In this document: in pieces, positions 1 to 64,000 of the stretch | Position numbering within the stretch: the stretch's first letter is position 1 | Layout of the letters: each line of letters starts with the position of its first letter | Assembly (NCBI GenBank): GCA_019659055.1 | Contig: JAIFWV010000002.1 | Coordinates: forward strand, 26,047-90,046 | From: Candidatus Doudnabacteria bacterium | GTDB lineage: Bacteria > Patescibacteriota > Doudnabacteria > UBA920 > O2-02-FULL-48-8 | Length of the DNA stretch: 64,000 bases | Reading direction: 5' to 3' | Notes under the pieces: generated by a model | What the model was told of the DNA's origin: nothing | What the model saw: only the letters and a program-made list of their open reading frames with translations | Databases searched by the model: none | Program-made: the position numbers and the translations under genes

Positions 1-446
1 GCAATAAGTTCTACGTTGTGGATGTTGGATCCAACTGGAATATTTTTGAGCATCATGCGGTTACCCGGCTTGATGTCGGCGCGTTCGGAGGTCATGAGGA
101 TTTCGCCCACTTTGATCCCGTCGGGTGCCAAAATATATCGCTTCTCCCCGTCTTTGTAGGCCAAAAGCGAGATGAAGGCTGATCGTCCTGGATCGTATTC
201 CATAGTTTGGACCTTGGCTGGGATGTTCATCTTGTCGCGCTTGAAATCTACAGAACGAGATTTGAGTCTGTGTCCGCCGCCGCGATGCCGGACTGTGATT
301 TTGCCTTGATTGTTGCGGCCGGCAGTGGTCTTATAAGACTTCAACAAACCGCGAGGGGTAGCCACGCGCTTGGAAAGAACCGAGTAATCGGTGACGGAGT
401 GGATTCTTCGTCCAGGTGAGGTTGGTTTGTAAATCTTGATAGCCAT
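1..446 (-). CDS. rplB: 50S ribosomal protein L2, N-terminal part (gene continues beyond window start)
   Basis: minus-strand translation from ATG(446) reads MAIKIYKPTSPGRR... and later MEYDPGRSAFISLLAYKDGEKRYIL, typical L2; no stop before coordinate 1; follows rplW as in S10 operon. Confidence 0.9.
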   Translation of the reverse strand, partial: MAIKIYKPTSPGRRIHSVTDYSVLSKRVATPRGLLKSYKTTAGRNNQGKITVRHRGGGHRLKSRSVDFKRDKMNIPAKVQTMEYDPGRSAFISLLAYKDGEKRYILAPDGIKVGEILMTSERADIKPGNRMMLKNIPVGSNIHNVELI

Positions 447-448
447 AA

Positions 449-895
449 TTAGATTCCTTCGGCCAGGCCGCTGATCTTCTCGCCGGCCTTAAGGGTAACA
501 TAAGCCTTCTTCCAGTTGCTGGTCTTGCCTGCGATTTTACCTGATCTGCGGGTCTTGCCTTTGATATTCATAATATTTACATCGGCAACATGCACGTCGT
601 AGACTTTTTCGATCGCCTTCTTGACTTCCAACTTATTGGTTGATTTCGAAACGCGGAAGACATAGCGTCCTGAGGCGGACAGTAAATTAGATTTTTCTGA
701 CAAATGATAGTTACGCAAAATGTCGTGGGCGCGGCCGGTGTCCTCTTTCAAAACAACCTGTTTCTTCTCAGAGGCTTCGACTGCAGGCTCTTGGACCATA
801 TCTAAGACATTCTCATCTTTCTGAGTCTTCTTTGAGGCCTTAGGCTTCTTGGCCTCGTCCTCTTTTTTGCCTTTGATGCGGTCTAAAATACTCAT
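449..895 (-). CDS. rplW: 50S ribosomal protein L23 with Lys-rich N-terminal extension
   Basis: C-terminal ~95 aa (YHLSEKS..YVFRVSKSTNKLEVKKAIEKVYDVHV..) match L23; ORF track starts at 943 but the first 48 nt overlap a repeated non-coding intercistronic element, so start at MSILDRI (895) preferred. Confidence 0.8.
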   Translation of the reverse strand: MSILDRIKGKKEDEAKKPKASKKTQKDENVLDMVQEPAVEASEKKQVVLKEDTGRAHDILRNYHLSEKSNLLSASGRYVFRVSKSTNKLEVKKAIEKVYDVHVADVNIMNIKGKTRRSGKIAGKTSNWKKAYVTLKAGEKISGLAEGI

Positions 896-953
896 AAATT
901 CGTGTATCTTGAATCGTGTAGCGTGAGGCGTTTCATGCTTCACGCTTCATGTT
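896..953 (-). repeat. conserved ~60-nt intercistronic element (rplD|rplW)
   Basis: minus strand TAAAACATGAAGCGTGAAGCATGAAACGCCTCACGCTACACGATTCAAGATACACGA.. aligns nearly position-for-position with 9899-9961. Confidence 0.6.
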
Positions 954-1595
954 TTAAGTCTTTAAGTAAGTCTTTTCAATTATATCTAAAGCGTCTTTCA
1001 TGATTATCGAATCGTATTTGAGCAAGTCCAAAATGTTGAGCTGGTTGGCCAAGATCACCTTGGCGTTGGACAGATTGCGTCCGGCGCGTTCGACTTCCCT
1101 GTTTGCAGTCGGGATAACCAATAAAAATTTCTTGCCCAATCCGGCGCGGTCGGCAACTCTGGTGAGCATACCGGACAATTCCTTGGATTTAGCGACGTTT
1201 TCCAATTTATCAACTATGACCAATTTCTTGTCTCGGATTTTATCGGACAAAACGGTAAACAATGCTTTGCGAAAAGCCGAGCGGTTCATCTTGAGCGACC
1301 AATCAACTTCGTTGCGCGGACCAAATGTGATGCCGCCATGGCGCCACAATGGTGAGCGGAAGGAGCCGGCGCGAGCGCGGCCCGTGCCTTTTTGCTTCCA
1401 TGGCTTCTTACCAGTACCTGCGACTTCGCCGCGGGTCTTGGTATGAGCAATAGAACGACGGGCATTGTTTCTCTGGGTGCGCACAGCGGCCCAAACCAGA
1501 TTTGCATCCAATTCTTCCAAACCAAAAATCTTTGGATTCAAATCCAGATCGGAAACTTTTTCGCCAGATTGATTATAAACTGCGGCTTTGTTCAT
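954..1595 (-). CDS. rplD: 50S ribosomal protein L4
   Basis: 213-aa translation with L4 motifs (GTGRARAGS.RSPLWRHGG, KFLLVIP); start ATG overlaps upstream stop (ATGA). Confidence 0.9.
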   Translation of the reverse strand: MNKAAVYNQSGEKVSDLDLNPKIFGLEELDANLVWAAVRTQRNNARRSIAHTKTRGEVAGTGKKPWKQKGTGRARAGSFRSPLWRHGGITFGPRNEVDWSLKMNRSAFRKALFTVLSDKIRDKKLVIVDKLENVAKSKELSGMLTRVADRAGLGKKFLLVIPTANREVERAGRNLSNAKVILANQLNILDLLKYDSIIMKDALDIIEKTYLKT

Positions 1596-2272
1596 AATTT
1601 CTCAAACTGCTTCATTAATTCCGGGTAGTCGGTAAAGATTCCATCGACTCCCAGTTTCCTCATTCGTTCGTACTCGTGCCTATCGTTGACTGTCCAAACC
1701 AAAACTTTTTTTGCCAAAAGTCTCAGGATGAGCATCGTGGCGTAAGAGACATATGTGCTCTGCGGATTTACAGAATAGAGTTTGTCTTTACGAGTCAGAA
1801 AACTAATTATAGTTCGGAGGCTCCATTCGCCTTTGGCGAATATGAGACCCAATTGGACGTTTCCGTCCAAAGTTCTGAACTTCTTCAATACTCCCGGATA
1901 AAACGAGGAGATCAGAACCTTGTGCGGAAAACTTTTTAATTTGGCAAAGACTTGTTCTTCGATGCCATGAACCTTGATCTCGATATTGAGATCGGTATGG
2001 ATCACTGCCAAAACTTCGTCGAGAGTCGGGATTTCGCGGCCGTGTTCGGCGCTGACCCGTTTGATTTCGGACAATACCGTGTCGCGAATCAATCGCGGAT
2101 CACCGAACAATCTCAGCATATCGTGATCGTGGACAACCACGAGTTCGCCGTCTGCCGACTTGCGAACATCGAGTTCCAACATATCGGCACCCATGCTCTC
2201 TGCTTTTTGAAAAGAACGGATTGTGTTCTCCGGTTCGGTACCCGAAGCGCCCCTGTGCGCTATAATCTGCAT
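1592..2272 (-). CDS. glycerophosphodiester phosphodiesterase (GDPD/UgpQ family)
   Basis: 226 aa; N-terminal IAHRGASG..PENT and ELDV..DGELVVVHD motifs typical of GDPD; lies between rplC and rplD with TAAATG and ATGA junctions. Confidence 0.8.
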   Translation of the reverse strand: MQIIAHRGASGTEPENTIRSFQKAESMGADMLELDVRKSADGELVVVHDHDMLRLFGDPRLIRDTVLSEIKRVSAEHGREIPTLDEVLAVIHTDLNIEIKVHGIEEQVFAKLKSFPHKVLISSFYPGVLKKFRTLDGNVQLGLIFAKGEWSLRTIISFLTRKDKLYSVNPQSTYVSYATMLILRLLAKKVLVWTVNDRHEYERMRKLGVDGIFTDYPELMKQFEKL

Positions 2273-2893
2273 TTACTTGATGACTAACTGGACCTTAACT
2301 ATGCCGCCGGGAGCTCCCGGGACTGCCCCTTTGACCGCAATCAGATTCCGCTTGGCGTCGATTTCGATGACTTCCAAGTTTTTCACAGTGCGGACGCCGG
2401 CCATGTGCCCGGCCATGCGCAAACCCTTGCGCACGTGCTGAGGAAACCGGCCGCCGATAGCCCCCACTGCTCGCGGGTGGTCATGGCCATGGGTTGCTGG
2501 TGCGCCGTGGAAACCATGCCGCTTGATAGGTCCGGCAAATCCCCGGCCCTTCATCTCGCCCGTGACTTTGACCATGTCGCCGACTGCAAACATATCGACT
2601 TTGATCTCTTGGCCGCGGCTAAATTTGGAAGCGTCTTCAACTCGGAATTCTATAAGTTTGGCGAAATTGCCCAATTCTTTGGTATGGCCGGCCAGAGATT
2701 TGGTGGCTTTCTTCCGGCGCCCAAAACCGACTTGCACTGCCTGATATTTATCTTTATCCGTAGTCCGGACTTGAGTAATCTTGTTCGGAGCAGCCTTGAG
2801 AATTGTAACAGGAATAACCTTACCATCCTTGGTAAAGATTTGGGACATATGCAATTTTTCAGCGATGATAAACTTGGACATAAGGGTAACCAT
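2273..2893 (-). CDS. rplC: 50S ribosomal protein L3
   Basis: 206 aa; HMSQIFTKDGKVIPVTIL matches L3 N-terminus (GMTQIF...), C-terminal KGKGFAG..HG motif; alternative ATG at 2881. Confidence 0.9.
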   Translation of the reverse strand: MVTLMSKFIIAEKLHMSQIFTKDGKVIPVTILKAAPNKITQVRTTDKDKYQAVQVGFGRRKKATKSLAGHTKELGNFAKLIEFRVEDASKFSRGQEIKVDMFAVGDMVKVTGEMKGRGFAGPIKRHGFHGAPATHGHDHPRAVGAIGGRFPQHVRKGLRMAGHMAGVRTVKNLEVIEIDAKRNLIAVKGAVPGAPGGIVKVQLVIK

Positions 2894-3018
2894 CGCGAGC
2901 GACGTGTTACTAAGAATTTATCTTAGCCGTCGCGTGGCGATCTTTTTTAATAGTTTGCTTCGTCGGTCACAATGCTAACGCTGTGTTTGACCTCCTCGCA
3001 ATGGGCATATTTAAGCTT

Positions 3019-3066
3019 TAAAAAAACCGTTCATGATCCCGAATTATTCAGAAGCCTGAACGGTTC
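3019..3066 (-). terminator. terminator-like hairpin between rpsJ and rplC
   Basis: minus strand: AACCGTTCA...TGAACGGTT 9-bp stem followed by TTTTTTTAAAGC, 50 nt after rpsJ stop. Confidence 0.5.
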
Positions 3067-3118
3067 TTCTAGATTGGCGATTTCCGGGAGGATCTATCCA
3101 ACCTGTATTAAATTGTGG

Positions 3119-3442
3119 TTACATCTTAATTTCAATATCAACCCCAGCAGGGAGATTGAGATTGCTCAGCGCGTCTATGGTTTTGGGTGTTGGGGAGGCA
3201 ATGTCGATTAATCGCTTATGGATGCGCATCTCGAATTGTTCTCGGGCATTTTTGTGCACGAAAGTCGAACGATTGACGGTATATTTGGACTTTTCGGTAG
3301 GCAAAGGGACTGGGCCGATAACCTCAGCACCAGTTCGTTTGGCCGTCTCCACAATCGAGCGGGCAGATTGATCAATAAGCTTATGGTCATAAGCTCTGAT
3401 TTTGATGCGGATTCTAGCTGAATCTATCTTTTCGGCAGGCAT
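3119..3442 (-). CDS. rpsJ: 30S ribosomal protein S10
   Basis: 107 aa; [39 protein letters not shown] is canonical S10. Confidence 0.92.
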
Positions 3443-3498
3443 TGAGATTTTAAAGGATAAGTTATAACGGATGTTTCCCGACTTGGGGCAACTGGTTT

Positions 3499-3527
3499 AA
3501 AATACACTATTTTTGGCAGTTTGTCAA
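3499..3527 (-). promoter_or_regulatory. sigma70-type promoter for rpsJ (TTGACA-17-TATTTT)
   Basis: minus strand reads TTGACAAACTGCCAAAAATAGTGTATTTT about 55 nt upstream of rpsJ ATG. Confidence 0.6.
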
Positions 3528-3558
3528 CTCCGGGGTTTGGGCGGCAAAGACCCAAAGG

Positions 3559-3586
3559 ACTACCCCGAGACCGGGGTAGTCCTAAG
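3559..3586 (-). terminator. rho-independent terminator downstream of tuf
   Basis: minus strand: GGACTACCCCG-GTC-TCGGGGTAGTCC hairpin followed by TTTGGGTCTTT. Confidence 0.7.
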
Positions 3587-3590
3587 TGGC

Positions 3591-4790
3591 TTATTTGGTG
3601 ATTTTGAGTACTACACCGGCACCGACTGTGTGTCCGCCTTCGCGGATAGCAAAGCGCTGTTTTTCTTCCAATGCAACCGGGGAAATCAGCTTAACTTTGA
3701 TAGAAACTGTATCGCCTGGCATGACCATTTCCTGGCCGGCTGGCAATTCAACTTCGCCTGTAACGTCTGTGGTTCGGATGTAGAATTGAGGCTTGTAGCC
3801 CTTGAAGAACGGAGTGTGTCGTCCGCCTTCTTCCTTGTTGAGGACATAGACTTCAGCGTCAAATTCGGTATGAGGAGTAACTGAGCCTGGCTTGCAGAGT
3901 ACTTGTCCGCGCTCGACTTCGTCCTTCTTGGTTCCTCGCAAAAGCACACCCGCATTGTCGCCTGCTCGGCCTTCGTCGAGTTGCTTGTTGAACATTTCGA
4001 TACCAGTGACTACGGTCTTGGCGGTTGGGCGCAAACCCATGATTTCGACTTCATCGGAAACTTTGACAATACCGCGCTCGATACGGCCAGTAACAACTGT
4101 GCCGCGGCCTTCTATGGAGAAGATGTCTTCGATAGCCATAAGGAATGGCTTGTCGATGTCGCGCACTGGTTCTGGGATTTGAGCATCCAAAGTTTCGAGA
4201 AGTTTAACAATGGAATCAACACCGGCCTGGTCGCCCTGAATCGCTTTGAGAGCGCTTCCGCGGACGATGGCAGTAGTTTTGCCGTCGAAACCGTATTTGG
4301 TGAGCAGGTCGCGGACTTCTTCTTCGACGAGGTCGAGAAGTTCCTGGTCTTCCACCATATCTACCTTGTTGAGGAAGACGACGATTGCTGGCACGCCAAC
4401 TTGCTTAGCCAAGAGGATGTGTTCGCGGGTCTGAGGCATTGGGCCGTCGACTGCGTTCACAACCAAAATTGCACCGTCCATCTGGGCGGCACCGGTGATC
4501 ATGTTTTTGACATAATCAGCGTGGCCCGGACAGTCGACGTGTGCGTAGTGTCTGTTTGGGGTTTCGTATTCGACGTGTGAGGTCGAGATGGTCAAGATCT
4601 TAGTTGGATCTCGGCGACCTTGTGATTCTGACGCCTTGGCGACTTCATCGTAAGGGACGAACTTTTTGGTCCAGCCCTTATCGAAGGAGACTTTGGTCAA
4701 AGCGGCAGTGAGAGTGGTTTTGCCGTGGTCGACGTGGCCGATTGTACCCACGTTGACGTGCGGCTTGGAACGTTCAAATTTGTCTGCCAT
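3591..4790 (-). CDS. tuf: elongation factor Tu
   Basis: [22 protein letters not shown] GTPase motifs; start taken at [15 protein letters not shown] (4790) rather than track 4808. Confidence 0.95.
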
Positions 4791-5050
4791 TTGTATAGCC
4801 TTTCGCAATTTTTAAGTGGTATCCAGTCAGTCCCGAGCCTTAACCGAAAGCCCTATCGACCAGGCTTTTAGCCAAGTTCAGGATGACGCCAATCTTAAAA
4901 AACGCTTAAAATTAATTTTAATGCCATAAGATTATAAAGGATTTGTGAGGCTTTGTAAAGGGTCAGAAGCCTTGTGGATAAGTGGCCAAAAACCAGCCAT
5001 TTCAACGGCTCACACCCCGTGTGAGCCGTTGAACCAAACTGCACCTATCA

Positions 5051-5079
5051 TTGACTTAGCAAAGAAATTCTGCTAAAAT
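5051..5079 (+). promoter_or_regulatory. sigma70-type promoter (TTGACT-17-TAAAAT) for gmk-like transcript
   Basis: TTGACTtagcaaagaaattctgcTAAAAT; about 250 nt upstream of the gmk ATG. Confidence 0.55.
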
Positions 5080-5085
5080 GTCTTC

Positions 5086-5328
5086 GATTCCTGATCCGCT
5101 CTCACGGACCGAGGAAGGGGGCTTTCTAACTACCGGGTGAAGCTACGAGACAGGGGGTATCGTAGCCGGATCTGGTTTTGGCACCAATGGTTGGTGTAGT
5201 TGGAAGTCTATAACCCCCTTCATTCTTTTCATGAGAATAAGGGTGTGAATCAGCCGTCTACTTCGATTAGTGACGGTCTTTTTTATGCCAATTTTGGTCC
5301 TCCCGACACTCGGACTACAGGTGCTTAA
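5086..5328 (+). ncRNA. long structured 5' leader ending in terminator-like hairpin (candidate riboswitch/attenuator, class unidentified)
   Basis: nested complementary segments (GGGGGTAT../..ATAACCCCC, ACCAATGG/TTGGT) and CCGTC..GACGG hairpin followed by TCTTTTTTAT at 5254-5290, between promoter and ATG 5329. Confidence 0.3.
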
Positions 5329-5912
5329 ATGCAATTTTTTTGCTATAAATACCTTACGGCAAAAACAAAACATTTGGTCTTTGGATTCGTGGGAGACTCC
5401 GGGTCTGGCAAATCCACTCTCATGATCGAACTTCTCAATTTCTTCCCGCATCTTGAGATAATCAAATCCACTTCCACCAGAGCGCGGCGCGACGACACTG
5501 ACGATTTGTTCTACAAGCTGGTCGGTATGGATTATATGGACAATCCCGAAAACCAGAAGAATTTCCTCAATCACGAAATCTATGCGGGCAATCATTACGT
5601 CTACGAGCGCTCTATCCTCGACCAGGTTCTGCGCTCACATTGCGGCATGTTTGCCATCATCGAATCCGCTGTGCCAAAAATCCAGAAAGCAGGATACGAT
5701 GTACGACTCATCAAAGTCGTCCCAATTGTGACTGGGATTTGGATCGGACTCGAGAGCGCCAGAGCGAAGACCAGCTTCGCGCCACGCAAGGCGGATTGGT
5801 TTTTGATCTCGTTATCGAAAACTCATTTCGGCCCGGCGGATTGGAACAATCAGTCGAGACTGCCGCAAAATTCATTCAGGACCAAATCCACGGGCACCAC
5901 CCCGGGAATTGA
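5329..5912 (+). pseudogene. gmk: guanylate kinase (gmk-like) with apparent +1/-1 frameshift near nt 5725-5745
   Basis: frame 1 gives P-loop GDSGSGKST and STSTRARR (TTRxPR motif); alignment to Gmk continues in another frame (track ORF 5640..5912: LDRTRERQSEDQLRATQGG..FDLVIEN..); frame-1 tail after the shift is low-complexity. Confidence 0.6.
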
Positions 5913-5960
5913 CAGAACCCCCCAGAACAGGTATAAATAGGAATCATTAACGGAGGATTC

Positions 5961-6227
5961 ATGAGTATCTTGGATCGACTCTTTGATTTTTTCCATCGTA
6001 CCGAGGACACCCGGGCCACTCCTGTCTTGGAATACGTGGCTCCTCCCCGCGAAGTCACCAAGTACCATCTGCACGACCACGAGTTCGAGGGTCTGGTCGA
6101 TCACTACTTGGCAGACGAGTACTACATCGACGTGGAGCGGGCGAAGCTCCACCTCAAAGACTGCAAGGAATGCACCGACGTTTTCTGCGGTTTCTGGAAT
6201 CGCATGAGACGGCAGAAGGTCGCCTAA
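5961..6227 (+). CDS. hypothetical small His/Cys-containing protein (88 aa)
   Basis: SD GGAGGA 7 nt before ATG; His-rich HLHDHEFEGLVDH and C-terminal CKECTDVFC; stop overlaps next start (TAATG). Confidence 0.55.
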   Translation: MSILDRLFDFFHRTEDTRATPVLEYVAPPREVTKYHLHDHEFEGLVDHYLADEYYIDVERAKLHLKDCKECTDVFCGFWNRMRRQKVA

Positions 6228-6502
6228 TGTCTCGCTACAGAGGACTAGGACGAGCTCGAACCCGGGCCAACCGGGGCGCGCGCGAGAGCGCAGACATACG
6301 GTTACTAGAGGAAGAATACCTGAGACTCCATCCCGAGATCCGGGGGTTCGAGGACAGAATCTGCTTAATAGCCCCGAACTGCCCTGATTTTGATCGCAGA
6401 CTCCCGTTCAGAATTCCGTACTGCGATCCCCATGTGCGTGAGTGCGAAAAATGCCAGGAAAAAATGGCAGCATCCGGATTCCCATATCCAAAGGAGCGTT
6501 AA
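6227..6502 (+). CDS. hypothetical Cys-rich small protein (91 aa, zinc-ribbon-like)
   Basis: ATG overlaps upstream stop (TAATG); Cys pattern C..NC...C..HVREC..EKC; basic Arg-rich N-terminus. Confidence 0.5.
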   Translation: MSRYRGLGRARTRANRGARESADIRLLEEEYLRLHPEIRGFEDRICLIAPNCPDFDRRLPFRIPYCDPHVRECEKCQEKMAASGFPYPKER

Positions 6503-6741
6503 TGCCAGTCACAAAACTTGCTTCGGCGGTAAACGCGATCACCATCCCAGCCGATGACCTGGTTCAGACGGTCAGTGAGCACGAGAGACTGGGCGAGCGC
6601 ATAATCGCTACAGTCCCAGGAGGACTTCAACTCAAAAGGACCGGAAGCGGGCGCAATAGCGTGATCGAAGTCATCCCGACTTCTTTCACCCTCATTCTCG
6701 GGCAAGAGAGACACCGCGACTACCGAAACGGTGAATCCTAA
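6502..6741 (+). CDS. hypothetical protein (80 aa)
   Basis: perfect AAGGAG 6 nt upstream, TAATG coupling to previous ORF; followed by terminator. Confidence 0.5.
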   Translation: MPVTKLASAVNAITIPADDLVQTVSEHERLGERIIATVPGGLQLKRTGSGRNSVIEVIPTSFTLILGQERHRDYRNGES

Positions 6742-6751
6742 TCGCTATCGC

Positions 6752-6786
6752 GGCGTGGACGTACATACGTCCCGCCGCTTTTTTTA
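6752..6786 (+). terminator. rho-independent terminator
   Basis: GGCGTGGACGT-ACAT-ACGTCCCGCC hairpin then TTTTTTTAT. Confidence 0.65.
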
Positions 6787-6854
6787 TTAATTGCTTGCGC
6801 TCGCTAGCATTATTTTTATTTGTTAAAATATTTTCAAACCCTACGGAGGCCCTA

Positions 6855-7076
6855 ATGGATTTTCAGGAGAAATCCGTCAGCTTTCATCAGTTCACTGCAG
6901 ACGTGGACAAGCTGAGAATTTTGATGATGTGCTATCGGACTTGCGAACAACCCAAAAACACCAACCCTGACACTGACGAGGTCGTAAACGCTTACAATCA
7001 TATGTTTGGGCATGGCGGACGATGCCAAGAATGCTTCCCCTATGCCGTCAAGCTACTCAGTCTCCTGGAAAATTAA
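6855..7076 (+). CDS. hypothetical zinc-ribbon-like small protein (73 aa)
   Basis: SD GGAGG 5 nt before ATG; CYRTC ... CQEC Cys pairs. Confidence 0.5.
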   Translation: MDFQEKSVSFHQFTADVDKLRILMMCYRTCEQPKNTNPDTDEVVNAYNHMFGHGGRCQECFPYAVKLLSLLEN

Positions 7077-7077
7077 A

Positions 7078-7112
7078 AACGGCGCGCCTCCTTTTTTGAA
7101 GGCCGCCGTTTT
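7078..7112. terminator. bidirectional terminator (small ORF on plus strand; fusA on minus strand)
   Basis: AACGGCGCGCC-loop-GGCCGCCGTT hairpin flanked by A-run upstream and TTTCGTTTTCC downstream. Confidence 0.6.
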
Positions 7113-7239
7113 CGTTTTCCAATTATTTATTTAGCGAGGCATTTGTAAAAGCAACCCGCGGAGGACGACGGTCCGAGCGCGTAGGCCGAAATTTTAGCAA
7201 AAATTTACGGCCGGTGCTTTTACAAATATGCCGAGCGCC

Positions 7240-9372
7240 TTATTGTCCGACTTGTCCCACGCGGACTTTGCCAGATTCGCCGATAATTTTCTCGGCCACA
7301 TTTCTTGGCACTTCCTCGTATTTGAGAAACTCCATAGTGTAGGAAGCCTGTCCCTGGGACATGGATCGGATTTGGGTGGCGTAGCCAAACATTTCCGCCA
7401 GCGGGACTTCTGCGTCAATTATTTTGAGGTTGCCGCGATCGGTCATTTCAAGGATTTTGCCGCGCTTGGCGTTGAGGTCGCCGATGACATCGCCCATGGC
7501 TGATTCCGGGGTCGTGACCTCGACTTTCATAATCGGTTCGAGAATGATTGGGTTGGCTTTTTTCACGGCGGACTGGAAAGCCATGGATCCGGCAATTTTG
7601 AAAGCGATTTCAGAAGAGTCAACCTCGTGGTAACTGCCATCGTAGAGCGTGGTTTTGACGTTGAGCACTGGGAATCCGGCAATAACGCCGCGATCCTCTG
7701 CTTCCGCAATACCTTTTTCTATCGGTTTGATATATTCCTTGGGTACGGTGCCGCCAACGATTTCATTTATAAATTCATTGCCTTTCTCTGGATCATCCTG
7801 CGGTTCGATTCGTATCCAGACGTGACCATACTGACCCTTACCGCCGGTCTGGCGGATGTATTTGCCTTCGGCATCAGCTTTACCGCGAATAGTTTCTTTG
7901 TAAGCAACTTGGGGTTTACCAACATTGGCCTCGACTTTGAATTCGCGCTTCATGCGGTCAACCAAAATTTCCAAGTGCAGTTCGCCCATACCCGCAATCA
8001 AAGTTTGCTGGACTTCTTCGTCAGTGCTGACTCGGAAAGTCGGATCCTCTTCTGCGAGTTTTTGCAAAGCCAAACCCATCTTTTCTTGATCGGCTTTGGT
8101 CTTTGGTTCGATAGCAACCGAAATAACCGGTTCTGGGAATTTGATCTTCTCAAGCATTACAGGGAAATCGACATCACAAAGCGTATCGCCAGTGAAGGTA
8201 TCTTTCGGCCCGACCAGGGCCGCGATATCGCCGGAATGAACTTCCTTAACCTCTTCGCGGGAATCGGCATGCAATCGGACCAAGCGGCCAACACGTTCTT
8301 TGTTTCCGGAACGGGCGTTTAGAATATATGAACCGGCTTGAAGGACTCCTGTGTAAACTCGGAAGAACGCCAATTTGCCGACAAAGGGGTCAGTTGCGAT
8401 TTTGAATGCCAAGGCTACAAACTTGTCGCTATCGTTTGGAGTCAGTAAAATTTCTTCTTGAGTCTTGGTATTGATAGCCTTAATCGGGGGCTTATCTAAC
8501 GGTGAGGGCAGGTAGTTCACTACCGCATCCAAGAGCGAAGTCACGATAAGTCCGCGTCCATCTCCGCCGAGGACTGGGAAAAACTTTCCCGACAAGGTCG
8601 AGGTTCGGATAGCTTTTATCAACTCCTGGTCGCTGATTTCCTCGCCGGCCAAATATTTTTCCATGAGAGCATCATCTGATTCGACAACTTTTTCTATGAG
8701 CTTCAACCGGTACTCGCGCGCTTTCTCAAGCATGTCGGCTGGGACTTCGCCTTCGGTAAAGGTCTTGTCCTTGTGCTCCTTGTATGTATAGGATTTCATC
8801 TTCACCAAATCGACAATGCCGTTGATGTCTTTTTCAAACCCAATCGGTAGTTGGATCGGGAAGGCGTTGGGCGACAAGCGCTTGTGAATCGCATCCAAAG
8901 ATTTATAAAAATCGCCGCCAGTCTGGTTGATCTTGTTTATAAAGCACATGCGGGGTACTGCGTATTTGTCGGCTTGGCGCCAGACGGTCTCGGACTGAGG
9001 TTCTACACCCATCTTACCGTCGAAGACCACGACTGCGCCGTCGAGCACGCGTAAAGATCGCTCGACTTCGACTGTGAAGTCCACGTGTCCGGGGGTGTCG
9101 ATGATGTTGATGCGGTGAGTGTCGGGAGATTTACCGCCAGATTGCAGTGTCCGCGACCAAAAGCTGGTGGTGGCCGCCGCGGTAATCGTGATGCCGCGTT
9201 CGCGTTCCTGCTCCATCCAGTCCATGGCAGTGTTGCCTTCGTGGACTTCGCCAATCTTGTGGATCTTGCCGGTATAAAACAAAATCGACTCGGTAGTGGT
9301 GGTCTTACCGGCATCGATGTGGGCAATAATCCCGATGTTTCTGGTTTGTTCTAGGCTGTATTCTCTAGGCAT
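7240..9372 (-). CDS. fusA: elongation factor G
   Basis: 710 aa; [21 protein letters not shown] motifs and full EF-G domain order. Confidence 0.95.
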
Positions 9373-9394
9373 TTAAAAAATTTTCAGTTGTAAA

Positions 9395-9898
9395 TTATCT
9401 TCGCTGGAATCGGGCAAAGTGGGCAAAAGCTTTATTGGCTTCGGCCATGCGGTGCACGTCTTCGCGCTTCTTGATAGCCGCACCCTGCTTGTTGAAGGCT
9501 TCCATAAGTTCGGTGGCCAGTTTTTGGGCCATGGGTTTGCCTTTTTTGCCGCGGGCGGCGTCGATAATCCATTTCATGCCGAGCGCGGTCTTCCGCGGCT
9601 CTTGCACTTCCATAGGCACTTGGTAGTTGGCACCGCCAATACGGCGGCCTTTGACTTCCAGAATCGGACAGACATTGCGTACTGCCTGCTCAAAAATCAT
9701 TTTGCCATCGGTTTTGACCCCGTCCTTGGCTGGCATTTCTTTTTCGATAATATCCAAAGCGCCATAGACGACTTTATTGGCAATAGTTTTCTTGCCGCGT
9801 TCCATGACGTAGTTTATAAACTTCGACAGCTTGACGCTGTTATACTTGTGGTCCGGATCCACCGGATGCTTCTTGTATGATCGTGCTTTTCGTGGCAT
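9395..9898 (-). CDS. rpsG: 30S ribosomal protein S7
   Basis: MPRKARSYKKHPVDPDHKYNS... canonical S7; track N-terminal 15 aa overlap the repeated intercistronic element so start at 9898 preferred. Confidence 0.88.
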   Translation of the reverse strand: MPRKARSYKKHPVDPDHKYNSVKLSKFINYVMERGKKTIANKVVYGALDIIEKEMPAKDGVKTDGKMIFEQAVRNVCPILEVKGRRIGGANYQVPMEVQEPRKTALGMKWIIDAARGKKGKPMAQKLATELMEAFNKQGAAIKKREDVHRMAEANKAFAHFARFQRR

Positions 9899-9961
9899 AT
9901 ATTTGGTCGTGATTCTTGAAACGTGGATCGTGAATCGCTTCACGTCTCACGCTTCACGTTT
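9899..9961 (-). repeat. conserved ~60-nt intercistronic element (rpsL|rpsG)
   Basis: minus strand ATAAAACGTGAAGCGTGAGACGTGAAGCGATTCACGATCCACGTTTCAAGAATCACGA.. Confidence 0.6.
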
Positions 9962-10374
9962 TATGGTCTCTTGGCTCCGTATTTAGATCGGGACCGCTTG
10001 CGGCCTTCGACGCCGCCGGCATCGAGCTTGCCGCGGACTATGTGATAGCGCATACCGGCCAAATCTTTGACGCGGCCGCCGCGAATCATGACCACCGAGT
10101 GCTCCTGTAAGTTGTGGCCGATGCCCGGGATATAGGCGTTGACTTCCATACCATTGCTCAGGCGGACCCGGGCAAATTTGCGGATAGCTGAGTTTGGTTT
10201 TCTCGGAGTCATGGTCGAGACTTTGATGCAGACCCCGCGCTTAAATGGGGATCCTTTGCGGATGGTATAGGTTTCTCCCTTAAGCGAATTGTAAACGCGC
10301 TCAAGTGCCGGAGACTTGGATTTATAAAATGACTTGGTTCGTCCTTTGCGGACTAATTGGTTGATTGTAGGCAT
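9961..10374 (-). CDS. rpsL: 30S ribosomal protein S12 (with a short internal insertion)
   Basis: [12 protein letters not shown]...PKKPNSA(I)[21 protein letters not shown] canonical S12. Confidence 0.92.
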
Positions 10375-10449
10375 GTGCGAAATTAAAACGGCAGATCTTG
10401 CCGTTGCAACTCAAACGGACTTAAATCTATTAAATATTTGTACCTGCAG

Positions 10450-10478
10450 ATAATAACAGGTTTTTTGCCTCCCGTCAA
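10450..10478 (-). promoter_or_regulatory. promoter for rpsL-rpsG-fusA (TTGACG-17-TATTAT)
   Basis: minus strand reads TTGACGggaggcaaaaaacctgtTATTAT about 75 nt upstream of rpsL ATG; 5' UTR then contains AACGGCAAGATCTGCCGTT hairpin plus TTTAATTT immediately before the ATG. Confidence 0.55.
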
Positions 10479-10502
10479 CCCTGTTTCCAATCCTCACTTC
10501 TA

Positions 10503-10531
10503 TTGACAAAATCACCAAAATGTTATATATT
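10503..10531 (+). promoter_or_regulatory. consensus sigma70 promoter (TTGACA-17-TATATT)
   Basis: TTGACAaaatcaccaaaatgttaTATATT, divergent from rpsL promoter. Confidence 0.6.
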
Positions 10532-10571
10532 TGTGAGTCGCAACGGAATTCTTTACAGTGGGAGGCTTAAG

Positions 10572-10793
10572 ATGCCAAAGAAGCAAAAGACCCTTCAGCA
10601 CAGTTTTCAAGTAAGATTCAGCGAAAAAACCATGGCGCAAATCATGGAACTCCAGGAGCATTACGGGGCGATTACAATCGCTGAAACAATCCGCCGTGCA
10701 GTCGAAGAACGTCACAAAGTAATGGAAAAGCAAACAAAAGGATTCTCAGTGTTCGGAAAGAGGGACTCCGAAACAATTGAATTCCTTCTCTAA
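10572..10793 (+). CDS. ribbon-helix-helix (CopG/Arc-like) DNA-binding protein, 73 aa
   Basis: SD GGGAGG; sequence ..FQVRFSEKTMAQIMELQEHYGAITIAETIRRAVEE.. fits the RHH beta-alpha-alpha pattern. Confidence 0.55.
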   Translation: MPKKQKTLQHSFQVRFSEKTMAQIMELQEHYGAITIAETIRRAVEERHKVMEKQTKGFSVFGKRDSETIEFLL

Positions 10794-10803
10794 CGGAGGG
10801 TTT

Positions 10804-11103
10804 ATGGGTGCCAAGAAAGGTTTGCTAAGTGGCAATAAATTTAATGGCAGGCATACTACAGTAATAGACGCTGCCATTCCGATGGTAATAGCGGCAAGCA
10901 AGCGGCCGGAAGTTACAAAGATCGTACTGAGCATCATCCGGCAAATTGGCCCAGGGCCGCAGAACCTAAAATTCAAACCAATACCAGCGGGACTTCAGAT
11001 GACCATCCGGAGTACCAACGCCAAGCAGGAATTTTATCTCTACACCTCAAGCCCCGACCTTACCAAGAAGGAATTGGAAAAAGCGTGGGCAAAGGAGGCC
11101 TAA
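10804..11103 (+). CDS. hypothetical protein (99 aa)
   Basis: SD GGAGGG 5 nt before ATG; followed by strong terminator. Confidence 0.5.
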   Translation: MGAKKGLLSGNKFNGRHTTVIDAAIPMVIAASKRPEVTKIVLSIIRQIGPGPQNLKFKPIPAGLQMTIRSTNAKQEFYLYTSSPDLTKKELEKAWAKEA

Positions 11104-11141
11104 CGGCAGATTCGCAGCAAATTGCGAAACTGCCTTTTTTA
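11104..11141 (+). terminator. rho-independent terminator
   Basis: GGCAGATTCGCAGCAAATTGCGAAACTGCC extended hairpin then TTTTTTA. Confidence 0.7.
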
Positions 11142-11172
11142 TTTGCTAAAAATCACCCAAATGGCCTAAGTC

Positions 11173-11201
11173 TTGACAAAATTGCCAAAAAGGAGTATAA
11201 T
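11173..11201 (+). promoter_or_regulatory. perfect consensus sigma70 promoter (TTGACA-17-TATAAT)
   Basis: TTGACAaaattgccaaaaaggagTATAAT. Confidence 0.65.
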
Positions 11202-11277
11202 TACTAGTTACGATCAAAACGGTTGTAACGCTTTAGAGTACAGCAAAGCCCACATATTTTGGGGCAAGGAGGACAGC

Positions 11278-11913
11278 ATGTCGTACATTGCAAACGTGTT
11301 CGGTGACCTGGACGATCAGAACAAGTACACCGACGACCTGTTGGCACAACTGCTTGCGCAACTCTTCGAGAAGCCGGCGGCGTGTGTCGATCAGGACGAC
11401 CGCTGCTCTTCCAAGCCCTTGAGCGACTCCGACACGAGCATCACGCTCGATTGCGGCAAGATCGTCAAGCGCTGCAGCTACCACACGAAGGTGTTGTCGG
11501 TGCTCGAGACGGAAGTCCGCACCGTCTTCGCGGGTGTCGCTGTCAAAGCCATCCGCGAAGTCCAGAACGCGCGGGCGGCTGAGAAGGCCCGGATCGCGGC
11601 CGAGAAGAAGCTCTTCCGCGACGAGATCCGCAAGCACCTGGCGCGCAGCGTCGGTGTCACGGTGGAAATCGTAACCGAGGAGGACGTGACCGCGAAGATC
11701 GCGGCGATGACCGAGGACCAGAAGTACAAGCTCCTCGACATCGTGCTCAAGCGCGACCAGCCGGCGAAACCCGTCGTCAATGCGACGACGAAGCCCGGCC
11801 AGAAAAACCAGAAGCCCGCGAGCCCGCGGCCGACCCTGGTTCACACCAATCGACCCATGGGTGACGTCGCGCACCCCGGCGATCTCCGCCTCACTCAGGC
11901 CGCGAATCGCTAA
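11278..11913 (+). CDS. hypothetical protein (211 aa), G+C-rich
   Basis: SD AAGGAGG 7 nt before ATG (track ORF starts earlier at 11173); Ala/Lys-rich helical central region; flanked by promoter and terminators. Confidence 0.55.
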   Translation: MSYIANVFGDLDDQNKYTDDLLAQLLAQLFEKPAACVDQDDRCSSKPLSDSDTSITLDCGKIVKRCSYHTKVLSVLETEVRTVFAGVAVKAIREVQNARAAEKARIAAEKKLFRDEIRKHLARSVGVTVEIVTEEDVTAKIAAMTEDQKYKLLDIVLKRDQPAKPVVNATTKPGQKNQKPASPRPTLVHTNRPMGDVAHPGDLRLTQAANR

Positions 11914-11990
11914 CCGCAACCCACCGTCAGGGCAAATGACGAGGTGGCGAAGGTACCAGTTACCTTCGCCATTTTTTTATTCCAAAAAGA

Positions 11991-12027
11991 AAAGGGCGGG
12001 TAGTTTTAGAACTACCTCGCCCTATTT
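11991..12027. terminator. bidirectional terminator
   Basis: GGGCGGGTAGTT-TTAG-AACTACCTCGCCC hairpin with T-runs on both sides; also GGCGAAGGTA..TACCTTCGCC hairpin at 11945-11978. Confidence 0.6.
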
Positions 12028-12357
12028 TTAATGCCGATTGAGTCGGTCGCGGCGGTCTGCTCGAAACTGTTCGAGCTTGTCGTGCAGTTCGCGCCGGCTT
12101 TCGGGGTCCGGAACACTTCCAGCCAAGAGCAGATCAATAGTCTGGAGCAAACCGTCAATCTGACTCCGGCGTACGACGTCTTTGAGGGCTGTCGAACTCC
12201 CCTCTTTGAGGCCAATCAGCAAATCGCGAAAGTCTTCGAACAACTCCTTCACCGAATCAATGGCTTCGCCGCGCTCCAAAACTTTGGCACAGCGATAAGC
12301 CGCTCGCTTTTGGAGGTAAAGCTGGCGCTTAAGCTCCACAATCTGTTCATTGACCAT
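12028..12357 (-). CDS. hypothetical helical protein (109 aa)
   Basis: SD AAGGAGGTGAG directly before ATG; no recognisable family. Confidence 0.5.
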   Translation of the reverse strand: MVNEQIVELKRQLYLQKRAAYRCAKVLERGEAIDSVKELFEDFRDLLIGLKEGSSTALKDVVRRSQIDGLLQTIDLLLAGSVPDPESRRELHDKLEQFRADRRDRLNRH

Positions 12358-12383
12358 CTCACCTCCTTGAGTTTGGTTTCGTT

Positions 12384-13019
12384 TTAGAGCTGAAAATCTG
12401 TTCCCAACAAAAATTTAACACATGCAGAGACGAGTGGCAAGAGGATAGACGAAAAAAGTCCGGTGAACAGGAATAAAAAAATCAAAATAAACCCAAAGCG
12501 CTCAAGTTCCAGGATCCAGTACATAAGACCGCGGTCCACAAACCCGAGCGCACTGGCCAAAACTTTGGATCCGTCCAAAGGCGGGATCGGTATGAGGTTA
12601 AAAATTCCCAAAATGAGGTTGAGGAGGATGATTTGAAATACCAGTGCTTGCCCTTGTTCGGAGATTCCGGGGAAAAACCGAAACACCAGGCTTGCCGCTC
12701 CGGCCAAAAGGAAATTAGTAGCCGGTCCGGCCAACGCCACGAGTATCATGTCGCGCCGGAAATTCCTAAGGTTCTGGTAATTTACAGGCACGGGCTTGGC
12801 CGCGCCAAATATAAACGGCGAACCGACCAGATACAAGATTGCAGGCAGGAGAATCGACCCAAACGGATCGATATGCGGGATCGGGTTGAGAGTGAGACGG
12901 CCCGAATACCTTGCCGTAGGATCACCGAGCCAATCGGCAACTAACCCGTGCGCCACTTCGTGGAAAATCACGGAAAACAGCAGGATGAAGATAAAAAATA
13001 TGACGCTAAATGGATCCAT
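12384..13019 (-). CDS. site-2 protease family (peptidase M50) membrane metalloprotease
   Basis: HEVAH zinc motif in first TM region, NLIPIPPLDG motif, multiple TM segments. Confidence 0.8.
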   Translation of the reverse strand: MDPFSVIFFIFILLFSVIFHEVAHGLVADWLGDPTARYSGRLTLNPIPHIDPFGSILLPAILYLVGSPFIFGAAKPVPVNYQNLRNFRRDMILVALAGPATNFLLAGAASLVFRFFPGISEQGQALVFQIILLNLILGIFNLIPIPPLDGSKVLASALGFVDRGLMYWILELERFGFILIFLFLFTGLFSSILLPLVSACVKFLLGTDFQL

Positions 13020-13110
13020 GGGATAGAATTATGAATTTCGAATTATGAATTATGCTTATATTACATAGCCATAATTCCTGATTCCAGATTCCTAATTCGG
13101 ACCCAAGGCA

Positions 13111-13139
13111 TTGACCAAAGCCTGTCCGTATGCTAAACT
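13111..13139 (+). promoter_or_regulatory. promoter for rpmB (TTGACC-17-TAAACT)
   Basis: TTGACCaaagcctgtccgtatgcTAAACT 27 nt upstream of rpmB ATG. Confidence 0.5.
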
Positions 13140-13165
13140 CTTTGGGTACCTTAATTGTAACACAT

Positions 13166-13351
13166 ATGAGAAAATGTACGATCTGCGGCAAAGGCTATAT
13201 GAATGCCATGAGACGATCACACTCGATGCGGGCGACGAAAGTCAAACTTTATCCCAATTTGCAATGGCTTAAGACCGAGCATGGCCGGATAAAAGCCTGT
13301 ACCAAGTGCATCAAGACTCAAGCCAAACGGTTAGCCGCTGTTACCGCATAA
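13166..13351 (+). CDS. rpmB: 50S ribosomal protein L28
   Basis: MRKCTICGKGYMNAMRRSHSMRATKVKLYPNLQ... matches L28 (C.ICGK..GN..SH..TKR..PNL), second Cys pair CTKC; followed by perfect hairpin terminator AAACCTCTTCA-GGAA-TGAAGAGGTTT at 13351-13388. Confidence 0.8.
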   Translation: MRKCTICGKGYMNAMRRSHSMRATKVKLYPNLQWLKTEHGRIKACTKCIKTQAKRLAAVTA

Positions 13352-13398
13352 AAAACCTCTTCAGGAATGAAGAGGTTTTTAAATTTCCGATTTACAAT

Positions 13399-14073
13399 TT
13401 ATTTTGTTACTGCAAATGTGTCTTGCCAGGCTTTTTGGCCTTCTTGATCGGCAAAGAGCGCATACTGGCCGATGCTAAAGAAGAAATATTTGTCGGGGTG
13501 ACTCTTGTCCATCCAGAAATAGCTGGCGCCGTTGCTGGCTGAATAAACCGGCGGGCATTTATCGGCGTTTTGCCAGAAAGGCGCGTTGGGATCGGTACTT
13601 TTGGGATATGCGATCACAGCGACTTCCTGATTCTCGGGGATGACCGGCGCGTCGGCGTCATAGCTTTTGTAATAATCAGCCAAAGTCAAAGGATAGCAAT
13701 CCTTGACTGAATAATTGGCCAGGAATTTCTTTTGGATTGATGCAATGAGAGTATCTTTCGGATCTTTGGTAAAACCCTGTACCCATTGCCCTTGTTCCAT
13801 AGGGTTTGCGGTATAGTAAACATAAATCTTGTCCCCGGCCTCTTTGGCGTCGGTGTCAGTTTTCCCGTCGCCATCCTGATCGGCGCTGTATGTAAACTTC
13901 ACTCCCAAGCTGTCTGAAGTAAAGGTTTTGACCGTGTCTTGATTATTATTGGAGTTGCCAGTGTTGGTTTGGGTGGTCCCCTGATCTTTAGGTTTAATCT
14001 TCACATACGGCAAGAGAAAATAACCTATTGCCAGCAGTACGACTACAAAAATGATCGTTTTGAGGGTTGTCAT
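13399..14073 (-). CDS. hypothetical membrane-anchored/secreted protein (224 aa)
   Basis: N-terminal TM helix, then Gln/Thr/Asn-rich linker and Asp-rich region; no family recognised. Confidence 0.55.
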   Translation of the reverse strand: MTTLKTIIFVVVLLAIGYFLLPYVKIKPKDQGTTQTNTGNSNNNQDTVKTFTSDSLGVKFTYSADQDGDGKTDTDAKEAGDKIYVYYTANPMEQGQWVQGFTKDPKDTLIASIQKKFLANYSVKDCYPLTLADYYKSYDADAPVIPENQEVAVIAYPKSTDPNAPFWQNADKCPPVYSASNGASYFWMDKSHPDKYFFFSIGQYALFADQEGQKAWQDTFAVTK

Positions 14074-14105
14074 TCGAGGAAAAATTAATAGTTAACCTGA
14101 TCTTA

Positions 14106-17100
14106 TCAGAATAACGCCGGCTTGCCTAGACTTGCCACCACCGAGACATAACGGTCCTCGTTGAGGATCTCAGACAGGGAATGCGCGGGCATTGCTCCAT
14201 TGAACAGATACCCTTGCGCGCGATTGCACATATTTTCCCGCAAAAACGCCAGCTGATTTTTGGATTCCACTCCTTCGGCTGTTATTTCCATGTTGAGACT
14301 GCGCCCGAGCGTGATAATTGATTTCGCAATTGCCGAATTTTGCATATCCATGGGGATACCCTTCATGAAAGTTCTCTCGATTTTGAGCATATCCACCGGA
14401 AAATGTTTGATGTAGCGCAAAGACGAATACCCGGTCGAAAAATCATCGAGGCAGAATCTGACTCCCCGTTCGCGCAAGGCATTCATGATGCTTGTAATAT
14501 TGTCTTCATTTTCGGCCAGGATTGATTCTGTAAGTTCGAGTTCCAGAAAACGAGCGTCAAATTTGGATTCTTCGATAGCGCCGATGAGGACATTCTCAAA
14601 ATTCTTCTGCTTGAATTGCCGGGCCGAAAGATTGATAGCCATAATCATTTTGTAGCCGGCATCGTGCCACATCTTCCCCTGCTTCAAGGCTTCTTTGAGT
14701 ATCCATTCGCCAATGGGTTCTATGAGTCCGTTGGCTTCTGCCAATGGGATAAACCGGTCAGGCAAAATCAGCGTCATATCCGGCCTCTGCCAACGGATAA
14801 GCTCTTCTGTCCCAACTATTTTACCTGTGGCGACATCTACTTGCGGCTGGTAAAACAGCACGAACTCCTGGTTTTCCAGAGCGTGTCGAAGCTTGGAATC
14901 CAGAGTTAGCCGTTCGTAGGCCGCCGAATTCATTGTGGTCGTATAGAACTGATAGGTATTGCGGCCGTATTCCTTGGCGCGATAAAGTGCGGCCTCGGCA
15001 TTTCTGAGCAGACTCGAGGCCTCTCTGCCGTCGTATGGATAAAGGCTGATACCAATACTCGGGCTGATAAACAGCTCGTGCTGGTCAAGGTAAAACGCGG
15101 GCCGGAAATCCTCCAAAATTTTATTGGCAAGCTTAGCCGCTTCTTCTTCGGTCTGGATATCGGCCATAAGGATTGCAAATTCATCACCGCCAAGCCGAGC
15201 TAAGACATAATCTTCTTTGACACAGCTGCGTACGCGCAAAGCGACTTCCTGAATCAGGCGATCGCCCAAAGCATGACCCAGAGATTCGTTTATTTGCTTA
15301 AATCGATCGAGATCGAGGAGCATAATTCCCAAATTCTGACCGTTGGCTTCGGCATCCGAAATAGCTTGCGCGAACCGTTCATTGAGGTAAGTCCGATTGG
15401 GCAGATCCGTGAGAGTGTCGTGATGGTACTGATACTGCAGGTTTTCTTCCGCGAGCCGGCGTTCGGTGATATCGCGAAAGTTTACAACCATGGCCCGAAT
15501 ACTCGGGTGGTGCAAAAGATTTGTACCTACTCCCTCAATCCAGCGATAGTTGCCATTGGCATGGCGGCAGCGGTATTGTGCGGTAATCGTCTGGTCCGGC
15601 TTGCGCAAGCTCGTGGCCAGAAGCTCGGCCACCAGCGGGGCGTCGTCGGGGTGCACTATATTTCTAATATTTACTCCGTGCATTTCTTCCGATGTGTATC
15701 CAAGCATACGCTGGACCGGCATGGTCGCAAATGTCAGGACACCGTTGGCATCGAGGAGTGCCACGCCGTCTGAGGTGTTATCGATAATAGCGCGGTACCG
15801 CTCTTCGCTGACCTGAAGTTTCTGTTCCATGAATTTACGCTCACGGATCTCTATCTGAGCTTCCCGATAGAGTAAGGCGTTGTCGATGGCCATGCCGGCG
15901 CGTCGGCCGAGCTCTTCGAAGAATTTAAGATCCTTCTCCTCATAGCGCTTGTTGGACTCTGCCCAGATCAAGGACATGACCCCGAAGACTTTATCGCGTG
16001 CGACCAAAGGCACCATAAGTGCGGACTTAATACCGAGCTTGGACGTGAGTTCATAATGCTCCGGATCGCGCGAACTGGCGCGGAGCATGTCGTCGGTAAT
16101 CTCCTTATAGATTTCAGCTTTTCCGGTGGTGATGATTTTCCAGGTCCCACGCTCCGGATCTTTGTGATTCGGATACTTTCTTGCCAATTCCACAGCAAAT
16201 TTTATTTTTTCCGGGTCCACGTGTTCTACTGCGACTTGCTTTGTGTTTTCGCCGTCAGGAGTGAGAATTTCGATTCCGCACCAATCGGCAAATTTGGGGA
16301 CGGCTAATTTCGCCACTCGCGCCAGTGTTGTCTCAAAATCCAAAGACGATGATAATAATTTCGTAGCTTCGGATAAAAACACGACCCCTTCGTCGGCTTG
16401 TTTGGATTTCGTAATGTCGCGAGCCACGGCCGAGGCACCCACGACTTTGCCGGAATTATTTTTTATTGGCGAGACCGCCACGGATATGTCCAAAATCCGT
16501 CCGTCTTTGGTTTTCCTTTTGGTCTCATAGTGATTAACACCCCTGCCGAGTCGGATCTGCGCCAAAAGCATTCTGGTGTCATCCGGAAAGCCTTCCGGAA
16601 CCAAGACTGAAACATTCTTGCCGAGAATTTCTTGTTCGGTATAGCCATATATCCTTACCGCTCCTTTATTCCAGCTCGTGATGTTGCCTTCTAGATCTTT
16701 GCCCATGATCGCGTCCTCAGACGATTCAACTATAGCTACAAGTTTGAGATTGGCCTCGAGGGCGGTTTTTTGAGGAGTGATGTCGCGCAGATACACAGCA
16801 AGGCCGTCTTTGGCGGGGTACACTGAGGATTCTATCCACTTCGGCATATTTCCCGGTTCAGAAAATTTTTCTTCGTAACGCAGGGATTTATTTTCCAACA
16901 AGGCTTCCTGCAGTTTGGAATAGGTCGCGGTCTGCATTGCGTTTGGAAATTCCTGAAAAATATTTTTTCCCAGAAGCTCGCTCCGGTTCCGCTGTAACAA
17001 CTGTTCGGCTTGGCGGTTGACGTATGTAAAGTTCCAATCTTTATCCAACGCAAAAAAGCCGTCAGTAATACTTTCGAGAATATGCTGGTTCCGGCGATTG

Positions 17101-17600
17101 ATTTTTTCGTATTCAGACTGTATATTTCTCTGCGCTGTGATATCTCGAAAAATACTCACAGCAAATCGGACCTTGCCCTCGCTGTCCCTGATGGGGCGAG
17201 CTTTGATTTCTGACCAAAACTCTGATCCCGTTTGCCGATTTCTGGAAAGTACAATCTTACTCGGTACCTCGAGCCCGTCCAGAGCAGATCTGGCTGGCAG
17301 GTCATTGAAGCTCACCGGGTTCCCGTTCTCATCAAAAATCTCAAACTTGTTTATGGCGTCGGAAACTAAATGATTTATAATCTCGGATTTATTATTGAAA
17401 TCCATAAGGGCGACCGCTGCGGCATTGGCAAAAACCACCCGGCGGCTTTCATCCTGAACGATTACGCCGTCGGCAATAGCCTGAAAAATTTCTTCTAAGT
17501 TTTGTTTCGCGTCGAGTTGCCCGAAAAGCCGCCCTAAAGTTACATCCGAATTTTGCTGATTAGTGTCTGAAATCATACGATAAACCTTCATTGTGGCCAC
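14106..17600 (-). CDS. multi-domain signalling protein: PAS/GAF sensor domains + GGDEF diguanylate cyclase + EAL phosphodiesterase
   Basis: 1164 aa; several PAS-like repeats, GAF-like segment, RLGGDEFAIL (GGDEF), EELIRWQ and downstream EAL-domain conserved blocks. Confidence 0.85.
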   Translation of the reverse strand: MATMKVYRMISDTNQQNSDVTLGRLFGQLDAKQNLEEIFQAIADGVIVQDESRRVVFANAAAVALMDFNNKSEIINHLVSDAINKFEIFDENGNPVSFNDLPARSALDGLEVPSKIVLSRNRQTGSEFWSEIKARPIRDSEGKVRFAVSIFRDITAQRNIQSEYEKINRRNQHILESITDGFFALDKDWNFTYVNRQAEQLLQRNRSELLGKNIFQEFPNAMQTATYSKLQEALLENKSLRYEEKFSEPGNMPKWIESSVYPAKDGLAVYLRDITPQKTALEANLKLVAIVESSEDAIMGKDLEGNITSWNKGAVRIYGYTEQEILGKNVSVLVPEGFPDDTRMLLAQIRLGRGVNHYETKRKTKDGRILDISVAVSPIKNNSGKVVGASAVARDITKSKQADEGVVFLSEATKLLSSSLDFETTLARVAKLAVPKFADWCGIEILTPDGENTKQVAVEHVDPEKIKFAVELARKYPNHKDPERGTWKIITTGKAEIYKEITDDMLRASSRDPEHYELTSKLGIKSALMVPLVARDKVFGVMSLIWAESNKRYEEKDLKFFEELGRRAGMAIDNALLYREAQIEIRERKFMEQKLQVSEERYRAIIDNTSDGVALLDANGVLTFATMPVQRMLGYTSEEMHGVNIRNIVHPDDAPLVAELLATSLRKPDQTITAQYRCRHANGNYRWIEGVGTNLLHHPSIRAMVVNFRDITERRLAEENLQYQYHHDTLTDLPNRTYLNERFAQAISDAEANGQNLGIMLLDLDRFKQINESLGHALGDRLIQEVALRVRSCVKEDYVLARLGGDEFAILMADIQTEEEAAKLANKILEDFRPAFYLDQHELFISPSIGISLYPYDGREASSLLRNAEAALYRAKEYGRNTYQFYTTTMNSAAYERLTLDSKLRHALENQEFVLFYQPQVDVATGKIVGTEELIRWQRPDMTLILPDRFIPLAEANGLIEPIGEWILKEALKQGKMWHDAGYKMIMAINLSARQFKQKNFENVLIGAIEESKFDARFLELELTESILAENEDNITSIMNALRERGVRFCLDDFSTGYSSLRYIKHFPVDMLKIERTFMKGIPMDMQNSAIAKSIITLGRSLNMEITAEGVESKNQLAFLRENMCNRAQGYLFNGAMPAHSLSEILNEDRYVSVVASLGKPALF

Positions 17601-17805
17601 AAAAAAATACGCCCAGCGTATTTACACTACTTTTAAGTATTTAGCAGTCGATTTATCTTGTGTTTCCTCATATCTTAGTTATTCTACCCCAATAGAGAAT
17701 TTTTTATCGAGCTCTACATGCACAAAAAATACTGGTATAACAACCACTTTATCGTATAAAGATCCAAATATTATTGCTTACGCTGAATTGTCTGTATAAA
17801 ACTAT

Positions 17806-18195
17806 TTAGTTTAACTGCGATGTGCAATGCGGACAGCGGGAAGCTTTGATAGGGATAAGAGTATGGCAAAATGCGCACTCTTTCTCACTTATGTCCGCCT
17901 CGGGCTTGCGGCGGAATCGGTTCATTTGTTTGACTACCAAAAAAATTGCGAAGGCGATAATCAAAAAGTTGATTATGCTATTGATAAACGCGCCGTAAGC
18001 CAACACTGCTCCGGAGGGAAAAGTCCACTTCAGGTTTGAGAAATCGATATTGCCCAAGATAAGTCCAAATGGCGGCAGGATAATGTCATGGACAAGCGAA
18101 TTAACTACTGCACCAAAAGCGGCGCCAATAATGACGCCGATTGCTAAGTCTATGGCATTGCCTTTGATGGCAAATTCTTTGAACTCCTTAAACAT
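17806..18195 (-). CDS. mscL: large-conductance mechanosensitive channel
   Basis: [39 protein letters not shown] canonical MscL. Confidence 0.88.
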
Positions 18196-18205
18196 CACTA
18201 AAGCA

Positions 18206-18892
18206 TTATAGAGTAAACTTGAATGTCGCCAGGATATCGGCGGAGGCGCCGGTCTTGTGAGTGATTTTGTAAGTCCCCCCGTTTTTGGAAATAAGTAAGA
18301 TCGATGTCCCTGACTTCAAAATAATTTCGCGCGCATCGTATCCGTTGAATTTAACATCTTGGGCGGAGGTGATATTGCCGTCTTCGGCGGATCCGATTTG
18401 TCCCCGGACCGAAGTTATGGCTTTGCTTACAAATTCAATAGTAACCGTTTCACCGGAATTATCTGCACCCGTAGATGCATCGTGAATAACTACGATCTTG
18501 CTCTTGTCGAAATCCCCAGTGGCTTCGTAACTCGGCGGGTACATAACGCTGAAGCTGGTACTGGTATAAGTTTTCCAAGTGTTGGCGTCCTGGCTCGGGC
18601 TTTGCTCTTGGGCTTTATGAATCACTGCCGGTGACCAACGAGCGTCATCGAAAACCATAAAGTCGCGCAGGCCATACACTGGCCAGTAGTAAACCGCAGC
18701 CCCGGCAATGGCCACTGCCAAAAGCAGGAGCAGAAATCCCGAAACATGAAACCGGCTGGGACGTTCGGTCTTGAGATTCATTTGTGGCATTATTCTTTCC
18801 GGTTTTCTAATTTCGGGTTCTGGCGCAAGCATTGGTTCTTCAACCGGTTCTAACGCTTGAGGTTGGATGTTGTTTATTTTCTTTCTTGGCAT
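18206..18892 (-). CDS. hypothetical membrane-anchored protein (228 aa)
   Basis: Pro/Glu-rich N-terminus, single TM helix, extracytoplasmic domain. Confidence 0.5.
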
Positions 18893-19007
18893 GGTTTTGT
18901 TTTAAATGTGTAGGTTAATCATAGCGCTATTAATTAATTTTGGCAATTCCGGCAGAAAAAAACCCGGTACAGCGCTCAAGAGCACTGCCGGGTTTGAGAT
19001 TTCGAGA

Positions 19008-19421
19008 CTACGAGGAAAGGAGACGATATCTGAGGAACACCACATGTTGAGATCCTCGCTGCATTTCAGATCGGCTAAACCTTTCGCCGTCCTGCAGTCT
19101 GCGCCTCCTTGGAAGTTTGGAGAACTGAGCCACGATCATGCCTCCGATTTCCTCATCGCTCGGAGGATTGTCGGGATCATAGAGGGGTATCATGAGCGAG
19201 TATTCGCTCCTGAGAATCCTCTGGACTTCGTGCTGGTCATTACGAATAACACTGAGAAGCCGATCGCCAGACGATAGAATTTGCACCTCCTGGACTGGGA
19301 TTTCGGATGGAGTACCCAAGTTGAACTTTTTTTGGAGCTCACCTGCATCCGAAGTGTTGCATCCGACGAGCATCAGCTGTTTAGGGCCGAGTCCGGTCCT
19401 CTGTCTTTTCGTTGTCAGCAC
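19008..19421 (-). CDS. hypothetical protein (track ORF; start is GTG at 19421, first ATG at 19373)
   Basis: ORF only; overlaps the next ORF in another frame, possible frameshifted single gene. Confidence 0.3.
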   Translation of the reverse strand: MLTTKRQRTGLGPKQLMLVGCNTSDAGELQKKFNLGTPSEIPVQEVQILSSGDRLLSVIRNDQHEVQRILRSEYSLMIPLYDPDNPPSDEEIGGMIVAQFSKLPRRRRLQDGERFSRSEMQRGSQHVVFLRYRLLSS

Positions 19422-19575
19422 TTTTCCCCTCCTCGGGCAATATCGTCCGGTAAGACTTCGCCTCTCCTTGCAAAAAAAGTTGGATGTTGTCTCCTGGATA
19501 GAGTGCCATCAACTCTTGGATCTTCTCGGACGGGATGGATCCCGCGAAAGGATGACAATATTTTACAAGTCCCAT
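19381..19575 (-). CDS. hypothetical small protein (64 aa)
   Basis: SD GAGGAGG directly upstream of ATG at 19575. Confidence 0.4.
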   Translation of the reverse strand: MGLVKYCHPFAGSIPSEKIQELMALYPGDNIQLFLQGEAKSYRTILPEEGKSADNEKTEDRTRP

Positions 19576-19669
19576 ATTCCTCCTCTTACGACTCCTAAGC
19601 TTATACTATATAAGAGCGTTTGTAAACCCTTGATGAATTAACAGTAAGCAACTATAATAATTCGGTCGG

Positions 19670-19743
19670 CGGGGTGTAGTATACCGGTAGTACGCGCCCA
19701 TGGGGTGGGTGTAGACAGGGTTCAATTCCCTGCACCCCGACCA
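19670..19743 (+). tRNA. tRNA-Pro (anticodon GGG)
   Basis: manual fold: acceptor CGGGGTG/CACCCCG (C1:G72), D-stem GTAT/GTAC, anticodon stem CGCCC/GGGTG with loop AUGGGGU (U33, GGG, G37), T-arm CAGGG-TTCAATT-CCCTG, discriminator A, encoded CCA. Confidence 0.8.
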
Positions 19744-20002
19744 AATAACGCTCGCATTGATTGTAAATCTACCGGCCGTAAATTTCTGGTGAAATTTCGG
19801 CCTACTCGCTCGGACCAGTCGTCCTGCGCGGGTTAGATTTACAACAAAGCTCGCTAATTTAATATTATTGTAATAAATAATTTAGAAAAAATCATCACTA
19901 TTTTGTGGTGATTTTTTCTTTGCAAAAAAAAGAGGCTCAAGACCTGCACGTATACCGTGCTAGATCGTGAGCCCCGCTTCTGGCCGAGGTGACCAGAGAT
20001 TG

Positions 20003-20185
20003 CTAACTTCCAAGAGGTGGCGCATCCATCCAGTAGTCTCCGACGTATTTCTTGCGCGGCGGCTTTTCCTGGATCGATCCGGGAGAGTTGATTTCCTCGG
20101 TCCGATACGCGAGCTGGTTTCCATCGCGAACCTTGCTACACTGCCGAATCGGAGGATCGTCGCTCTTCTTGTCAGTCTCGTCCAT
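20003..20185 (-). CDS. hypothetical small protein (60 aa), G+C-rich islet
   Basis: SD AAAGGAG 6 nt before ATG at 20185. Confidence 0.4.
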   Translation of the reverse strand: MDETDKKSDDPPIRQCSKVRDGNQLAYRTEEINSPGSIQEKPPRKKYVGDYWMDAPPLGS

Positions 20186-20386
20186 ACACACTCCTTTGGT
20201 GGAAACGTTGTCAGTCGTCGTCGAATGATTCTCCGCGACGGGGGTCGTCCTCACGCAACAGATTGGGATGAATGCGGCATGGCTTGCTGAAAGCGGAGAT
20301 ATCGGTCCTCGCAGACCGGCGGGTCGGTTTCGCCTCAGCCGATCGATGATCCGGAGGTGGTGAGTCTTTTTCTCTCATACTGCTCC

Positions 20387-20644
20387 TTAATCGTCATGAG
20401 GATGACGAAATCCTTCCGGGGGGCTTCGGCGCTGTCTCTTCGGTTTGGGTTCGCCGTCGCGCCGCCGTTTGAGATGTTCGATCCGCAAGCTATAGACCCG
20501 GACGACATCGTCCTGGCCGAGCTTGCCGGCTCGCAAGATTTTCCTCGCCAGCCGTTCGATCTGCGGCTGAATACCGCGGACGGTGTTCAATGACGGCCTG
20601 CGGCGGCCATCTGATTCGAGCGTATGCGCTGACCAGCAGCTCAT
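20387..20644 (-). CDS. hypothetical small basic protein (85 aa), G+C-rich islet
   Basis: SD AAAGGAGA 8 nt before ATG; Arg/Lys-rich, possible nucleic-acid binding. Confidence 0.45.
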   Translation of the reverse strand: MSCWSAHTLESDGRRRPSLNTVRGIQPQIERLARKILRAGKLGQDDVVRVYSLRIEHLKRRRDGEPKPKRQRRSPPEGFRHPHDD

Positions 20645-20646
20645 CC

Positions 20647-20946
20647 TTAGATCTCCTTTTGCGGGATTATCCGAACCAGATCAAACTTGCAGTCCTCGTC
20701 GTCTACCAGCAGCGGTTCGTACCGGAAGAATTCTCCTTGCAGGTACAGTTGCGTATGACCTCCTGGGTCTGAGGCCAGGATGAGGATTTCACCCGGCCGG
20801 CAAAAACGGTTCAGTTCAGTGTGGCAGGTGTAGTTGAGCCCTCTGTTTGATTTGCGTATGCCGTCTGCGGCAATCGCAAGCTGTCGCGAGCGCGTTTCGT
20901 TCTCGTTTGCCGTCTGGCGCGCTAGTCGATCTTGTCGGACAACCAT
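20647..20946 (-). CDS. hypothetical protein (99 aa), G+C-rich islet
   Basis: SD AAGGAGG 8 nt before ATG at 20946 (track ORF begins at TTG 20988). Confidence 0.45.
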   Translation of the reverse strand: MVVRQDRLARQTANENETRSRQLAIAADGIRKSNRGLNYTCHTELNRFCRPGEILILASDPGGHTQLYLQGEFFRYEPLLVDDEDCKFDLVRIIPQKEI

Positions 20947-21294
20947 TGCAGAATCCTCCTTGGACTCGTTTCGAATTTGTAGGTTCAAATTTTGTAAGAC
21001 AAAAATTTATCTCACAGAGTTTGGACCACAAGCGATAAAAAATCCGACCAGGTGGTCGGTTCATCATAGTTTTCGCTTTAAGCTTGGCAATTAGCGTTTT
21101 CTATATGAACCGACATGCACGGGGACGTAATCAAACTTAACCATGCCCAAAATAATTTGGGTGAGTCGAGTCAATGCGTTGTGCAGAAGGTTTTTCATAT
21201 AGTTATCAACAAACCTAGTATAAGTTTAACAATAATAATGCTCTGCGTCAAATGAAAAGACCAAGAACTTGAGTGTTCCTGGTCTTTTTAGCTC

Positions 21295-21492
21295 TCAGAG
21301 CCAAAGCGATTCCGATTTGGGTAGTTGCGCCAACCCGGTCTTGTTTGCAGAAACCGTACCGGCGCTGGGACACCTGGTTTCGTTCATCTGCTCGGCGCTC
21401 TCGTGAACGTCGCCGCAAGCCAGACATTTACGCTTGCCGCTGTCTCCAACCTTGATACTTCCCTTGAGCGTACCACAACTTTGAGCAACCAT
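21295..21492 (-). CDS. hypothetical zinc-ribbon-like small protein (65 aa)
   Basis: SD AAGGAGG 4 nt before ATG; CGTLKG...CLACGDVHE...C; terminator-like hairpin at 21256-21290. Confidence 0.45.
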   Translation of the reverse strand: MVAQSCGTLKGSIKVGDSGKRKCLACGDVHESAEQMNETRCPSAGTVSANKTGLAQLPKSESLWL

Positions 21493-21662
21493 GACTCCTC
21501 CTTAATTCTGACACTTCGTTTCGACTTCCAAGACATGGCAGAAATTTTGTCTCTGACAAGTCATGCAAAGCCAGTAGCGGCCGATCTTTACGCAATTTTT
21601 ATGTGGGCCGATTTCGATGATCCGAATCTCATCTCGTGTCTTCAATCTCCTCCTCCTCTTAA

Positions 21663-21854
21663 TTATTCTTTGTAAGCTTGAACCGCAAGATTGGCTGACC
21701 TTTGAGCATTCTTATCGGACAACCCGACTGATCGCTCGTGGTTGTAGAGCAGCAACCACAAGTCTTTCTTTTTCCCGGACAAGTAATTAGGCGGCCAAGT
21801 TCGGCTCTCACTGACCGAGTTGTTCATTACTCGGAGCGTTGCTAAATCCCACAT
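21663..21854 (-). CDS. hypothetical small protein (63 aa)
   Basis: SD AAGGAGG 6 nt before ATG. Confidence 0.4.
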   Translation of the reverse strand: MWDLATLRVMNNSVSESRTWPPNYLSGKKKDLWLLLYNHERSVGLSDKNAQRSANLAVQAYKE

Positions 21855-21989
21855 CCATGTCCTCCTTACCAGCCGTTTCCGAGATAAATGTTCACCGGCA
21901 GACGATCCGGGTTAAATCGAATTAGATTGTAATCGCCGTACTGACCCTTGCCGAGTTTGTGTATGAGTTTCATCAGATCTCTGGCTAAA

Positions 21990-22109
21990 TTACGGGCGCC
22001 AAAGATCCTCCTGGGCCACGAAATCCAAAAACTCTTCGCAATCGGCGTATTGGGGCGGGCCACACCTTGAACTTGCCATAATCCTAAAAAACGTTAGACG
22101 GTAATGCAT
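21990..22109 (-). CDS. hypothetical micro-protein (39 aa)
   Basis: perfect SD AAGGAGG + 4 nt + ATG at 22109; not in ORF track because <60 aa; overlaps track ORF 21866..22063 (GTG start) in another frame. Confidence 0.3.
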   Translation of the reverse strand: MHYRLTFFRIMASSRCGPPQYADCEEFLDFVAQEDLWRP

Positions 22110-22282
22110 AGTTCCTCCTTGTAAACAAAAACACCGGCCGCAATGGTCGGTGTGAAGTTTCAATTTCAAATGAAAACTTACCCGGCCAGTGCGTCGGTAT
22201 AAAAGTAAAACCAGAATGAATTAGCCGAATGAATTTTCATAGTATAGTAATTATACACCCAAGTGCTGTCGCTTGTCAAAAA

Positions 22283-23167
22283 TTATTCCAATTTATGGAC
22301 CTTGTCCATGAATGCATCCAATTCTTCTTTGCTGAAAAATTCAATCATGATTTTGCCGGACTCACCCGTTTTCTGGACTTTGACCTTGGTTCCCAATTTC
22401 CCGCGGAGTTCGTTCTCTATAGCCATTGTTTCCGGATCACTGGAAGTCTTCGGGGCTTTGATCATTTTGGGCCTCTGCATGATTTCGCGGGCTTTTTCTT
22501 CTACTTGCCGGACTGTAAGCATATCGGAAACCACCAACTCAAACAGTGCCAGCTGTTTTTCCATTCCGACCACTCCCAGGATTGCCCGGCCGTGCCCTTC
22601 GGAGATAATTCCTTCGGCTATCGCCCTCTGGATTTTGAGCGGCAGGTTGAGCAAACGCAAAGTGTTGGCGACTGTCGTACGGTTTTTCCCCATTTTCTGC
22701 GCCACTTGCTCTTGCGTCATACTATATGCCTCCATGAGCTGTTTGTATGCCGTCGCCTCTTCGATCGGGTCGAGATTGTGTCTCTGAATGTTCTCAATCA
22801 GCGCTAGCTCCAGCTGGAGCTGTTCGGTCATGGCATCGCGCACGATTGCGGGGACTTTCGCAAGGCCTGCAATCTTAGACGCCCGCAAGCGGCGCTCCCC
22901 GACTATCAATTGATAATTACCATCTCCCGTCGGGATGACCACGAGGGGCTGGAGGATACCGTGTTGCTTGATCGAAGTCGCCAGTTCATCAAGATTTTCC
23001 TCGCGGAAAATCTTACGCGGTTGCCACGGATTAGGTTTGATGAGGTTTATGTCGATTTCGGTAAAATGCTCGGGCAAAAGCGCCACCGGCGTCCCCGGCG
23101 GGTCAGTAACCGGCAAGCTTGCCGAAAGTTCATTTGAAAGTATTGATTGTGGGGTGTTTTCTTCCAT
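22283..23167 (-). CDS. parB: ParB/Spo0J-family partition protein (orphan, no adjacent parA)
   Basis: 294 aa; ParB N-terminal box (GILQPLVV..GDGNYQLIVGERRLRASKIAG) and HTH (TQEQVAQKMGKNRTTVANTLRLL). Confidence 0.85.
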   Translation of the reverse strand: MEENTPQSILSNELSASLPVTDPPGTPVALLPEHFTEIDINLIKPNPWQPRKIFREENLDELATSIKQHGILQPLVVIPTGDGNYQLIVGERRLRASKIAGLAKVPAIVRDAMTEQLQLELALIENIQRHNLDPIEEATAYKQLMEAYSMTQEQVAQKMGKNRTTVANTLRLLNLPLKIQRAIAEGIISEGHGRAILGVVGMEKQLALFELVVSDMLTVRQVEEKAREIMQRPKMIKAPKTSSDPETMAIENELRGKLGTKVKVQKTGESGKIMIEFFSKEELDAFMDKVHKLE

Positions 23168-23190
23168 CAGGATTCCTTATAACGATTATA

Positions 23191-23934
23191 TCACGTCGGC
23201 TTCAAAAGCGAATAAATCTTATCCTCAAGTTTGTAGAATTCAGGAGACCTTAGGTTTCTGGGTCGAGGCAGAGTGTTATTTATAATCTTAAGCACGTGCC
23301 CCGGCCGTCCGGATAAAACTGCAATCCGATCGGACAGCTCCAATGCTTCCTGAATGATATGTGAGACCATAATGATGGTAAGCTTGCGTTTATGCCATAT
23401 CTCAAGTAATTCCCGGCGGAGGGTTTCCGCGCTGAAGTAATCGAGCTCCGAGAACGGTTCGTCCAAAAACAAAATTTTGGGATCTGTGGCCATGGCCCGG
23501 GCAATTCCCACGCGCTGGCGCATACCTCCCGAAAGTTCGTGCGGAAAAGATTCCGAAAATTTCTGCAAACCAAACTGCTCGAGTTCCCGCCGAACTACTT
23601 CCTTGCGTTCGGCTTCGGGAATATTGCGGCCAATCAATCCGAGCTCGATATTCTCATAAACTGTCAGCCAAGGCAGAAGCGCAAACTGTTGGAAGACAAA
23701 GCCAAGATCAGACGGATTAATACTCGGCAAGGTGTAGACTTGCCCTTCGAAATCCGTATCCAATCCCGAGAGGGCACGCAAAATCGTCGACTTGCCTGAA
23801 CCAGAAGGGCCGACAATTACAAAAAACTCGCCTTCAGTAATGGACAGGTCGATGTTCTCGAGCGCCAAAAGATGCTTCCCTGGAGCCTCTTGGTAAAATT
23901 TAGTCAGATTGGTTGTTTTGATTATGGGTTTCAT
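23191..23934 (-). CDS. ABC transporter ATP-binding protein (NitT/TauT-like)
   Basis: Walker A GPSGSGKST, signature LSGGMRQR, Walker B ILFLDEP. Confidence 0.88.
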   Translation of the reverse strand: MKPIIKTTNLTKFYQEAPGKHLLALENIDLSITEGEFFVIVGPSGSGKSTILRALSGLDTDFEGQVYTLPSINPSDLGFVFQQFALLPWLTVYENIELGLIGRNIPEAERKEVVRRELEQFGLQKFSESFPHELSGGMRQRVGIARAMATDPKILFLDEPFSELDYFSAETLRRELLEIWHKRKLTIIMVSHIIQEALELSDRIAVLSGRPGHVLKIINNTLPRPRNLRSPEFYKLEDKIYSLLKPT

Positions 23935-24639
23935 TTATTCCTCGAGCATGACATGACTCTTCTCAAGCAAAGGCGTCCAAATAATTTTATTTATAGAAAA
24001 CACGATCAAGAGCAGGCCGAGAATACCAAAAAAAGTGATCGTTGGATGTGTGCTGAATCTTTGAAAAAAAGTTCCCAACCCCGGTTTGACGTTCACGATA
24101 ATTTCTGTGGCGATCAGGGCCTCCCAGCCTTCGCCGAGGCTTATAATCGATCCGGTGATCAAACCCGGTACGGTTACTGGCCAGAGAAAATATCGAAAAT
24201 AATTCCATCCGGATAATCTCGACATCTCAGCCGCTTCCACCCAATCTTTGCGTACGAGCTTCAAGGATGAGATGACATTGAAACAAATCGGCCAGACGAT
24301 AGTGATCGTGAGAAAAAAAATGACGGTAAAATTCGTAGCCCCCCAATAATAAGCAGCAAACGGGACTGCGGCAAAAATCGGAAAGCTCTGCAGGACATCA
24401 AAAAGCGGCAAGGCCACATGAGAACGGGAACCCCGATAAAACAACGCCGCTAAACACCAGCCCAACGCGGCGGCAAGAATGTATGCGGCCAAAAGCCGGA
24501 AAATCGAGATGAAAACATCATAGAATAGCTCCCCTGTGGCAATCTTTACGACTTTAGAGAAAAATAGCAAAAATAAAAAAGGCAGAGCGACAATTAAGAT
24601 CGTAGCCACCAAATGTGCCCGGCTCCGGTAAATTTTCAT
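23935..24639 (-). CDS. ABC transporter permease (NitT/TauT-like)
   Basis: multi-TM permease abutting ATPase gene; track N-terminus (to 24729) is read-through of the tRNA fragment, start at MKIYRS (24639) preferred. Confidence 0.75.
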   Translation of the reverse strand: MKIYRSRAHLVATILIVALPFLFLLFFSKVVKIATGELFYDVFISIFRLLAAYILAAALGWCLAALFYRGSRSHVALPLFDVLQSFPIFAAVPFAAYYWGATNFTVIFFLTITIVWPICFNVISSLKLVRKDWVEAAEMSRLSGWNYFRYFLWPVTVPGLITGSIISLGEGWEALIATEIIVNVKPGLGTFFQRFSTHPTITFFGILGLLLIVFSINKIIWTPLLEKSHVMLEE

Positions 24640-24683
24640 TCGATTTCGGTTTCTATGATTTTGCATTTTTTGTCCCGTACAAA

Positions 24684-24747
24684 TGGTGCCGCTGGTCGGA
24701 ATCGAACCGACATGGCCGTAAGGCCACACGATTTTGAGTCGTGCGTG
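24684..24747 (-). pseudogene. partial duplicate of tRNA-Leu(CAA): 3' 64 nt only (anticodon arm to CCA), no matching 5' half
   Basis: 64-nt segment identical to the corresponding part of the full tRNA-Leu 88 nt away; upstream sequence cannot pair as acceptor stem. Confidence 0.6.
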
Positions 24748-24771
24748 CCCCGCACCAGCAATCTATACAAA

Positions 24772-24858
24772 TGGTGCCGCTGGTCGGAATCGAACCGACA
24801 TGGCCGTAAGGCCACACGATTTTGAGTCGTGCGTGTCTGCCAGTTCCACCACAGCGGC
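24772..24858 (-). tRNA. tRNA-Leu (anticodon CAA), type II with long variable arm
   Basis: acceptor GCCGCTG/CAGCGGC, anticodon stem CACGA/TCGTG with loop CUCAAAA, variable arm TGGCCTTACGGCCAT, T-arm GTCGG-TTCGATT-CCGAC, A73, encoded CCA. Confidence 0.8.
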
Positions 24859-24868
24859 CCCATTTGAA

Positions 24869-24960
24869 TACATTGTATTTGCGGTGCGGGGTAAATCTGC
24901 CAGCCTGCCCCGTAGTGAAGCTTTGCTTCTACTACCAGGGTTCCACTTACCGCGGCCCCA
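24869..24960. other. unexplained structured non-coding segment adjacent to tRNA-Leu (long imperfect hairpins; not foldable as tRNA)
   Basis: GTAGTGAAGC-TTT-GCTTCTACTAC hairpin, CGGGG..CCCCG pairing, GGGGCCGCGG palindrome; 9-bp GGTGCGGGG inverted copy of sequence at 24748-24756. Confidence 0.3.
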
Positions 24961-24980
24961 TCTGTAAACGACAACCTATT

Positions 24981-25487
24981 CTAACTCGAAATGGGTTTTT
25001 TGAAAAGGCCGCGCAAAGCGGCGGCAATGACCGCGGCGATGATAACACTGGCCGCAATATCAATAGGAAAATGTACGCCGACATATACCCGCGCCAGCGA
25101 GCCCAATGACGCCAGGATTATAAACGGCCAAAAATATTTTGTGCCGTAGAATGCAAACGCAAAACTAAAATAAATTACTGTATGACCGGAGGGAAAAGAC
25201 ATGCCATGCTCATTGTCTGCTAAGAGCTGATGAATATTGGCCACGATTTCATAGGGTCTGGGATGATTTACGATCCTTTTGATGACCTCCACGATAAAAA
25301 GACGGGAAACCGCAGCGGCCAATACCGCCAAATAAACATGGGTTCTAAGTCGCTTATCCAGCCACAAGGCCACAATGATAATGGCAAAAACATATAAAAA
25401 TTTCTCAGCAAAAAAGACTCCCAATGTATCGAAGAATTGGGATCGGCCGGCTAATCCATTGATTGCAAGAAAAATTTGTTGGTTCAT
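24981..25487 (-). CDS. PAP2-family phosphatase (undecaprenyl-diphosphatase-like)
   Basis: KRIVNHPRP, SFPSGH, GVHFPIDIAAS = PAP2 motifs; track start 25499 is GTG, ATG at 25487. Confidence 0.75.
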   Translation of the reverse strand: MNQQIFLAINGLAGRSQFFDTLGVFFAEKFLYVFAIIIVALWLDKRLRTHVYLAVLAAAVSRLFIVEVIKRIVNHPRPYEIVANIHQLLADNEHGMSFPSGHTVIYFSFAFAFYGTKYFWPFIILASLGSLARVYVGVHFPIDIAASVIIAAVIAAALRGLFKKPISS

Positions 25488-25494
25488 ATACGGA

Positions 25495-25566
25495 ACCACT
25501 TCGAGCGATTAGCGAGAAGTCTAGGTGTTAAATACCGAGATCTCTCACGTTCGTTCGAGATGGGCT
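25495..25566. repeat. 72-nt conserved intergenic element, copy 1 (ends 8 nt upstream of PAP2 ATG)
   Basis: ~93% identical to 32179-32248; contains GAGATCTC palindrome and terminal complementary arms CCACTTCGAG / TTCGAGATGG. Confidence 0.7.
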
Positions 25567-25571
25567 TAATG

Positions 25572-26807
25572 CTATAGACCAGGTGCTGGGAAATTCTTAG
25601 CAAATCTCTTGACCTCGTCTTTCACTTGCAATGCTATTGAGTGATCAGTAATCACAGCGGCAATCCACGAGGCGATCTTGCTCATTTCTTTTTCTTTCAT
25701 GCCGCGGCTCGTGACTGCGGCTGTCCCTAACCGCAGACCAGAAGGATCCATGGGCGACCGCTTATCAAAAGGAATCATATTGCGATTAAGTACGATCCCG
25801 GCCGATTCCAAAAGATTCTGAGCATCTTTGCCGCCAATATTTTTGTTGGTCAGATCCATCAGGATCAGATGGTTATCGGTCCCGTCGGAAACGAGTCGGA
25901 ACCCAAAATCCTGCAGGCTTCTGGCTAAGGCGCGGCTGTTTTTGACGATTTGTTCTGCATATTTGCGGAAACCGGCACTGCGCGCCTCCTTCATGGCGAC
26001 TGCAATTCCAGCAATAGCATTTTCATGAGGACCGCCCTGCATGCCAGGGAACACGGCCTTATCAATAGAGGTTGCAAATTTATCTTTGCACATGATTATG
26101 CCGGCGCGCGGACCGCGGAGCGTTTTATGGGTAGTCGTAGTTACGACATCGAAAAACGGAATTGGCGACTGATGGACGCCAGCCGCAACCAATCCCGCGA
26201 TATGGGAAATATCCGCCATCGAAATGGCATTGACCTTCTCGGCTATCTCGTGAAATTTTTTGAAATCAATTTCACGCGGGTAGGCTGTGAACCCGGATAG
26301 AATTAAACGCGGACGAGTCCGGTCTGCAAGCTTTAGGATCTCAACGTAGTCCAAGCGTTCAGTTTTGGGATTGACGCCATAATGAACAAAGTTATATTGC
26401 TTTCCCGAAAAATTAACTTTGGAACCATGCGTAAGGTGCCCACCATGAGCCAAATCCAAAGCTAGAATCGTATCTCCAGGATTGAGCAGGCCCGCATAAA
26501 CTTCCAAGTTCATAGGACTGCCCGAGTACGGCTGGACATTTACATGCCAATCGATAGGTAATTCAAAGCCTTCTTTTACACGTTCAATTGCCAGACGCTC
26601 GACATCGTCGATAACTTCGTTGCCGGCATAATATCTTTTGCCCGGGTAGCCTTCGGCGTATTTGTTATTGAGCACCGACCCGAGGGCTTCCAGGACTTCA
26701 TCCGAAACATAATTTTCCGAAGCGATCAATTCCAAAACTTCGGATTGCCTTTTCCGTTCTCTTTGGATGAGATCATAAACTTGTGGATCAGACTTTTTTA
26801 AACCCAT
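25572..26807 (-). CDS. glyA: serine hydroxymethyltransferase
   Basis: 411 aa; GSPMNLEVYAGL, HGGHLTHG, TTTTHKTLRGPR(AG) PLP-Lys motif. Confidence 0.93.
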   Translation of the reverse strand: MGLKKSDPQVYDLIQRERKRQSEVLELIASENYVSDEVLEALGSVLNNKYAEGYPGKRYYAGNEVIDDVERLAIERVKEGFELPIDWHVNVQPYSGSPMNLEVYAGLLNPGDTILALDLAHGGHLTHGSKVNFSGKQYNFVHYGVNPKTERLDYVEILKLADRTRPRLILSGFTAYPREIDFKKFHEIAEKVNAISMADISHIAGLVAAGVHQSPIPFFDVVTTTTHKTLRGPRAGIIMCKDKFATSIDKAVFPGMQGGPHENAIAGIAVAMKEARSAGFRKYAEQIVKNSRALARSLQDFGFRLVSDGTDNHLILMDLTNKNIGGKDAQNLLESAGIVLNRNMIPFDKRSPMDPSGLRLGTAAVTSRGMKEKEMSKIASWIAAVITDHSIALQVKDEVKRFAKNFPAPGL

Positions 26808-27978
26808 TGGCTTTTATCTTAGTGGTTAGTAAAGCGTAAAAAAGCGTGAGGACTCCTGCAAACACGAACACTAAATAAATATTATGCGTCAATTTGAGAA
26901 TGATAATAGAGGCTAAAGCCGTAACGATTTTACCCATCGATAAACTAAATTCGACAAAAGTCGAATAGACCAAGGTGAACGCTTTATCTCTTTGCCTGGC
27001 CGTCTCGAAAGTTAGGCTCACCAGAGGTATATTGATCAGGCCCTTGCCGATCTTGGTCATAGTGTCAAAAATCAGAACAGACACTGCGTTGATTGCCGTA
27101 AACCGGAAAAACCAGGTCAGGGCATAAAAAAATGAAACTTCGCCGGTGAGCTTGCTCTTATCCGTATGATCGGCGAGCCTGCCTATGTACAACATTAGCA
27201 CGCAGGCAACCAGACTGGCAAATGTCGTAATCAACCCGACTCCGAAGAGTTGGCCTAAGATAATATACATCAGAACCGGCCATAAACTCATGAGCATCAG
27301 ATCTTCGGCATACCCAAAGTAACCAAAAAAATTCCGGGGATTTTGGGTAACAAAATACAAGAGCTGGCGTACGCGAAAGCTTCCGCTAAATTTGACTTCG
27401 CTGGTAAAAAATAGTGGGATCGAAGAGAGAATCATCATCGTCCCCGCGGCAAGGAACAAATAATAAAATCCGAAACTCTGGGAAATAATTCCACCCAAGA
27501 ACGGTCCGACTATATAAGCCAAATCAACTAAAACCATAATCATCCCCACTTGCCGGCCACGTTCACTGCGATTACTGGCAAGCGAAGTCAAAGTATTGAA
27601 CGCGGGCCAGAGAAAAGATTTTTGGATCGCAAATAAGATTGGGGTTGCGATAAACAACCATGGGTGATTACCAATCAGGAATAATCCAATCCAGTACAAA
27701 AGGTAAAAACAATTTCCCAAAAGGATTGAATGCTTGAGTCCGAAGCGATGAGCAAATTTTGCCCCAAGCATCATGAGCACGCAGTACCAGCAATAGACCT
27801 GAACATAAAACCACATGAGTGAGACAAGATTGAACCCTAGATGGTAAAGATAAATTGGTTCAAAGATGTACGCCAGCGATAACCCAAAACCATTGAGCAT
27901 GGTAAACCAGTAGATCTGTTTGACCTCGCGGTTGGGTTTATATGAAAAATAGTGCGGGTGCGGAATTGAAAAAAACAT
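26788..27978 (-). CDS. MFS-type transporter
   Basis: 12 predicted TM segments, MFS-like loop motif (G.D..GR) not verified. Confidence 0.6.
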   Translation of the reverse strand: MFFSIPHPHYFSYKPNREVKQIYWFTMLNGFGLSLAYIFEPIYLYHLGFNLVSLMWFYVQVYCWYCVLMMLGAKFAHRFGLKHSILLGNCFYLLYWIGLFLIGNHPWLFIATPILFAIQKSFLWPAFNTLTSLASNRSERGRQVGMIMVLVDLAYIVGPFLGGIISQSFGFYYLFLAAGTMMILSSIPLFFTSEVKFSGSFRVRQLLYFVTQNPRNFFGYFGYAEDLMLMSLWPVLMYIILGQLFGVGLITTFASLVACVLMLYIGRLADHTDKSKLTGEVSFFYALTWFFRFTAINAVSVLIFDTMTKIGKGLINIPLVSLTFETARQRDKAFTLVYSTFVEFSLSMGKIVTALASIIILKLTHNIYLVFVFAGVLTLFYALLTTKIKANGFKKV

Positions 27979-27981
27979 TTA

Positions 27982-28593
27982 TTAGAGCGCTTTTTTTATT
28001 TCTTTTTCGCTAATGGGTCCTTCTCTTAATATTTTAACACGATTATTGACAATAGCCACTATTGTCGAAGGCGCAACCCTTTTGAGTTTGCCCCCGTCCA
28101 AATAAAAATCTGGTTTGAGTTTATATTTAGCAAACTGTTTTTTGACTTCTGAAACTGAATATGTGGTGGATTGGCCGCTGACATTTGCCGAAGTCGTGGT
28201 AATGGGCTTGCCTAAGGCCTCGCATAGTATTTGTGCCGGTGGATGATTGGGGTATCGGATCCCAATCGTTTTCGTACCTGCCGAAAGCATTTTCCAAGAT
28301 GCTCCGCGGGCTTTGAGCGGGACTATGATTGTCAGCGGCCCTGGCCAAAATTTGTTGATCAGTTTCAGCACGGCACGATTCAGACTGTAATACGGTACAG
28401 TAAGTAAGTCTGTACTCGGGACTATTACATGAGTAGGCTTTTTGAAATCGCGTCCTTTAAGCGTATAGAGTTTTTTTACCGCGGCTAGATTGGTCGCGTC
28501 CACGGCCAAACCATAAGCGGTGTCGGTGGGATAAACCACGACACCGCCTGCTTTGAGAACTTTGATTGCTTGTTCTATTGAAGAGATCCTCAT
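27982..28593 (-). CDS. tsaC: L-threonylcarbamoyladenylate synthase (TsaC/YrdC family)
   Basis: VYPTDTAYGLAVDA, GPLTII..., KPITTTSANVSG motifs of YrdC/Sua5. Confidence 0.82.
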   Translation of the reverse strand: MRISSIEQAIKVLKAGGVVVYPTDTAYGLAVDATNLAAVKKLYTLKGRDFKKPTHVIVPSTDLLTVPYYSLNRAVLKLINKFWPGPLTIIVPLKARGASWKMLSAGTKTIGIRYPNHPPAQILCEALGKPITTTSANVSGQSTTYSVSEVKKQFAKYKLKPDFYLDGGKLKRVAPSTIVAIVNNRVKILREGPISEKEIKKAL

Positions 28594-30965
28594 TCTTTGA
28601 CTACAAAATTTACAAGCCTATCGGGTACGAACACAACTTTCATTATTTTCTTATTTGCCAAATCAAGCTTGGCAAACAGCTCTGAGGAATCAATCAAGTT
28701 CTTGGTTTGCTTTTCGGATAATCCGGCATCAGCTTCAATCATCCCTCTTTTCTTGCCGTTGATCGAGATTACTATCTCAACTTTATCATCACGGGCAAGA
28801 CTTTCGTCGAACTCCGGCCATTTCTCCAAGTGGATAGATTCTTTGTGCCCAAGCTTTTGCCAGAGCTCTTCGGTAAGATGCGGAGCAAACGGGGCCAAGA
28901 GTTTCAAAAAACTTTCCCAGTCAGACTGACTCAAATTCTTATTCTCGTTTAAGAATTCCATGAATGCCGCTACTGCCGTATTGAATTTAAAATTCTCAAT
29001 GTCGGAGGTGATTCTTTTTATAAGTTTGTGGATATTTTTATTACTTGAGGCAAACTCACCCGCTTCAGAGAACCTGATTACTTTTTCGAGGAATCTGGAT
29101 AACCCGACCATCCCTTGGGTACTCCAGGGTTTCGCATCTTCAAGCGGACCCATGAACATTTCGTACATGCGGAATACATCCGCTCCATATTGTTCGATGA
29201 TTTCATCAGGGTTTACGACATTGCCGCGCGATTTACTCATTTTTTCTCCATCTGGTCCTAAAATAAGTCCTTGATTACGGAGCTGCTTAAATGGTTCATT
29301 AAAGCTGATATACTCCAACTTATTTAAAACCTTAGTAAAAAACCGCGCGTAGAGTAAATGCAAAACCGCGTGCTCAGCGCCGCCAACATAAGTATCAACC
29401 GGTAACCATTTCTGCATTTGTTCTTTGGATGCGAATTCTTCCAAATTATTTGGATCGGTAAACCTAAAGAAGTACCAAGACGAATCCACAAAGGTATCCA
29501 TCGTATCCGAATCCCTGCGGGCGGGTTCGTTGCACTTGGGACACTTTACATCGTGAAATGATTTGGACCTTGTTAATGGCGACTCACCTGTTGGCAGAAA
29601 ATCAACATCGGTGGGTAGCTTTACAGGCAAATCTTGTTCTGGTACTGATTGCATACCACATTTGTCACAATAAATTATAGGGATGGGTGACCCCCAATAC
29701 CTTTGTCGCGAGACAAGCCAATCTCTGAGTTTATATTGAATTTTTTCCGTCCCGAATCTCTCGGCCATCTCCGACCGAGCTGTGGAAGAACTCTCACCAG
29801 TAAAGTCACCAGAATTAATAAGCATCCCTTCGCCTTCATAACAATCATCGATTTCGTGATCAGGTTTTATAACTTTAACAATTCCTAAATCGTATTTTTT
29901 GGCAAAAACATAATCGCGCTCATCATGAGCAGGCACAGCCATAATTGCGCCGGTGCCGTAACTACCCAAAACATAGTCAGCAATCCAAACTGCTATTTTT
30001 TCTTTTGTTGCCGGATTGATAGCATGTATTTTGGTATCAACACCGGTTTTATCTTTGGTCTCTGCAATCCGGACGAGTTCCGTCTTCTTAGACGCCTGAC
30101 TAATGTATGCCACAACCTCCTGTGGCGCGCGCCAACCGACATCTATCCATTTCTGAGCCAATTCAGGAGAGATCACCAAAAAAGTGGCTCCGAATATCGT
30201 ATCAGGCCTGGTAGTAAATACTTCTACAAAATGTTTGGCATCTTCTTGACCTGGAATATCTGTCAGAGAAAATTCTATTAGAGCCCCTTCGGACCGGCCA
30301 ATCCAATTTCGTTGCATTTGCTTGATTGGTTCCGGCCAATCGAGTGTATCGAGACTCGTAAGTAAATCTTCAGTAAAATCAGTGATCTTAAAAAACCATT
30401 GCGATAAAAGTTTTTGCTCAACCACGGTCCCACATCTCTCGCAAGCACCGTTTACCACTTGTTCATTTGCCAGAACAGTTTGATCTTTGGGACACCAGTT
30501 CACTGAAGCTTCTTTCTTATATGCGAGGCCGTTCTTATATAGCAATAAGAATAACCACTGAGTCCATTTATAATAATCTGGGCTCGAAGTATTTACTTCT
30601 CGTTCCCAGTCATATGAAAAACCAAAAGATTTAATTTGGTTCCGGAAACGCTCAATATATTTAGGAGTAGTCTCCCAAGGAGGATTCCCAGTTTTGATAG
30701 CAAAATTCTCAGTCGGCAAACCAAAAGCATCCCAACCTAGAGGATGGAGTACGTCGTAACCTCTCATTCTGTTCATCCGAGATAAGATATCTGTTGCTGT
30801 GTATCCTTCCGGGTGGCCAACATGAAGACCGGATCCAGAAATATATGGGAACATATCCAAAATATATCTCTTCTTTGCAGGGTCAGGATTCTTGGGAGTC
30901 TTGTATATTTTTTCCTGCTCCCATTTCTCCTGCCACTTTTTTTCTATCTCTTTATGATCGTACAT
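28590..30965 (-). CDS. leuS: leucyl-tRNA synthetase
   Basis: HVGHPEGY (HIGH), class I LeuRS architecture incl. CP1 editing region and KMSKS (KMSKSRGN); start at MYDHKEIEKKW. Confidence 0.93.
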   Translation of the reverse strand: MYDHKEIEKKWQEKWEQEKIYKTPKNPDPAKKRYILDMFPYISGSGLHVGHPEGYTATDILSRMNRMRGYDVLHPLGWDAFGLPTENFAIKTGNPPWETTPKYIERFRNQIKSFGFSYDWEREVNTSSPDYYKWTQWLFLLLYKNGLAYKKEASVNWCPKDQTVLANEQVVNGACERCGTVVEQKLLSQWFFKITDFTEDLLTSLDTLDWPEPIKQMQRNWIGRSEGALIEFSLTDIPGQEDAKHFVEVFTTRPDTIFGATFLVISPELAQKWIDVGWRAPQEVVAYISQASKKTELVRIAETKDKTGVDTKIHAINPATKEKIAVWIADYVLGSYGTGAIMAVPAHDERDYVFAKKYDLGIVKVIKPDHEIDDCYEGEGMLINSGDFTGESSSTARSEMAERFGTEKIQYKLRDWLVSRQRYWGSPIPIIYCDKCGMQSVPEQDLPVKLPTDVDFLPTGESPLTRSKSFHDVKCPKCNEPARRDSDTMDTFVDSSWYFFRFTDPNNLEEFASKEQMQKWLPVDTYVGGAEHAVLHLLYARFFTKVLNKLEYISFNEPFKQLRNQGLILGPDGEKMSKSRGNVVNPDEIIEQYGADVFRMYEMFMGPLEDAKPWSTQGMVGLSRFLEKVIRFSEAGEFASSNKNIHKLIKRITSDIENFKFNTAVAAFMEFLNENKNLSQSDWESFLKLLAPFAPHLTEELWQKLGHKESIHLEKWPEFDESLARDDKVEIVISINGKKRGMIEADAGLSEKQTKNLIDSSELFAKLDLANKKIMKVVFVPDRLVNFVVKE

Positions 30966-31020
30966 TTTGCTTATATGCGTATTTAAGATTATTATGTAAT
31001 CAACTGCCAAGGAGGGTCAA

Positions 31021-31395
31021 ATGCCTGTTCTGCCCATTCCCGAGAAACTCGACAACTTTCGCGACCTTCTCAGCACTGCCATTTTTCACAGCTATCAGGC
31101 TGCCGCTTCCGGGAAACTTGCGGCTCCCGCATTTTCGCGAATTGTACCGATTGTCACATCAGATCCAGTTGCGTACGAGATCCATTCTTACGAAGATGCT
31201 CCCTATGCGGAGTTCATCTGGAGTCTCTGGTTTCTCATAGCCTCAGACCATGAAGTCTTCGGACAGCTTCAGGCGATGCGTTCGGATCTACAGCAACAGA
31301 ATTTCCGTGTCTGGGTCGGCATAGGCGTTTCGCCAAATATTTTCTCTGAAGCCGATTTCGGTCTTCTCCAAGGATCCGGGATAATGCAGATCTAA
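31021..31395 (+). CDS. hypothetical protein (124 aa)
   Basis: strong SD AAGGAGGG 5 nt before ATG; lone plus-strand gene between leuS and tatD. Confidence 0.5.
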   Translation: MPVLPIPEKLDNFRDLLSTAIFHSYQAAASGKLAAPAFSRIVPIVTSDPVAYEIHSYEDAPYAEFIWSLWFLIASDHEVFGQLQAMRSDLQQQNFRVWVGIGVSPNIFSEADFGLLQGSGIMQI

Positions 31396-32171
31396 GTCCT
31401 CAAGCCAGTGCTTGGGGACTTTTCTAATTGGTAGATCCGGCAAGCATTGGTAAAGGTCAGGTCTGAAACTTCTTCAAGGCTTACTTCTCTGATTTCGGCA
31501 ATCCGCTCGGCGACCCGCTTCACATTTGCAGGCTCGTTGCGCTTGCCGCGGTTGGGCGAGAGAAACGGCGCATCCGTTTCTATGAGTATTCTATCAGACG
31601 GCAGATTCTTTGCCACTTCGGCCAGTCTACCAGTTTTATCGAAAATCAGGATGGCATTCAGGGCAATATAGTATCCCAGGTCCAAAAACTTTTTCGCGGT
31701 GTCCCCAGAATCAGTAAACGAATGGATGATCGCCTGTCCCGTATATTCGGCTTGCAAAATTTCTATCAAATCATGGTAAGCGTCTCGGCAATGAATCACA
31801 AGCGGTAACCCTAGCTTTTGCGCAAAATGAATTTGCTTGATAAATTCGGCTTTTTGCTTATTGATCCCTGCTTCCTCTTTTTGGTGATAATAGTCCAATC
31901 CGCACTCCCCAATTGCTACGACTTTATCTGTGATCAGAGCAGAGTAAATCTCTTCATCGAAATGTTCTTTGCTGTCTGTGGGATGCTGACCGACAGTGGC
32001 ATACACTCCATCTTTAAATTTCGAAGCCAGTTCAACTGCGGATTTGGATGATTTATAGTCGCAACCGACGTTGGTCATCCAAAGCCCTTGGTCTTGTGCG
32101 TCTTTGAGGATTTGCTCCCGGTCAGGATCAAATTCGGGAAAGTTTACGTGTGTGTGAGTATCAAATAGCAT
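31392..32171 (-). CDS. tatD: TatD-family metal-dependent deoxyribonuclease/hydrolase
   Basis: LFDTHTHV, IGECGLDY, conserved His/Asp/Glu ligands of TatD. Confidence 0.85.
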   Translation of the reverse strand: MLFDTHTHVNFPEFDPDREQILKDAQDQGLWMTNVGCDYKSSKSAVELASKFKDGVYATVGQHPTDSKEHFDEEIYSALITDKVVAIGECGLDYYHQKEEAGINKQKAEFIKQIHFAQKLGLPLVIHCRDAYHDLIEILQAEYTGQAIIHSFTDSGDTAKKFLDLGYYIALNAILIFDKTGRLAEVAKNLPSDRILIETDAPFLSPNRGKRNEPANVKRVAERIAEIREVSLEEVSDLTFTNACRIYQLEKSPSTGLRT

Positions 32172-32178
32172 TATAGTG

Positions 32179-32248
32179 ACCACTTCGAGCGATTAGCGAG
32201 AAGTCTGGGTGTTATTACCGAGATCTCTCACGTCCGTTCGAGATGGGG
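32179..32248. repeat. 72-nt conserved intergenic element, copy 2 (ends 8 nt upstream of tatD ATG)
   Basis: see copy 1; identical placement relative to start codon. Confidence 0.7.
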
Positions 32249-33685
32249 TTATTCAATTTTCTGAAACAATGGTTCGGGTTTCTTGATGTCGCCGGATTCA
32301 ATAATCTTTCGGATTTTGTTGGCAGTATCCGGCATCACGGGTGCAAGCTTCCCCGCAATATCATAAAGCAACCCAGTAAGGTTTAAGAGCAGCTCCTTCA
32401 CTTTTTCAGGTTCAGTCTTTACCAATTCCCATGGTTTGGCCTTATCAATCAACTGATTGGCCCAGGCAATTTCTTCCCAGATTTTCACCAGGCCTTCAGA
32501 AAAATTGAGAGTACTAAATGCATCCCAGGCTGCCGATAGATCTTTGGGTGAAACCGCAAAGTCGGCAACATCACCATCAAGATATTTTTCGATCATATTA
32601 GTTGTGCGCGAGAAAAGATTGCCGAGACCATTGGCCAAATCGCCGTTGTAGCGGATCTTGAGTTTTTCTTCCGAGACATCGCCGTCTTGGCCAAACGGCA
32701 CTTCCCGCAATAGAAAATACCGGACCGCGTCGGCGCCGTATTTGGCCACCCAATCGTTGGGATCGATAACGTTACCGATAGTCTTGCTGATTTTTTGGCC
32801 GCCAATGGTAAAAAATCCATGCGCAAAAATCGCGTGCGGTAATGGTAAATCCACGGCCAGCAACAACGCCGGCCAAATTATGCAATGAAATTTGATAATG
32901 TCTTTGGCCATGACCTGAATATCGGCCGGCCAGTAGTTGCGGAACTTTTCTTCGTCTTCTCCAAAACCAATTATCGAACAGTAATTAAACAATGCTTCGA
33001 CCCAGACGTAAACGGTTTGTTCCGGATCCCACGGCAAAGGGATTCCCCATTTGACGTTTGGCCTGGAAATAGCAATATCTTCCAAACCTTGTTTGATAAA
33101 CGACAACACTTCGTTTTGTCTCGTGTACGGCCGAATCCGGAATTCATCCGTCTCAATCCGTTCTTTGAGTATGTCGCCGTATTCCGAGAGTTTAAAGAAC
33201 CAATTTTTTTCCTTGATTAATTCAGGCTTGGTCTTATGATCCGGGCACACGCCGTCCACTAAATCTGATTCTTTGATAAATGCCTCGTGACCTACGCAAT
33301 AGAGTCCTTCGTATTCGCCTTCGTAAATCTTCCCCGAATCTTTGAGCATGGTGAGAAATTTCGCCACGGCTTGCTTGTGCCGCGGCTCTGTGGTGCGGAT
33401 AAAGTCATCTGAGCTGATATCGAGCTGGTCCCAAGCAAAAGAGAATTTAGCGGAGATTTCATCAACAAATTCTTGCGGGGTCTGTTTGGCTTTCTCCGCG
33501 GCTTGGGCGATTTTTGCCCCATGCTCGTCGGTCCCTGTTTGGAAAAACACATCCTCGCCCAAAAGCCGATGCAGGCGGGCCACCACATCTGCGGCAATGG
33601 TCGTATAAGCATGACCAATATGCGGTTTATCGTTTACATAATAAATCGGGGTGGTGATATAAAATTTTTGACGAACTGTGTCCAT
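32249..33685 (-). CDS. metG: methionyl-tRNA synthetase (short form)
   Basis: PIYYVNDKPHIGHAYTT (HIGH), KISKTIGN (KMSKS-like), MetRS anticodon-binding region. Confidence 0.92.
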   Translation of the reverse strand: MDTVRQKFYITTPIYYVNDKPHIGHAYTTIAADVVARLHRLLGEDVFFQTGTDEHGAKIAQAAEKAKQTPQEFVDEISAKFSFAWDQLDISSDDFIRTTEPRHKQAVAKFLTMLKDSGKIYEGEYEGLYCVGHEAFIKESDLVDGVCPDHKTKPELIKEKNWFFKLSEYGDILKERIETDEFRIRPYTRQNEVLSFIKQGLEDIAISRPNVKWGIPLPWDPEQTVYVWVEALFNYCSIIGFGEDEEKFRNYWPADIQVMAKDIIKFHCIIWPALLLAVDLPLPHAIFAHGFFTIGGQKISKTIGNVIDPNDWVAKYGADAVRYFLLREVPFGQDGDVSEEKLKIRYNGDLANGLGNLFSRTTNMIEKYLDGDVADFAVSPKDLSAAWDAFSTLNFSEGLVKIWEEIAWANQLIDKAKPWELVKTEPEKVKELLLNLTGLLYDIAGKLAPVMPDTANKIRKIIESGDIKKPEPLFQKIE

Positions 33686-33699
33686 AGCTTTATAGATTC

Positions 33700-33790
33700 G
33701 TCTTCTACAAAATTACGAAATTTTACGAACATACGAACGAGTAGCCTTTTCGTATTTTCGTACTTTTTTCGTAGTTCGTAGTTATTAAAA
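33700..33790. promoter_or_regulatory. array of TACGAA (x3) and inverted TTCGTA (x4) hexamers in metG / 33890 divergent region
   Basis: ..ATTACGAAATTTTACGAACATACGAACG.. then ..TTTTCGTATTTTCGTACTTTTTTCGTAGTTCGTAG.. Confidence 0.4.
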
Positions 33791-33889
33791 AAGCCCTTTC
33801 GGCTTGGGTATTATACCACAAGCGGGAACTTTTGGCTTTATTCATTAATTTGCTATACTGGGTATGCAGAAGCCCGTTAGGAGGACCGT

Positions 33890-34168
33890 ATGCACTCAGT
33901 TTGGATCGAGCACAAGGGCAATCAAATTTATCTCAAGAGCTCAGACGACTTCGAGCTCAGCCAGGTAGGGGCTATAACCGAAGCCGAATCCTCGATCGAC
34001 GGTGATGTCGCAGTGGTGTCATTCCCCCACGGCCACGAAACCCAGGCTGCCACTTTCTTCCGGCGGCTTGTAGAAAGATTCCGAAGGCAGGGATTTGAGG
34101 TCAATCGCGGCGTCTATATCTCGCCTTACATCATCACCGACGACGGTCTCTACATGACTGTCCAGTAG
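33890..34168 (+). CDS. hypothetical protein (92 aa)
   Basis: SD AGGAGG 6 nt before ATG; terminator AACCGGACTC..GAGTCCGGT + T-run at 34188-34235. Confidence 0.5.
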   Translation: MHSVWIEHKGNQIYLKSSDDFELSQVGAITEAESSIDGDVAVVSFPHGHETQAATFFRRLVERFRRQGFEVNRGVYISPYIITDDGLYMTVQ

Positions 34169-34237
34169 ATCAGAGCTTCGCAAACAAAACCGGACTCATT
34201 CCGCAAGGAAAGAGTCCGGTATTTTATTTTTATAAAT

Positions 34238-35242
34238 TTAAGTGTACTGCTCTAAGACGTCATTTACAAATACAGAAACTCCAGACGCGATTGGGACCGC
34301 AATCAGGGCGCCGACAATTCCTCCCAGCGTGCCTCCGACAAGAATCGCCAGGATAATCATGACGGGATTTAGTCCGACACTCTTGCTCATGATGATCGGT
34401 ACCAAAACGTGGCCTTCCAATTCCTGCACGACTATAAAAAATATAACCGCGGCTAGAGCCAACCCTGGGCTTTGCAAAAATGCAAAAAATGCAGTGATGC
34501 CGCCGGCGATAAACGGACCAATATACGGGATGATCTCAAGCACACCGGCAATAAGCGCCAGGACCAGAGCGTAATCAACTTTGAGTATAGTCAAGCCTAC
34601 ATAGACGACGCCAAAGACTACAACTGACAAAATCAGCTGACCCAAAAGCCAGTAGCCCATCTTGCGCTGAATTTTGGTGACGAGGTTCATGACGTAAGCC
34701 TGGTGTTTGTAGGGCGAGAGATGCCGGATGAAATTTTTCATACCGTTCTCTTCCGCGGTCAGGTAGAACGAAATGACTAATACTGTAATAAACGAGACTA
34801 CGCCGGTGGCGACACCTTTGGTGGTTTGGAAAATATTCCCCGCAAGGCCCGATCGGAAGTGCTCAACTGTATTCGTAACACTCTTATCGATCCCGAAACG
34901 CGCCAGAGCATCTTTGTAGGGGCCAATTTTTTCTTGGAAATGAGACACGAAATTGTTTGACTGCAAGGATTGGAATTGATCAATCATAGTCGGGACCAGG
35001 AGGAATCCGACCAAAGCGATGAGACCCAGGAAAAGCACATAAACCAAAAGTACGCTTATCCCCCGCGGAATGCGGTATTTGCGGAAAAAATCTGCGACCG
35101 GGTCCATGGCAGCCGAAACTATGATGGCAATGACGAACAGCAGGACGATTTCCCGGATGGCAAATAAAAACCACACCAAAAGCGCGATAAACAGGATTTT
35201 GAGTATGGTAATCGAAGAGATATTTATAGTGTTGTGATCCAT
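34238..35242 (-). CDS. AI-2E family transporter (PerM/YhhT-like permease)
   Basis: 334 aa, 8 TM segments with the AI-2E layout and conserved C-terminal GxxAxxP-rich region. Confidence 0.7.
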   Translation of the reverse strand: MDHNTINISSITILKILFIALLVWFLFAIREIVLLFVIAIIVSAAMDPVADFFRKYRIPRGISVLLVYVLFLGLIALVGFLLVPTMIDQFQSLQSNNFVSHFQEKIGPYKDALARFGIDKSVTNTVEHFRSGLAGNIFQTTKGVATGVVSFITVLVISFYLTAEENGMKNFIRHLSPYKHQAYVMNLVTKIQRKMGYWLLGQLILSVVVFGVVYVGLTILKVDYALVLALIAGVLEIIPYIGPFIAGGITAFFAFLQSPGLALAAVIFFIVVQELEGHVLVPIIMSKSVGLNPVMIILAILVGGTLGGIVGALIAVPIASGVSVFVNDVLEQYT

Positions 35243-35553
35243 AGCTAAATTCTAAAGAATTGCTAGCGAATAAGCAATAGCTTAGAAGCTGGGAAGCTGG
35301 AATCTAGAATCTAGGAATAAACCAGGCTGCGGCCTGGTTTTGGTTTTCCCGACACTCGGAAAAATTTTGTCGGAATTTCAATCGAGCATATGTCCCATTG
35401 CGAGGAGTCCCGCCTACCACAAAAAAATTAATAGCCGGGGTGGGACGACGCGGCAATCTTTTTTAAGAGAGCTCGCCACGCGGCCTACTAGATTTAAGCT
35501 TAAGCAAACGGCCGCTCGCGATGGACAGATATATTCAGGATGACGGCGCATGG

Positions 35554-35580
35554 AACACCCGACACCCCGTCCCGGGTGTT
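35554..35580. repeat. 27-nt hairpin repeat AACACCCG-R-GACGGGGT-S-TCGGGTGTT (copy, reverse orientation)
   Basis: identical (as reverse complement) to 55131-55157; just downstream of nfo stop. Confidence 0.6.
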
Positions 35581-35591
35581 CAAGGATAGCC

Positions 35592-36434
35592 TTATCCCCG
35601 AAGCTTCTTTAGAATAGCAATATTTTTGGGATCGTCTTGGGGGTCATCCTTGGGTGTTTCGAGGATCCAGTCCATCTTGCCCAAAACTTTGTGGGCGGCC
35701 ATGGCCTTAAATCCCTCTAACCCAATCTTCCCCTGCCCGATATTTTCGTGGCGATCGAGATGTTTGCCGTATTCGGCTTTGGAATCATTGGCGTGCATCA
35801 CCACGAGCCGGTCCAATCCTATAACCTTGTCGAATTTCTTCATCATTGCATCCACACCTTTTTTGGTCCGGAGATCGTAACAAGATTGGAACGCGTGGCA
35901 AGAGTCCATGCAGACGCCAATGTCATATTTTTTCAGTCGCTTGTCGTCCAAAATCCATGCCAGCTCTTCGAAAGTATCACCCACGACGCGTCCAGCGCCT
36001 GCGGAAATCTCAAGCAGGAGCTGAGTGCTGCCTTTGTATCCATCCATAACTTTGGCGATAGCCTTAACCTCGCGTTCAATACCCTCCTCGTCTGTGAGTT
36101 CACCAAAACTTCCGAGGTGGGTCATGAGCGCCTTACATCCGAGCAACGAACCGCGTTCAAGCTCTTCGCGGATCACGGAAATCGAGCCGTAATAAATATT
36201 GCCCTTCACCGAAGCAAAGTTTATAAAATAAGGAGCATGGATATAGAAGGTATCAAACCCGTGTTTGTCCATCTCTTCGCGGAATTTCTTCTGGGTTTCC
36301 GGTGTAATTGGCTGGACCGGTCCGCCATGAGGCGACCGCGAAAAAATCTGGAAGACCTCGGCGCCGACCTTGGCGGCATTGCCCGGTGCATTCCAGATTC
36401 CCTTGGCTATTGAAACATGTGTACCTATTCGCAT
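35592..36434 (-). CDS. nfo: endonuclease IV (AP endonuclease family 2)
   Basis: 280 aa; HAPYFINFAS, (L)MTHLGS, ILETP..D motifs of Nfo. Confidence 0.85.
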   Translation of the reverse strand: MRIGTHVSIAKGIWNAPGNAAKVGAEVFQIFSRSPHGGPVQPITPETQKKFREEMDKHGFDTFYIHAPYFINFASVKGNIYYGSISVIREELERGSLLGCKALMTHLGSFGELTDEEGIEREVKAIAKVMDGYKGSTQLLLEISAGAGRVVGDTFEELAWILDDKRLKKYDIGVCMDSCHAFQSCYDLRTKKGVDAMMKKFDKVIGLDRLVVMHANDSKAEYGKHLDRHENIGQGKIGLEGFKAMAAHKVLGKMDWILETPKDDPQDDPKNIAILKKLRG

Positions 36435-36462
36435 ATACTTAGTCTATCAAATTGGAGGACAA

Positions 36463-36729
36463 ATGAGTATCAAGTACCGATACCCGATCTATTTCTGGTC
36501 AGTCATCCTCGGAGCCGTGATGTTCTTTGTATGCCTGGCATACCCGAGGAGATTCGTTGTAACCCTCATGGTTATCGATTGGATAGTCATCGTGCTTGCT
36601 GCAATTTTCGAGCGGGACCATACTCCTCAGTTCGTGAAGGGTCACCCGGAAATCTTTCAACACGATGCGGCGTACTACATGGCCAATCCGCCAAAATTTC
36701 CCAAACTCGAAAAACCAGATGCAAAGTAG
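36463..36729 (+). CDS. small membrane protein (88 aa)
   Basis: SD GGAGG; two TM helices; terminator AACCGCGGCTGT-GTAAA-CAGCTCGCGGTT at 36738-36768. Confidence 0.5.
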   Translation: MSIKYRYPIYFWSVILGAVMFFVCLAYPRRFVVTLMVIDWIVIVLAAIFERDHTPQFVKGHPEIFQHDAAYYMANPPKFPKLEKPDAK

Positions 36730-36768
36730 TTCAAAAACCGCGGCTGTGTAAACAGCTCGCGGTTTTTT

Positions 36769-37314
36769 CTATATTTCAAATTCGATTAGTTTGGCGTTGG
36801 TGGTGGGAATATAGCCTTCCTTGTTTTGGGGCTTGAGCGCATGCATAACTTTCATAGTGCCGCCGTGGGTAACCACCAGAAGCTTTTTGTCCTTGTAATT
36901 TTTCTCAACGTCGTCAAAAAATTTGTTTACTCGCTGGCGGACCTGTTCTATACTCTCGCCACCGTAGGGTGAAAAATCAAAATCCAAATTTTTCTCAAAA
37001 GTGCTCAAGGACAAATTATACTTGGCCACAGTATCCTTCCAAAGCATGCCCGATAATTCGCCTCCATCGCGCTCGATGAGCTCCCTTTTTATTTCTACCG
37101 GGATGTTGAGCTTTTTGGAAATGATTTGTGCAGTCTCAAAAGCGCGTTTGAGCGGCGAACATAAAATCAGGTTGAAATCGGGCGACAAATGCAACGCCAA
37201 TTTCTCTACCTGCTGGACTCCGGTCTCATTTAAACTCTCATCGATTTTTTGACCCATATAGCGGTGCTCGATATTTGAGTCTGTCTCACCATGTCTGACT
37301 ATGGTTATTTTCAT
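36769..37314 (-). CDS. histidine phosphatase family protein (phosphoglycerate-mutase-like)
   Basis: N-terminal IVRHGETD..N catalytic motif, later THGG. Confidence 0.75.
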   Translation of the reverse strand: MKITIVRHGETDSNIEHRYMGQKIDESLNETGVQQVEKLALHLSPDFNLILCSPLKRAFETAQIISKKLNIPVEIKRELIERDGGELSGMLWKDTVAKYNLSLSTFEKNLDFDFSPYGGESIEQVRQRVNKFFDDVEKNYKDKKLLVVTHGGTMKVMHALKPQNKEGYIPTTNAKLIEFEI

Positions 37315-38585
37315 ATCTTCAGTTTCTTTTCGAAAACTTTTTTATCTGTGAATGGTCCGACGAGCGCCAGGTTCAGGCATTCGGTGCGGATGATTTGGCT
37401 GGCTACGCGGGAGACATCTTCGAGCGTGACTTTTTCGAATTCCTCAAATGTCTGCTTGATCGTCCGCACCCGGCCCATAAACGCTTCCTGCCCCAAGTAC
37501 CATTCGAGTTTGTCGTGCGGGTCTTCCATGGCCAAAGCAATTTTGCCTTTGATGTATTCCTTGGCTTTGGATAATTCGGCTTTGCTGATACCCTGAGTTT
37601 TAACTTTGCGCAATTCTTCCAAAATTATATCCAGTGCCTGATTAACATTCTGGATTTTGAGTCCGGCCGAAACGGCAAAATTGCCGGCATCAAGATAATT
37701 ATTAAATGACGTGCTGACATAATAAGCCAACCCTAGGCGTTCGCGGATACGCAAAAACAGCCGCGAGCTCATACCGCCGCCGAGCACTGCAGACATAAGC
37801 CTCAAGGCTTGATTGTTTTTGTTGCGGTAGGCATAGCCCTGGAAGCCGAGCATCATGTAGGCCTGCTCAGTCTGTTTGGTCTGAATGCTCACCCGCGACG
37901 ATTTCTGATTGATATTTATAGCTGCATACGTTCCGTGTTTTCGATTGGCAAGCTTGCCCCAGTTTTTCTCAACCAAACTCTCGAGTTTGCCTTGGTCAAA
38001 GTGCCCCGCCACAGCGATGATAGTATTGCTCGGGGTATAATATTTTTCGCGATAAGCGAGAATGTCTTTACGCGAAATTCTCTGGATGACTTCCGCGGTA
38101 CCCGGGATATCGCGTCCGAGCGGCTGGTTGGGCCAGAGTGTTTCCTCAAACAAGGCATCCACTGAAAACTGCGGATTGTCCTTGTACATATTTATCTCTT
38201 CGATAATCACGCCCCGCTCGCGGTTGATTTCTTTTTCGGCAAACAGCGGATTCTGGACCATGTCTGTAAGCACGCCAAAAACCAGATCCAAATGCTCATA
38301 CGCGGCCCGGATGTAATATTGCGTATGCTCTTTGCCTGTATTGGCATTGAATTCACCGCCGATAGAGTCTACGACCTCTGACAATTTTTTGGCTGTCGGA
38401 AATTTTTTGGAACCCTTGAAATGCAGGTGTTCCAAAAAATGCGACACGCCCGCCAGACGTTCTTCTTCGTAGCGCGATCCAGCTTTCACAAAAATTGACA
38501 TGGTCACAGACGCCGCGGTATCAATCGGCACCAGAAGCAGAGTCAGACCGTTTGGTAGAACTTTTTTAGTATATAACGATTGCAT
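37311..38585 (-). CDS. M16-family zinc peptidase (insulinase-like)
   Basis: HFLEHLHFKG inverted zinc-binding HxxEH motif, downstream Glu; 424 aa. Confidence 0.82.
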   Translation of the reverse strand: MQSLYTKKVLPNGLTLLLVPIDTAASVTMSIFVKAGSRYEEERLAGVSHFLEHLHFKGSKKFPTAKKLSEVVDSIGGEFNANTGKEHTQYYIRAAYEHLDLVFGVLTDMVQNPLFAEKEINRERGVIIEEINMYKDNPQFSVDALFEETLWPNQPLGRDIPGTAEVIQRISRKDILAYREKYYTPSNTIIAVAGHFDQGKLESLVEKNWGKLANRKHGTYAAININQKSSRVSIQTKQTEQAYMMLGFQGYAYRNKNNQALRLMSAVLGGGMSSRLFLRIRERLGLAYYVSTSFNNYLDAGNFAVSAGLKIQNVNQALDIILEELRKVKTQGISKAELSKAKEYIKGKIALAMEDPHDKLEWYLGQEAFMGRVRTIKQTFEEFEKVTLEDVSRVASQIIRTECLNLALVGPFTDKKVFEKKLKI

Positions 38586-38588
38586 ACT

Positions 38589-39923
38589 TTAGCAGTTCAG
38601 ATTTTCTTTAAAATAATTCACTAATTCAGAAATTTTAACCCGATCTTGTTTCATAGTGTCGCGGTCGCGCACGGTCACGGATTTATCATTGGCGGTCTCA
38701 AAATCGACAGTGATGCAATACGGCGTACCGATTTCGTCCTGGCGCCGGTAGCGCTTGCCGATTGAACCACTTGTATGATACTCAAGCATCCAGTGTTTGG
38801 AAAGCATTGACCGAATTTCTATTGCCGGCCCTGTGAGTTCTTCCTTTTTGGACAAAGGCAGAATCGCGATTTTGATTGGAGCTATTTCTTTGGGCAGACG
38901 CAATGTAACCTCGGTCTCGTGAACCGCATCGTCCTTGCCGGAACGCGCTTCGGTCTCGGTATAGCAAGAAAGCAATACTGCCAAAACTGTCCGATCAACT
39001 CCCCAGGTCGGTTCGATAACATGGGGTAAATATTCTTCGTTCGTTATTGGATCCCGGTACTTCATATTCTTGCCTGACATCTTTTCATGATTACTCAGAT
39101 CAAAGTCAGTCCGATAAGCAAGACCGTACAATTCTTTCTGTCCAAATGGATAATCAAATTCGATATCGATTGTTCTTTTTGAATAAAAGGCTCTATCCTC
39201 CTCACTGATTTCAACCTCATGGATTTTCTTTCTATCGATTCCCACTCGATCCAACCAAATGCGCATTTGATCAAGCCATATATCAAAATGCTTTTCCCAG
39301 CCGTCGGACGGATTTATGAAGTACTCAATCTCCATCTGTTCGAATTCTCGCAGGCGGAAAATAAAATTTCCCGGAGTAATTTCGTTGCGGAAAGCCTTCC
39401 CTATCTGGGCAACACCAAATGGCACTCTCATGCTAGAGCTTTCGACAATTTGCTTAAAATCAACGAACATTGCCTGCGCCGTTTCTGGACGTAGATATGC
39501 GATATTTGCTTTTTCTTCTGCTGGACCCAAAAAAGTTTTAAGCATTAAATTAAATTGCTTGGCTTCGGTGAATACGGTACCACCACAAACAGGACATTCA
39601 TCTGGTTTTTGATCTTCCCTGTATCTTGTGTGGCATTTCTTGCACTCAACCAATGGGTCGTTGAAAGTTGTGAGATGCGTAGAAGCTTCCCAAACTTTGG
39701 GATTCATAAGCAAAGCGGCATCGAGGCCCACCATATCAAATCGCTCCTGTACAAACATTTTCCACCAGAGTTTCTTGATATTATTCTTGAGCTCGACTCC
39801 AAGCGGGCCGTAGTCCCAAGAGTTGGCGAGGCCGCCATAGATTTCGGAGCCCGGAAAAATAAAACCCCGCCTTTTGCTGAGCGAGATAACTTTATCCATG
39901 AGATCAAATTTTGATTCTTGCAT
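38589..39923 (-). CDS. glyQS: glycyl-tRNA synthetase (alpha2 dimeric type)
   Basis: class II motifs, insertion with CKKCHTRYRED..C zinc knuckle, anticodon-binding C-terminal domain; start at MQESKFDL preferred. Confidence 0.88.
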   Translation of the reverse strand: MQESKFDLMDKVISLSKRRGFIFPGSEIYGGLANSWDYGPLGVELKNNIKKLWWKMFVQERFDMVGLDAALLMNPKVWEASTHLTTFNDPLVECKKCHTRYREDQKPDECPVCGGTVFTEAKQFNLMLKTFLGPAEEKANIAYLRPETAQAMFVDFKQIVESSSMRVPFGVAQIGKAFRNEITPGNFIFRLREFEQMEIEYFINPSDGWEKHFDIWLDQMRIWLDRVGIDRKKIHEVEISEEDRAFYSKRTIDIEFDYPFGQKELYGLAYRTDFDLSNHEKMSGKNMKYRDPITNEEYLPHVIEPTWGVDRTVLAVLLSCYTETEARSGKDDAVHETEVTLRLPKEIAPIKIAILPLSKKEELTGPAIEIRSMLSKHWMLEYHTSGSIGKRYRRQDEIGTPYCITVDFETANDKSVTVRDRDTMKQDRVKISELVNYFKENLNC

Positions 39924-40056
39924 GTATTTTAATTGATGGCGCTGGATGCCTGGGATTAGCCCCACGCTGGCTGCGTCACCCCTTTCTTTAATCTAAGATT
40001 ATCACAAACCGGGAAATAAAAAAAGCCGCTCCCATCCATCCTCAAGATGGGAGCGG

Positions 40057-40410
40057 CTATAGATCTGCGATGAGCATTTTGTACCCATCGATTACGCTAT
40101 CGCATAACTCAAGCATCGCGATGATTCCCGAACTAGTCAGCTTGCCCATGACCTGCGTCTGCTTGGGTGAGACGATCCAGCAAGCTCTGCCCGCAGCCTT
40201 CTGGATATCCCTCTGAGAGAAAGCAATCTGACCAAGACCCTTGGTATCCATGTGGGTCACGCCCGTGAGGTCGATGAGAATCAGCCGTTTGTCTTCAGCG
40301 GGAAGACTTTGGACAACCTGTTCGAGCTCATCGCCCGTCGAGCTATCCAAACGACCGCTGACCGTTAGACTATAGACGCCGTTTAGCCGTTCTGAACCTA
40401 TTTTCAGCAT
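40057..40410 (-). CDS. STAS-domain protein (anti-sigma-factor antagonist-like)
   Basis: 117 aa; SpoIIAA-like pattern with conserved Ser/Thr region (LTGVTHMDTKGLG). Confidence 0.6.
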   Translation of the reverse strand: MLKIGSERLNGVYSLTVSGRLDSSTGDELEQVVQSLPAEDKRLILIDLTGVTHMDTKGLGQIAFSQRDIQKAAGRACWIVSPKQTQVMGKLTSSGIIAMLELCDSVIDGYKMLIADL

Positions 40411-40453
40411 GGCGTCCTCCTTATCTGCATACTATACCTAAAAACCAGGCGTT

Positions 40454-41614
40454 TCAAGCCTGGTTTTTGGTCTGATCTCTGTATGTTTTCTGGAGGGTGC
40501 CAAACGATCCGGACTCAATCGATTGCCGAACTCGGACCATGAGGTTTAGATAAAAACGCAGATTATGCATTGTCGCCAGGCGTATCCCGAGCGGCTCTTT
40601 GGATGCAAACAAATGACGCAGGTAGGCGCGGGTAAAATTGGCACAGCAGTAGCAGTTGCAGGTGTTATCAAGCGGCGTGAAGTCTTCTTTGAATTTTTCG
40701 TTATCAATATTTACAGTGACATAGCCTTTGCCTTCACCCGGCTTAAGATTTATATATAGTTTCCCATGACGCGCCTCACGGGTAGGGATGACACAGTCAA
40801 AGCTATCACAGCCAAGTGCTACGGCACCGACAATCTGTGCCGGTGTACCCACCCCTAACAAATGTTTGGGCGCGTCTTCCGGCAAATAAGACTGAGCATA
40901 AGATACACCTTCATACATCTTGTCTTCCGGCTCGCCCACGGCTACGCCGCCAATGGCAAACCCCGGAAAGCCCAAGCTTGAGATTTCTTCTGCCGACTGC
41001 TGACGCAATTTTTTGTAAGTTGATCCTTGGATGATTCCCCAAAGCATCTGCCCGGGGTTCACGGAAGAACCCGCGAGCTTGTTGTGTTCGAGTGCGGCGC
41101 GTTTGGCCCACATGGTCGTACGATCCACTGTATCTTTGACTTGCTGTGCCGTCGCCGGGAATCCCGGAAACTCATCCAGTACCAAAGCAATGTCTGATCC
41201 CAAGTTGAGCTGGATTTGGACTGAGGATTCGGGCGTGAGCGTGTGGGTACTGCCGTCGATATCCGATTGGAACGTAACGCCAAGGTCTGAGACTTTCACC
41301 ATCTTGGCCAAAGAAAAAACCTGGAAGCCGCCCGAATCCGTGAAGATGCTTCCCTTCCAATTCATAAACTTGTGCAAGCCGCCGGCTTTGGCGATGAGAG
41401 CATCGCTCGGCCTCTGCCAAAGATGGTAAGTATTGGCCAGAATCATCTCGGCGCCCCAGAACCGGAGCTCTTCGGCCGCTATGGATTTGATAGCGCCCTT
41501 GGTCCCAATAGGCAAAAACACCGGCGTATGGACATCTCCATGTGCGGTTTTTATAATCCCGGTCCGAGCCTTGGACTCCGGATCCTTTTTTATAATTTGA
41601 AAAATATCGGACAT
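40454..41614 (-). CDS. tgt: queuine tRNA-ribosyltransferase
   Basis: FLPIGTKG, NTYHLWQRP, DCVIPTR, zinc site CxCxxC...H (CNCYCC..H). Confidence 0.9.
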   Translation of the reverse strand: MSDIFQIIKKDPESKARTGIIKTAHGDVHTPVFLPIGTKGAIKSIAAEELRFWGAEMILANTYHLWQRPSDALIAKAGGLHKFMNWKGSIFTDSGGFQVFSLAKMVKVSDLGVTFQSDIDGSTHTLTPESSVQIQLNLGSDIALVLDEFPGFPATAQQVKDTVDRTTMWAKRAALEHNKLAGSSVNPGQMLWGIIQGSTYKKLRQQSAEEISSLGFPGFAIGGVAVGEPEDKMYEGVSYAQSYLPEDAPKHLLGVGTPAQIVGAVALGCDSFDCVIPTREARHGKLYINLKPGEGKGYVTVNIDNEKFKEDFTPLDNTCNCYCCANFTRAYLRHLFASKEPLGIRLATMHNLRFYLNLMVRVRQSIESGSFGTLQKTYRDQTKNQA

Positions 41615-41744
41615 AATTTGTTCTGTGACTTGTTTGGCATCAAAAAAGTAGCTAAAAAGAAATAGATCCTGAAACAAGTTCAGGATGACTTACTGATGAG
41701 TATAGCTTAGCAAATTTGCAGATCTTATGCTAATATGACGCAGT

Positions 41745-44087
41745 ATGAAAAATGAAAACTCTCCTACAATCCTAGCGGTTTTTGGCGCAACCGGCGATCT
41801 CGTATCGCGCAAACTTTTGCCGGCCATCTATCATCTTTACCGAAACAAACAGCTCCCGAACAAATTTAAAGTCATAGGTGTTGCCCGCCGTCCGTTTTCC
41901 GACGACGAATTTCGCAAGCTTATGAAAAAAGCGCTGGTGGCCAAAATCCGCCGGCCCGAGAAACTCGACGAATTTCTCAAACTCTTCAGCTATCATCAGG
42001 GCCAGTTTGATCAAGACGCAACATACACCTCGCTGAAAAAAGTATTAAATGCTCAGGATACCAAATGGAAAACTCGGGCCAATAAACTTTTTTACCTGGC
42101 CACACCCCCTAATTTCTATGATAATCTCCTACACAAACTTGCCGGCACGGGACTAGCCAAGCAAACCGGAAAAACCTGGGCGCGGATCATTGTCGAGAAA
42201 CCTTTTGGCAAAGACCTAGACCACGCCGAACATCTCGATGTGCTTTTGGGCAAACTATTCGACGAATCGCAAGTCTATCGCATCGACCATTACCTGGCCA
42301 AAGAAGTTTTGCAAAACATCATGGCGTTTCGGTTTGCCAACAATCTTCTGGAAGACGTCTGGAACCGCAAGTACGTGGAAAAGATTGAAATCAAACTCCT
42401 GGAAGAAATCGATGTCGAAGGCCGCGGGGAATTCTATGACGGCGTGGGCGCTCTGCTCGATGTCGGCCAAAACCACCTCCTCCAGGAATTGGCGCTCGTG
42501 ACCATGGATAAACCCGAAAGTTTCCGCACGGTCGATATCCATGCCCGCCGCGCCGAAATCCTGAAAAATCTGCGGCTCATGAATGCTGAGACTGTAAAGA
42601 GTGATACTATGCGCGCACAATACACAGGTTACACGCGGGAACCAGGGGTGGCCCGAAATTCCAACACGGAAACTTATTTCAAGCTTGAGACTTATATCGA
42701 CAACCCTCGCTGGCAAGATGTCCCGATCTACCTGGAAGCGGGAAAAAAATTCCCGGCCAACGAAAAATCAGTCACGGTGACATTCAAGCATCCCGAGCCA
42801 TGCTTGTGCCCACCCGGTGTACATTACCAAAACCGAGTTATCTTCCGCATCCAGCCCACCCCGGGAATCGAAATCGAATTTTGGAGCAAGAAACCCAACT
42901 CCTCGGGCATGGAACTCGAGAAACGCCTTTTGCACTTCAACTACGAATCCGACCCAAGCACGAGATATTTGGCCGAATACGCCAAGCTCATCTCCGACAG
43001 TCTCGCCGGAGATCAGACTTTGTTTGTCTCAAGCCGCGAAGCGATTTCATCGTGGAGATTTATAGACCCGATCGTTAAGGCGTGGAAAGCCAAACTCACT
43101 CCGTTACTCACGTATAAAAAAGATTTTAAAATCCTGTCCGAATTTGATCGACGAATCCGGCCTCAGCGGCCATTTACGAAATTGGCCATGGTCGGCTTGG
43201 GTAAGATGGGCAAGAGCCTCTCGCTGCAACTTTTGGAAAAAGGATTTTCGCTTGTAGCGGCCAATACTCATTCCAAAGACGCGGTGAGCGAACTCTCGCG
43301 CCACTCAAACTTCCACGCTTACCCAACCGACCAGCAAATGCTGGCCAGTCTCCCTAAGCCCCGGCTGGTCTGGCTCATGGTCCCGCACGCGCAAGTCGAT
43401 GAAGTTTTATTTGGCAAAGACGGGTTGGCCAAAATCCTCGACCGCGGCGATATCGTCATCGACTCGGGGAATTCATATTTCAAAGACACTATACGCCGGG
43501 GACGCCTGCTTACGCGCCGCGGCATCGAATTTATGGACCTCGGCTTTTCTGGTGGACCGGGAGGCGCGCGCCGCGGCGGCTGTCTCATGATCGGCGGCAA
43601 AAAATCTCTCTACCAAAAACTCGAGCATGTCTTTGCGAGTATGGCGGCTGACGGCGCCTATAATTATTTCGGCAAGATCGGCGCCGGCCATTTCGTGAAG
43701 ATGGTCCACAACGGCATCGAATACGGCATGATGCAATCGCTGGCGGAAGGCTTTGGCATCCTCAAAGCGTCTCCGTTTCGCCTCAATCTCATCGACGTTG
43801 CGGATATCTATAACCACGGCAGTGTTATAGAGTCGCGGCTCGTGGGCTGGCTTAAGGATGGATTTGAGATGCGCGGCCAAAACCTTAAGGGCATTACCGG
43901 GGTGGTGGGCTACACCGGCGAAGGCGAATGGACTGCCAAGACTGCCAAACAGCTCCGCGTGCCGGCCAAAATTATCGAAGAATCATTTCTCTTCCGGGTG
44001 AAATCAAAAAAGACACAAAGTTTCGTGAGTAAACTTGTGTCATCTATGCGCGAACAATTCGGAGGCCACAGTGTGCGCTCGGTTTGA
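41745..44087 (+). CDS. zwf: bifunctional fusion: glucose-6-phosphate dehydrogenase (N-terminal ~480 aa) + 6-phosphogluconate dehydrogenase, short NAD(P)-binding form (C-terminal ~290 aa)
   Basis: single 780-aa ORF; G6PD motifs VFGATGDL, RIDHYLAKE, EKPFG; after WRFIDPIVKAW a ~30-aa linker then 6PGDH motifs MVGLGKMG, GxAGxGHFVKMVHNGIEYGMMQ. Confidence 0.8.
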   Translation: MKNENSPTILAVFGATGDLVSRKLLPAIYHLYRNKQLPNKFKVIGVARRPFSDDEFRKLMKKALVAKIRRPEKLDEFLKLFSYHQGQFDQDATYTSLKKVLNAQDTKWKTRANKLFYLATPPNFYDNLLHKLAGTGLAKQTGKTWARIIVEKPFGKDLDHAEHLDVLLGKLFDESQVYRIDHYLAKEVLQNIMAFRFANNLLEDVWNRKYVEKIEIKLLEEIDVEGRGEFYDGVGALLDVGQNHLLQELALVTMDKPESFRTVDIHARRAEILKNLRLMNAETVKSDTMRAQYTGYTREPGVARNSNTETYFKLETYIDNPRWQDVPIYLEAGKKFPANEKSVTVTFKHPEPCLCPPGVHYQNRVIFRIQPTPGIEIEFWSKKPNSSGMELEKRLLHFNYESDPSTRYLAEYAKLISDSLAGDQTLFVSSREAISSWRFIDPIVKAWKAKLTPLLTYKKDFKILSEFDRRIRPQRPFTKLAMVGLGKMGKSLSLQLLEKGFSLVAANTHSKDAVSELSRHSNFHAYPTDQQMLASLPKPRLVWLMVPHAQVDEVLFGKDGLAKILDRGDIVIDSGNSYFKDTIRRGRLLTRRGIEFMDLGFSGGPGGARRGGCLMIGGKKSLYQKLEHVFASMAADGAYNYFGKIGAGHFVKMVHNGIEYGMMQSLAEGFGILKASPFRLNLIDVADIYNHGSVIESRLVGWLKDGFEMRGQNLKGITGVVGYTGEGEWTAKTAKQLRVPAKIIEESFLFRVKSKKTQSFVSKLVSSMREQFGGHSVRSV

Positions 44088-44104
44088 TTGCAAAATTAAA
44101 TGAG

Positions 44105-44371
44105 TTATTTCTGCAGCTGTTGGGCTTTTGTTTGAGCCGAGCGATAATTTACCCCCGTCCCGGAATCTAAATTTGCCTCGCCTTGAAGCGTGGCGTTATA
44201 TTCGTTTTGTTGTTCTGCGGCGTCTTTGGCGGCCTGGATCTGATCCTGGCCCTGCTCAATTTGGTTTTGCTTATTGCCGTCCCGTCCGACATAAAACGCG
44301 CCATAAACAATTACAGCAATAATAGCTAGAGTAATAATGAACCCTATAATCCCAAATCCGTTTTTATTCAT
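44105..44371 (-). CDS. small membrane protein (88 aa)
   Basis: N-terminal TM helix, Gln-rich tail. Confidence 0.45.
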   Translation of the reverse strand: MNKNGFGIIGFIITLAIIAVIVYGAFYVGRDGNKQNQIEQGQDQIQAAKDAAEQQNEYNATLQGEANLDSGTGVNYRSAQTKAQQLQK

Positions 44372-44472
44372 GCATACATTTTATACTCTTCAAAAATTTC
44401 TGGCAAAAAAAGAAGGCCCAGTCCGACGTTAGTCAGAACCGAGCCCTTGTCCCGTTCACCAGATTGGTTGGG

Positions 44473-45183
44473 CTACAGCCTTTCGAGAGCTTCCTCGAAG
44501 CGATCGCGAGGCGCATCGTAATTTTTTAATTTTCTGCGCTTGCCCATAAAGAAAGCAATGCAGACAAACGATACGGCGAGCGCAAAATCGAATGCCGTGT
44601 CGCCGTTGCCGAACACGGCTCGAGCAAGACCCCAAACGACCTTCCCGCCATCCAAGACAAAAATCGGAAGGATGTTCAATTTGCCGAGCCGGTAATTCAT
44701 GTACGCCACGAATTGAATCGTGTTCTCGGTCACCGATTCGTCGAGCAGTGACACCACACCCATCGCAATGAGTGAAATGGCAAAGTTCGTAAACGGTCCA
44801 GCCAGGGACACGGCGATCATCGCTAGTGGTCTCCCCTGAACGTAGGCGTCAGGCAAACTCACGTAAGCACCCCACCACGAGATGCCGGCACCAGTGATCT
44901 GGTAGTTGAAGTAGTACGCTGTGATCGCGTGTCCGATTTCGTGGGCAGCGATGGAAATCACCATGAGTACCGCGCCAACCAGCGAACCCGTCACCAGCGC
45001 CGAAGTGCTGCAGTTGAGTTTTCGGCGCAGGGAATAAAGCTGGCGGTGGATATACGAATGGGCGCTCATCGTAAGCAGCACTGCCATCGCCACGGTCCAG
45101 AAGCTGATGTACACCGGGATTCCAAACACCTGCGTCCCGTACCCAAACGATGCGAGAACTTCTCCCATCTGCATGAGATTCAT
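44473..45183 (-). CDS. second peptidase-M50/site-2-protease-like membrane metalloprotease (G+C-rich, SD-bearing)
   Basis: AAHEIGHAITA HExxH in TM helix, NILPIFVLDGGKV motif; SD TAGGAGGAG before ATG. Confidence 0.7.
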   Translation of the reverse strand: MNLMQMGEVLASFGYGTQVFGIPVYISFWTVAMAVLLTMSAHSYIHRQLYSLRRKLNCSTSALVTGSLVGAVLMVISIAAHEIGHAITAYYFNYQITGAGISWWGAYVSLPDAYVQGRPLAMIAVSLAGPFTNFAISLIAMGVVSLLDESVTENTIQFVAYMNYRLGKLNILPIFVLDGGKVVWGLARAVFGNGDTAFDFALAVSFVCIAFFMGKRRKLKNYDAPRDRFEEALERL

Positions 45184-45431
45184 TTACTTCTCCTCCTAAA
45201 CAGCCTCCGAACCTTTCAGAGACTCATTTAAACCAACAATGATTATTATGGGCTTAAAAAGAAATGGGTTAAGCAATTTTTCATGTATTCAGAATAGATT
45301 ACCAATGGTTAATTATACTCCTTTTTCGGGATTTTGTCAATACTTACGCTCCTTGGGCAAAAAAAACAGGACCGCACCTAGTATGGGCGGTCCTTCCTAA
45401 ATATCTTCGGGGCTGTAAAACCCCAGAAGGT

Positions 45432-46022
45432 CTACTGAATGAACTTTTTGCCGATCGAAGCGTTGGGTACGATTCCGCGGTCTACGAGCTGCTTGGCAGC
45501 ACGCGGACTTTGTGTCCGTAGCCATTTCTCGTACAACCGAAGCAGATCCGTGCTCGTGGTTACTCCCGTGCGTTCACTGATGTCCGCAAGGACGTCTGTA
45601 TAACAAACGAACTTGCGGGAGAGTTCTGCAAAAACATCTGAAAACGCATCGACCTCGTGCCGACTCAACGAACCATAGGCATACTCGCCCATGGAAACGT
45701 AGTAGTCCACGTCTATAGACCTACGCCTCAAACTGTCCGAGAAGAAGCCTGAGACAAACAGCGAAAAATCACCGAGACTGCGGAGCAGTGCTCTTTGCTC
45801 GGGCCCGTTGCTGTTGATGGCAGTGGTAAGCCGTACAGCCAGAGGAAGATTGTGTCCGGCGTACGGGCCGGAAGCGTCCGGCCGCACGAAAGCGCAAAGC
45901 AAATTCACCAGGTAATACCCCGTAAACTCGCTGGCACTCACATGCTGGCGAGCAAGAGCGCTTTCCACCAAGTCCTTGAAGTACTCGGCGGGTGCCTGAT
46001 TACGAATAGGAATCAGATCCAT
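45432..46022 (-). CDS. hypothetical protein (197 aa), G+C-rich
   Basis: SD AGGAGG 6 nt before ATG at 46022; preceded by TTGACA-17-TACGAT and ArsR-site palindrome; terminator AGGACCGC..GCGGTCCT + T8 at 45375-45410. Confidence 0.5.
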   Translation of the reverse strand: MDLIPIRNQAPAEYFKDLVESALARQHVSASEFTGYYLVNLLCAFVRPDASGPYAGHNLPLAVRLTTAINSNGPEQRALLRSLGDFSLFVSGFFSDSLRRRSIDVDYYVSMGEYAYGSLSRHEVDAFSDVFAELSRKFVCYTDVLADISERTGVTTSTDLLRLYEKWLRTQSPRAAKQLVDRGIVPNASIGKKFIQ

Positions 46023-46094
46023 GCTTTTCCTCCTGGAAAACATTGTTGACCGAATCGTAGCAATATAAAAATATGGTGTCAAAAACCTTATAGG

Positions 46095-46112
46095 CTAATT
46101 CGTGCGAATTAG
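46095..46112. promoter_or_regulatory. 18-bp palindrome CTAATTCGTGCGAATTAG (copy 1), putative ArsR-like operator upstream of 45432..46022
   Basis: perfect 8-bp arms; three copies in window, all in promoter regions flanking the ArsR gene or nearby operon. Confidence 0.5.
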
Positions 46113-46366
46113 ACCAATGTCAGACAGTGCTTTATGGCTGGGTGAAGGGCGTTCAAACAATAAAAAACAGACAAACCCCTCTGGTCGCGATCGATAATTT
46201 CTGAAGTACGCAATACAGCAAGATGCCTGGATGTGGCTCGGAAAGACAGGTGCAAATACGCAGCAATGTCGGTGACGCTTGCCTCTCTGTGCTGTTTGAG
46301 ATATTTGATTATCAAAAGCCTCCTCCTGTTTGCCAGTGCCTTATATATTTTCTCCAAATCTTTCAT
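46109..46366 (-). CDS. ArsR/SmtB-family HTH transcriptional regulator
   Basis: 85 aa; LANRRRLLIIKYL..ASVTDIAAYLHLSFRATSRHLAVLRTSEII winged-HTH of ArsR family; no CVC metal motif. Confidence 0.75.
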   Translation of the reverse strand: MKDLEKIYKALANRRRLLIIKYLKQHREASVTDIAAYLHLSFRATSRHLAVLRTSEIIDRDQRGLSVFYCLNALHPAIKHCLTLV

Positions 46367-46368
46367 AG

Positions 46369-46386
46369 GCTAATTCGTGCGAATAA
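46369..46386. promoter_or_regulatory. palindrome copy 2 (CTAATTCGTGCGAATAAG, 1 mismatch) abutting ArsR-like gene start: putative autoregulatory operator
   Basis: starts 3 nt after the ArsR ATG on the opposite strand. Confidence 0.5.
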
Positions 46387-46398
46387 GTCTTAGACTAT

Positions 46399-48528
46399 CT
46401 ATAAAGCGCCGATCTCGAGAGTCTTGTCATGTTTGTTGGCGCGTACAAGATCTTTGAGATTCAATCCCATTGAGCGGAAAATATTCATATTGAGAATCGG
46501 GAAGCGCTTACCTTGGCTTATGAGCGAAACAGTCTGCCCATCCTGGACTATGCTCCCGTCTGGATGCGCCCGATCAATGCTGTCAATTACTGCGCCAGTG
46601 TCGACGATGGTTAGATCATTTTTTACTAAATTAGAAAACTTATATCCCAAACCAAGGAAAACCTTGTCAGATACAAATCCATATTTTTTGGCTTTGTACA
46701 CCAGGTACACGGTGCGGCCATCATTTGAATCCAAGACCAACGATCCATCCTGGAAAGTATTTGCCCCGAGAACCTTACCTGGATTTTCTGTCACAGGCAA
46801 GATAGTTACTGCTGGCGAACCGCCGCCGCCGGAAGGCGCTGGAGTTGGTTCTGGATCGGGTTTGGGAGCTGGAACTATATGTTCAGGATTCTCGGGAGTG
46901 AATAATTGGTCAACGCTCCCGTCCCCATCATAATCGGCAGCCATTTCGGTCAGGCCATCGGCCAGAATTATAGATCCCTGGAATTTTTCGGTCACCGGAA
47001 TATTTTCATAAATTTGAAAAAGCTGGGCATCTGATCCGCTCACATCATATTCTTTAAAAGTAAAATTACCTTCTCCTGTGCCTTGCAGTTTAACGGTATA
47101 TGTTTGGCCTTGATCCTGTGGGACGTACACATATTTATGGTCACCAAAAATTTCCATATCCGATCCAGGAATACCGTTCTCGACGCTCCCATTCTCTGCT
47201 AGACCTGTCCGATGTCCCTCGGCATCCGTTACCTCGATATTGACAGGACTAAGTATGTGCCACCACTTACCTTTCAAATCACAGACTTTTTGATTCTCAT
47301 TAAAAGCATCCTCGTCGAGCACGGCATTGCCGGTATCCAGTTGGCTCCCAGAAATGAGGTTTACTATATGCTGGCGGATGCCATCTGCGGACAAAAGCTG
47401 GCCGTGGCTGGTTTTGAGCGCCCAATATAAATGATTGGCTGGCACAATAATGCCGCCGGAGCTATCTGTCGGTACAGTGCCGTCCCCGGTGATCAATTTG
47501 GGAAAATCAAAAGCCGGTTCAGAAAATTTACTAATCGTTTCTGTAATACCACCCAATGTGGCCGTAGCACAGCCATTGATCGTGTACAGGTCAGCATATG
47601 TTTTGTAGGGTACCGAAAAAGAATCGAGAGTCCCATGGTAAACTTCACTGGCGGCCAACGCTTTGTCATTAATCAAATTTAGTTTTTTAAATTCAGCAAT
47701 TGCCTGGTCATAAGTTGGCTGGCTATCCACTTCCTCAGGTGTACTCGCAAGCGGGTTATGGATCTTGAGAAATGATCCCTCGTAATAATTCCGGGTTGGT
47801 GCAAGATCGTAAAGAACCGGCATATTCTGGGCCAGCTTTTTCATTTCCTTGGGATTTAATCCCGGCACATCGAAATTATCGCCCTCGATAATGACTTTGT
47901 AGGCTTTGGGTGCTCCCGAGTTGGGAACTCCAACCATAACCGTCTTTCCCAGTTTGCTATTGAGTTTATTTGTATATAGGTATTGCTTTACTAGAAGACC
48001 TCCGGTGGAGTGAGCGACGATATTTACCTTGCCAGCCGCCTTGCCACTTTCGGTCTGAGTAAGAATGTAATCTATCTGGCCTTGGAAAGCATTGAGATTT
48101 ACCAAATTACCTTCGGCATCCACACCCGAAATCCCATATCTCCAATCATATGGAAACGTAAATAGATCTTGACCCTCTAGATATCCCTGCTTCACAAACT
48201 CATTTATAAGACCATCAGTGTAATCAAGACCGTGTCCAAGGAATGTTGTTTTTCTAATTACTTCGCTTGTTAAGATATCGTTGTCGGTAGGTTGAAGATC
48301 TTCACTAAACGACAATGGATCCATAAAACTATCGGGTAAAATAGTCATTTTGGAGTTAGCCCAGAGCAGGTCATCTCCTTTTTTTAAGTTTGTTCCTAGA
48401 ACACCCGGTACAATTAAGACTGGAGTTTTTAAACTGGTCATTGACCCTTGAGCTCGCGGGTACCAAAAAGGAGCTATCAAAAATATTATAATTCCAATCG
48501 TAAGAGATTTAAACCCAGTCAAAAACAT
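46399..48528 (-). CDS. secreted alpha/beta-hydrolase (lipase/esterase-like, GxSxG = AHSTGG) with large C-terminal beta-rich extension
   Basis: 709 aa; N-terminal signal/TM, VAHSTGGLLVKQYL nucleophile elbow, Pro/Gly-rich linker PTPAPSGGGGSP then extra domain. Confidence 0.65.
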   Translation of the reverse strand: MFLTGFKSLTIGIIIFLIAPFWYPRAQGSMTSLKTPVLIVPGVLGTNLKKGDDLLWANSKMTILPDSFMDPLSFSEDLQPTDNDILTSEVIRKTTFLGHGLDYTDGLINEFVKQGYLEGQDLFTFPYDWRYGISGVDAEGNLVNLNAFQGQIDYILTQTESGKAAGKVNIVAHSTGGLLVKQYLYTNKLNSKLGKTVMVGVPNSGAPKAYKVIIEGDNFDVPGLNPKEMKKLAQNMPVLYDLAPTRNYYEGSFLKIHNPLASTPEEVDSQPTYDQAIAEFKKLNLINDKALAASEVYHGTLDSFSVPYKTYADLYTINGCATATLGGITETISKFSEPAFDFPKLITGDGTVPTDSSGGIIVPANHLYWALKTSHGQLLSADGIRQHIVNLISGSQLDTGNAVLDEDAFNENQKVCDLKGKWWHILSPVNIEVTDAEGHRTGLAENGSVENGIPGSDMEIFGDHKYVYVPQDQGQTYTVKLQGTGEGNFTFKEYDVSGSDAQLFQIYENIPVTEKFQGSIILADGLTEMAADYDGDGSVDQLFTPENPEHIVPAPKPDPEPTPAPSGGGGSPAVTILPVTENPGKVLGANTFQDGSLVLDSNDGRTVYLVYKAKKYGFVSDKVFLGLGYKFSNLVKNDLTIVDTGAVIDSIDRAHPDGSIVQDGQTVSLISQGKRFPILNMNIFRSMGLNLKDLVRANKHDKTLEIGAL

Positions 48529-48532
48529 AAAT

Positions 48533-48829
48533 TTAGAGAATAAAATCGGCGCGAACCCATGAATAAGCTAAATAAAAGTATATTGATAACAAAATGATCA
48601 GAAATAAAGAAAGTGCTTGCCAAAAATATCTAATTTTTATATTTTCGGAATTACGAGATCCAAAGAAAATAAGCGCGCTGAAAATTATAGCGACTATAAT
48701 CAACCCAAGTTTAATAGCATTTCCATAGCCCGAAATTCCGGCACCTGCATGAGGGTAAACGTAGTTATATACCGGTATCAGCGCGAGTGCTAAAACAGCG
48801 ATAAGCATCAAGTATAAATTCTTTTTCAT
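48533..48829 (-). CDS. small membrane protein (98 aa)
   Basis: three TM helices; promoter TTGACAAACGTAAGCAAT..TATTTT upstream. Confidence 0.5.
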   Translation of the reverse strand: MKKNLYLMLIAVLALALIPVYNYVYPHAGAGISGYGNAIKLGLIIVAIIFSALIFFGSRNSENIKIRYFWQALSLFLIILLSIYFYLAYSWVRADFIL

Positions 48830-48924
48830 ATTTGTATTTTAATTAATTGCAAAATATACCTATTGCTTACGTTTGTCAAACTTTCAAGAAATTTAAAAAA
48901 ATAGCCTTGACTATTATCGTAAGG

Positions 48925-49254
48925 CTAGCCGATGCGGTTTCTAATTGCTATAGCCATATAAATTAACAATAGACAATTGAAGCTTAATAAAAAAATAAAC
49001 CAACGGAACCACTTTACTCCAACGAAGTAAGCTTTCATATTATTTGCAATAAAGATCAGCCCAATCAGCTGGATGACCAAAACCACAAACGTCATCAAAA
49101 TATGCCCACTATCAGTAATTCGATTGACCCTTAACAAATTATGGTTTGGATTTAGTAACTGATAATCATAACTTGAAACAGGGCCCCAGATAAGCTCGGG
49201 TATCAAAAACATCGCTAAGCCTATTGCAAACCAGATCTTTTGTTTTGTTGTCAT
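48925..49254 (-). CDS. small membrane protein (109 aa)
   Basis: three TM helices; ArsR-site palindrome copy 3 and TTGACAAGCCTGAGCAAT motif upstream. Confidence 0.5.
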   Translation of the reverse strand: MTTKQKIWFAIGLAMFLIPELIWGPVSSYDYQLLNPNHNLLRVNRITDSGHILMTFVVLVIQLIGLIFIANNMKAYFVGVKWFRWFIFLLSFNCLLLIYMAIAIRNRIG

Positions 49255-49321
49255 ACGTTAATTTAATTGATTATAAAGTAATAGCGATTGCTCAGGCTTG
49301 TCAAATTTTTAGTCTTATAGG

Positions 49322-49339
49322 CTAATTCGTGCGAATTAG
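49322..49339. promoter_or_regulatory. palindrome copy 3 (extended AGGCTAATTCGTGCGAATTAGCCT)
   Basis: 11-bp arms; upstream of -35 of the 48925..49254 promoter. Confidence 0.5.
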
Positions 49340-49363
49340 CCTCAGATTAAGCGCGGGTAGTTT

Positions 49364-49849
49364 TTAGAAAAGTTTTATCAAGAAGTATATGAACATAGTG
49401 GTGCCGATGAGGAGTTTGAACAACGAACCTATGACCAGGCCGAGCATGGAGGCCCATGCGACTTTGAGCGCATGTTCCCTGGAGGCGTTGTTCAGAATCT
49501 CCCCGATGTAGGCTCCCACAAACGGTCCAAACAATATCCCGAGCGGGCCGAGAAAAAATATTCCGGCGAATCCTCCAATGGTAGCCCCAAGTATTCCAAA
49601 TCGCGAGGCCTTGCCGCCGCCAGCGGCCATAATAGCTGGTGCAAACAGATCCACAAGCATCGTAAGCCCGATGAGAATTCCAAATACCACAAGACCCCAA
49701 ACGCCCACATAGGCAAAATGCGTGTACCAAGCAAAGAGCAGGAGCCCCAGCCACGCCACAGGCAATCCGGGAAGGAGCGGCAACACGGCCCCGAGAGTGC
49801 CCATGATTATGAGAAAACCAGAGATTAGATTGATAGCAAGGTTATTCAT
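49364..49849 (-). CDS. DUF456-like membrane protein
   Basis: 161 aa, four TM helices, Gly-rich GxxxG packing motifs. Confidence 0.5.
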   Translation of the reverse strand: MNNLAINLISGFLIIMGTLGAVLPLLPGLPVAWLGLLLFAWYTHFAYVGVWGLVVFGILIGLTMLVDLFAPAIMAAGGGKASRFGILGATIGGFAGIFFLGPLGILFGPFVGAYIGEILNNASREHALKVAWASMLGLVIGSLFKLLIGTTMFIYFLIKLF

Positions 49850-49914
49850 AAGTTTAGTTTAGCAATAAAAAAAGGCGAGTGCATAGTAACACTCGCCCTA
49901 GTACTTGCCGACAC

Positions 49915-50397
49915 CTAGAAGTAGACGGAACCGATGAGGATCGCGATGGTCACCATGAGGCGGCCAGCTGTGACCAGGACTCCCTGAGGAGCCTGTGTCT
50001 TGATGGGATCGGAGATGTCTTCGTCTTCGGGAGGAATCTCGACCACCTGCCGCGAGATGAAAGCCATGAACCATGAGCGATCCTCGTTGTTGAGGCGATC
50101 CCACTCGATCCAGCACAGACGCACGCTTTCGCTCTTGATCATGAGCATCTCGGCTATGTGCGGCTGAATCTTTCTAGCCACAAGGATATCTCGGATTTCC
50201 TGAGCCCGGATGGGCCGCTGGGCTGCTGCGTACGCTGCGACCAACATGAGACATCCATCGTCCTCATCTGAATGCGCGTTGTTATTGATCCACTGCCCCA
50301 CCAGGATCCGGTCTCCGCGCGACACGATGCCCTCGTACACGGAGCGACGCAATTCCGGCGGAATCTCTTGCGTGAATGTGCGCAACAAGTTCTGCAT
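49915..50397 (-). CDS. hypothetical protein with C-terminal TM helix (160 aa), G+C-rich
   Basis: SD CAGGAGG 4 nt before ATG at 50397 (track start 50439 unsupported by SD). Confidence 0.45.
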   Translation of the reverse strand: MQNLLRTFTQEIPPELRRSVYEGIVSRGDRILVGQWINNNAHSDEDDGCLMLVAAYAAAQRPIRAQEIRDILVARKIQPHIAEMLMIKSESVRLCWIEWDRLNNEDRSWFMAFISRQVVEIPPEDEDISDPIKTQAPQGVLVTAGRLMVTIAILIGSVYF

Positions 50398-50459
50398 TTG
50401 TCCTCCTGACCGAGTTGTCGAATAGAGCAAGCATACCAATTGCCGCAGGCGAGGTCAAA

Positions 50460-50987
50460 TCACCGAAACGAGTAGTTCCTGAGTTCGTTTTTGATTTCTC
50501 GATAGTTTGGGATTGTTTCCGCGACCAATGCCCAAAATTTCTTTGAGTGATTGAATTCCTTGAGATGACAAAGCTCGTGGACGATGATGTAGTCGGCCTG
50601 CACCAGCGGCAGTTCGACTATTTTGTGGTTGAAATTGAGATTCTTACGAGCCGAACAACTCCCCCACAAACTCTTGTGATTTTTGATGCTGACCTTGCCG
50701 TGAGTCAACCCATAGTGCTGATTATAATATTCGATACGGGACTTCACGAACGCCAAAGCTTCTGCCAGCGTCTTACTTCGCACCGGCCCCAGAGGCTGGA
50801 CTTCGCGGTTTTTATAATACTCCAATTTTTTCTGGATCCAAGCAGACTTACGGTCCACAAAATCTTGCGCCGCAGACCGGGGAGCCCGCACTGGTTTGGT
50901 CACCACCACTCGCCCATCCGGGTATAACGTAATCCGGATATGCCGAGCTTTGGTGCTTTGTTTTATTTCATATCGGATTGAAGACAT
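50460..50987 (-). CDS. YgjP-like metal-dependent hydrolase (DUF45/WLM-like, HExxH)
   Basis: IVHELCHLKEFNHSKKFW zinc motif near C-terminus, typical YgjP length. Confidence 0.7.
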   Translation of the reverse strand: MSSIRYEIKQSTKARHIRITLYPDGRVVVTKPVRAPRSAAQDFVDRKSAWIQKKLEYYKNREVQPLGPVRSKTLAEALAFVKSRIEYYNQHYGLTHGKVSIKNHKSLWGSCSARKNLNFNHKIVELPLVQADYIIVHELCHLKEFNHSKKFWALVAETIPNYREIKNELRNYSFR

Positions 50988-51268
50988 TATTTGATAAATG
51001 CCAAACCCACGGCCACGCAGTGTTGGCAGAAATAATTTTTCTTGGAGGTGCAGGTGCATTTCCAGCGCAAGCCCTTGGGTGTGGATTCCAGATGCACAGT
51101 GCGTTTCTCATGGTGTCCTTGCTTCACCTGAGCAATATGGTTGTATGTGTTTGATTTCACAAGCGTAAACTCCCCGTCCTTGGCAATCCCTTTGCCATAG
51201 CGAAAGTTGGATCTGGTCGCCAGATCCTCCAAGGCGTCTTCGGAAATATATTCTCTAAGCGGCTTCAT
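50987..51268 (-). CDS. SWIM zinc-finger protein (93 aa)
   Basis: WKCTCTSKKNYFCQHCVA = CxCx(n)CxH SWIM signature. Confidence 0.6.
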   Translation of the reverse strand: MKPLREYISEDALEDLATRSNFRYGKGIAKDGEFTLVKSNTYNHIAQVKQGHHEKRTVHLESTPKGLRWKCTCTSKKNYFCQHCVAVGLAFIK

Positions 51269-52280
51269 TTGAGGCGTCTCTATTCTCGTTATCCAGTTCA
51301 GCTTGGTATTGTTTTTGTTGCGCTCTTTTTACGGTATCCACGTGTTGTTGGACCCTCTTCCAGAGTTCGGGATTTATTTCATTTATATCCATGCTCTCCA
51401 TGAGTCCCACCATTACCATTTGATTATATTCTTCGTTTACTTTGAAAAGCCCTTCCAACATGCTCTTGCCCAGTACTTCAGCGGCAAGTTCACGGAAATC
51501 TTCATTTGCTAAATTCTCCCCTTCTAATTTACCTCGAATTATAGCACCCCAGACTGTATCTCTCGATACTCCGGTTTCGTGTACAATCTTCTCTATTAAA
51601 GCTTCTACAAAAAACACAGGTATTTGATAAGGGCGGTTATTGGCGGGATCAAAATATCTTTTTATTTCGTTGCCGTTCTCAAATTCGGGATGAGATTTAA
51701 GGTAATCCCGGGTGACTTCCCGGGCCAGCAATTCTGTCACCCCTTCATCAAAAAGTGCGAATGCTCTGTCTCGTCTCTCCTCATCATTTGTTCTTTCAAA
51801 AGTTTCCAGACCATATCCCGCTTGTCTGAATAACATTCCGAATTCTTCGCCATTATCATATTCCAGAAATCCTTGGCAATTGAATTTAGAAACTGCGTGG
51901 ACCTCCTCGTGTATGAGAGTTTCTAAAAAAAACAATTTTTCGGAAACTCCATTATCCTTCCCATATGCTTCAATGACTTCTGGATTTAGGGTGATCATAT
52001 TTTGCATCATCATATATGTACCACCATCCTCCAGGTCACGAGAAGAAAAAATAATATCATCAGCGAACACCATATTTATACTCTCTGGCGCGACGTCTGT
52101 CTTTTTCAAAAGGCTGATAAAAGATGATTTTAGAGATTCAAAATCAACATCCCCAAGATAGCCCTCGAATTCCGGAGAGGATTCATGTAATTCTTTATAT
52201 TCAGGATTACCCTTCTGTATCCCTTGGTCTACTCCTTCCTCAAGCTCACCATTTAAACTGAAAAATTCTCTGCTTTTCAT
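51255..52280 (-). CDS. hypothetical HExxH-motif protein (putative metalloprotease-like, 341 aa)
   Basis: TLIHEEVHAVS motif; acidic, A+T-rich gene. Confidence 0.45.
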   Translation of the reverse strand: MKSREFFSLNGELEEGVDQGIQKGNPEYKELHESSPEFEGYLGDVDFESLKSSFISLLKKTDVAPESINMVFADDIIFSSRDLEDGGTYMMMQNMITLNPEVIEAYGKDNGVSEKLFFLETLIHEEVHAVSKFNCQGFLEYDNGEEFGMLFRQAGYGLETFERTNDEERRDRAFALFDEGVTELLAREVTRDYLKSHPEFENGNEIKRYFDPANNRPYQIPVFFVEALIEKIVHETGVSRDTVWGAIIRGKLEGENLANEDFRELAAEVLGKSMLEGLFKVNEEYNQMVMVGLMESMDINEINPELWKRVQQHVDTVKRAQQKQYQAELDNENRDASNEAA

Positions 52281-52292
52281 GGGTGGATTATA

Positions 52293-52571
52293 TCATTTTT
52301 TAATTAGTTTCAATTTTTCTGTCCGCGGAAGTTGTTTGATCCGATACTCTTCCCTGGAGGCATTGGCGCGGTTGCGGAATCTGCTCGAGAAGATCAGTCT
52401 CACCGGCCGGCGGGCGGAAGTATATCTGGCCCCAAGCTTGGACGAATTATGCTCGGCAATCCTGCGAGTAAGATCAGTGGTGATCCCCGTATAGAGTGTC
52501 CCGTCCTTACACTTGAGCATATAAACATAGTACATATAGTAAGTATAACAAAAAGGCCTGACTGTTTGCAC
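52293..52571 (-). CDS. GIY-YIG nuclease-family small protein (UPF0213/YhbQ-like)
   Basis: YVYMLKCKDGTLYTGITTDLTRRIAEHN = GIY-YIG core; true start may be the internal Met (MYYVYML). Confidence 0.7.
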   Translation of the reverse strand: MQTVRPFCYTYYMYYVYMLKCKDGTLYTGITTDLTRRIAEHNSSKLGARYTSARRPVRLIFSSRFRNRANASREEYRIKQLPRTEKLKLIKK

Positions 52572-52593
52572 AGCAGGTCGTTGGGACAGTTTA

Positions 52594-53187
52594 CTAATCT
52601 AGTTTATCGGCGAAGACAACGAGCCTCTGCGTATAACTCTGGGCGGATTTATCCCAAATACCTTGGCAGGTAATCAGGTTCAAATGCGCTATGCCATCCG
52701 CCGAAGTAAATATTTCTGTAGCGTCTGCATCCGGCGCATAAATCCGGGATTCCCTCACCGCAAATGTGACGACTCCGCCTTGTCCGTCGTGGACCCGAAT
52801 CTGGTCGCCAGGTTTGAGATTATGTAAATTGGCAAACACGGCTGTGGTATTATTTTCTCCATCGACATGGCCGTCGATGACTGCACTACCAATTTCCCCT
52901 GGTCGCGGCCCCAAGCTATACCACGCGGTATCGTCTTGGTCGGCAGGTACATCCATGGACCCGTTTGGTAATATCCCTACTCGTTCGACTGCCGCATCCA
53001 CGCCGATGCTTGGAATGACAATTCGCGCTGGAGCAAGAAATTTCTCTTTGGCCGCGGCATCACTCCATGAGTAGTTAGTGGTAAACTTGATCTTGATGTT
53101 TGGCAAAAACAGCCAGCCGGTTACGGCAATTGCCGCAACCAAAAACCCAAATACTATCAAGCGGGTCTGCAAAAGTCTATTTCTCAC
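52594..53187 (-). CDS. sortase-family transpeptidase
   Basis: N-terminal TM anchor, catalytic His region (IDGHVDG), TLxTC active-site motif (LNLITCQG), conserved Arg downstream. Confidence 0.75.
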   Translation of the reverse strand: MRNRLLQTRLIVFGFLVAAIAVTGWLFLPNIKIKFTTNYSWSDAAAKEKFLAPARIVIPSIGVDAAVERVGILPNGSMDVPADQDDTAWYSLGPRPGEIGSAVIDGHVDGENNTTAVFANLHNLKPGDQIRVHDGQGGVVTFAVRESRIYAPDADATEIFTSADGIAHLNLITCQGIWDKSAQSYTQRLVVFADKLD

Positions 53188-54085
53188 TCGGTACTAGTTT
53201 GCGTGTTTTTATAAGGGCAAAGAGGATGATCGCACCCGTAATTGCAAGCATAGGCAATTGCCATGGGAGTGTGACAACTTGTGTCCCCAATCCTGTGCTG
53301 GGCAAAGTCGGGACCGGTGTAACTGCAGGACTTACTGGGGCCGGTGTAGGCGTTGGAGTTGGAGTTGGTGACGGGGTCGGAGTCACAGCTACCGCACATG
53401 TCGGCCGATTGATGGTATTGGTATCCAGAGTTACCGCGCCGTTGCGGGCCAGTAGTCGGCCGTTGATAAGCGCACCGTTTGTGGCGGTAACGGAAGTCAG
53501 AGCCAAGACACTGCCGGAAAAATTCGAATTAGTACCAAGGGTCGCGGACGAACCGACCTGCCAGAAAACATTGCAGGCTTGCGCGCCATTCACCAGATTT
53601 ACGGAACTCCCGGAAGCTGTGGTCAGAGACGACCCGGACTGGAATACGAATACCGAGTTTGGATTGCCTTGTCCATCCAAAGTCAGAGCGCCGGTAAGTC
53701 CAAGCGACGAAGCAGAATTATATACGCCCGAAACCAGAGTTTGTCCACCCAGATCTCCGGAAACCGTGACAGTGACCGATTGGCCAGCGGCGGCGTTGTA
53801 GGCAGTCGAAAGATCAACTTCGGCTTGAGCAGCGGCGCTATCGGTAATGTGCTGTGTACCGTTAATAGTGCCTGGTGGGAATCCCGTCACCGAAGTTCCT
53901 GGAGACAAACCCAAGTCACCATTTACGATAGTCGAACCTGTGTTTGTGATTGTCGTGGCCCCAAGAACGGCAAAGCTATTGCTCGATCCAAGGTTCAGCG
54001 CCGTGGCGGCCATAGCCTGTCCGGTATTGCCGAATGCAAACGTAAATGCAACCAAAACCATCAAAACCTTGATCATCTTTTTCAT
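53177..54085 (-). CDS. LPXTG-anchored surface protein with ice-binding-like (DUF3494) beta-solenoid domain
   Basis: signal peptide, SNSFAVLGATTITNTG..DLGLSPG..TGFPPG and NVFWQVGSSATLG signature of DUF3494, PT-repeat linker, LPSTG + TM + basic tail; overlaps sortase gene by 11 nt. Confidence 0.7.
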   Translation of the reverse strand: MKKMIKVLMVLVAFTFAFGNTGQAMAATALNLGSSNSFAVLGATTITNTGSTIVNGDLGLSPGTSVTGFPPGTINGTQHITDSAAAQAEVDLSTAYNAAAGQSVTVTVSGDLGGQTLVSGVYNSASSLGLTGALTLDGQGNPNSVFVFQSGSSLTTASGSSVNLVNGAQACNVFWQVGSSATLGTNSNFSGSVLALTSVTATNGALINGRLLARNGAVTLDTNTINRPTCAVAVTPTPSPTPTPTPTPAPVSPAVTPVPTLPSTGLGTQVVTLPWQLPMLAITGAIILFALIKTRKLVPSEK

Positions 54086-54313
54086 ATCCATGCTTTTCTT
54101 TCGTTAATATGCTCTATAAAAAGCAAAAAACCGGACAATTCCGGTCAAAACATAGAATGGGTTCTTGAATGGATTTGGAAGCAGTTTGCTAAATGTATAT
54201 TCATTATACTCCTAGTCGCGATTAAAAGCAAATCGATTAGGTGATCCCAATGGATGAGAGTATAATGAATACAGTCAAAGGTCTAGGAAATGTATTAAAT
54301 AAGGAAAATTTTT

Positions 54314-54670
54314 ATGGATGCAAGTAATTCACCTAGCACCAAACCGCTGTATCGCGGCACCCAAATCGTGTGGTATGTCGTCGGGATCCTCGAAGCGCTC
54401 CTGGCTTTCCGCTTTGTGCTCAAACTTCTGGGCGCCAACCCAAACGCCGGATTCTCGAGCTTTATCTACTCCGTGAGCAAACCGTTTGCCGCGCCGTTTC
54501 TCAACGTCTTCAAAATAAGCAAAGTCGAAGGCAGTGTCCTCGAATGGACAACCCTGCTGGCGATGATTGTTTATTGGCTCATAGCGTTTGCCATTGCCAA
54601 GATGTTTGTCATGGGCAAAACCGTCTCCACCCCTGAAGCCGCAGTCAAACTCGACGACCAGGCCAAATAA
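54314..54670 (+). CDS. YggT-like small membrane protein
   Basis: 118 aa, two TM helices, LLAFRFVLKLLG motif reminiscent of YggT family. Confidence 0.45.
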   Translation: MDASNSPSTKPLYRGTQIVWYVVGILEALLAFRFVLKLLGANPNAGFSSFIYSVSKPFAAPFLNVFKISKVEGSVLEWTTLLAMIVYWLIAFAIAKMFVMGKTVSTPEAAVKLDDQAK

Positions 54671-54759
54671 CTTTTCGTACAACTGTACGCAACAAAAAAA
54701 GCCCCTGCCACTTACGGCTGGGCTTTTTTTCTCTGCCCCTGACCCCTGGGCGCTGACCC

Positions 54760-55062
54760 CTATTCTATTATCTGATAAATTTCTCGTCGGCCTTCTACAT
54801 ACCAATCATTGTAGTTGGCCATTTCTTTCATAACTTCTTCGTCCATGTTTGGGTCTGGTTTCCCTGCCTTATAATCCTTCATGGTCTGCTCCCAGGCAGC
54901 CAGACTCTCTACTTCGGTCTCGATGACGACTGTGTGGTAAGGCCCAACCATATCGGTCATCACCCGCGCAGATTTATCGGACTTAAATGCTTTCTTCATG
55001 AGCTTGGCCATCTTGCCGGCATTCCCCGGCTTGGCCCTAAAAATTTCCCTAACTATGTACAT
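54760..55062 (-). CDS. hypothetical protein (100 aa)
   Basis: promoter TTGACAAGCCTTAGCAAT-..TAGTTT and SD-like ACAGGAG upstream. Confidence 0.45.
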   Translation of the reverse strand: MYIVREIFRAKPGNAGKMAKLMKKAFKSDKSARVMTDMVGPYHTVVIETEVESLAAWEQTMKDYKAGKPDPNMDEEVMKEMANYNDWYVEGRREIYQIIE

Positions 55063-55130
55063 ATATTTTCTCCTGTTAATTTAACTTTAAACTAGACCCA
55101 TTGCTAAGGCTTGTCAATTAGGCAAAATTA

Positions 55131-55157
55131 AACACCCGGGACGGGGTGTCGGGTGTT
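55131..55157. repeat. 27-nt hairpin repeat copy
   Basis: between methyltransferase stop and 54760..55062 promoter. Confidence 0.6.
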
Positions 55158-55175
55158 CCTTCTTAGGAAATATAG

Positions 55176-55796
55176 TTATTTTTCGGCAACTCCCCAAATA
55201 TGAGGCCAAGGTAACAAAAAAAGTTTTTCTTTACCCTCTGTGATCGAAACATTCTTGAATCCTGTGGCTTGTATATATTTCGCGGTTTCGCGATTTATAT
55301 TGCAATTTCCAGCATACAGCCTATGAAAAGGATTCGCGGCATTCTGATATAAACGTAACAGGCTCCCTCGAGGTGCGGCTACGTGCTCTATAAATAAATA
55401 TCGACCCCCGGGTTTGAGCACTCGGAATATCTCTGCCAGCACTTTCTTTTGATCTAATACTGAACAAAGCACAAAAGTGGCAATAACAGCATCGCAGCTA
55501 TCCGATTCCAAGGGCAATTGTTCTGCCTGGCTATTTTTTATTTCGATGTTCGTAAGACCTTGCCTCTGTGCTTCTTTGATTAGTTCCTGATTGATAACCT
55601 CGTTTGGCTCGATACCAATCCAGTGTATTTCTTTTGGAAAATATTTAAAGTTCGTCCCAGCACCGGGACCGATCTCCAATACCTTACCAGACAATTGCGA
55701 AAAATATTTCTGCTTGAAACCCAAACTACGAGCGTCTTCTTCCTCGTCTTTCCACTTTTTTTGCAATCGGGAATAGAAATTCTTGTATATGCTCAA
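55176..55796 (-). CDS. class I SAM-dependent methyltransferase
   Basis: VLEIGPGAGTNFKYF motif I, downstream acidic motif II (VIATFVLCSV), post-I motif. Confidence 0.75.
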   Translation of the reverse strand: MSIYKNFYSRLQKKWKDEEEDARSLGFKQKYFSQLSGKVLEIGPGAGTNFKYFPKEIHWIGIEPNEVINQELIKEAQRQGLTNIEIKNSQAEQLPLESDSCDAVIATFVLCSVLDQKKVLAEIFRVLKPGGRYLFIEHVAAPRGSLLRLYQNAANPFHRLYAGNCNINRETAKYIQATGFKNVSITEGKEKLFLLPWPHIWGVAEK

Positions 55797-55797
55797 G

Positions 55798-56124
55798 CTA
55801 AACCTTCTTGTAGATTACACTTTGGCCTGTCTTACCTATCTGCACGAGCTTGCTGCGCTTTTCCAATTCATCCAAATAACTCTCAGCGCTCGTATTAGAC
55901 ACATGTAGCAGATGCTCTACTTTGTCGTTGGTAATCTCTTCCCCGGGATTAAAAATCGCCAGGATCTGGTCCATGTGTTTCTGCCGCTCCTCTGCCCGAC
56001 GTTCATTGAGCTCATTGAATTCCTGTTTCTTCTCGAGCCTCACCTGCCCACCCTTCCGCCCAATCACAAATCCAACAACCCCTCCGACCACAAACCCTAT
56101 AAACATATAAATTAACGTGTTCAT
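55798..56124 (-). CDS. hypothetical membrane-anchored protein with possible winged-helix C-terminus
   Basis: N-terminal TM (IGFVVGGVVGFVIG), charged coiled region, C-terminal wHTH-like segment. Confidence 0.4.
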   Translation of the reverse strand: MNTLIYMFIGFVVGGVVGFVIGRKGGQVRLEKKQEFNELNERRAEERQKHMDQILAIFNPGEEITNDKVEHLLHVSNTSAESYLDELEKRSKLVQIGKTGQSVIYKKV

Positions 56125-56280
56125 ATTTTTTTAAAAAATAGCGGCTGGTGCCGCGTGTTTCCAATATAAAACTAAAAATTACCCCTGTCAAATCCTTTCA
56201 GGATTTCGGAATTACGCAACCACTTGACGACTTTAATTTTTTAACCTGTATGAAAGAATCCTCAGAAGTGGTTAGTTCCT

Positions 56281-58743
56281 TTATTTAAGCAATTCATATC
56301 GGAAAAGTTTAGGCTGTATTGCAGTTTCATAATATTTGGCTACTGTTGTCCTTAAACCAATTATTGCCGTATTTAACTGAGGATTATCGTAAATTATTTC
56401 ATCGTTTTCATTTTTATGATATGTATTAAGTTCGGTATCAATTTGGTAAGTACCATATTTATATTCTGGGTTATATCCTTTTGTTCTTTTAGCTTTCTTT
56501 AGAACATCTTTAAACAAGTATAATAATTCCTCTTCTTCTTTTGTGAGTTTATAAGCTTTCAAATAGTTACTCGCTATCGTTGAGCTATCAAAACAGAGTT
56601 CGTTCCTATAAAATCTCCCATCGCTCCCATGAAAGCTTCGACAATGATTACGTCGACTTAAACAGGTGAATATAAAACAGCTTTTCAGAAAATCCTTATC
56701 CTTCAGGTAACGATCTTTTCCATCAGCGGTAGTAAAAAATAAATCACGTTCAAACCAATTTTTTTGTGGATAAAGTTTGGCGGCAAAAAGCGGCAATTTA
56801 TCTATGAAATTGTCAGTGCGTAAATAGAAGCCATTTTTTCTAGCATTTAATGTTGTCCTCACCAATGCTTGCTTTGGAGCTCCCAATGTATAGCCAACCA
56901 AATATTCGTACCCTAGAATATTTTCATTGAATACTTTTTCAGTACTTGTTGCCCCCGTTCTCTCTGCTTCATTTCCACTACTATCACAGTAGATACCATC
57001 TAGGCTGTCATCATTGAATTTCCGCTTATCAAAGTAAAACTCGTTGAAAGTGGTGTGAACTTTTTTCACCAAGATATCTTTTACAAATAAGGTACGATCA
57101 TCTTCTTGTTGCGGAGTATTTTTCGTGTCTATGTCAAAAGCTTTAAGCGACAGCTCTTCTTTACTTTCTGGCAAATTTTGCCACAAAATACAACTAATTG
57201 CAGACTTAGAAGCATGGAAATGTTCTCGATTAAATAAAAACCCTTCTATAAATTGATGTTCCCCCAGGCCGTGTGATTTCCAATATTTTATCGGGGAGAA
57301 AAGAATGAAAGCATCATGGGGTTTTGTCAAATAATATTTCCAACCAGACCAGATAAATAAATTGGCAATATCCTTAGACGGGATCATGCCTTTTATTTTC
57401 GAAGTAAAAAACTTTTTAAATTCGTTCGCAATAAAACTATCTTTTTTAACATCTCGAGTTAAGCCTTCCAGTCTAACCTTATCAGCACTCGTATCACTAT
57501 ATGGTGGATTTTCATATAAAATAATATTTGTCTTTGGATCTTTGATATACCTTAAAAGTGTTGCGATACTGTCACTGTATTCTGAAGTCATTCCTAGTGA
57601 CTTTTGGCCTGTGACAAATTCTAAACTGAGTGCATCGCCTCCTTCCACCAAAGCTTTTCTACTGCTAACTTCTTGTGGTGGTGGAATAATTAGTTTGACT
57701 CGATCTCCAATTCTTTCATTCAAAACTACCCACTCTTTCAATTCATAAGTATTTACTATTGTATGGGATAACTCATTATCAAAAATGTAGTCGCGTATTT
57801 TTATTGTTGTCTCGTATTTCTTTATTTCCTTAAGAGTGATTTCGTTTATTTTCTTACTTGCCCTTCCAAGAATAATATCAATACCAATACCTGTACTAGA
57901 AATGTACTCTTTCTGAAAGCTTTCATCGATATATTTACTAAGCTCACCAATTGTGATATCGTCTACTTTTTTATCAGTCAGAAACTCTTCTAGATTTCCG
58001 GTTCCTGCACAACGATCAAGAATTATATAATCATGGCCTGTGGGTATCCTTTTAATAGCTTTTCGAACTAATCCCGTAGCTTTGAGACAATATGCAGGTG
58101 GAGTATAAAAAGCTCCAAGTTCTTTTTTATGTTGCTTATCATTAAGCAAGTCCATAATATATTTAAAATCTGGCTCATCTCCTTTCCATGGATATATAAA
58201 ATGTACGAAATGCTTAGGCTCACGGAATTCCTTAAACAGTTTAATTTTGCTGGCATCCGGATTTTCGCGATAAAATCTGTTAGCCCAGCCAACAACGTCG
58301 AATACATCAATGTGAACTTTCGTATAATCTTCTCTCTCTAAAATTTCTGTAATTCTTCTTAGCCCTAATAATTTACTGTAATCAATCTTTTCGGGTTGAA
58401 TTTTAGTGTTAAATTCAGTATTATTTCTGCTAGCTGCCCCAGCGTATATTTTTTCTATATCTTTTAAAAAGTCACCTGAACTAAAAAGGTAAGCATTCTC
58501 CTCATTTAGCGCGACCAACAATATTTGAGCTGGGATAGGATCACCCTTTATTCTGCGGTGACTTAAATATTTGATGGCTTGAAGCAGGACTCTATTAATA
58601 TCTGGTATAGTTAATTTAAACTCAAAAAGAGTACCTTTATATACACCATCGGTATTATTTGTAAGCTCGATATCGGTACTAATTTTCAAATCAGTAAAAA
58701 ATCTGACTTGGCCTTCACGTTCTGATAAGAATTTATTACTCAT
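56281..58743 (-). CDS. MmeI-like Type IIL/IIG restriction-modification enzyme (N-terminal PD-ExK nuclease + gamma-class N6-adenine DNA methyltransferase + C-terminal target-recognition region)
   Basis: 820 aa in A+T-rich DNA; D-x8-EFK near N-terminus; motif X GAFYTPPAY, motif I ILDRCAGTGN, motif IV ENPPYSD in gamma-class order. Confidence 0.65.
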   Translation of the reverse strand: MSNKFLSEREGQVRFFTDLKISTDIELTNNTDGVYKGTLFEFKLTIPDINRVLLQAIKYLSHRRIKGDPIPAQILLVALNEENAYLFSSGDFLKDIEKIYAGAASRNNTEFNTKIQPEKIDYSKLLGLRRITEILEREDYTKVHIDVFDVVGWANRFYRENPDASKIKLFKEFREPKHFVHFIYPWKGDEPDFKYIMDLLNDKQHKKELGAFYTPPAYCLKATGLVRKAIKRIPTGHDYIILDRCAGTGNLEEFLTDKKVDDITIGELSKYIDESFQKEYISSTGIGIDIILGRASKKINEITLKEIKKYETTIKIRDYIFDNELSHTIVNTYELKEWVVLNERIGDRVKLIIPPPQEVSSRKALVEGGDALSLEFVTGQKSLGMTSEYSDSIATLLRYIKDPKTNIILYENPPYSDTSADKVRLEGLTRDVKKDSFIANEFKKFFTSKIKGMIPSKDIANLFIWSGWKYYLTKPHDAFILFSPIKYWKSHGLGEHQFIEGFLFNREHFHASKSAISCILWQNLPESKEELSLKAFDIDTKNTPQQEDDRTLFVKDILVKKVHTTFNEFYFDKRKFNDDSLDGIYCDSSGNEAERTGATSTEKVFNENILGYEYLVGYTLGAPKQALVRTTLNARKNGFYLRTDNFIDKLPLFAAKLYPQKNWFERDLFFTTADGKDRYLKDKDFLKSCFIFTCLSRRNHCRSFHGSDGRFYRNELCFDSSTIASNYLKAYKLTKEEEELLYLFKDVLKKAKRTKGYNPEYKYGTYQIDTELNTYHKNENDEIIYDNPQLNTAIIGLRTTVAKYYETAIQPKLFRYELLK

Positions 58744-58900
58744 AGGATCTCATATTATTTAAAAGATATTCGGTATCCTAAGCATACCAAAAAGCCGCCT
58801 TTTTGGCGACTTCAGTGATTACGTAATAAAAAAGTACCTCAATTATTACACAGCTTGCTTCAAAAAGCAAAAAGTTCGTACTCCCTCTCAATGAACCAAA

Positions 58901-59362
58901 TTAAGCTTTATTTTTAGCTTCTTGGATAATAATATTTACTAAGTCATTCAGTAATATATATCCGTAAATAAAATTTAATAAAACTATTCCTGAGAATGGT
59001 AGTATATAATAATTTGATAATAATAATTCATTGCTTAATGTCTGTTTTATAAAAAAATTAATTAATAATAAATACAAAACAGTTATTAATATCAAATCAA
59101 GACCAAATTTAAACCTTTTCATCAAAGTGTGGAGTAAAGTCAGGCTTGGATTCTTGTTATCAATAGTTTTATACAGGTCAGATACATATTTTGACGTTAC
59201 AAAAATCGCTAGACTGGTAATATAAAACCCAAAAACAATCGAAAGAAAGATTATTACATTATCAACCACCTCTGTGTGTAACTTCATACCGCCATAAGTC
59301 CAGTATTGTAACAAACACATTATTAATAAAAATAGAACTACATAGATTTTCTTTTTATTCAT
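58901..59362 (-). CDS. hypothetical 4-TM membrane protein (153 aa), A+T-rich
   Basis: four hydrophobic helices; start overlaps upstream gene stop by 8 nt. Confidence 0.5.
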   Translation of the reverse strand: MNKKKIYVVLFLLIMCLLQYWTYGGMKLHTEVVDNVIIFLSIVFGFYITSLAIFVTSKYVSDLYKTIDNKNPSLTLLHTLMKRFKFGLDLILITVLYLLLINFFIKQTLSNELLLSNYYILPFSGIVLLNFIYGYILLNDLVNIIIQEAKNKA

Positions 59363-60167
59363 GAATTTTTTTGATTAATTCGGAGACCAATTCTTTATTA
59401 ATAAATTTTCCATTCTTTCTATTCATTGGTGCCAGCAATGTTATTTTACTAATTACTTCCTGAGTATTGAAAATGCTTTCAAAATCCTCTGAGGTGCGAC
59501 CTATCACCGTAATATTTTTATATTCTGTTTTATTTTTTATAATATCTTTCACTTTTTCATATAATTGTTTTCCGATCTTCTTCTTGTTTTTATAAACCAA
59601 CTTAATAATAGCCTCTGTCGCACCAAATCCAAAAATATCTTCCCTTAGTCTTGCAGGCAACCCTATGCTAGCGGAATTCAGTAAATCCGGTTCTACCGTA
59701 AAGCATATTTCTTTTATAGATTCTATCTTATCAATAAATTCGCGTTGAGCTATCAGAGGCTTGACGGCAATTTCCTTTTTTATTTTATCCTCAAGCCAGT
59801 TTATAAGAAAGCCCTTTTTTCTGAGATCTGAAATATAAATTCTAGAGGTCAGTAAGTCGACGAGCACATAAAATTGCTCATTTAATTCAACCTTGTCAAT
59901 TGATCTGGGATTGAGGCTCTCTTTGAGCTTAGAATCAATAACTTTCTCAGAATAAGGAAACTTATTACCTTCCTCAAAACAAAGTGCAATAAACCGTTCT
60001 GGAATATACTCCTTTTCAATTTTTTTAATATTGAGAAGATCTTCTCCGATTGTTTGCTTTTCAAAATTGGCTTCGTCGATAGCGGCAAAGTTAGCCAATT
60101 CGGGCTTTTTGCCACCGATTATTAGTTGAAAAATGGAAAATTGTATCTCTTTTAGATGCTTCTTCAT
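59355..60167 (-). CDS. hypothetical protein (270 aa), A+T-rich, no recognisable domain
   Basis: long ORF in ~30% GC DNA, Lys/Glu/Ile-rich; preceded by hairpin AAAGACGGC..GCCGTCTTT. Confidence 0.5.
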   Translation of the reverse strand: MKKHLKEIQFSIFQLIIGGKKPELANFAAIDEANFEKQTIGEDLLNIKKIEKEYIPERFIALCFEEGNKFPYSEKVIDSKLKESLNPRSIDKVELNEQFYVLVDLLTSRIYISDLRKKGFLINWLEDKIKKEIAVKPLIAQREFIDKIESIKEICFTVEPDLLNSASIGLPARLREDIFGFGATEAIIKLVYKNKKKIGKQLYEKVKDIIKNKTEYKNITVIGRTSEDFESIFNTQEVISKITLLAPMNRKNGKFINKELVSELIKKIHE

Positions 60168-60323
60168 GCCGTATTCTTAATAAAAAGACGGCAAAGAGCC
60201 GTCTTTTGTTTGATTCTATTATAAGACTCTAACAATAGCTTTGCAAGACCTTAGGATAAAATGATCTGCGGGTACAGCCATGGTCTATCAATAGGCAAAG
60301 ACACTTACGCCGCCTTTCTTAAT

Positions 60324-60554
60324 CTAACCTCGGGGAGGGTATGGGTCTTTCCCATAGGTCCACTCTGCCCTATACTGGCCATTTTGCCCTTGTATAAGGA
60401 TCTGTGAGAGTGCGCCTGCTGGAAATCGAGCCACATGTTGCTTAGCCAATTTTATGGCTTCGGCTTGCGTGGAGGTGATTTGCTCATAATTGCAATGTTC
60501 ACACCTAACTTTCCACTGAAAGCCATGTGAAAGAACATAGATCTTATTCCTCAT
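60324..60554 (-). CDS. DUF2188-family small protein
   Basis: 76 aa; HGFQWKV...TQAEAIKLAK...DPYPPRG C-terminal signature typical of DUF2188. Confidence 0.55.
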   Translation of the reverse strand: MRNKIYVLSHGFQWKVRCEHCNYEQITSTQAEAIKLAKQHVARFPAGALSQILIQGQNGQYRAEWTYGKDPYPPRG

Positions 60555-60834
60555 TGATTCGAATTTTCCGTCTTGTAGTCAGCCGACTCTGATTTATTCA
60601 AATTTAGTCTGGGTTTCGTACTCAGTAGATCTGCAGAATCTGTACCTCCACCGCAAATTTCCTTCTGAACTCCGTCCAAAATATTTGAAAAAGACATTAA
60701 TGACGCAAAAAGCGGCCCTGTTGGCCGCCTAACAAAAACAGTATGCGCCTCTCAAAAAAGGCTGTCAAATATTTCCGTAAGTGTTTGATGTTTTAAAAAA
60801 CAGGGTCTCAGAAGTTCTGAAACCCGAGTTTATA

Positions 60835-61092
60835 CTACCCGGTAAAGATTCCTTTCCCGGTTAAGATGGTGTGAATCGCCATCTCCAAGTTCACTGGCTC
60901 TGGCCAATGCTTCACGGGGTTGAGGCTGTGCCGCAGATGCACCACCAACATTCCGAGAGCAATGTCCTCACCTACGAGCGTCGCTGCCCTCCGGAACCCT
61001 TCCTCACCGTCGGTCGTGATGATCTTGGCCGCCCGCTGTATTTTGGAAAACTCCACTATGCCCTCCTTGATGATGACTTGTGAGTGTAACAA
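60835..61092 (-). CDS. hypothetical protein (85 aa)
   Basis: ORF with terminator hairpin GGTCTCAGAA..TTCTGAAACC + T6 at 60790-60825. Confidence 0.4.
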   Translation of the reverse strand: MLHSQVIIKEGIVEFSKIQRAAKIITTDGEEGFRRAATLVGEDIALGMLVVHLRHSLNPVKHWPEPVNLEMAIHTILTGKGIFTG

Positions 61093-61109
61093 ACTCGGGA
61101 GGGAACGTC

Positions 61110-61136
61110 AACACCCGAGACGGGGTCTCGGGTGTT
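61110..61136. repeat. 27-nt hairpin repeat copy (perfect 11-bp stem AACACCCGAGA/TCTCGGGTGTT)
   Basis: downstream of 61198 gene stop, followed by A-rich run. Confidence 0.6.
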
Positions 61137-61197
61137 AAAAATAAAAAAAGGCTGGGTGAGTTCCGTAAAGAACTACACCCAAGCCTTGTGCTTCGAT

Positions 61198-62763
61198 TTA
61201 CCAGCCGAAAGCGTGACGGTACCCGACTGACACGCTCTGTCTGAACCCTCGTGAGGTATTGGATTGCCCGACCACCGGCACCGAAGCGCTCCACCCGAGG
61301 TAAGCGCCTTTGTACCCAGCTTCGGCCGTATAGAACCCAACCATAGTGATCCCGTGCCCGAGCCCGAACGGATTGTTGTCCGTGCCGAGCGCGAACCGGT
61401 GCGCCAGTCGCAGGTCTTTCCCCAAGCCCGCCGAATGGTTGAACCCGGTTGCGAGCTTGAGTATGGTACCGACTGGGGGACTTGAGCCGTTGGTGCGGAA
61501 ATAATGCAACAACGTCGCACCCAATGGCAATTTACGTTTGCCGAGCTTCACCGAGCCCGATTTGGATCCTCCGAACTGGATGACGTCCCCGCCACGAATG
61601 AAAAATTTCGTGAGAGAAAAGTTCCAACCCGATCTGGCCCACCCAACCCCGAGATCTGACTCCATGTTGAATCCCAAACCAAACGAGTTCCAGGAATCCA
61701 CATAGAAATCACCCGCGGACGTCAAGCGCGTGTACCTCGCAAGCACCCGAGGTGCCGGCTTGGGCGCGAAGATCTCGCCTACTGCCATGCCATGGTACTT
61801 GTTCACACCCTCGAATGAAAGCGCAAACGAGTTCTTCGGCTTTTCCGGCGCATCGGACACCGACTGGTTTACAATCAGCGTATGTTCGCTGTCGCGCTTC
61901 TTCTGGTTGTCAGCCTTGCCGGACTGAGCCAACGCCATGTTGGGCACAGCCACGGTAAAGAAGAACGACACGGCCATGGCCACCTGGCGCATGAACAACC
62001 GGGCCAGTTCCTTGAATCCTTTAGGTGAAGGGAATCGCCAGAACATCACCGGCCAGCATGCGACCGCAAAGATTGCCTGGAGCGCAAACATGGCTCTGGG
62101 ACCGAAACCACGCAGCTGCGAAGGATCGATTTCTAATGCCAAAATGCCTGCCCAGAACATCATCGCGGCGCCAAGCATGGTCCAAAGGTACATCTGGCCC
62201 AAGAACAATGCCAGCGGAGCAAAGTCCCAATGCCAGACTTGCGGTTCGAAACTCTCGTACTCCCGAAGCTGTGGATCTGCTGCAGCCAGCTTTTCGTACT
62301 CCTGCTTCAGGCTGGGGCTATTCCAGTATGACCCTTCTTCGAAGTACCTCGTCAGCTCGACTTTGGCGTTCTGGATCTTCCTGAGCGCTGCCTTCGAGTC
62401 GTTGCGAGGAGTTGGCGGACCGCCAATGCCAGGCTTATCCAAGTATTGACCCTTGTTGACCGGCTCCCAATCCATGGCAACCGATTTCTCAAGCAGGGTC
62501 AGTTGGCGCATATGCTCTAGATGCTTCTGCGCCGTGTACGGAAACGATGGACCCATGGGGCCGCCGGAACTGCCCAGCTTTTTGGCCTCGCCCATGATGA
62601 TGTCGACTTGCGAGTCGGCGTAAGACGGCGCGATCGATGACATGATTCGGGAGTCCCTGGCCAACCAATGAGTCTTGTCCATGATGGCGCGGCTGGGAAT
62701 CAGCAACGCAAACATGGCGGCATACAGGACGTACGCCGTGACAGAGTAAACCTTCTTCTTCAT
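61198..62763 (-). CDS. hypothetical secreted/outer-membrane-like protein (signal peptide, internal TM-like stretch, C-terminal beta-rich domain ending ...RHAFGW)
   Basis: SD AAGGAGG before ATG at 62763 (MKKKVYS.. signal peptide); G+C-rich; aromatic C-terminal residue pattern like OMP barrels. Confidence 0.5.
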   Translation of the reverse strand: MKKKVYSVTAYVLYAAMFALLIPSRAIMDKTHWLARDSRIMSSIAPSYADSQVDIIMGEAKKLGSSGGPMGPSFPYTAQKHLEHMRQLTLLEKSVAMDWEPVNKGQYLDKPGIGGPPTPRNDSKAALRKIQNAKVELTRYFEEGSYWNSPSLKQEYEKLAAADPQLREYESFEPQVWHWDFAPLALFLGQMYLWTMLGAAMMFWAGILALEIDPSQLRGFGPRAMFALQAIFAVACWPVMFWRFPSPKGFKELARLFMRQVAMAVSFFFTVAVPNMALAQSGKADNQKKRDSEHTLIVNQSVSDAPEKPKNSFALSFEGVNKYHGMAVGEIFAPKPAPRVLARYTRLTSAGDFYVDSWNSFGLGFNMESDLGVGWARSGWNFSLTKFFIRGGDVIQFGGSKSGSVKLGKRKLPLGATLLHYFRTNGSSPPVGTILKLATGFNHSAGLGKDLRLAHRFALGTDNNPFGLGHGITMVGFYTAEAGYKGAYLGWSASVPVVGQSNTSRGFRQSVSVGYRHAFGW

Positions 62764-62918
62764 AACTTTCTGCCTCCTTGATTTTCGCGAATGTACGCAA
62801 CCGAAACTGAACTGCAAAGTATAACAAATTGCTGACGTTTCGTCAACCCGGTTAGCCCTCGGCTTATTTCCTACACGCTCTCACCTTTTATGTTAAACTG
62901 AATGCAAAGGGAGGAAGC

Positions 62919-63158
62919 ATGGAAAAAATATATGACTTGGTACTCTTCTGTCCCAACTGTCGTAAGTGTTTCAATCCGGGAGAAGTGGGAATGTCTCTGG
63001 CGGAAGATGTCTGCATGACGGGCAATTGCCCGAGTTGCGACACGTCCGTCTTTTCCCAAACGACAATCAAAAAACTCAAGGAGGATATCCAGGTTTACGT
63101 AAACGAACAGACGAAAAAACAACTCAGGTTGGTTGCAGTAAACGGCAGAGCGGTGTAG
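62919..63158 (+). CDS. zinc-ribbon small protein (79 aa)
   Basis: CPNCRKC ... CPSCDTS two CxxC pairs; SD GGGAGG. Confidence 0.5.
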   Translation: MEKIYDLVLFCPNCRKCFNPGEVGMSLAEDVCMTGNCPSCDTSVFSQTTIKKLKEDIQVYVNEQTKKQLRLVAVNGRAV

Positions 63159-63304
63159 CTATGCAGAGAACAAACTAAAACGCCTCATCTCCAAACGGAA
63201 TGAGGCGTTTCTATTTCTAACTATTTAGTGTCGGGCAAACCAGGAAGTAGAAATTTTTTGTTATTTTGTATGCAAAATAACAATCGGCGAAGCCGAAAAA
63301 ATTT

Positions 63305-64000
63305 TCACTTCCTGGCAAAGTGCCGGCCGCCGTTGTCGCGGCGCGGACCACCGTGTCCGCCGCCATCTCGTGGTGGGCGCGGGCGGTCATCGATAGTGCC
63401 GCCCTCTGGACGAGGGAGGAGAATTTTGTGCGAAAGGTTGATCCGGCCCATGTGGTCGATCTCGACAACTTTGACTTCGAGCTCGTCGCCGATTTTGACG
63501 ACGTCTTCAACTTTGCCGACGTGAGTCCAGGCCAGTTCCGAGACATGGCAGAGACCGTCTTTACCGCCGGCTAGTTCCACAAACGCGCCAAAGTCCATGA
63601 TCCGGACAACTTTGCCTTTGAAGACTTCGCCGACTTTGATGTCGCGAGTGAGATTATGGATGATCTCGAGCGCCTTCTTCATGCCTTCGGCGTTGTTGCT
63701 GGCGACCATCACCAGTCCCGAATCTTCAATATCGATCTTCACACCGGTGTCGGCAATGATTTTGTTGATAATCTTACCGCCCGAACCAATGACGTCGCGG
63801 ATTTTATCCGGATTGATCTGCATGGTTTCAATGCGGGGTGCCAGAGGTGACATTTCGGGCCGCGGGGCGGAAATAGTTTTCTTCATGACGTCGAGGATGT
63901 GCATACGTCCTTCGCGGGCTTGCGTGAGAGCTTGCTCGAGAATTTCGACAGTGAGGCCGCGGGTTTTGTTGTCCATCTGCAGGGCGGTAATTCCCTTTTC
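63305..64000 (-). CDS. pnp: polynucleotide phosphorylase, C-terminal KH + S1 domains (gene continues beyond window end)
   Basis: KH motif [13 protein letters not shown]1 domain [30 protein letters not shown], Arg/Gly-rich tail; ORF open at 64000. Confidence 0.85.

Follow-up and report, generated by a model that had tools for sequence, protein, structure and literature searches.

A complete tRNA-Leu gene nested in the D-loop of a second tRNA-Leu gene recurs among Doudnabacteria-like CPR bacteria

We found that the minus-strand segment 24956-24684 in DNA from a Candidatus Doudnabacteria bacterium is a single outer tRNA-Leu(CAA) gene that holds an intact tRNA-Leu(CAA) gene in its D-loop. The segment lies in a 64-kb window, that is, the whole stretch of DNA that was analyzed (64,000 nucleotides). 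Two inserts lie in the outer D-loop, a 36-nt hairpin (24939-24904) and a 148-nt cassette (24895-24748) that contains the inner gene. The cassette is probably a promoterless tRNA-Leu replacement cassette that entered the D-loop of a resident tRNA-Leu gene and is expressed from the resident promoter, the resident pieces being relics in decay. The locus is made up of the following parts.

24978-25006, minus strand: promoter-like site (-35 TTTTCA, 25006-25001; -10 TAGAAT, 24983-24978)
24956-24684, minus strand: disrupted outer tRNA-Leu(CAA) gene, spanning the whole segment, with the two inserts in its D-loop
24940-24956, minus strand: outer tRNA-Leu 5' piece, GCCGCGG-TAA-GTG-GAAC (acceptor 5' strand, D-stem 5' strand, and start of the D-loop)
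24904-24939, minus strand: small hairpin insert of 36 nt at D-loop position 16/17, CCTGGTAGT-A-GAAGC-AAA-GCTTC-ACTACGGGG plus an unpaired CAGG tail
24896-24903, minus strand: remainder of the outer D-loop, CTGGCAGA, including G18 and G19; the cassette starts after its last A
24748-24895, minus strand: 148-nt cassette, with boundaries as in 15 loci
24895-24892, minus strand: TTTA, the left end of the cassette
24891-24883, minus strand: left arm of the cassette, CCCCGCACC, 9 nt, pairing with the right arm
24882-24859, minus strand: cassette leader, 24 nt, pairing with the discriminator, CCA, and trailer
24772-24858, minus strand: inner intact tRNA-Leu(CAA), class II with a long variable arm, A73, and encoded CCA (ARAGORN, Rfam)
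24771-24757, minus strand: cassette trailer, 15 nt, between the inner tRNA and the right arm
24756-24748, minus strand: right arm of the cassette, GGTGCGGGG, 9 nt, pairing with the left arm
24684-24747, minus strand: outer tRNA-Leu 3' piece, from D-stem 3' strand CAC to CCA, starting CACGCACGACT and equal to the 3' 64 nt of the inner copy
24678-24683, minus strand: TTTGTA beyond CCA, the last 6 nt of a 70-nt identity tract
24637-24639, minus strand: likely true ATG of the ABC permease, from which alone the L001 and L003 homologues align

The complete type-II tRNA-Leu(CAA) that the first-pass annotation had placed at 24772-24858 was confirmed by ARAGORN, which called tRNA-Leu(CAA), and by the Rfam tRNA model, which scored 56.2 bits against a gathering score of 29. 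With its cloverleaf, long variable arm, CAA anticodon, A73, and 3' end reading ...CAGCGGC-A-CCA, the inner tRNA is a bacterial class II tRNA-Leu and is presumed to be the functional gene. The exact copy of its 3' part was also confirmed, except that the repeat is 70 nt long and not 64 nt, as it runs 6 nt (TTTGTA) past CCA: positions 24678-24747 equal 24766-24835 with 100% identity, a period of 88 nt, and 18 nt between the copies. Conversely, the view that this copy has no 5' half did not hold, since the 5' part lies upstream at 24956-24940 and 24903-24896. Local alignment showed that the structured segment on the minus strand starts with GCCGCGGTAAGTGGAAC, which corresponds, with some divergence, to the first 16 nt of the inner tRNA, GCCGCTGTGGTGGAAC. 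The outer 5' piece of the window carries a G6 x A67 mismatch and one additional nucleotide 5' of the D stem; its equivalent in the relative L104 reads GCCGCTG TA ATG GAAC. When both inserts were deleted in silico, ARAGORN called the outer tRNA-Leu(CAA). The fragment and the upstream segment do therefore give the second bona fide tRNA that had been named as a competing possibility, here a second tRNA-Leu(CAA), but only after the two inserts are removed.

The remaining structured sequence could be assigned to these same parts. The GC-rich segment at 24869-24960, previously left unexplained, is real but is no separate RNA; it consists of the cassette leader and left arm, the 8 nt of D-loop, the 36-nt hairpin, and the first 17 nt of the outer gene. 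Likewise, the 9-bp inverted repeat is present and perfect, but its halves do not merely bracket the intact gene: they form the termini of the insert, paired with each other, and they lie within a longer, imperfect inverted repeat of 36 nt that includes the acceptor stem. A lone 9-bp inverted repeat is not unusual by chance in a stretch of about 300 nt, and we took that of the cassette as real because it is conserved with compensatory changes in relatives. The arm motif occurred at this locus only in the 64-kb window. The minimum free energy fold of the 306-nt stretch 24670-24975 reproduced the nested arrangement (-147 kcal/mol; z = -8.8 against dinucleotide shuffles). The naive open reading frame of the ABC permease (GTG start, to 24729) crosses the outer 3' piece, so that the reported read-through of the partial copy is true from the first GTG; the alignment of homologues begins only at the ATG at 24639.

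The first-pass annotation had interpreted the locus as the remnant, or the edge, of an integration or excision event at tRNA-Leu. This was right in that there is an insertion into a tRNA-Leu gene and that the 3' part is a displaced fragment of that gene; the attL/attR scar model itself was unfit. A scar of this type is expected to comprise a hybrid intact tRNA with a host 5' part and an element 3' part, a single displaced 3' fragment, the element lying between these two, and also an integrase. In the window, the 3' part of the tRNA is indeed repeated exactly and directly next to an intact tRNA, as a tyrosine-integrase element at the tRNA-Leu 3' part would leave it, but only the 18 nt lie between the copies, a 5' fragment is displaced as well, and the intact tRNA has a 5' half, leader, and trailer of its own. 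Moreover, the whole insert is 148 nt, no integrase was detected among about 48 open reading frames of the window, the downstream 3' part in relatives belongs to another tRNA sequence, one that agrees with the upstream 5' piece, and the identity in the window is the product of lineage-specific conversion (see below). We therefore consider such a scar very improbable.

The surroundings of the locus are those of a bacterial core region, with Pfam matches to ribosomal proteins, EF-Tu, EF-G, LeuRS, MetRS, Tgt, ParB, and a GGDEF/EAL protein. In about 48 open reading frames of the 64-kb window, Pfam scans detected no integrase or transposase, nor any homing or splicing endonuclease or RNA ligase, and no mobilizer gene or site-specific endonuclease was found adjoining the nested loci in relatives. 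A PLSDB megablast of the locus gave no match, and a scan of viral contigs with the junction 17-mer gave eight matches, all due to chance and within coding sequence, with no tRNA near. Sensitive Rfam scans yielded nothing beyond tRNA-clan partial matches to the fragment. There were no exact-protein records for the PAP2 protein, permease (two start sites), or SHMT of the window. The nearest SHMT relatives were in metagenome-assembled genomes of Candidatus Doudnabacteria and other Patescibacteria, and the gene order LeuRS-Sua5-MFS-SHMT-PAP2-tRNA-Leu-...-ParB is conserved in relatives.

Comparison with related genomes, which the first-pass annotation had proposed, revealed that the insert in tRNA-Leu is present in some relatives and missing from others. 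At the syntenic locus, L004, L006, L037, and L009 are nested, L009 with three levels, whereas L001, L003, L007, L008, L010, and L011 have a plain single tRNA-Leu(CAA); L002, L005, L109, and L112 have no tRNA at the locus and a different gene order. A metagenome scan by the 5' junction returned 15 loci, 13 of which were genuine; the metagenome matches L089 and L093 were dismissed as chance matches. In all, the nested architecture with an identical insertion point was found in about 17 independent assemblies of Doudnabacteria-like CPR bacteria. The junctions, GGCAGA/TTTACCCCGCA on the left and TGCGGGG/CRC on the right, are common to L004, L006, L009, L037, the 13 metagenome loci, and L104, with the conservation of the left one being in part ascertainment, as the search pattern required the GGCAGA-side junction. 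All cassettes begin with TTTA-CCCCGCA and finish with TGCGGGG, with GGCAGA immediately before them and the D-stem 3' strand immediately after. Two size classes were seen, short cassettes of 114-117 nt and long ones of 148-160 nt. No target-site duplication was detected in 15 parsed loci, whose flanks (...GGCAGA and CRC...) have no repeated bases. The nested loci occupy at least four genomic contexts, many of them par-adjacent and others elsewhere (L081/L085, L083/L088, and L086), and two distinct loci have a tRNA-Leu(UAG) inside a tRNA-Leu(UAG) relic. No cassette was found outside tRNA-Leu genes or in the viral contigs scanned.

The L006 locus shows that the two flanking pieces belong together. 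Its downstream 3' part has a distinct tRNA-Leu sequence whose acceptor strand, CCGCGGC, pairs perfectly with the upstream GCCGCGG, and its D-stem 3' strand is CGC in the outer gene and CAC in the inner gene, unlike each other. The relatives also bear on whether the window was misassembled or underwent a trivial tandem duplication by replication slippage. An exact 70-nt repeat with an 88-nt period could be read in this way, and contigs assembled from short reads of a related population end within it. However, L104 (93% identical), an independent assembly, has the same layout as the window with different bases, which excludes the assembly artifact raised in the first-pass annotation; in addition, about 17 other assemblies share the architecture with non-identical halves, and the repeat units diverge wholly after 70 nt, unlike those of a tandem duplication. 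Artifact or slippage is thus hardly credible as an explanation.

We then compared the state of the inner and outer genes. ARAGORN called the inner copy alone in every nested locus. After removal of the inserts, five of the nine complete outer genes (that of the window and four of the eight others) were called by ARAGORN and four were not. Acceptor stems of the nine complete outer genes contained mismatches in three cases and G.U pairs in three more, while no acceptor mismatch was seen on reading the sequences of 21 inner or single genes. At least five further outer genes are truncated: the 5' part is missing from those of L083/L088 and L091 and the 3' part from those of L081 and L094. In L092, the anticodon arm of the outer gene is destroyed. 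Since ARAGORN recognizes only the inner gene, and outer genes have damaged acceptors, missing parts, and, in L092, a lost anticodon arm, we are confident that most outer copies are relics at varied stages of decay, the inner copy being always intact. The outer gene of L006 and the middle gene of L009 have perfect acceptor stems once their inserts are removed, with a D-stem 3' strand unlike that of the inner gene; such flawless genes fit recent insertion and are also compatible with retained function.

The arrangement of expression signals suggests that the nested genes are transcribed together. Between PAP2 and the permease there is a single promoter-like site, about 20 nt upstream of the first base of the outer gene, and in relatives TTGAGC/TAAAAT or TAGAAT motifs lie directly upstream of the outermost 5' end and intrinsic terminators downstream of the outer 3' end. 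Short-type cassettes have just 19 nt 5' of the tRNA and hence no room for a promoter. From the lone upstream promoter-like site, the terminators 3' of the outer gene, and the promoterless short cassettes, we infer a single precursor.

Within such a precursor, the two cassette arms form a stem and the leader base-pairs with the discriminator, CCA, and first trailer bases, which lengthens the inner acceptor stem into a long stalk. In 13 distinct cassettes, the 15-pair leader/trailer helix was paired in 90% of cells, against 78% in shuffles (0 of 500 shuffles matched it), and eight of its pairs show double-sided changes, including TGAT/ATCA in L083. The closing stem of long-type cassettes was paired at 13 of 13 pairs in all sequences, three pairs being compensatory, and between the window and L104 it differs by a compensatory change from C-G to T-A (U-A in RNA). 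The G.U pairs that are frequent in the helix work on the tRNA-sense strand only, which points to selection on the transcript. In folding tests of a possible insulator role for the helix, scrambling the leader lowered only moderately, if at all decisively, the predicted pairing of the inner acceptor from 0.98 to 0.67-0.84, whereas scrambling the 9-nt arm alone had no effect; mispairing of the inner tRNA with the outer copy was never predicted.

The phylogenetic distribution of the cassette indicates repeated gain, loss, and recombination. In a neighbor-joining SHMT tree with bootstraps, which rests on a single linked gene, the nested window was sister to L001 with its single tRNA (97% bootstrap), and the nested L082 was sister to the single L007 (81%) in a 92% clade mixing both states. 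Four states occur in close relatives: L104 (93% SHMT identity) is nested as in the window, L108 (88%) has no relics and one tRNA followed by a cassette-like trailer, L110 (86%) a single mosaic tRNA, and L111 (85%) a plain single gene. The interleaving of nested and single states and these four states together account for our conclusion. Similarity among cassette flanks was also incongruent with the SHMT tree: those of L082 were nearest the flanks of the window (69%) as compared with those of its own clade mates (55-58%), and the long-type flanks of L009 bear a different cargo tRNA.

These data bear on whether there was one ancient local rearrangement, followed by vertical descent with decay, conversion, and loss but no ongoing mobility. 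All cassettes share homologous ends and the insertion point, most tRNA-Leu(CAA) cases are at one par-adjacent locus, and no mobilizing enzyme was found in the window or beside nested loci, all as a single origin would have it. Such a history is, however, at odds with the three nested levels of L009, with cassettes in tRNA-Leu(UAG) genes and unrelated contexts, with the interleaved states at 81-97% bootstrap, and with the conflict between flank similarity and the host tree. Furthermore, intact single type-O genes (L007 and L010) are sister to lineages with a decayed outer type-O gene; since the outer type-O gene had already decayed in the sister lineages, simple loss would be unable to restore the type-O singles. 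A single origin without mobility is accordingly unlikely. We are moderately confident that the cassette spreads, either through an enzyme acting in trans or through conversion driven by homology among tRNA-Leu copies.

Sequence exchange between the copies was evident from their 3' parts, which are 65-81% identical between the inner and outer genes in relatives and 100% identical in the window. In L104 the two differ in the variable arm: both copies of the window carry GGCCTTACGGCC, and the inner copy of L104 carries GGCTTTACAGCC, a compensatory pair difference. Since the identity in the window extends 6 nt past CCA, it reflects DNA-level conversion or duplication and not selection on the tRNA, and we are confident that the 70-nt identity is a gene-conversion tract, that is, concerted evolution in the lineage of the window. 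A chimeric T arm in L090 provides a second example of conversion. We also considered the outer gene of the window as "type O" with a converted 3' half; this was ruled out, as the outer gene of L104 is type-I-like at both ends.

The small hairpin of the window (-16.7 kcal/mol; z = -4.7) belongs to a family with 15 examples of 30-43 nt, in which a two-tier stem is closed by CCCC(G)/(C)GGGG and followed by a 4-nt unpaired tail, CA(A/G)G. The hairpins are placed at D-loop 16/17 or between U33 and C34, and their inner pairs covary (CACC/GGTG, CAGT/ACTG, GTATC/GATAC, and GTAGT/ACTAC). They were confined to tRNA-Leu relics, with the signature nowhere else in the 886 kb of sequence scanned, and never occurred in an ARAGORN-called tRNA. 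In L087/L095, an "empty" arm-loop-arm-TAAA hairpin lies in reverse orientation within a decayed cassette tRNA. A pure relic model does not explain why hairpin structure is kept by compensatory changes within presumed pseudogenes.

This maintenance of structure leads to the alternative that both genes are functional and that the inserts are new bacterial intervening sequences removed at the RNA level, with the inner tRNA coming from the "intron" and the outer halves being ligated or acting as a two-piece tRNA held by the closing stem. The inserts are all in loops (D-loop 16/17, D-loop 21/22, anticodon loop 33/34, and T-loop) and never in stems, covariation is seen in the hairpin stems and the closing stem, with G.U pairing confined to the sense strand, and the outer gene of L006 and the middle gene of L009 are perfect once de-inserted. 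Yet most outer genes remain damaged after insert removal, in the acceptors, in the D or anticodon stems, or by missing parts, and that of the window retains its G6 x A67 mismatch and the extra nucleotide before the D stem. The inserts also show neither a convincing bulge-helix-bulge (BHB) motif nor the core of a group I or II intron, the 64-kb window yielded no splicing endonuclease or RNA ligase, and the hairpin is absent from every tRNA called by ARAGORN. We thus regard function of both genes as quite improbable.

Returning to the replacement cassette, we propose the following course of events. A complete replacement tRNA-Leu(CAA) would have cut the D-loop of a resident tRNA-Leu(CAA) exactly between ...GGCAGA and the D-stem 3' strand. 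The composite would be transcribed as one precursor from the resident promoter, ending in relatives at the resident terminator, and the cassette ends and leader/trailer pairing would place the inner tRNA atop one long helix, from which ordinary enzymes may release it (RNase P, 3' trimming, and possibly RNase III on the stalk). The resident halves would then be non-functional relics that decay, gain further hairpin inserts of the same stem family, and exchange sequence with the inner copy by gene conversion, which in the window would have made the 3' 70 nt identical. Final deletion of the relics would leave a single, sometimes mosaic gene that is open to new invasion.

A bolder version, which we put forward tentatively, is that the cassette may be an enzyme-less, promoterless "replacement tRNA" selfish element that homes into the D-loop of its own isoacceptor. 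Such an element could be indispensable because it kills the resident copy and supplies the only working one, and Russian-doll nesting could arise because each cassette copy brings a fresh target. More radically, and as part of the same tentative proposal, the locus might be an RNA-level intervening-sequence system yielding two tRNAs or a two-piece tRNA.

The nested loci resemble several known systems in part. Tests for a MITE/REP-like element showed terminal inverted repeats, with target-site duplication absent and dispersed copies absent (64-kb window; 886 kb). As for a homing-type element, a fixed insertion site was found, as was a presence/absence pattern incongruent with host phylogeny (single linked SHMT gene); a site-specific endonuclease was not found in the window or flanking nested loci. 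As in tRNA-integrating islands and prophages, the insertion disrupts a tRNA gene, the inserted DNA restores function, and a displaced fragment forms a direct repeat. Islands and prophages, however, carry a replacement 3' part, whereas here a whole tRNA lies in the D-loop within an insert of 114-160 nt, without an integrase and with both 5' and 3' relics.

Group I introns are known from the anticodon loops of bacterial tRNAs, those of Patescibacteria included (PMC13011429). Homing group I introns share with the cassette a fixed site in a conserved tRNA gene, a patchy distribution in relatives, and a CPR host. They splice, whereas here function is restored by a replacement gene and no ribozyme core or homing endonuclease was found: in Rfam searches, no intron family was detected at E <= 10 (24600-25020) or at E <= 0.5 (whole window). 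The inserts of 36 and 148 nt, 87 nt of the latter being tRNA, are too small for group I or II introns.

Archaea and a few eukaryotes provide the textbook examples of disrupted tRNA genes, and we know of no archaeal tRNA intron that contains another complete tRNA. As in archaeal disrupted tRNAs, several intervening sequences here lie at non-canonical positions including the D-loop, and paired leaders hold the halves together; in contrast to them, the host is a bacterium, the BHB motif is lacking, and the outer genes are pseudogene-like. At the boundaries of 15 large and seven small inserts, no convincing BHB motif was found, with one weak, G.U-dependent match. Archaeal tRNA genes that are split or tri-split, or that hold several BHB introns or transposable introns, are described in work cited in PMC10714607 and PMC3978253. 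In Thermoproteales, introns of this kind behave like mobile elements. The small hairpins are similar to the palindromic elements inserted in genes, namely Rickettsia palindromic elements, Correia elements, REPINs, and yeast mitochondrial GC clusters (PMC4478555), in being short and GC-rich with inverted-repeat ends, without coding capacity, and inside genes. They differ from these in occurring in tRNA-Leu relics only, without target-site duplication, and in having one version with a tRNA in the loop. Since neither a tRNA nested in a tRNA nor such hairpins were described in the literature searched, the "Russian-doll" layout appears to be undescribed.

A complete tRNA gene in the D-loop of another, recurring in a CPR lineage and up to three deep, would add a new mode of essential-gene invasion and functional replacement. 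It also has practical consequences for annotation. Standard tRNA finders detect the inner gene alone, relics give neighboring open reading frames spurious N-terminal extensions, as in the ABC permease here, and the internal repeats break short-read assemblies: three such assemblies of the L104 population (L105-L107) end within the repeated part. The tRNA-Leu "types" at the locus are mosaics and therefore unsafe as naive phylogenetic markers. The locus raises the questions of what inserts the cassette, what selects for the closing helix, and how the precursor is processed in organisms with reduced RNA-processing machinery.

Finally, TTTGTA and the following CGGGAC beyond the outer 3' piece resemble a decayed right end of a cassette, and we tentatively note a possible third, outermost relic level in the window (p = 0.006-0.07, uncorrected).

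An "empty" form of the cassette, CCCCGCACC-ttatt-GGTGCGGGG-TAAA, was found in two related loci (L087, 10080-10117; L095, 964-1019), where it lies in reverse orientation within a decayed tRNA that is itself borne by a cassette. This form suggests that the basic unit consists of the hairpin plus its 4-nt tail, with the tRNA as cargo. Outer tRNA-Leu relics also carried further GC-rich inserts of 30-36 nt in the T-loop, at about 4130-4190 in L083 (with an equivalent in L088) and at about 4990-5060 in L086; these were unlike the hairpin family of the D-loop and anticodon loop in sequence.

In the window, the minus-strand flanks of the outer gene read AGGTTGtcG-TTTAC-AGATGGG upstream (24958-24980) and ACCA-TTTG-TACGGGA-C downstream (24672-24683). 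Their likeness to decayed short-type cassette ends (p 0.006-0.07, uncorrected) faintly hints that a third, nearly erased nesting level may surround this gene.

Nested tRNA-Leu genes break assemblies: for the population that carries P0002 (93% SHMT identity), each of three Logan short-read assemblies (contig ends L105, L106, and L107) stopped within the repeated part of tRNA-Leu.

tRNA-Leu(CAA) recurrently adjoins parA/parB in this CPR group, both in the window (22283-24858) and in four other loci (L084, L087, L091, and L092), and in the Doudnabacteria-like set LeuRS lies 4 kb upstream; we attach no functional significance to this arrangement. In the relative L110, LeuRS is 972 aa long (1-673; the gene runs off the locus). 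Because precomputed Ser_hydrolase/alpha-beta-hydrolase matches fall within this protein, its sequence suggests that it carries an inserted domain.

Adjoining parB, about 2.5 kb of the window (19750-22280) lacks any ORF longer than 116 aa, and GC content rises to 55-56% at 20.0-21.0 kb. Two ORFs tested from this region gave no Pfam match, and the region had no Rfam match. The stretch might hold an origin, small genes that escaped annotation, or an RNA of a new kind. One tRNA called by ARAGORN lies just outside it:

19670-19743, plus strand, tRNA-Pro(GGG)

This gene was absent from the default Rfam gathering run; since it scored 49.8 bits in the sensitive run, its absence was a filter miss rather than the mark of an odd tRNA.

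Elsewhere in the window, three long ORFs had no Pfam match at E <= 1e-5:

51255-52280, minus strand, ORF of 341 aa
56281-58743, minus strand, ORF of 820 aa
61198-62817, minus strand, ORF of 539 aa

A glycerophosphodiester phosphodiesterase (GDPD) gene (1592-2272, minus strand) is flanked by rplD (954-1595) and rplC (2273-2893); the ribosomal-protein operon spanning these two genes is normally contiguous. The sole long gene on the plus strand of the window (41745-44087) is a 780-aa ORF in which glucose-6-phosphate dehydrogenase and 6-phosphogluconate dehydrogenase domains are fused.

Follow-up and report, generated by a model that had tools for sequence, protein, structure and literature searches.

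Each of the two copies of a ~73-nt repeat present in the window (the whole 64,000-nt stretch of Candidatus Doudnabacteria DNA analyzed here) is probably a miniature mobile DNA element that is palindromic and non-autonomous; the family to which it belongs occurs widely in Patescibacteria (CPR). Genomes of these bacteria are about 1 Mb in size and tightly packed, and few repeats are usually expected in them. We observed the repeat and its family, a modular hairpin architecture, insertion polymorphism, and many unrelated contexts, including the interior of genes. The miniature palindromic elements of this family resemble REPINs, RPEs, and MITEs. Our modest conclusion on the two copies is that they are ordinary repeat insertions, with no evidence for regulation of the neighboring PAP2 or tatD genes; a regulatory side-effect on either gene is possible but unsupported.

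Two copies at operon junctions and the corresponding empty sites

Copy A (25495–25568, plus strand) lies between the stop codon of glyA (serine hydroxymethyltransferase, 25572–26807; PF00464, E = 3.9e-160) and the start codon of a PAP2 phosphatase gene (24981–25487; PF01569, E = 6.6e-19). Copy B (32179–32251, plus strand) lies between the stop codon of metG (methionyl-tRNA synthetase, 32249–33685; PF09334, E = 2.1e-107) and the start codon of a tatD hydrolase gene (31392–32171; PF01026, E = 2.2e-78). Both copies thus sit between two minus-strand genes, the glyA and metG genes being upstream; Pfam bears out all four gene names given in an earlier, sequence-only reading of this DNA. The TatD protein of the window was 100% identical to a Candidatus Doudnabacteria protein. 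The PAP2 and tatD ORFs can both be extended to a GTG within the element.

The copies share ~93% identity, with four substitutions and one 1-nt indel, all confined to loop or mismatch positions; their arms agree in every base across 27 nt (CCACTTCGAGCGATTAGCGAGAAGTCT) and almost completely across 32 nt. No match of this kind arose when the window was shuffled with its dinucleotides preserved, confirming that the two conserved copies are real. A covariance model built from the family matched only copy A (86.6 bits) and copy B (80 bits) in the 64-kb window, and a density of two copies in this length looks low.

In both copies, 7 nt separate the start-codon CAT from the first base of the repeat (25488–25494 and 32172–32178); the same placement before both ATGs, reported by the sequence-only reading with a distance of 8 nt, therefore stands with a corrected distance. 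The upstream stop codons adjoin the repeat, as had been claimed, but the repeat does not begin right after them: the metG stop (TTA, 32249–32251) constitutes the final three nucleotides of copy B, inside the repeated sequence, and the glyA stop (CTA, 25572–25574) is located 3 nt past the last repeated base of copy A. The palindrome GAGATCTC described earlier is present in the window copies; it is not conserved as a palindrome, since related copies read GCGATCTC or GGGATCTC.

In related genomes metG and tatD overlap by ATGA (L135, L136, L137, and the P0017 contig), and glyA and PAP2 are separated by 0–16 nt (L134, L135, L137, L138, and P0017); therefore, copies A and B are insertions. Beside copy A, the glyA stop codon and a short glyA–PAP2 spacer of the L135 type are still discernible. 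Locus L098, conversely, has a repeat copy in front of an M50 peptidase gene, a position at which the window lacks one. Both insertions would have entered operon junctions that formerly had no or almost no spacer, which would be the reason why the repeat adjoins both the stop and the start codons. The identical placement relative to the ATG, taken earlier as the main argument for a promoter or 5′-UTR module, is explained in the same way and gives that argument no support. Direct repeats indicative of a target-site duplication were found neither around A or B, compared with the empty sites, nor at 20 other copies. We likewise saw no intermediate of transposition, no footprint of an excision, and no recent identical copy.

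Hairpin modules and distribution of the family

The building block of the element is a hairpin module of roughly 25 nt (21–27 nt) which comprises, from the outside inward, an outer stem of 4–5 bp, G·A/A·G mismatches (5′-GA...GA-3′), a GC-rich helix of 2–7 bp, and a loop of 3–5 nt. Both module helices covary, and the two tandem G·A/A·G mismatches are of the sheared type. The window element consists of two inverted modules on either side of a middle hairpin that varies, and an outer stem of 3 bp closes the whole; because of the inversion, one GA-form module is available per DNA strand and per transcript in either direction. In copy A, module 1 (25499–25519, plus strand), the GA hairpin C-UUC-GA-GC-GAUUA-GC-GA-GAA-G, carries the invariant 18-mer at 25501–25518. 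It is followed on the same strand by the central variable hairpin (25520–25540; TCTAGGT/ACCGAGA stem) and by the inverted, diverged module 2 (25541–25560), the GA form of which is on the minus strand (UCUCGAACGAACGUGAGAGA), as indicated by loose-motif matches. Copy B has the same order on the plus strand: the GA hairpin of module 1 (32183–32203; 18-mer at 32185–32202), the central variable hairpin (32204–32223, by comparison with copy A), and the inverted module 2 (32224–32243, from loose-motif matches on the minus strand and pairing counts).

The closing pair of the module was Watson–Crick in 101 of 114 instances and occurred as four types (CG, TA, GC, AT). In the paired-arm set, the module 1 closing pair was Watson–Crick in 45/47 and the y′:x′ pair of module 2 in 39/47, with CTC/GAG alternating with TTC/GAA; the alternative inter-arm pairs reached only 18/47 and 19/47. 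The stem of the central hairpin varied in sequence among the aligned genomes while pairing was kept. A set of 100 related modules had outer stems TTC/GAA, CCT/AGG, TCT/AGA, TCC/GGA, and CCC/GGG around the invariant GA...GA, with varied inner helices. Complementary outer ends are CCA/TGG in the window copies, as noted earlier, and also TATT/AATA and TGTCAT/ATGACA in the family. The hairpin potential ascribed to the element was confirmed as well: the RNA minimum free energy of the window copies was −26 to −33 kcal/mol, with z = −3.1 to −3.9 on either strand. In energy models a single long hairpin, at −31 kcal/mol, is preferred to the fold with three hairpins, at −17 kcal/mol; the latter is suggested by comparative data, at odds with this energy preference.

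The 18-nt core (TCGAGCGATTAGCGAGAA) was found in at least 120 metagenome contigs and in 13 Patescibacteria genomes. A 20-mer was present at 13 loci of species-representative genomes titled Daviesbacteria, Doudnabacteria, Microgenomates, or Patescibacteria, and gave four more matches titled Gammaproteobacteria or Pseudomonadales. One of these four turned out to be a Daviesbacterium: its Gammaproteobacteria label is wrong because the PNPase gene adjoining the copy is 88–90% identical to Daviesbacteria proteins, and a host range beyond Patescibacteria was rejected on this ground. A viral origin was also rejected, the 20-mer having no matches in viral contigs. The covariance model recovers variants of the core, e.g., GAGCGGTTAGCGAG, GAGTGATTAGCGAG, and GAGGCCGATTAGGCCGAG; the identity of the 18-mer across classes is partly a matter of ascertainment because the scans demanded an exact match. 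Such identity across Patescibacteria classes is odd for selfish repeats and could reflect a host function. Literature searches with the core sequence and variants of related motifs returned only unrelated primer matches, and keyword-level searches returned REP/REPIN and TIGR-Tas papers, none describing the element. A relation to TIGR-Tas was discarded, since TIGR arrays are tandem, unlike the dispersed single elements found here.

Among the 114 instances, 61 were arranged head-to-head, 9 tail-to-tail, 1 in both ways, and 43 were single or unresolved. Relative to the flanking genes, copies face either way; they lie directly after stop codons, before start codons, and against tRNA 5′ ends. In L006, L008, and L109, tRNA genes have a single module right against their first base, in L012 one lies 4 nt from an ATG, and in L003 divergent genes have tail-to-tail pairs between them. 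Copies of the same subfamily occupy unrelated junctions (groES|groEL, grpE|dnaK, rplT|next gene, and HD|prmC), and the genes flanking copies are functionally unrelated to one another. A 72-nt copy is inserted in frame within dus in L004, splitting the Pfam Dus match in two, and another is in frame within a cobQ-like (GATase_3) gene in L022. Copies not tied to gene starts, which the sequence-only reading had associated with a generic repeat, are thus found in other genomes, where they lie in both orientations, after stops, against tRNAs, and inside the dus and cobQ-like genes.

As to how operons evolve, such elements are able to push in between genes that overlap, up against tRNA genes, and in frame into enzymes; where they separate overlapping genes, translationally coupled genes are therefore uncoupled. 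Regarding annotation, they yield spurious peptides (e.g., ...FSLIARS... or ...CHSERSEES...), and start-codon predictions are shifted as well. The presence or absence of a copy is a handy strain-level marker for population genetics in metagenomes.

Mobility and alternative explanations

Since the element has neither a target-site duplication nor cargo, we infer that an enzyme acting in trans and recognizing hairpins may copy it in the form of single-stranded hairpin DNA, by analogy with REP/REPIN and the IS200/IS605 family. Once transcribed, it would be a passive intercistronic stem-loop, tolerated because its folding would re-join the upstream stop and the downstream start. We failed to find a transposase or other mobilizing gene, including a RAYT (Y1 transposase) gene, among the 48 ORFs of the window; among ORFs adjoining copies elsewhere (n = 150), no mobilizing gene was enriched (GIY-YIG occurred twice), and the families they share did not include RAYT. 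In ~1 Mb searched, 59 of 65 matched end pairs were spaced 59–171 nt apart, and the search revealed no autonomous insertion sequence bearing these ends. A cargo-bearing or autonomous version was rejected: few end pairs are separated by more than 200 nt, and the ones inspected flank ordinary genes for secreted proteins, which themselves contain an intragenic module.

The strong conservation of the 18-nt hairpin across classes suggests a putative protein partner, which is the part most worth chasing. There is perhaps a modest chance that the GA-hairpin module, in its near-invariant UCGAGCGAUUAGCGAGAA form, is the recognition element of an undescribed Patescibacteria-wide hairpin-binding system; this could be a new ssDNA mobilization enzyme or a host RNA-binding protein using the modules as orientation-independent intercistronic signals. 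If so, the elements would be maintained host partners and not junk.

An unlikely rival explanation is that of an exapted cis-acting RNA, in which the stem-loop or a protein-bound GA hairpin controls processing, stability, or translation of the tatD or PAP2 cistron. It draws on the strong fold of the mRNA strand, at −26 kcal/mol with a z of about −3.2, the common 7-nt distance from the element end to the ATG, the restriction of A/B substitutions to unpaired positions, and the inverted modules, which present one GA hairpin on transcripts of either direction; in addition, REP sequences, which are similar repeats, are thought to stabilize mRNA (PMC3733652). A Shine–Dalgarno motif was found in only 5 of 44 genes of this organism, and because it is rarely used, local structure may matter for initiation. 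At the same time, the orientation of copies relative to flanking genes is inconsistent, copies also lie after stops, beside tRNAs, and within coding sequence, the flanking genes have no functional relation, and in close relatives the same operons are expressed although the element is absent. The Rfam scan proposed earlier matched no family to the element: at the gathering threshold the sole match in the window was a tRNA, and for 12 element-bearing loci no match at E ≤ 1 overlapped an element. The motif GAAGUGG was rejected as a Shine–Dalgarno sequence, by inspection not being complementary to the usual anti-SD; the organism is also mostly devoid of SD motifs.

It is very improbable that the repeat is a portable promoter or operator cassette providing the downstream gene with transcription signals or a repressor binding site. 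The modules that abut tRNA genes or approach an ATG and the tail-to-tail pairs between divergent genes are consistent with this explanation, and copy B generates a TATAAT overlapping the tatD ATG. Copy A, however, has no TATAAT, intragenic copies are known, and the window copies are inside operons that relatives transcribe without the element. No sigma-70-type promoter (−35/−10 hexamers with 16–18 nt spacing) was predicted in 25200–25900 or 31900–32600, and the canonical promoters present elsewhere in the window (TTGACA-17-TATAAT) do not resemble the element. Of the three candidates put forward in the sequence-only reading, the miniature mobile element was thus essentially right, while the promoter lacks a sigma-70 site and the regulatory RNA lacks an Rfam match.

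Smaller still is the chance that the element represents a tRNA-like or tmRNA-derived structured RNA, whether as a gene or as a relic. Its core is similar to the 5′ part of tmRNA, and it can be drawn as a ~72-nt cloverleaf of four helices without linker nucleotides, but this fold falls 14 kcal/mol short of the hairpin in stability; ARAGORN detected neither a tRNA nor a tmRNA at any of the copies, the Rfam tRNA and tmRNA models match none, and the copy number and variable placement are too great for a gene. GC-richer loci, in which the same 18-mer is followed by AUGCCGAG, recall the 5′ region of E. coli tmRNA, and one of them directly follows smpB; a tmRNA identity of these 'GATAT-core-TATATGCCGAG' loci was rejected, ARAGORN and Rfam being negative despite the smpB neighbor. 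Scarcely credible to the same degree is an intrinsic terminator or attenuator between cistrons: a stable hairpin does lie directly 3′ of the stop codon, but it has no U-tract on either strand, the next sequence being GUGGUUCCGUAU or GUGGUCACUAUA, a terminator scan gave none in the element (its only match was a weak stem spanning the PAP2 start), and the 18-nt core is common to several bacterial classes, unlike terminators.

Comparison with known repeat systems

The mobile element favored here is most readily compared with REP sequences and REPINs. REPs are short imperfect palindromes, and inverted REP doublets form hairpins (PMC3116915 and PMC3733652). RAYT tyrosine transposases, whose genes usually have REPs on their flanks, are the presumed mobilizers of both. 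The likeness lies in the short imperfect palindromic unit (20–40 bp there and a covarying module of about 21–27 nt here), in two inverted units around a spacer giving a larger hairpin, with single units also present, in copies mostly located between unidirectional genes and sometimes inside genes, and in the lack of target-site duplication and cargo. The core described here is, by contrast, common to several Patescibacteria classes; many REP families are specific to one species (PMC3733652). The foot of the hairpin has no GTAG or CGTC tag of the sort that stands unpaired at one end of a REP: such a tag occurred within 12 nt of the core, in either orientation, in at most 7 of 114 instances on either side, and the feet read ACCAC, TATTC, TATTG, or TGTCAT. 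The conserved part is an internal tandem G·A motif instead of a terminal tetranucleotide, the apparent copy density is low, while REPs reach high copy numbers within one genome, and the ORFs searched here include no RAYT gene.

Rickettsia palindromic elements (RPE), reportedly described by Ogata et al. in 2000 as small palindromic repeats of reduced genomes, insert both between genes and, in frame, into protein-coding ones. The repeats in dus and the cobQ-like gene resemble them in this respect. RPEs are about 100–150 bp in length, are not known outside Rickettsia, and are presumably unrelated in sequence to the element found here; the latter is 60–110 nt long and built from the GA-hairpin module defined above.

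In the Correia elements (NEMIS/CREE) of Neisseria, the terminal inverted repeats measure 26 bp and a TA is duplicated at the target; an IHF site and outward promoters are also present. Correia elements and other MITEs are gene-proximal and co-transcribed, forming mRNA hairpins able to alter transcript fate. Our element is likewise a miniature inverted-repeat element near genes, with the terminal inverted repeats expected of a MITE of a DDE transposon, but differs in having no target duplication, promoter, or detected autonomous element with the same ends. The very small palindromic mobile repeats of cyanobacteria, reportedly described by Elhai et al. in 2008 ('Very small mobile repeated elements', cited in PMC3116915), appear to insert into or beside existing hairpins and one another; they belong to another phylum and have other sequences, and the very short palindromic units they share with the element are a lead only.

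Copies of the element and their junctions

The same palindromic sequence was found twice in the window, between glyA and PAP2 (copy A, 25495–25568) and between metG and tatD (copy B, 32179–32251). The copies differ by four substitutions and one 1-nt indel; in their arms, 27 nt are identical and 32 nt nearly identical, and neither arm was ever present in shuffled window sequences. An imperfect hairpin of ~66 nt is predicted for each strand of the element (RNA −26 to −33 kcal/mol, z = −3.1 to −3.9). All flanking genes are on the minus strand and their identities were confirmed by Pfam: glyA (25572–26807) and the downstream PAP2 (24981–25487) for copy A, and metG (32249–33685) and the downstream tatD (31392–32171) for copy B. 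Sequence identity, shuffles and Pfam flanks thus confirm the sequence-only reading that two near-identical copies lie at two unrelated gene junctions. The distance to the start codon is also the same in both copies, as claimed, although it is 7 nt to the CAT and not 8. The stop codon of metG is the TTA at the end of copy B, and that of glyA lies 3 nt beyond copy A. An in-frame GTG within the repeat (25497–25499 and 32181–32183) makes a 4-codon extension possible for both downstream ORFs, which is why the ORF listing gives 24981–25499 and 31392–32183; such element-derived starts could be chosen by automatic annotation.

We compared the junctions in syntenic loci around TatD homologues (68–78% identity). 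The TatD protein of the window was 100% identical to a protein of a Candidatus Doudnabacteria MAG. Among the loci from other genomes or metagenomes, metG and tatD overlap by ATGA in L135, L136 and L137 and have 1 nt common to stop and start in the P0017 contig, whereas filled spacers of ~150, 78 and 85 nt were found in L134, L138 and L139, respectively; the window has 77 nt with copy B. Between glyA and PAP2 there are 7 nt in L135, 16 nt in L134, 2 nt in L138, a 1-nt overlap in L137 and a 4-nt overlap in the P0017 contig, against 84 nt with copy A in the window; L136 has the bacA gene in between, and L139 stops short of glyA. By this comparison, the spacers in the window are insertions. At the glyA|PAP2 junction of the window, the ancestral stop codon is still present with unchanged C-terminal residues FPAPGL, and next to the PAP2 ATG stands TTCCGTAT, a spacer resembling TTTCGTT of L135. 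Conversely, in L098 a copy closely precedes an M50 peptidase gene, and the orthologous window spacer (13020–13130) is without one.

The exact placement before the ATG had been read as an argument for a functional promoter or 5'-UTR module. This is not supported: the relatives' junctions have essentially no spacer, and insertion into such a junction by itself gives both copies the same placement. The other possibility raised with it, a miniature mobile element, is supported by the presence/absence variation and by the dispersal in many contexts.

Four related genomes each carry a different member of the wider GA-hairpin group (small hairpins with an outer stem, tandem G·A pairs, an inner GC helix and a loop) between metG and tatD, and in four other relatives this junction is empty. 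The occupants are the 72-nt element in the window, an element of ~140 nt in L134, a two-module element in L139 and, in L138 (8920–9020), a single module (GATCCTTCGGCTTCGCTTCAGGATGACA) with a diverged copy of the tatD 5' end (its first ~30 nt) on each side (ATGTTGTTTGATACTCATACTCACGTAAA and ATGCTATTTGATACTCATTGTCATGTCAAT); the second of these copies is functional and has its own GGAGG. The L138 arrangement suggests that an insertion was accompanied by a long duplication or that illegitimate recombination took place. The varied occupancy suggests that this site has been targeted repeatedly or, once occupied, has undergone turnover.

Module structure and distribution of the family

Besides being part of one arm of the long hairpin, the invariant 18-nt core of arm 1 (the 18-mer) forms a hairpin by itself: x-UUC-GA-GC-GAUUA-GC-GA-GAA-y. 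Its closing pair x:y is Watson–Crick in 101 of 114 instances (CG 39, TA 34, GC 23, AT 5). In the 47 elements with both arms identified, the local pairs hold in 45 (arm 1) and 39 (arm 2), whereas, for the same positions, the competing pairing between the arms is satisfied in only 18 and 19. Arm 2 alternates TTC...GAA with CTC...GAG as a paired change and, read on the opposite strand, is built like arm 1 (C-G, G·A, A·G, two pairs, loop), as seen partly by inspection. Module variants collected with a covariance model or a loose anchor kept both GA dinucleotides and changed both helices: the outer triplets were TTC/GAA (47), CCT/AGG (19), TCT/AGA (15), TCC/GGA (11) and CCC/GGG (3), and the inner helices, up to 7 bp long, were GC..GC (44), AC..GT (19) and GG..CC (9). 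The middle hairpin is variable in sequence, and its stem covaries. From these comparisons, the window element consists of two modules, the second inverted, on either side of a variable middle hairpin, with a 3-bp outer stem enclosing them. By nearest-neighbour calculation, the single long hairpin is more stable than the modular fold (RNA −31 versus −17 kcal/mol; DNA −10.7 versus −5.5); the comparative data show only that each arm evolves as an independent hairpin.

An exact 20-mer of arm 1 (TTCGAGCGATTAGCGAGAAG) matched 13 loci in species-representative genomes. Nine were titled Daviesbacteria, Doudnabacteria, Microgenomates group, Patescibacteria group or just "bacterium", and four (L002, L007, L010, L013) "uncultured Gammaproteobacteria" or "Pseudomonadales"; the L013 label is wrong, since the PNPase beside its copy is 88–90% identical to Daviesbacteria proteins. 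The 18-mer was present in at least 120 metagenome contigs by exact-match scan, and the repeat core had no match in the viral contigs scanned. The exact conservation of the 18-mer between classes is due in part to the demand for exact matches in the scans, yet it still suggests a putative conserved binding partner. Among the matches listed, 114 non-identical instances sort into flank types: ACCAC-core...GATCTCTCACTTCGTTCGAGATGG, which is that of the window, TATTC-core...GTTCTCACTTCGTTCGAACAATA, TATTG-core...CTTCTCACTTCGTTCGAAGAATA and TGTCATT-core...TTTCTCACGAGGCGTTCGAAATGACA.

Arms were arranged head-to-head, tail-to-tail or singly. Single arms touch the first base of tRNA-Gly or tRNA-Lys genes (L006, L008, L109) or lie 4 nt from an ATG (L012), and window-type copies elsewhere lie at groES|groEL, grpE|dnaK, rplT|next gene and HD|prmC. 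Within genes, a dihydrouridine synthase has its Pfam Dus match broken in two by a 72-nt in-frame copy (L004), and another copy adds ~22 residues (CHLERSERSREDFSLIARNDKS) to a CobQ-like amidotransferase (L022). These results show a dispersed repeat that is built of modules, forms hairpins and varies in presence/absence; it can occupy intercistronic sites, flanks of tRNA genes and reading frames. Further intragenic copies were met in an N-terminally anchored secreted-protein family, with an in-frame GA-hairpin module just past the membrane anchor (...SLRGS.AI...; ORFs L112 8863–9816 and L096 10860–11483, as well as L001 and L068).

Nature and possible spread of the element

Identity as tRNA or tmRNA was rejected, as nothing was called at the copies. 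Neither a sigma-70-type promoter nor a terminator was predicted in the element, and the canonical TTGACA-17-TATAAT promoters of the window (11156–11203; 45310–45357, inverted; 10501–10532) look different from it. The chief alternative, less likely but possible for these two copies, is that the element has acquired a role at the RNA level and affects how the downstream cistron is processed, stabilised or translated. No positive evidence supports this, and it fits poorly with the intragenic copies and with the lack of orientation bias: copies face both ways relative to neighboring genes and adjoin stops as often as starts.

As a probable mobile repeat, the element belongs to an already known kind, the small palindromic repeats such as REP/REPIN, RPE and MITE. 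No Rfam family matches it, and no description of this particular family was found in Rfam or the searchable literature. Its distinguishing traits are the tandem-G·A hairpin module, Patescibacteria hosts, intragenic in-frame copies and the absence from its instances of a GTAG or CGTC tag, by which the two REP super-families are defined according to PMC3733652. We failed to find target-site duplications or a cargo-bearing version (59 of 65 matched end pairs were spaced 59–171 nt). We infer a REPIN/RAYT- and IS200/IS605-like spread, since the element resembles that pattern in its inverted doublets, single units, and lack of target duplication and cargo (PMC3116915). Spread would be non-autonomous, the hairpin in single-stranded DNA being recognised by a putative enzyme encoded elsewhere. 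No transposase was found among the 48 window ORFs, and no family was enriched among 150 ORFs adjoining copies elsewhere (165 Pfam families with at most three members each; GIY-YIG twice).

In mRNA, the element would be a passenger. Coupled junctions may tolerate it because its fold returns the upstream stop and downstream start to within a few nucleotides, and also because the host mostly starts translation without Shine–Dalgarno sequences; a Shine–Dalgarno-like motif was found in only 5 of 44 predicted window genes.

Other repeats and features

A different element of ~110 nt was found in GC-richer contigs (L024, ~835–960; L093, L097, L133, L080/L123). In it, the same 18-mer forms a hairpin with a 6-bp stem; UAUAUGCCGAG, a second hairpin and ...GGCGYGAAGCUAUA follow, and direct repeats of ~13 nt lie on both sides of the element. 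One copy is directly 3' of smpB and others are near tRNA genes. The 5' part of the element resembles the tmRNA 5' region, but neither ARAGORN nor Rfam gave a call.

Other palindromic repeats were also present. A 32-nt GC-rich palindromic sequence, GGAACACCCGACACCCCGTCCCGGGTGTTCAA, occurs twice in opposite orientation (35552–35583 and 55128–55159, 97% complementary) and represents either a further dispersed repeat with a hairpin or a terminator used at both sites. The near-perfect palindrome ATAGGCTAATTCGTGCGAATTAGCCT, found three times in short intergenic spacers (46090–46122, 46365–46397, 49317–49349), adds a third family of small repeats to the window. The leuS|sua5 spacer of L137 (12120–12250) is occupied by yet another type (CCTCCCCTAGTATAGGGGAGG / GGAGGGGTAG...), which also surrounds the type-A element in L088; different hairpin repeats thus cluster or nest. 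A perfect 70-nt direct repeat (24678–24747 and 24766–24835, spaced 88 nt apart) may have arisen by tandem duplication or be the scar of an integration. The 3' two-thirds of tRNA-Leu(caa) (24772–24858, minus strand) are contained in its second copy, so that a partial tRNA duplicate lies just downstream, overlapping the start region of an ABC-permease ORF (23935–24729).

The three TTGACA-17-TATAAT promoters have spacer sequence in common, TTGACAAAAT..CC.AAAA.G..TATAAT, which suggests that this genome has a conserved type of extended promoter or operator. TATAAT a few nucleotides ahead of the ATG of some window genes (e.g., 51255–52280, 17806–18195) suggests leaderless mRNAs. A low-GC island (56000–60000; 0.32–0.35 versus ~0.47 elsewhere) may have been horizontally acquired; the three ORFs in it (56281–58743, 820 aa; 58901–59362; 59355–60167) had no Pfam match. 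The genes for ribosomal proteins L4 and L3 have a glycerophosphodiester phosphodiesterase gene (1592–2272) between them, and a 1161-aa PAS/GAF/GGDEF/EAL signalling protein, unexpected for such a reduced genome, was encoded at 14106–17591.

Follow-up and report, generated by a model that had tools for sequence, protein, structure and literature searches.

A conserved, probably bifunctional fusion of glucose-6-phosphate dehydrogenase and 6-phosphogluconate dehydrogenase centred on CPR bacteria

Introduction

The enzyme glucose-6-phosphate dehydrogenase (G6PD) shares a chain with another oxidative pentose phosphate pathway (PPP) enzyme in Plasmodium GluPho, in the G6PD::6PGL proteins of Giardia and Trichomonas, and in metazoan H6PD. 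The partner in these fusions is 6-phosphogluconolactonase (6PGL, PF01182), and channelling of the lactone is plausible in them because the lactonase performs the consecutive step. Protein 54663 of the diatom Phaeodactylum tricornutum instead joins G6PD to 6-phosphogluconate dehydrogenase (6PGDH) (Kroth et al. 2008, PMC2173943; Stover et al. 2011, PMC3148214). It has been described as two in-frame genes 39 nt apart, the first without a stop codon; the published accounts confine it to a single species, and those who described it questioned its legitimacy themselves (PMC2173943; PMC3148214). A 2011 search of nr turned up no further example of a G6PDH/6PGDH fusion (PMC3148214). Our full-text literature search found no paper on a bacterial G6PD-6PGDH fusion; PMC11021460 was rejected as a report of one, “G6PDH-6PGDH” there being only the name of a cascade. 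The oxidative PPP has been described as patchy in CPR/Patescibacteria (PMC7304191).

The protein described here is encoded in a 64,000-nt stretch of Candidatus Doudnabacteria DNA (the window). An initial annotation had placed the first and third oxidative-PPP steps on one polypeptide, which holds at the level of sequence, both halves scoring above curated cut-offs; its statement that known G6PD fusions pair with 6PGL overlooked the diatom protein. By description, the diatom protein has the same two enzymes and the same two steps in one reading frame without a stop. Like the G6PD::6PGL fusions, the window protein joins G6PD to another oxidative-PPP enzyme, but it lacks PF01182 and its two activities are non-consecutive.

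Results

Gene and reading frame

The fusion gene is a single unbroken ORF, as first annotated, and every motif quoted for it is present in the translation (Table 1). Across DNA 43020-43320 only one frame stays open; the other two reach stops within ~55 codons or fewer. The gene stands alone on the + strand between two - strand neighbours, tgt (40454-41677) and a small ORF (44105-44371), and its neighbours in the window include no PPP genes. A promoter/terminator scan around it gave counts close to the shuffle expectation. The protein is 100% identical to an NCBI entry titled [quoted passage not shown] (P0001).

Table 1. Features of the fusion gene, in window coordinates
Feature	Positions	Strand	Residues	Basis or remark
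Whole fusion gene	41745..44087	+	780 codons + TGA stop	ATG start; ORF listing
G6PD N-terminal NADP-binding domain (G6PD_N)	41778..42317	+	12-191	PF00479, 4.9e-60
GATGDL, R48, EKPFG	within 41778..42317	+	14-19, 48, 151-155	Motifs of the G6PD N-terminal domain
RIDHYLAKE motif	42279..42305	+	179-187	Alignment to 1h93
G6PD C-terminal beta+alpha (catalytic/dimerisation) domain (G6PD_C)	42321..43118	+	193-458	PF02781, 2.5e-78
Predicted catalytic base of G6PD half	42474..42476	+	H244	Aligns with L. mesenteroides H240
Junction/linker KDFKILSEFDRRIRPQRPFT	43119..43178	+	459-478	
6PGDH Rossmann NAD(P)-binding domain (NAD_binding_2)	43179..43652	+	479-636	PF03446, 1.2e-35
GLGKMG, N576, S602-G-G substrate loop	within 43179..43652	+	484-489, 576, 602-604	Motifs of the 6PGDH Rossmann domain
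Cofactor-discriminating loop VAANTHSKD	43254..43280	+	504-512	6PGDH half
6PGDH catalytic motif GAGHFVKMVHNGIEYGMMQ	43680..43736	+	646-664	
6PGDH helical C-terminal domain, short form	43686..44084	+	648-780	Single copy of helical repeat
C-terminal substrate-binding tail R-E-Q-F-G-G-H	44049..44069	+	769-775	DNA read directly

G6PD half

Judged by profiles and alignments, residues 7-458 are a complete G6PD, in agreement with the initial annotation: the NCBIfam model TIGR00871 (zwf) matches them from profile position 2 to 463 of 486 with 475.2 bits (curated equivalog cut-off, 400.6 bits), both Pfam domains are found, and the catalytic residues are in place. Within the N-terminal domain, G14, T16, G17 and L19 are kept in 118 of 120 aligned fusion proteins, R48 in 115, and E151, K152, P153 and G155 in all. 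R48, followed directly by R49, sits where the L. mesenteroides enzyme has R46 and the human one R72, a determinant of NADP+ preference. In the alignment to 1h93, D181, H182 and K186 fall opposite D177, H178 and K182 of L. mesenteroides; together with Y183 they are identical throughout the family (120/120), as are Q242, N243 and the predicted base H244. PDB entries titled “inactive mutant H240->N” and “active site mutant D177->N” confirm the roles of the reference residues. An invariant Y457 closes the C-terminal domain, which was aligned to 1dpg/1h93 and 9emm.

Canonical bacterial G6PDs (L. mesenteroides 1dpg, Synechocystis 9emm) are 33–40% identical to the fusion over residues 6-459, and their catalytic residues all recur in it. 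The H6PD structure 8em2 is also among the sequence matches of this half. An AlphaFold model of the full protein has a mean pLDDT of 88.8, with both halves well folded, and its G6PD half superposes on 1dpg with a TM-score of 0.86 (0.82–0.86 across canonical G6PDs). A Foldseek search of the PDB returned no solved chain spanning both halves.

Junction

Canonical G6PDs end in ~23 further residues, including a G-S-x-G-P segment, whereas the fusion has a divergent linker leading into the Rossmann fold of 6PGDH. First described as ~30 residues long, this linker is indeed there, but it measures ~20 residues by domain boundaries (459-478) and 36 between the conserved W447 and G484. The latter spacing varies from 27 to 46 residues across 120 members, always with the frame kept. 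Mean pairwise identity among these members is 16.5% at the junction, compared to 54% in the G6PD half and 57.5% in the 6PGDH half. AlphaFold predicts a short helix at 462-470, with pLDDT of 74–80 over the junction.

A hydrophilic, poorly conserved linker modelled with only moderate confidence might be cleaved, or the 6PGDH half might be started internally, so that the fusion would be merely a translational device yielding two ordinary separate enzymes; post-translational cleavage has been proposed for certain fusion proteins of diatoms (PMC2173943), and Met482 offers the window protein a possible internal start. We think this distinctly unlikely, given that the junction holds no conserved cleavage motif, that Met482 is not conserved (I/V/L/F/Y in 104 of 120 members), and that relatives with separate genes show genetic separation to be easy if it were preferred. 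When the true start and Met482 were inspected for Shine-Dalgarno motifs, well-supported genes of the window were also found to lack clear ones.

6PGDH half

Judged, like the G6PD half, by profiles and alignments, residues 479-778 are a complete short-form 6PGDH, as had been proposed. The match to NCBIfam TIGR00872 (gnd_rel) runs end to end, from position 2 to 296 of 299, at 302.5 bits, above the curated cut-off of 297.2 by only 5 bits; NF007161 matches the same residues with 315.8 bits (cut-off, 271). There is a single helical repeat, and the Pfam 6PGD match (PF00393, residues 648-759) covers only profile positions 1-118 of 290.

Identical in all 120 fusion proteins are G484, G486, M488 and G489, then N576, S602, G603 and G604, then K652, H655, N656 and E659 of GAGHFVKMVHNGIEYGMMQ, which aligns with solved 6PGDHs of both short and long form, and finally R769, F772, G773 and H775 of the tail. 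Y660 and R751 are likewise invariant. R769 and H775 are equivalent to R446 and H452 of the long-form enzyme. We take K652, H655, N656 and E659 to be the counterparts of sheep K183, H186, N187 and E190, and N576, S602, R769 and H775 those of sheep N102, S128, R446 and H452; these sheep residues comprise the catalytic Lys/Glu pair and the residues that bind 6-phosphogluconate. Solved short-form 6PGDHs (~300–350 aa; 6xeq/10gw, 8ihe Gnd2, 6vpb, 4e21) align over their full length with E values of 1e-52 to 1e-55 and have the same catalytic motif, GHFVKMVHNGIEYGMMQ, and the same R..FGGH tail. They differ in being stand-alone proteins and in the Asp that follows beta-2; NAD+ dependence is described for 8ihe, and the name of TIGR00872 likewise gives NAD+ as cofactor.

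The fusion family consensus at the cofactor loop is G-Y-N-R-T/S-P, of the NADP type (“NRT”), with Asp in 19 of 120 members. The window protein reads N507-T-H-S-K there, neither the Asp of the NAD-type solved short forms nor the Arg of most fusions; the lack of the Arg, along with a one-residue insertion, is shared by its closest relatives (P0002, P0003, P0007). This departure from the N-R-T/S consensus puts the cofactor preference of the 6PGDH half, and conceivably its efficiency, in doubt.

The unusual loop, the narrow pass at TIGR00872, weak matches to tartronate-semialdehyde and 3-hydroxyisobutyrate reductase models, and the Glu or variable residue found in the family at the position of sheep K260 could all be read as signs that the C-terminal half is a module for regulation or for binding NAD(P), or a beta-hydroxyacid dehydrogenase that acts on a different substrate, rather than a working 6PGDH. 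Yet gnd_rel matches from end to end and two curated cut-offs are exceeded, the other dehydrogenase models reach only 46–74 bits against cut-offs of 290–450, and the Lys at the K260 position is missing from the solved short-form 6PGDHs too. With N576, S602, K652, H655, N656, E659, Y660, R751, R769 and H775, which are specific to 6-phosphogluconate, all invariant, we consider a non-catalytic C-terminal half, raised initially as a possible refutation in the form of an NAD-binding domain only, to be very unlikely and reject it on sequence evidence.

Family and distribution

We found the same architecture in at least 130 independently assembled proteins, with identity down to 36%, which answers the call in the initial annotation for a search for homologous fusions. 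The best 120 database matches are 735–828 aa long, have the same four domains at 48–72% identity, and come from many assemblies and CPR lineages; a search of 1.84 billion 50%-identity representatives added 12 more clusters of full-length fusions, the most distant at 36% identity. In both halves, the catalytic and substrate residues are the same in every one of the 120, and pairwise distances of the two halves co-vary (r = 0.60, Mantel 0/999). The family has its centre in CPR/Patescibacteria and a few copies elsewhere; L004, L005 and L006 are from non-CPR hosts.

An artificial read-through, in which a sequencing or assembly error had joined zwf and gnd genes that are separate in the organism, might be suspected from the A6 run at ~43113-43118 just upstream of the junction, the ATG (Met482) close to where the 6PGDH half begins and the split zwf->gnd pairs of relatives L007 and L008, but it can be dismissed as extremely improbable: at least 130 independent sequences share the architecture, the junction is in frame in all 120 aligned proteins despite its 27–46-residue spacing, both alternative frames there run into stops, the KDFKILSEF right after the A-run is conserved in frame in the closest relatives, which come from independent assemblies (P0002 KDFKILKAF, P0003 KNTKILQMF, P0004 KNNKILSEF), and position 482 is Met in just 16 of 120 members and I/V/L/F/Y in the other 104.

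The initial suggestion that such an architecture would be unusual is overstated. In CPR/Patescibacteria the fusion is common, and public databases have contained it for years under no other name than “glucose-6-phosphate dehydrogenase” or “hypothetical protein”. Because automated annotation gives these proteins simply the former name, reconstructions of CPR/Patescibacteria metabolism that use product names or best single matches are likely to score the 6PGDH step as missing; recognising the fusion fills that gap with one gene.

Origin of the fusion

Operons of the type gnd(short)->zwf, which are widespread (Acidobacteriota, Anaerolineae, Actinomycetota, Pseudomonas and others), also link the two protein families, but in reverse order and unfused. 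This order was seen in 66 of 80 species-representative loci among the GTDB-genome matches listed, none of the 66 fused. Loci of Acidobacteriota, Pseudomonas, Anaerolineae and others, where query residues 7-778 matched within ~2.4 kb, looked like fusions but proved to be such two-gene operons. ORF and tblastn frame analysis left L006 and L009 as the only true fusions among the 80 listed loci.

A different arrangement occurs in L007, from a Ca. Moraniibacteriota genome, where unfused zwf and gnd lie in the same frame, reading YASGSTPEEIITHNVRKH, stop, RIK, stop, MTLGYIGLGKMG. Order and frame are those of the fusion, and the spacing is nearly so: the conserved Tyr and the Rossmann Gly lie 28 codons apart, vs 27 in the window protein. 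Unlike the fusion, L007 has two stop codons between the genes. In a neighbour-joining (NJ) tree of the G6PD half, drawn with no bootstrap, the L007 G6PD groups with the fusion clade. Most likely, the fusion arose through loss of the stop codon(s) between such an adjacent, in-frame zwf->gnd pair. The linker would then be the old G6PD C-terminal tail, and by sequence it is essentially that, diverged.

The same tree (again, no bootstrap) mixes fusions and stand-alone G6PDs of ~450–480 aa in one poorly resolved clade, apart from the G6PDs of gnd->zwf operons. The history may comprise one origin with later fissions, or several fusions. The diatom protein follows the same stop-loss logic; it is eukaryotic, unlike the bacterial fusion, and no eukaryote-named entry is among the listed best matches to the window protein. 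Compared by description only, the two are almost certainly independent events.

With L007, we see a Rosetta-stone fusion caught beside its unfused state, and the family shows that joining G6PD to 6PGDH is a solution that recurs and is stable, rather than a doubtful diatom gene model.

Proposed function and the lactone step

The fusion is genuine and conserved, and on sequence grounds probably a bifunctional G6PD-6PGDH enzyme. The N-terminal 458 residues would oxidise glucose-6-phosphate, yielding 6-phosphoglucono-delta-lactone, probably with reduction of NADP+. This lactone would be released from the enzyme and hydrolysed either spontaneously or by an unlinked hydrolase, and the C-terminal 302 residues would then oxidatively decarboxylate 6-phosphogluconate to ribulose-5-phosphate and CO2, using a second NAD(P)+. 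Direct substrate channelling between the halves is unlikely, since the two active sites have no intermediate in common. The benefit would likely lie in obligatory 1:1 co-expression, and in inheritance or transfer of both dehydrogenases as one gene in small genomes, in which the oxidative branch occurs patchily. We regard this explanation as a whole (both dehydrogenase steps on one chain, a stop-loss origin, a co-expression benefit) as highly likely.

Nothing found here accounts for step 2, because scans of 50 window ORFs and of the genes beside the fusion in five related loci turned up no lactonase. Neither PF01182 nor PF10282 matched any of 50 window ORFs (ten genes on each side and 30 others), in line with the initial remark that no 6PGL is adjacent, and PF01182 is absent from the 780-aa protein; the same library detects PF01182 in P0242, our positive control. 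It is conceivable, though improbable, that the fusion is a self-sufficient oxidative-PPP module in which a dedicated lactonase is dispensable. 6PGDH would then be tethered to G6PD, possibly in a mixed assembly of G6PD dimers and 6PGDH oligomers, and the delta-lactone would be hydrolysed at or near the enzyme, captured before it could turn into the dead-end gamma-lactone or gluconoylate proteins. In that case, pgl would be systematically missing from fusion-carrying genomes.

The fusion reveals no new enzyme chemistry. It would be a compact single-gene module for regenerating NAD(P)H, with two reducing equivalents per glucose-6-phosphate and possible biotechnological use.

Neighbouring genes vary among the related loci. 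Transketolase and PGI lie downstream of the fusion in L002, and transketolase overlaps its 3' end in L004. A faint lactonase-like beta-propeller adjoins the fusion in one relative.

Fusion ORF and domain architecture

The initial annotation had read a single ORF joining glucose-6-phosphate dehydrogenase (G6PD, zwf) to a short-form 6-phosphogluconate dehydrogenase (6PGDH, gnd). Every motif that it quoted is present in one open frame, the fusion is real, and the interpretation was correct. The N-terminal part exceeds the curated NCBIfam zwf equivalog cut-off (TIGR00871, 475.2 bits versus 400.6), matching profile positions 2–463 of 486. The C-terminal half in turn clears the cut-offs of two NCBIfam models for short 6-phosphogluconate dehydrogenase, TIGR00872 gnd_rel (302.5 versus 297.2) and NF007161 (315.8 versus 271), with its short-6PGDH profile match covering positions 2–296 of 299.

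Features of the window, the fusion protein and compared loci
Feature	Position	Strand	Description
Fusion ORF	41745-44087	+	ATG start, 780 codons, TGA stop, uninterrupted
G6PD_N	residues 12-191		Pfam
G6PD_C	residues 193-458		Pfam
NAD_binding_2	residues 479-636		Pfam
6PGD C-terminal domain	residues 648-759		Pfam
L007 zwf/gnd junction	7371-7444, JALVQA010000001.1		reads ...YASGSTPEEIITHNVRKH, stop, RIK, stop, MTLGYIGLGKMG
L005 beta-propeller gene	12391-14031, DASXUP010000008.1		546 aa
L002 reverse-transcriptase ORF	8835-9812		RVT_1
Ribosomal L4 gene	954-1595		
GDPD ORF	1592-2272	-	glycerophosphodiester phosphodiesterase
Ribosomal L3 gene	2273-2893		
M50-family gene	12384-13019	-	211 aa
Multi-PAS/GAF/GGDEF/EAL gene	14106-17600	-	1164 aa
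M50-family gene	44473-45183	-	236 aa
Ice-binding-like and adjoining sortase genes	52594-54091	-	ice-binding-like domain PF11999, 1.7e-66
Low-GC stretch	56281-60167	-	GC 0.32-0.35, ~0.48 elsewhere
ORF in low-GC stretch	56281-58743		820 aa
Neighbouring ORFs in low-GC stretch	58901-59362, 59355-60167		

A widespread family

A sequencing error producing artificial read-through is excluded for practical purposes, because the frame is kept family-wide and residues past the only nearby homopolymer are conserved. The junction (43020–43320) is open in one frame, and the other two frames meet stops. The stretch that directly follows the homopolymer, KDFKILSEF, is retained in frame by the nearest relatives. 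NCBI lists a protein of 100% identity under the name 'MAG: glucose-6-phosphate dehydrogenase [Candidatus Doudnabacteria bacterium]', which places the window in a CPR/Patescibacteria genome. The best 120 matches among 5.8 billion proteins, derived from many independent assemblies, all have 735–828 aa and the same four domains, at 48–72% identity. Their labels include Doudna-, Kaiser-, Sacchari-, Levy-, Sung-, Gottesman- and Roizmanbacteria and Parcubacteria; two are labelled Actinobacteria/Coriobacteriia. An exhaustive HMMER search of 1.84 billion 50%-identity representatives added 12 full-length fusion clusters, with identity down to 36%, and several fragments; stand-alone G6PDs of ~450–480 aa rank below them. 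Database product names for the family are only 'glucose-6-phosphate dehydrogenase' or 'hypothetical protein'.

In a MAFFT alignment the reading frame across the junction was kept in all 120 fusions, with 27–46 residues from invariant W447 to invariant G484. Identity was 16.5% in the junction, versus 54% in the G6PD half and 57.5% in the 6PGDH half. Across the family, pairwise distances in one half track those in the other (r = 0.60, Mantel 0/999), in keeping with a long history of joint inheritance.

Catalytic residues and structure

By alignment and residue conservation, each half looks CATALYTICALLY competent. Residues 6–459, the G6PD half, align with the Synechocystis (9emm) and L. mesenteroides (1dpg/1h93) enzymes; counted along the alignment, L. 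mesenteroides D177, H178, K182 and H240 are D181, H182, K186 and H244 here. Two PDB titles, 'active site mutant D177->N' and 'inactive mutant H240->N', confirm the functions of D177 and H240. These four residues and the EKPxG motif are invariant (120/120 fusions), and R48, the NADP-discriminating arginine position, is kept in 115/120. Over its whole length, the 6PGDH half aligns with the solved short forms 6xeq/10gw, 8ihe, 6vpb and 4e21. Sheep 6PGDH N102, S128, K183, H186, N187, E190, R446 and H452 correspond to N576, S602, K652, H655, N656, E659, R769 and H775, all invariant in the 120.

The sequence NRT is a signature of NADP-dependent 6PGDH, and the family consensus of the cofactor loop is G-Y-N-R-T/S-P. 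Nineteen of the 120 carry Asp in the loop, like the solved short forms, of which 8ihe is described as NAD+-dependent. In the window protein and its relatives from Doudnabacteria the loop reads N-T-H-S-K and contains a one-residue insertion; NADP+ would probably still be usable, since the loop has no acidic residue and His and Lys are available.

Both halves folded confidently in an AlphaFold2 model (58-sequence alignment, mean pLDDT 88.8, pTM 0.72), and the G6PD half superposed on 1dpg with a TM of 0.86. Structure comparison against the PDB found no solved chain spanning both halves.

Junction and origin of the fusion

The zwf profile match ends 23 positions short of the profile end, and the L. 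mesenteroides alignment ends 23 residues before that protein's C-terminus; the 6PGDH Rossmann strand starts 20 residues past the end of the profile match. Given this agreement in length, the 'linker' is best read as a diverged natural G6PD C-terminal tail. The AlphaFold2 model predicts a short helix at residues 462–470.

A likely path to the fusion is visible in extant genomes. Scanning GTDB species representatives, we found the unfused state in a Ca. Moraniibacteriota genome (L007): 12 nt separate zwf from gnd, both genes share a frame, and the conserved Tyr precedes the Rossmann Gly by 28 codons (27 in the window protein). Losing both stops of such a pair would recreate the fusion. A similar pair in a Mycobacterium-labelled MAG (L008) has one in-frame stop between the genes. 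Close stand-alone G6PDs occur with an adjoining convergent short gnd (L087) and with no gnd nearby (L086).

The scan was pattern-limited and is not a census; its counts apply to the 80 loci listed. Among these, 66 (L013, L016 and L074 included) are gnd(short)→zwf operons, opposite in order to the fusion and none of them fused. This arrangement is very widespread, occurring in Acidobacteriota, Anaerolineae, Actinomycetota, Pseudomonas and others, even archaeal-labelled MAGs. The only true fusions among the 80 were L006 (labelled Gammaproteobacteria) and L009 (Paceibacteria, truncated gene). Vibrionaceae have zwf-pgl-gnd(long). In a rough NJ tree built from the G6PD halves, one poorly resolved clade unites the fusions with the L007 split gene and many stand-alone G6PDs, and is compatible with a single origin followed by fissions or with several fusions; G6PDs of the gnd→zwf operons fall outside it.

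Genomic context and the lactonase step

The fusion is a lone plus-strand gene within a long minus-strand housekeeping run, with LeuRS, TatD, MetRS, a class II aminoacyl-tRNA synthetase and tgt upstream, and an M50 peptidase, an LCAT-like protein, a sortase and an ice-binding-like protein downstream. As first noted, no 6-phosphogluconolactonase (6PGL) is adjacent: the 50 window ORFs scanned held neither a PF01182 nor a beta-propeller PF10282 domain, nor any other pentose phosphate pathway enzyme. In related loci, genes for transketolase and PGI come shortly after the fusion (L002, Parcubacteria), or its end overlaps the transketolase start (L004), neighbours that support a role in the pathway. 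No lactonase adjoins the fusion in L001, L002 or L004. In a Coriobacteriia MAG (L005), an immediately adjacent convergent YNCE-type beta-propeller gene, with only a faint PF10282 'Lactonase' signal, is a possible candidate for that genome's missing lactonase. Gene contents of L004 and L005 are unlike those of CPR genomes, and therefore the fusion has spread outside CPR too. The oxidative pathway in CPR is patchy, with low phylogenetic depth, in an account that does not mention the fusion (Jaffe et al., PMC7304191). In L002 (Parcubacteria Gr01-1014_31), a reverse-transcriptase ORF lies directly upstream of the fusion, and downstream, beyond the tkt-pgi pair, come four tandem ORFs with PEP-utilizers domains.

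G6PD catalyses step 1 and 6PGDH step 3 of the pathway. Classical channelling is not expected, because the delta-lactone released at the first site is not a 6PGDH substrate, unless hydrolysis takes place on or near the enzyme. The lactone hydrolyses spontaneously but inefficiently (summarised in PMC3148214). We infer that the protein supplies both activities, and it is very probably a plain bifunctional enzyme whose advantage in reduced genomes would be to express both dehydrogenases in fixed stoichiometry and to pass them on, by inheritance or transfer, as one gene; the lactone would hydrolyse spontaneously or through an unlinked enzyme. The most novel alternative, a fusion that would render a dedicated lactonase unnecessary, is improbable.

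Comparison with known fusions

In most known G6PD fusions the partner is 6PGL (Plasmodium, Giardia, Trichomonas, H6PD); unlike these, the window protein lacks the defining PF01182 domain. The initial annotation's view that G6PD fusions pair with 6PGL holds for most, but a G6PDH/6PGDH fusion had already been described in Phaeodactylum tricornutum, as cytosolic protein 54663 (Kroth et al. 2008, PMC2173943), a diatom precedent for the bacterial, short-6PGDH fusion. There, two in-frame genes lie 39 nt apart with no stop; the gene model was doubted, and nr then held no other example (Stover et al. 2011, PMC3148214). We found no description of a bacterial G6PD-6PGDH family in full-text searches, which reach few subscription journals, so absence is not proof. 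The novelty is limited: both enzymes are ordinary, the fusion is a simple stop-loss event, the family is abundant in public data, and a diatom precedent exists. Nearest representatives in the HMMER search included P0242 (768 aa), with G6PD and a full 6PGL (PF01182) domain, and P0263 (652 aa), in which a partial 6PGL precedes G6PD; the C-terminal extension of P0135 (868 aa), ~420 aa long, had no Pfam match.

Other features of the window

The two small M50-family (site-2 protease-like) membrane proteins look paralogous, one gene lying ~400 nt downstream of the fusion. None of the three ORFs of the low-GC stretch had a Pfam match; the stretch may be a horizontally acquired island or encode a fast-evolving surface protein. 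The ice-binding-like gene adjoins and overlaps the sortase gene, which suggests a sortase-anchored surface protein. The multi-PAS/GAF/GGDEF/EAL protein is a large c-di-GMP signalling protein, here in a reduced CPR (Doudnabacteria) genome, and the GDPD ORF unusually interrupts the S10 ribosomal operon between its L3 and L4 genes.
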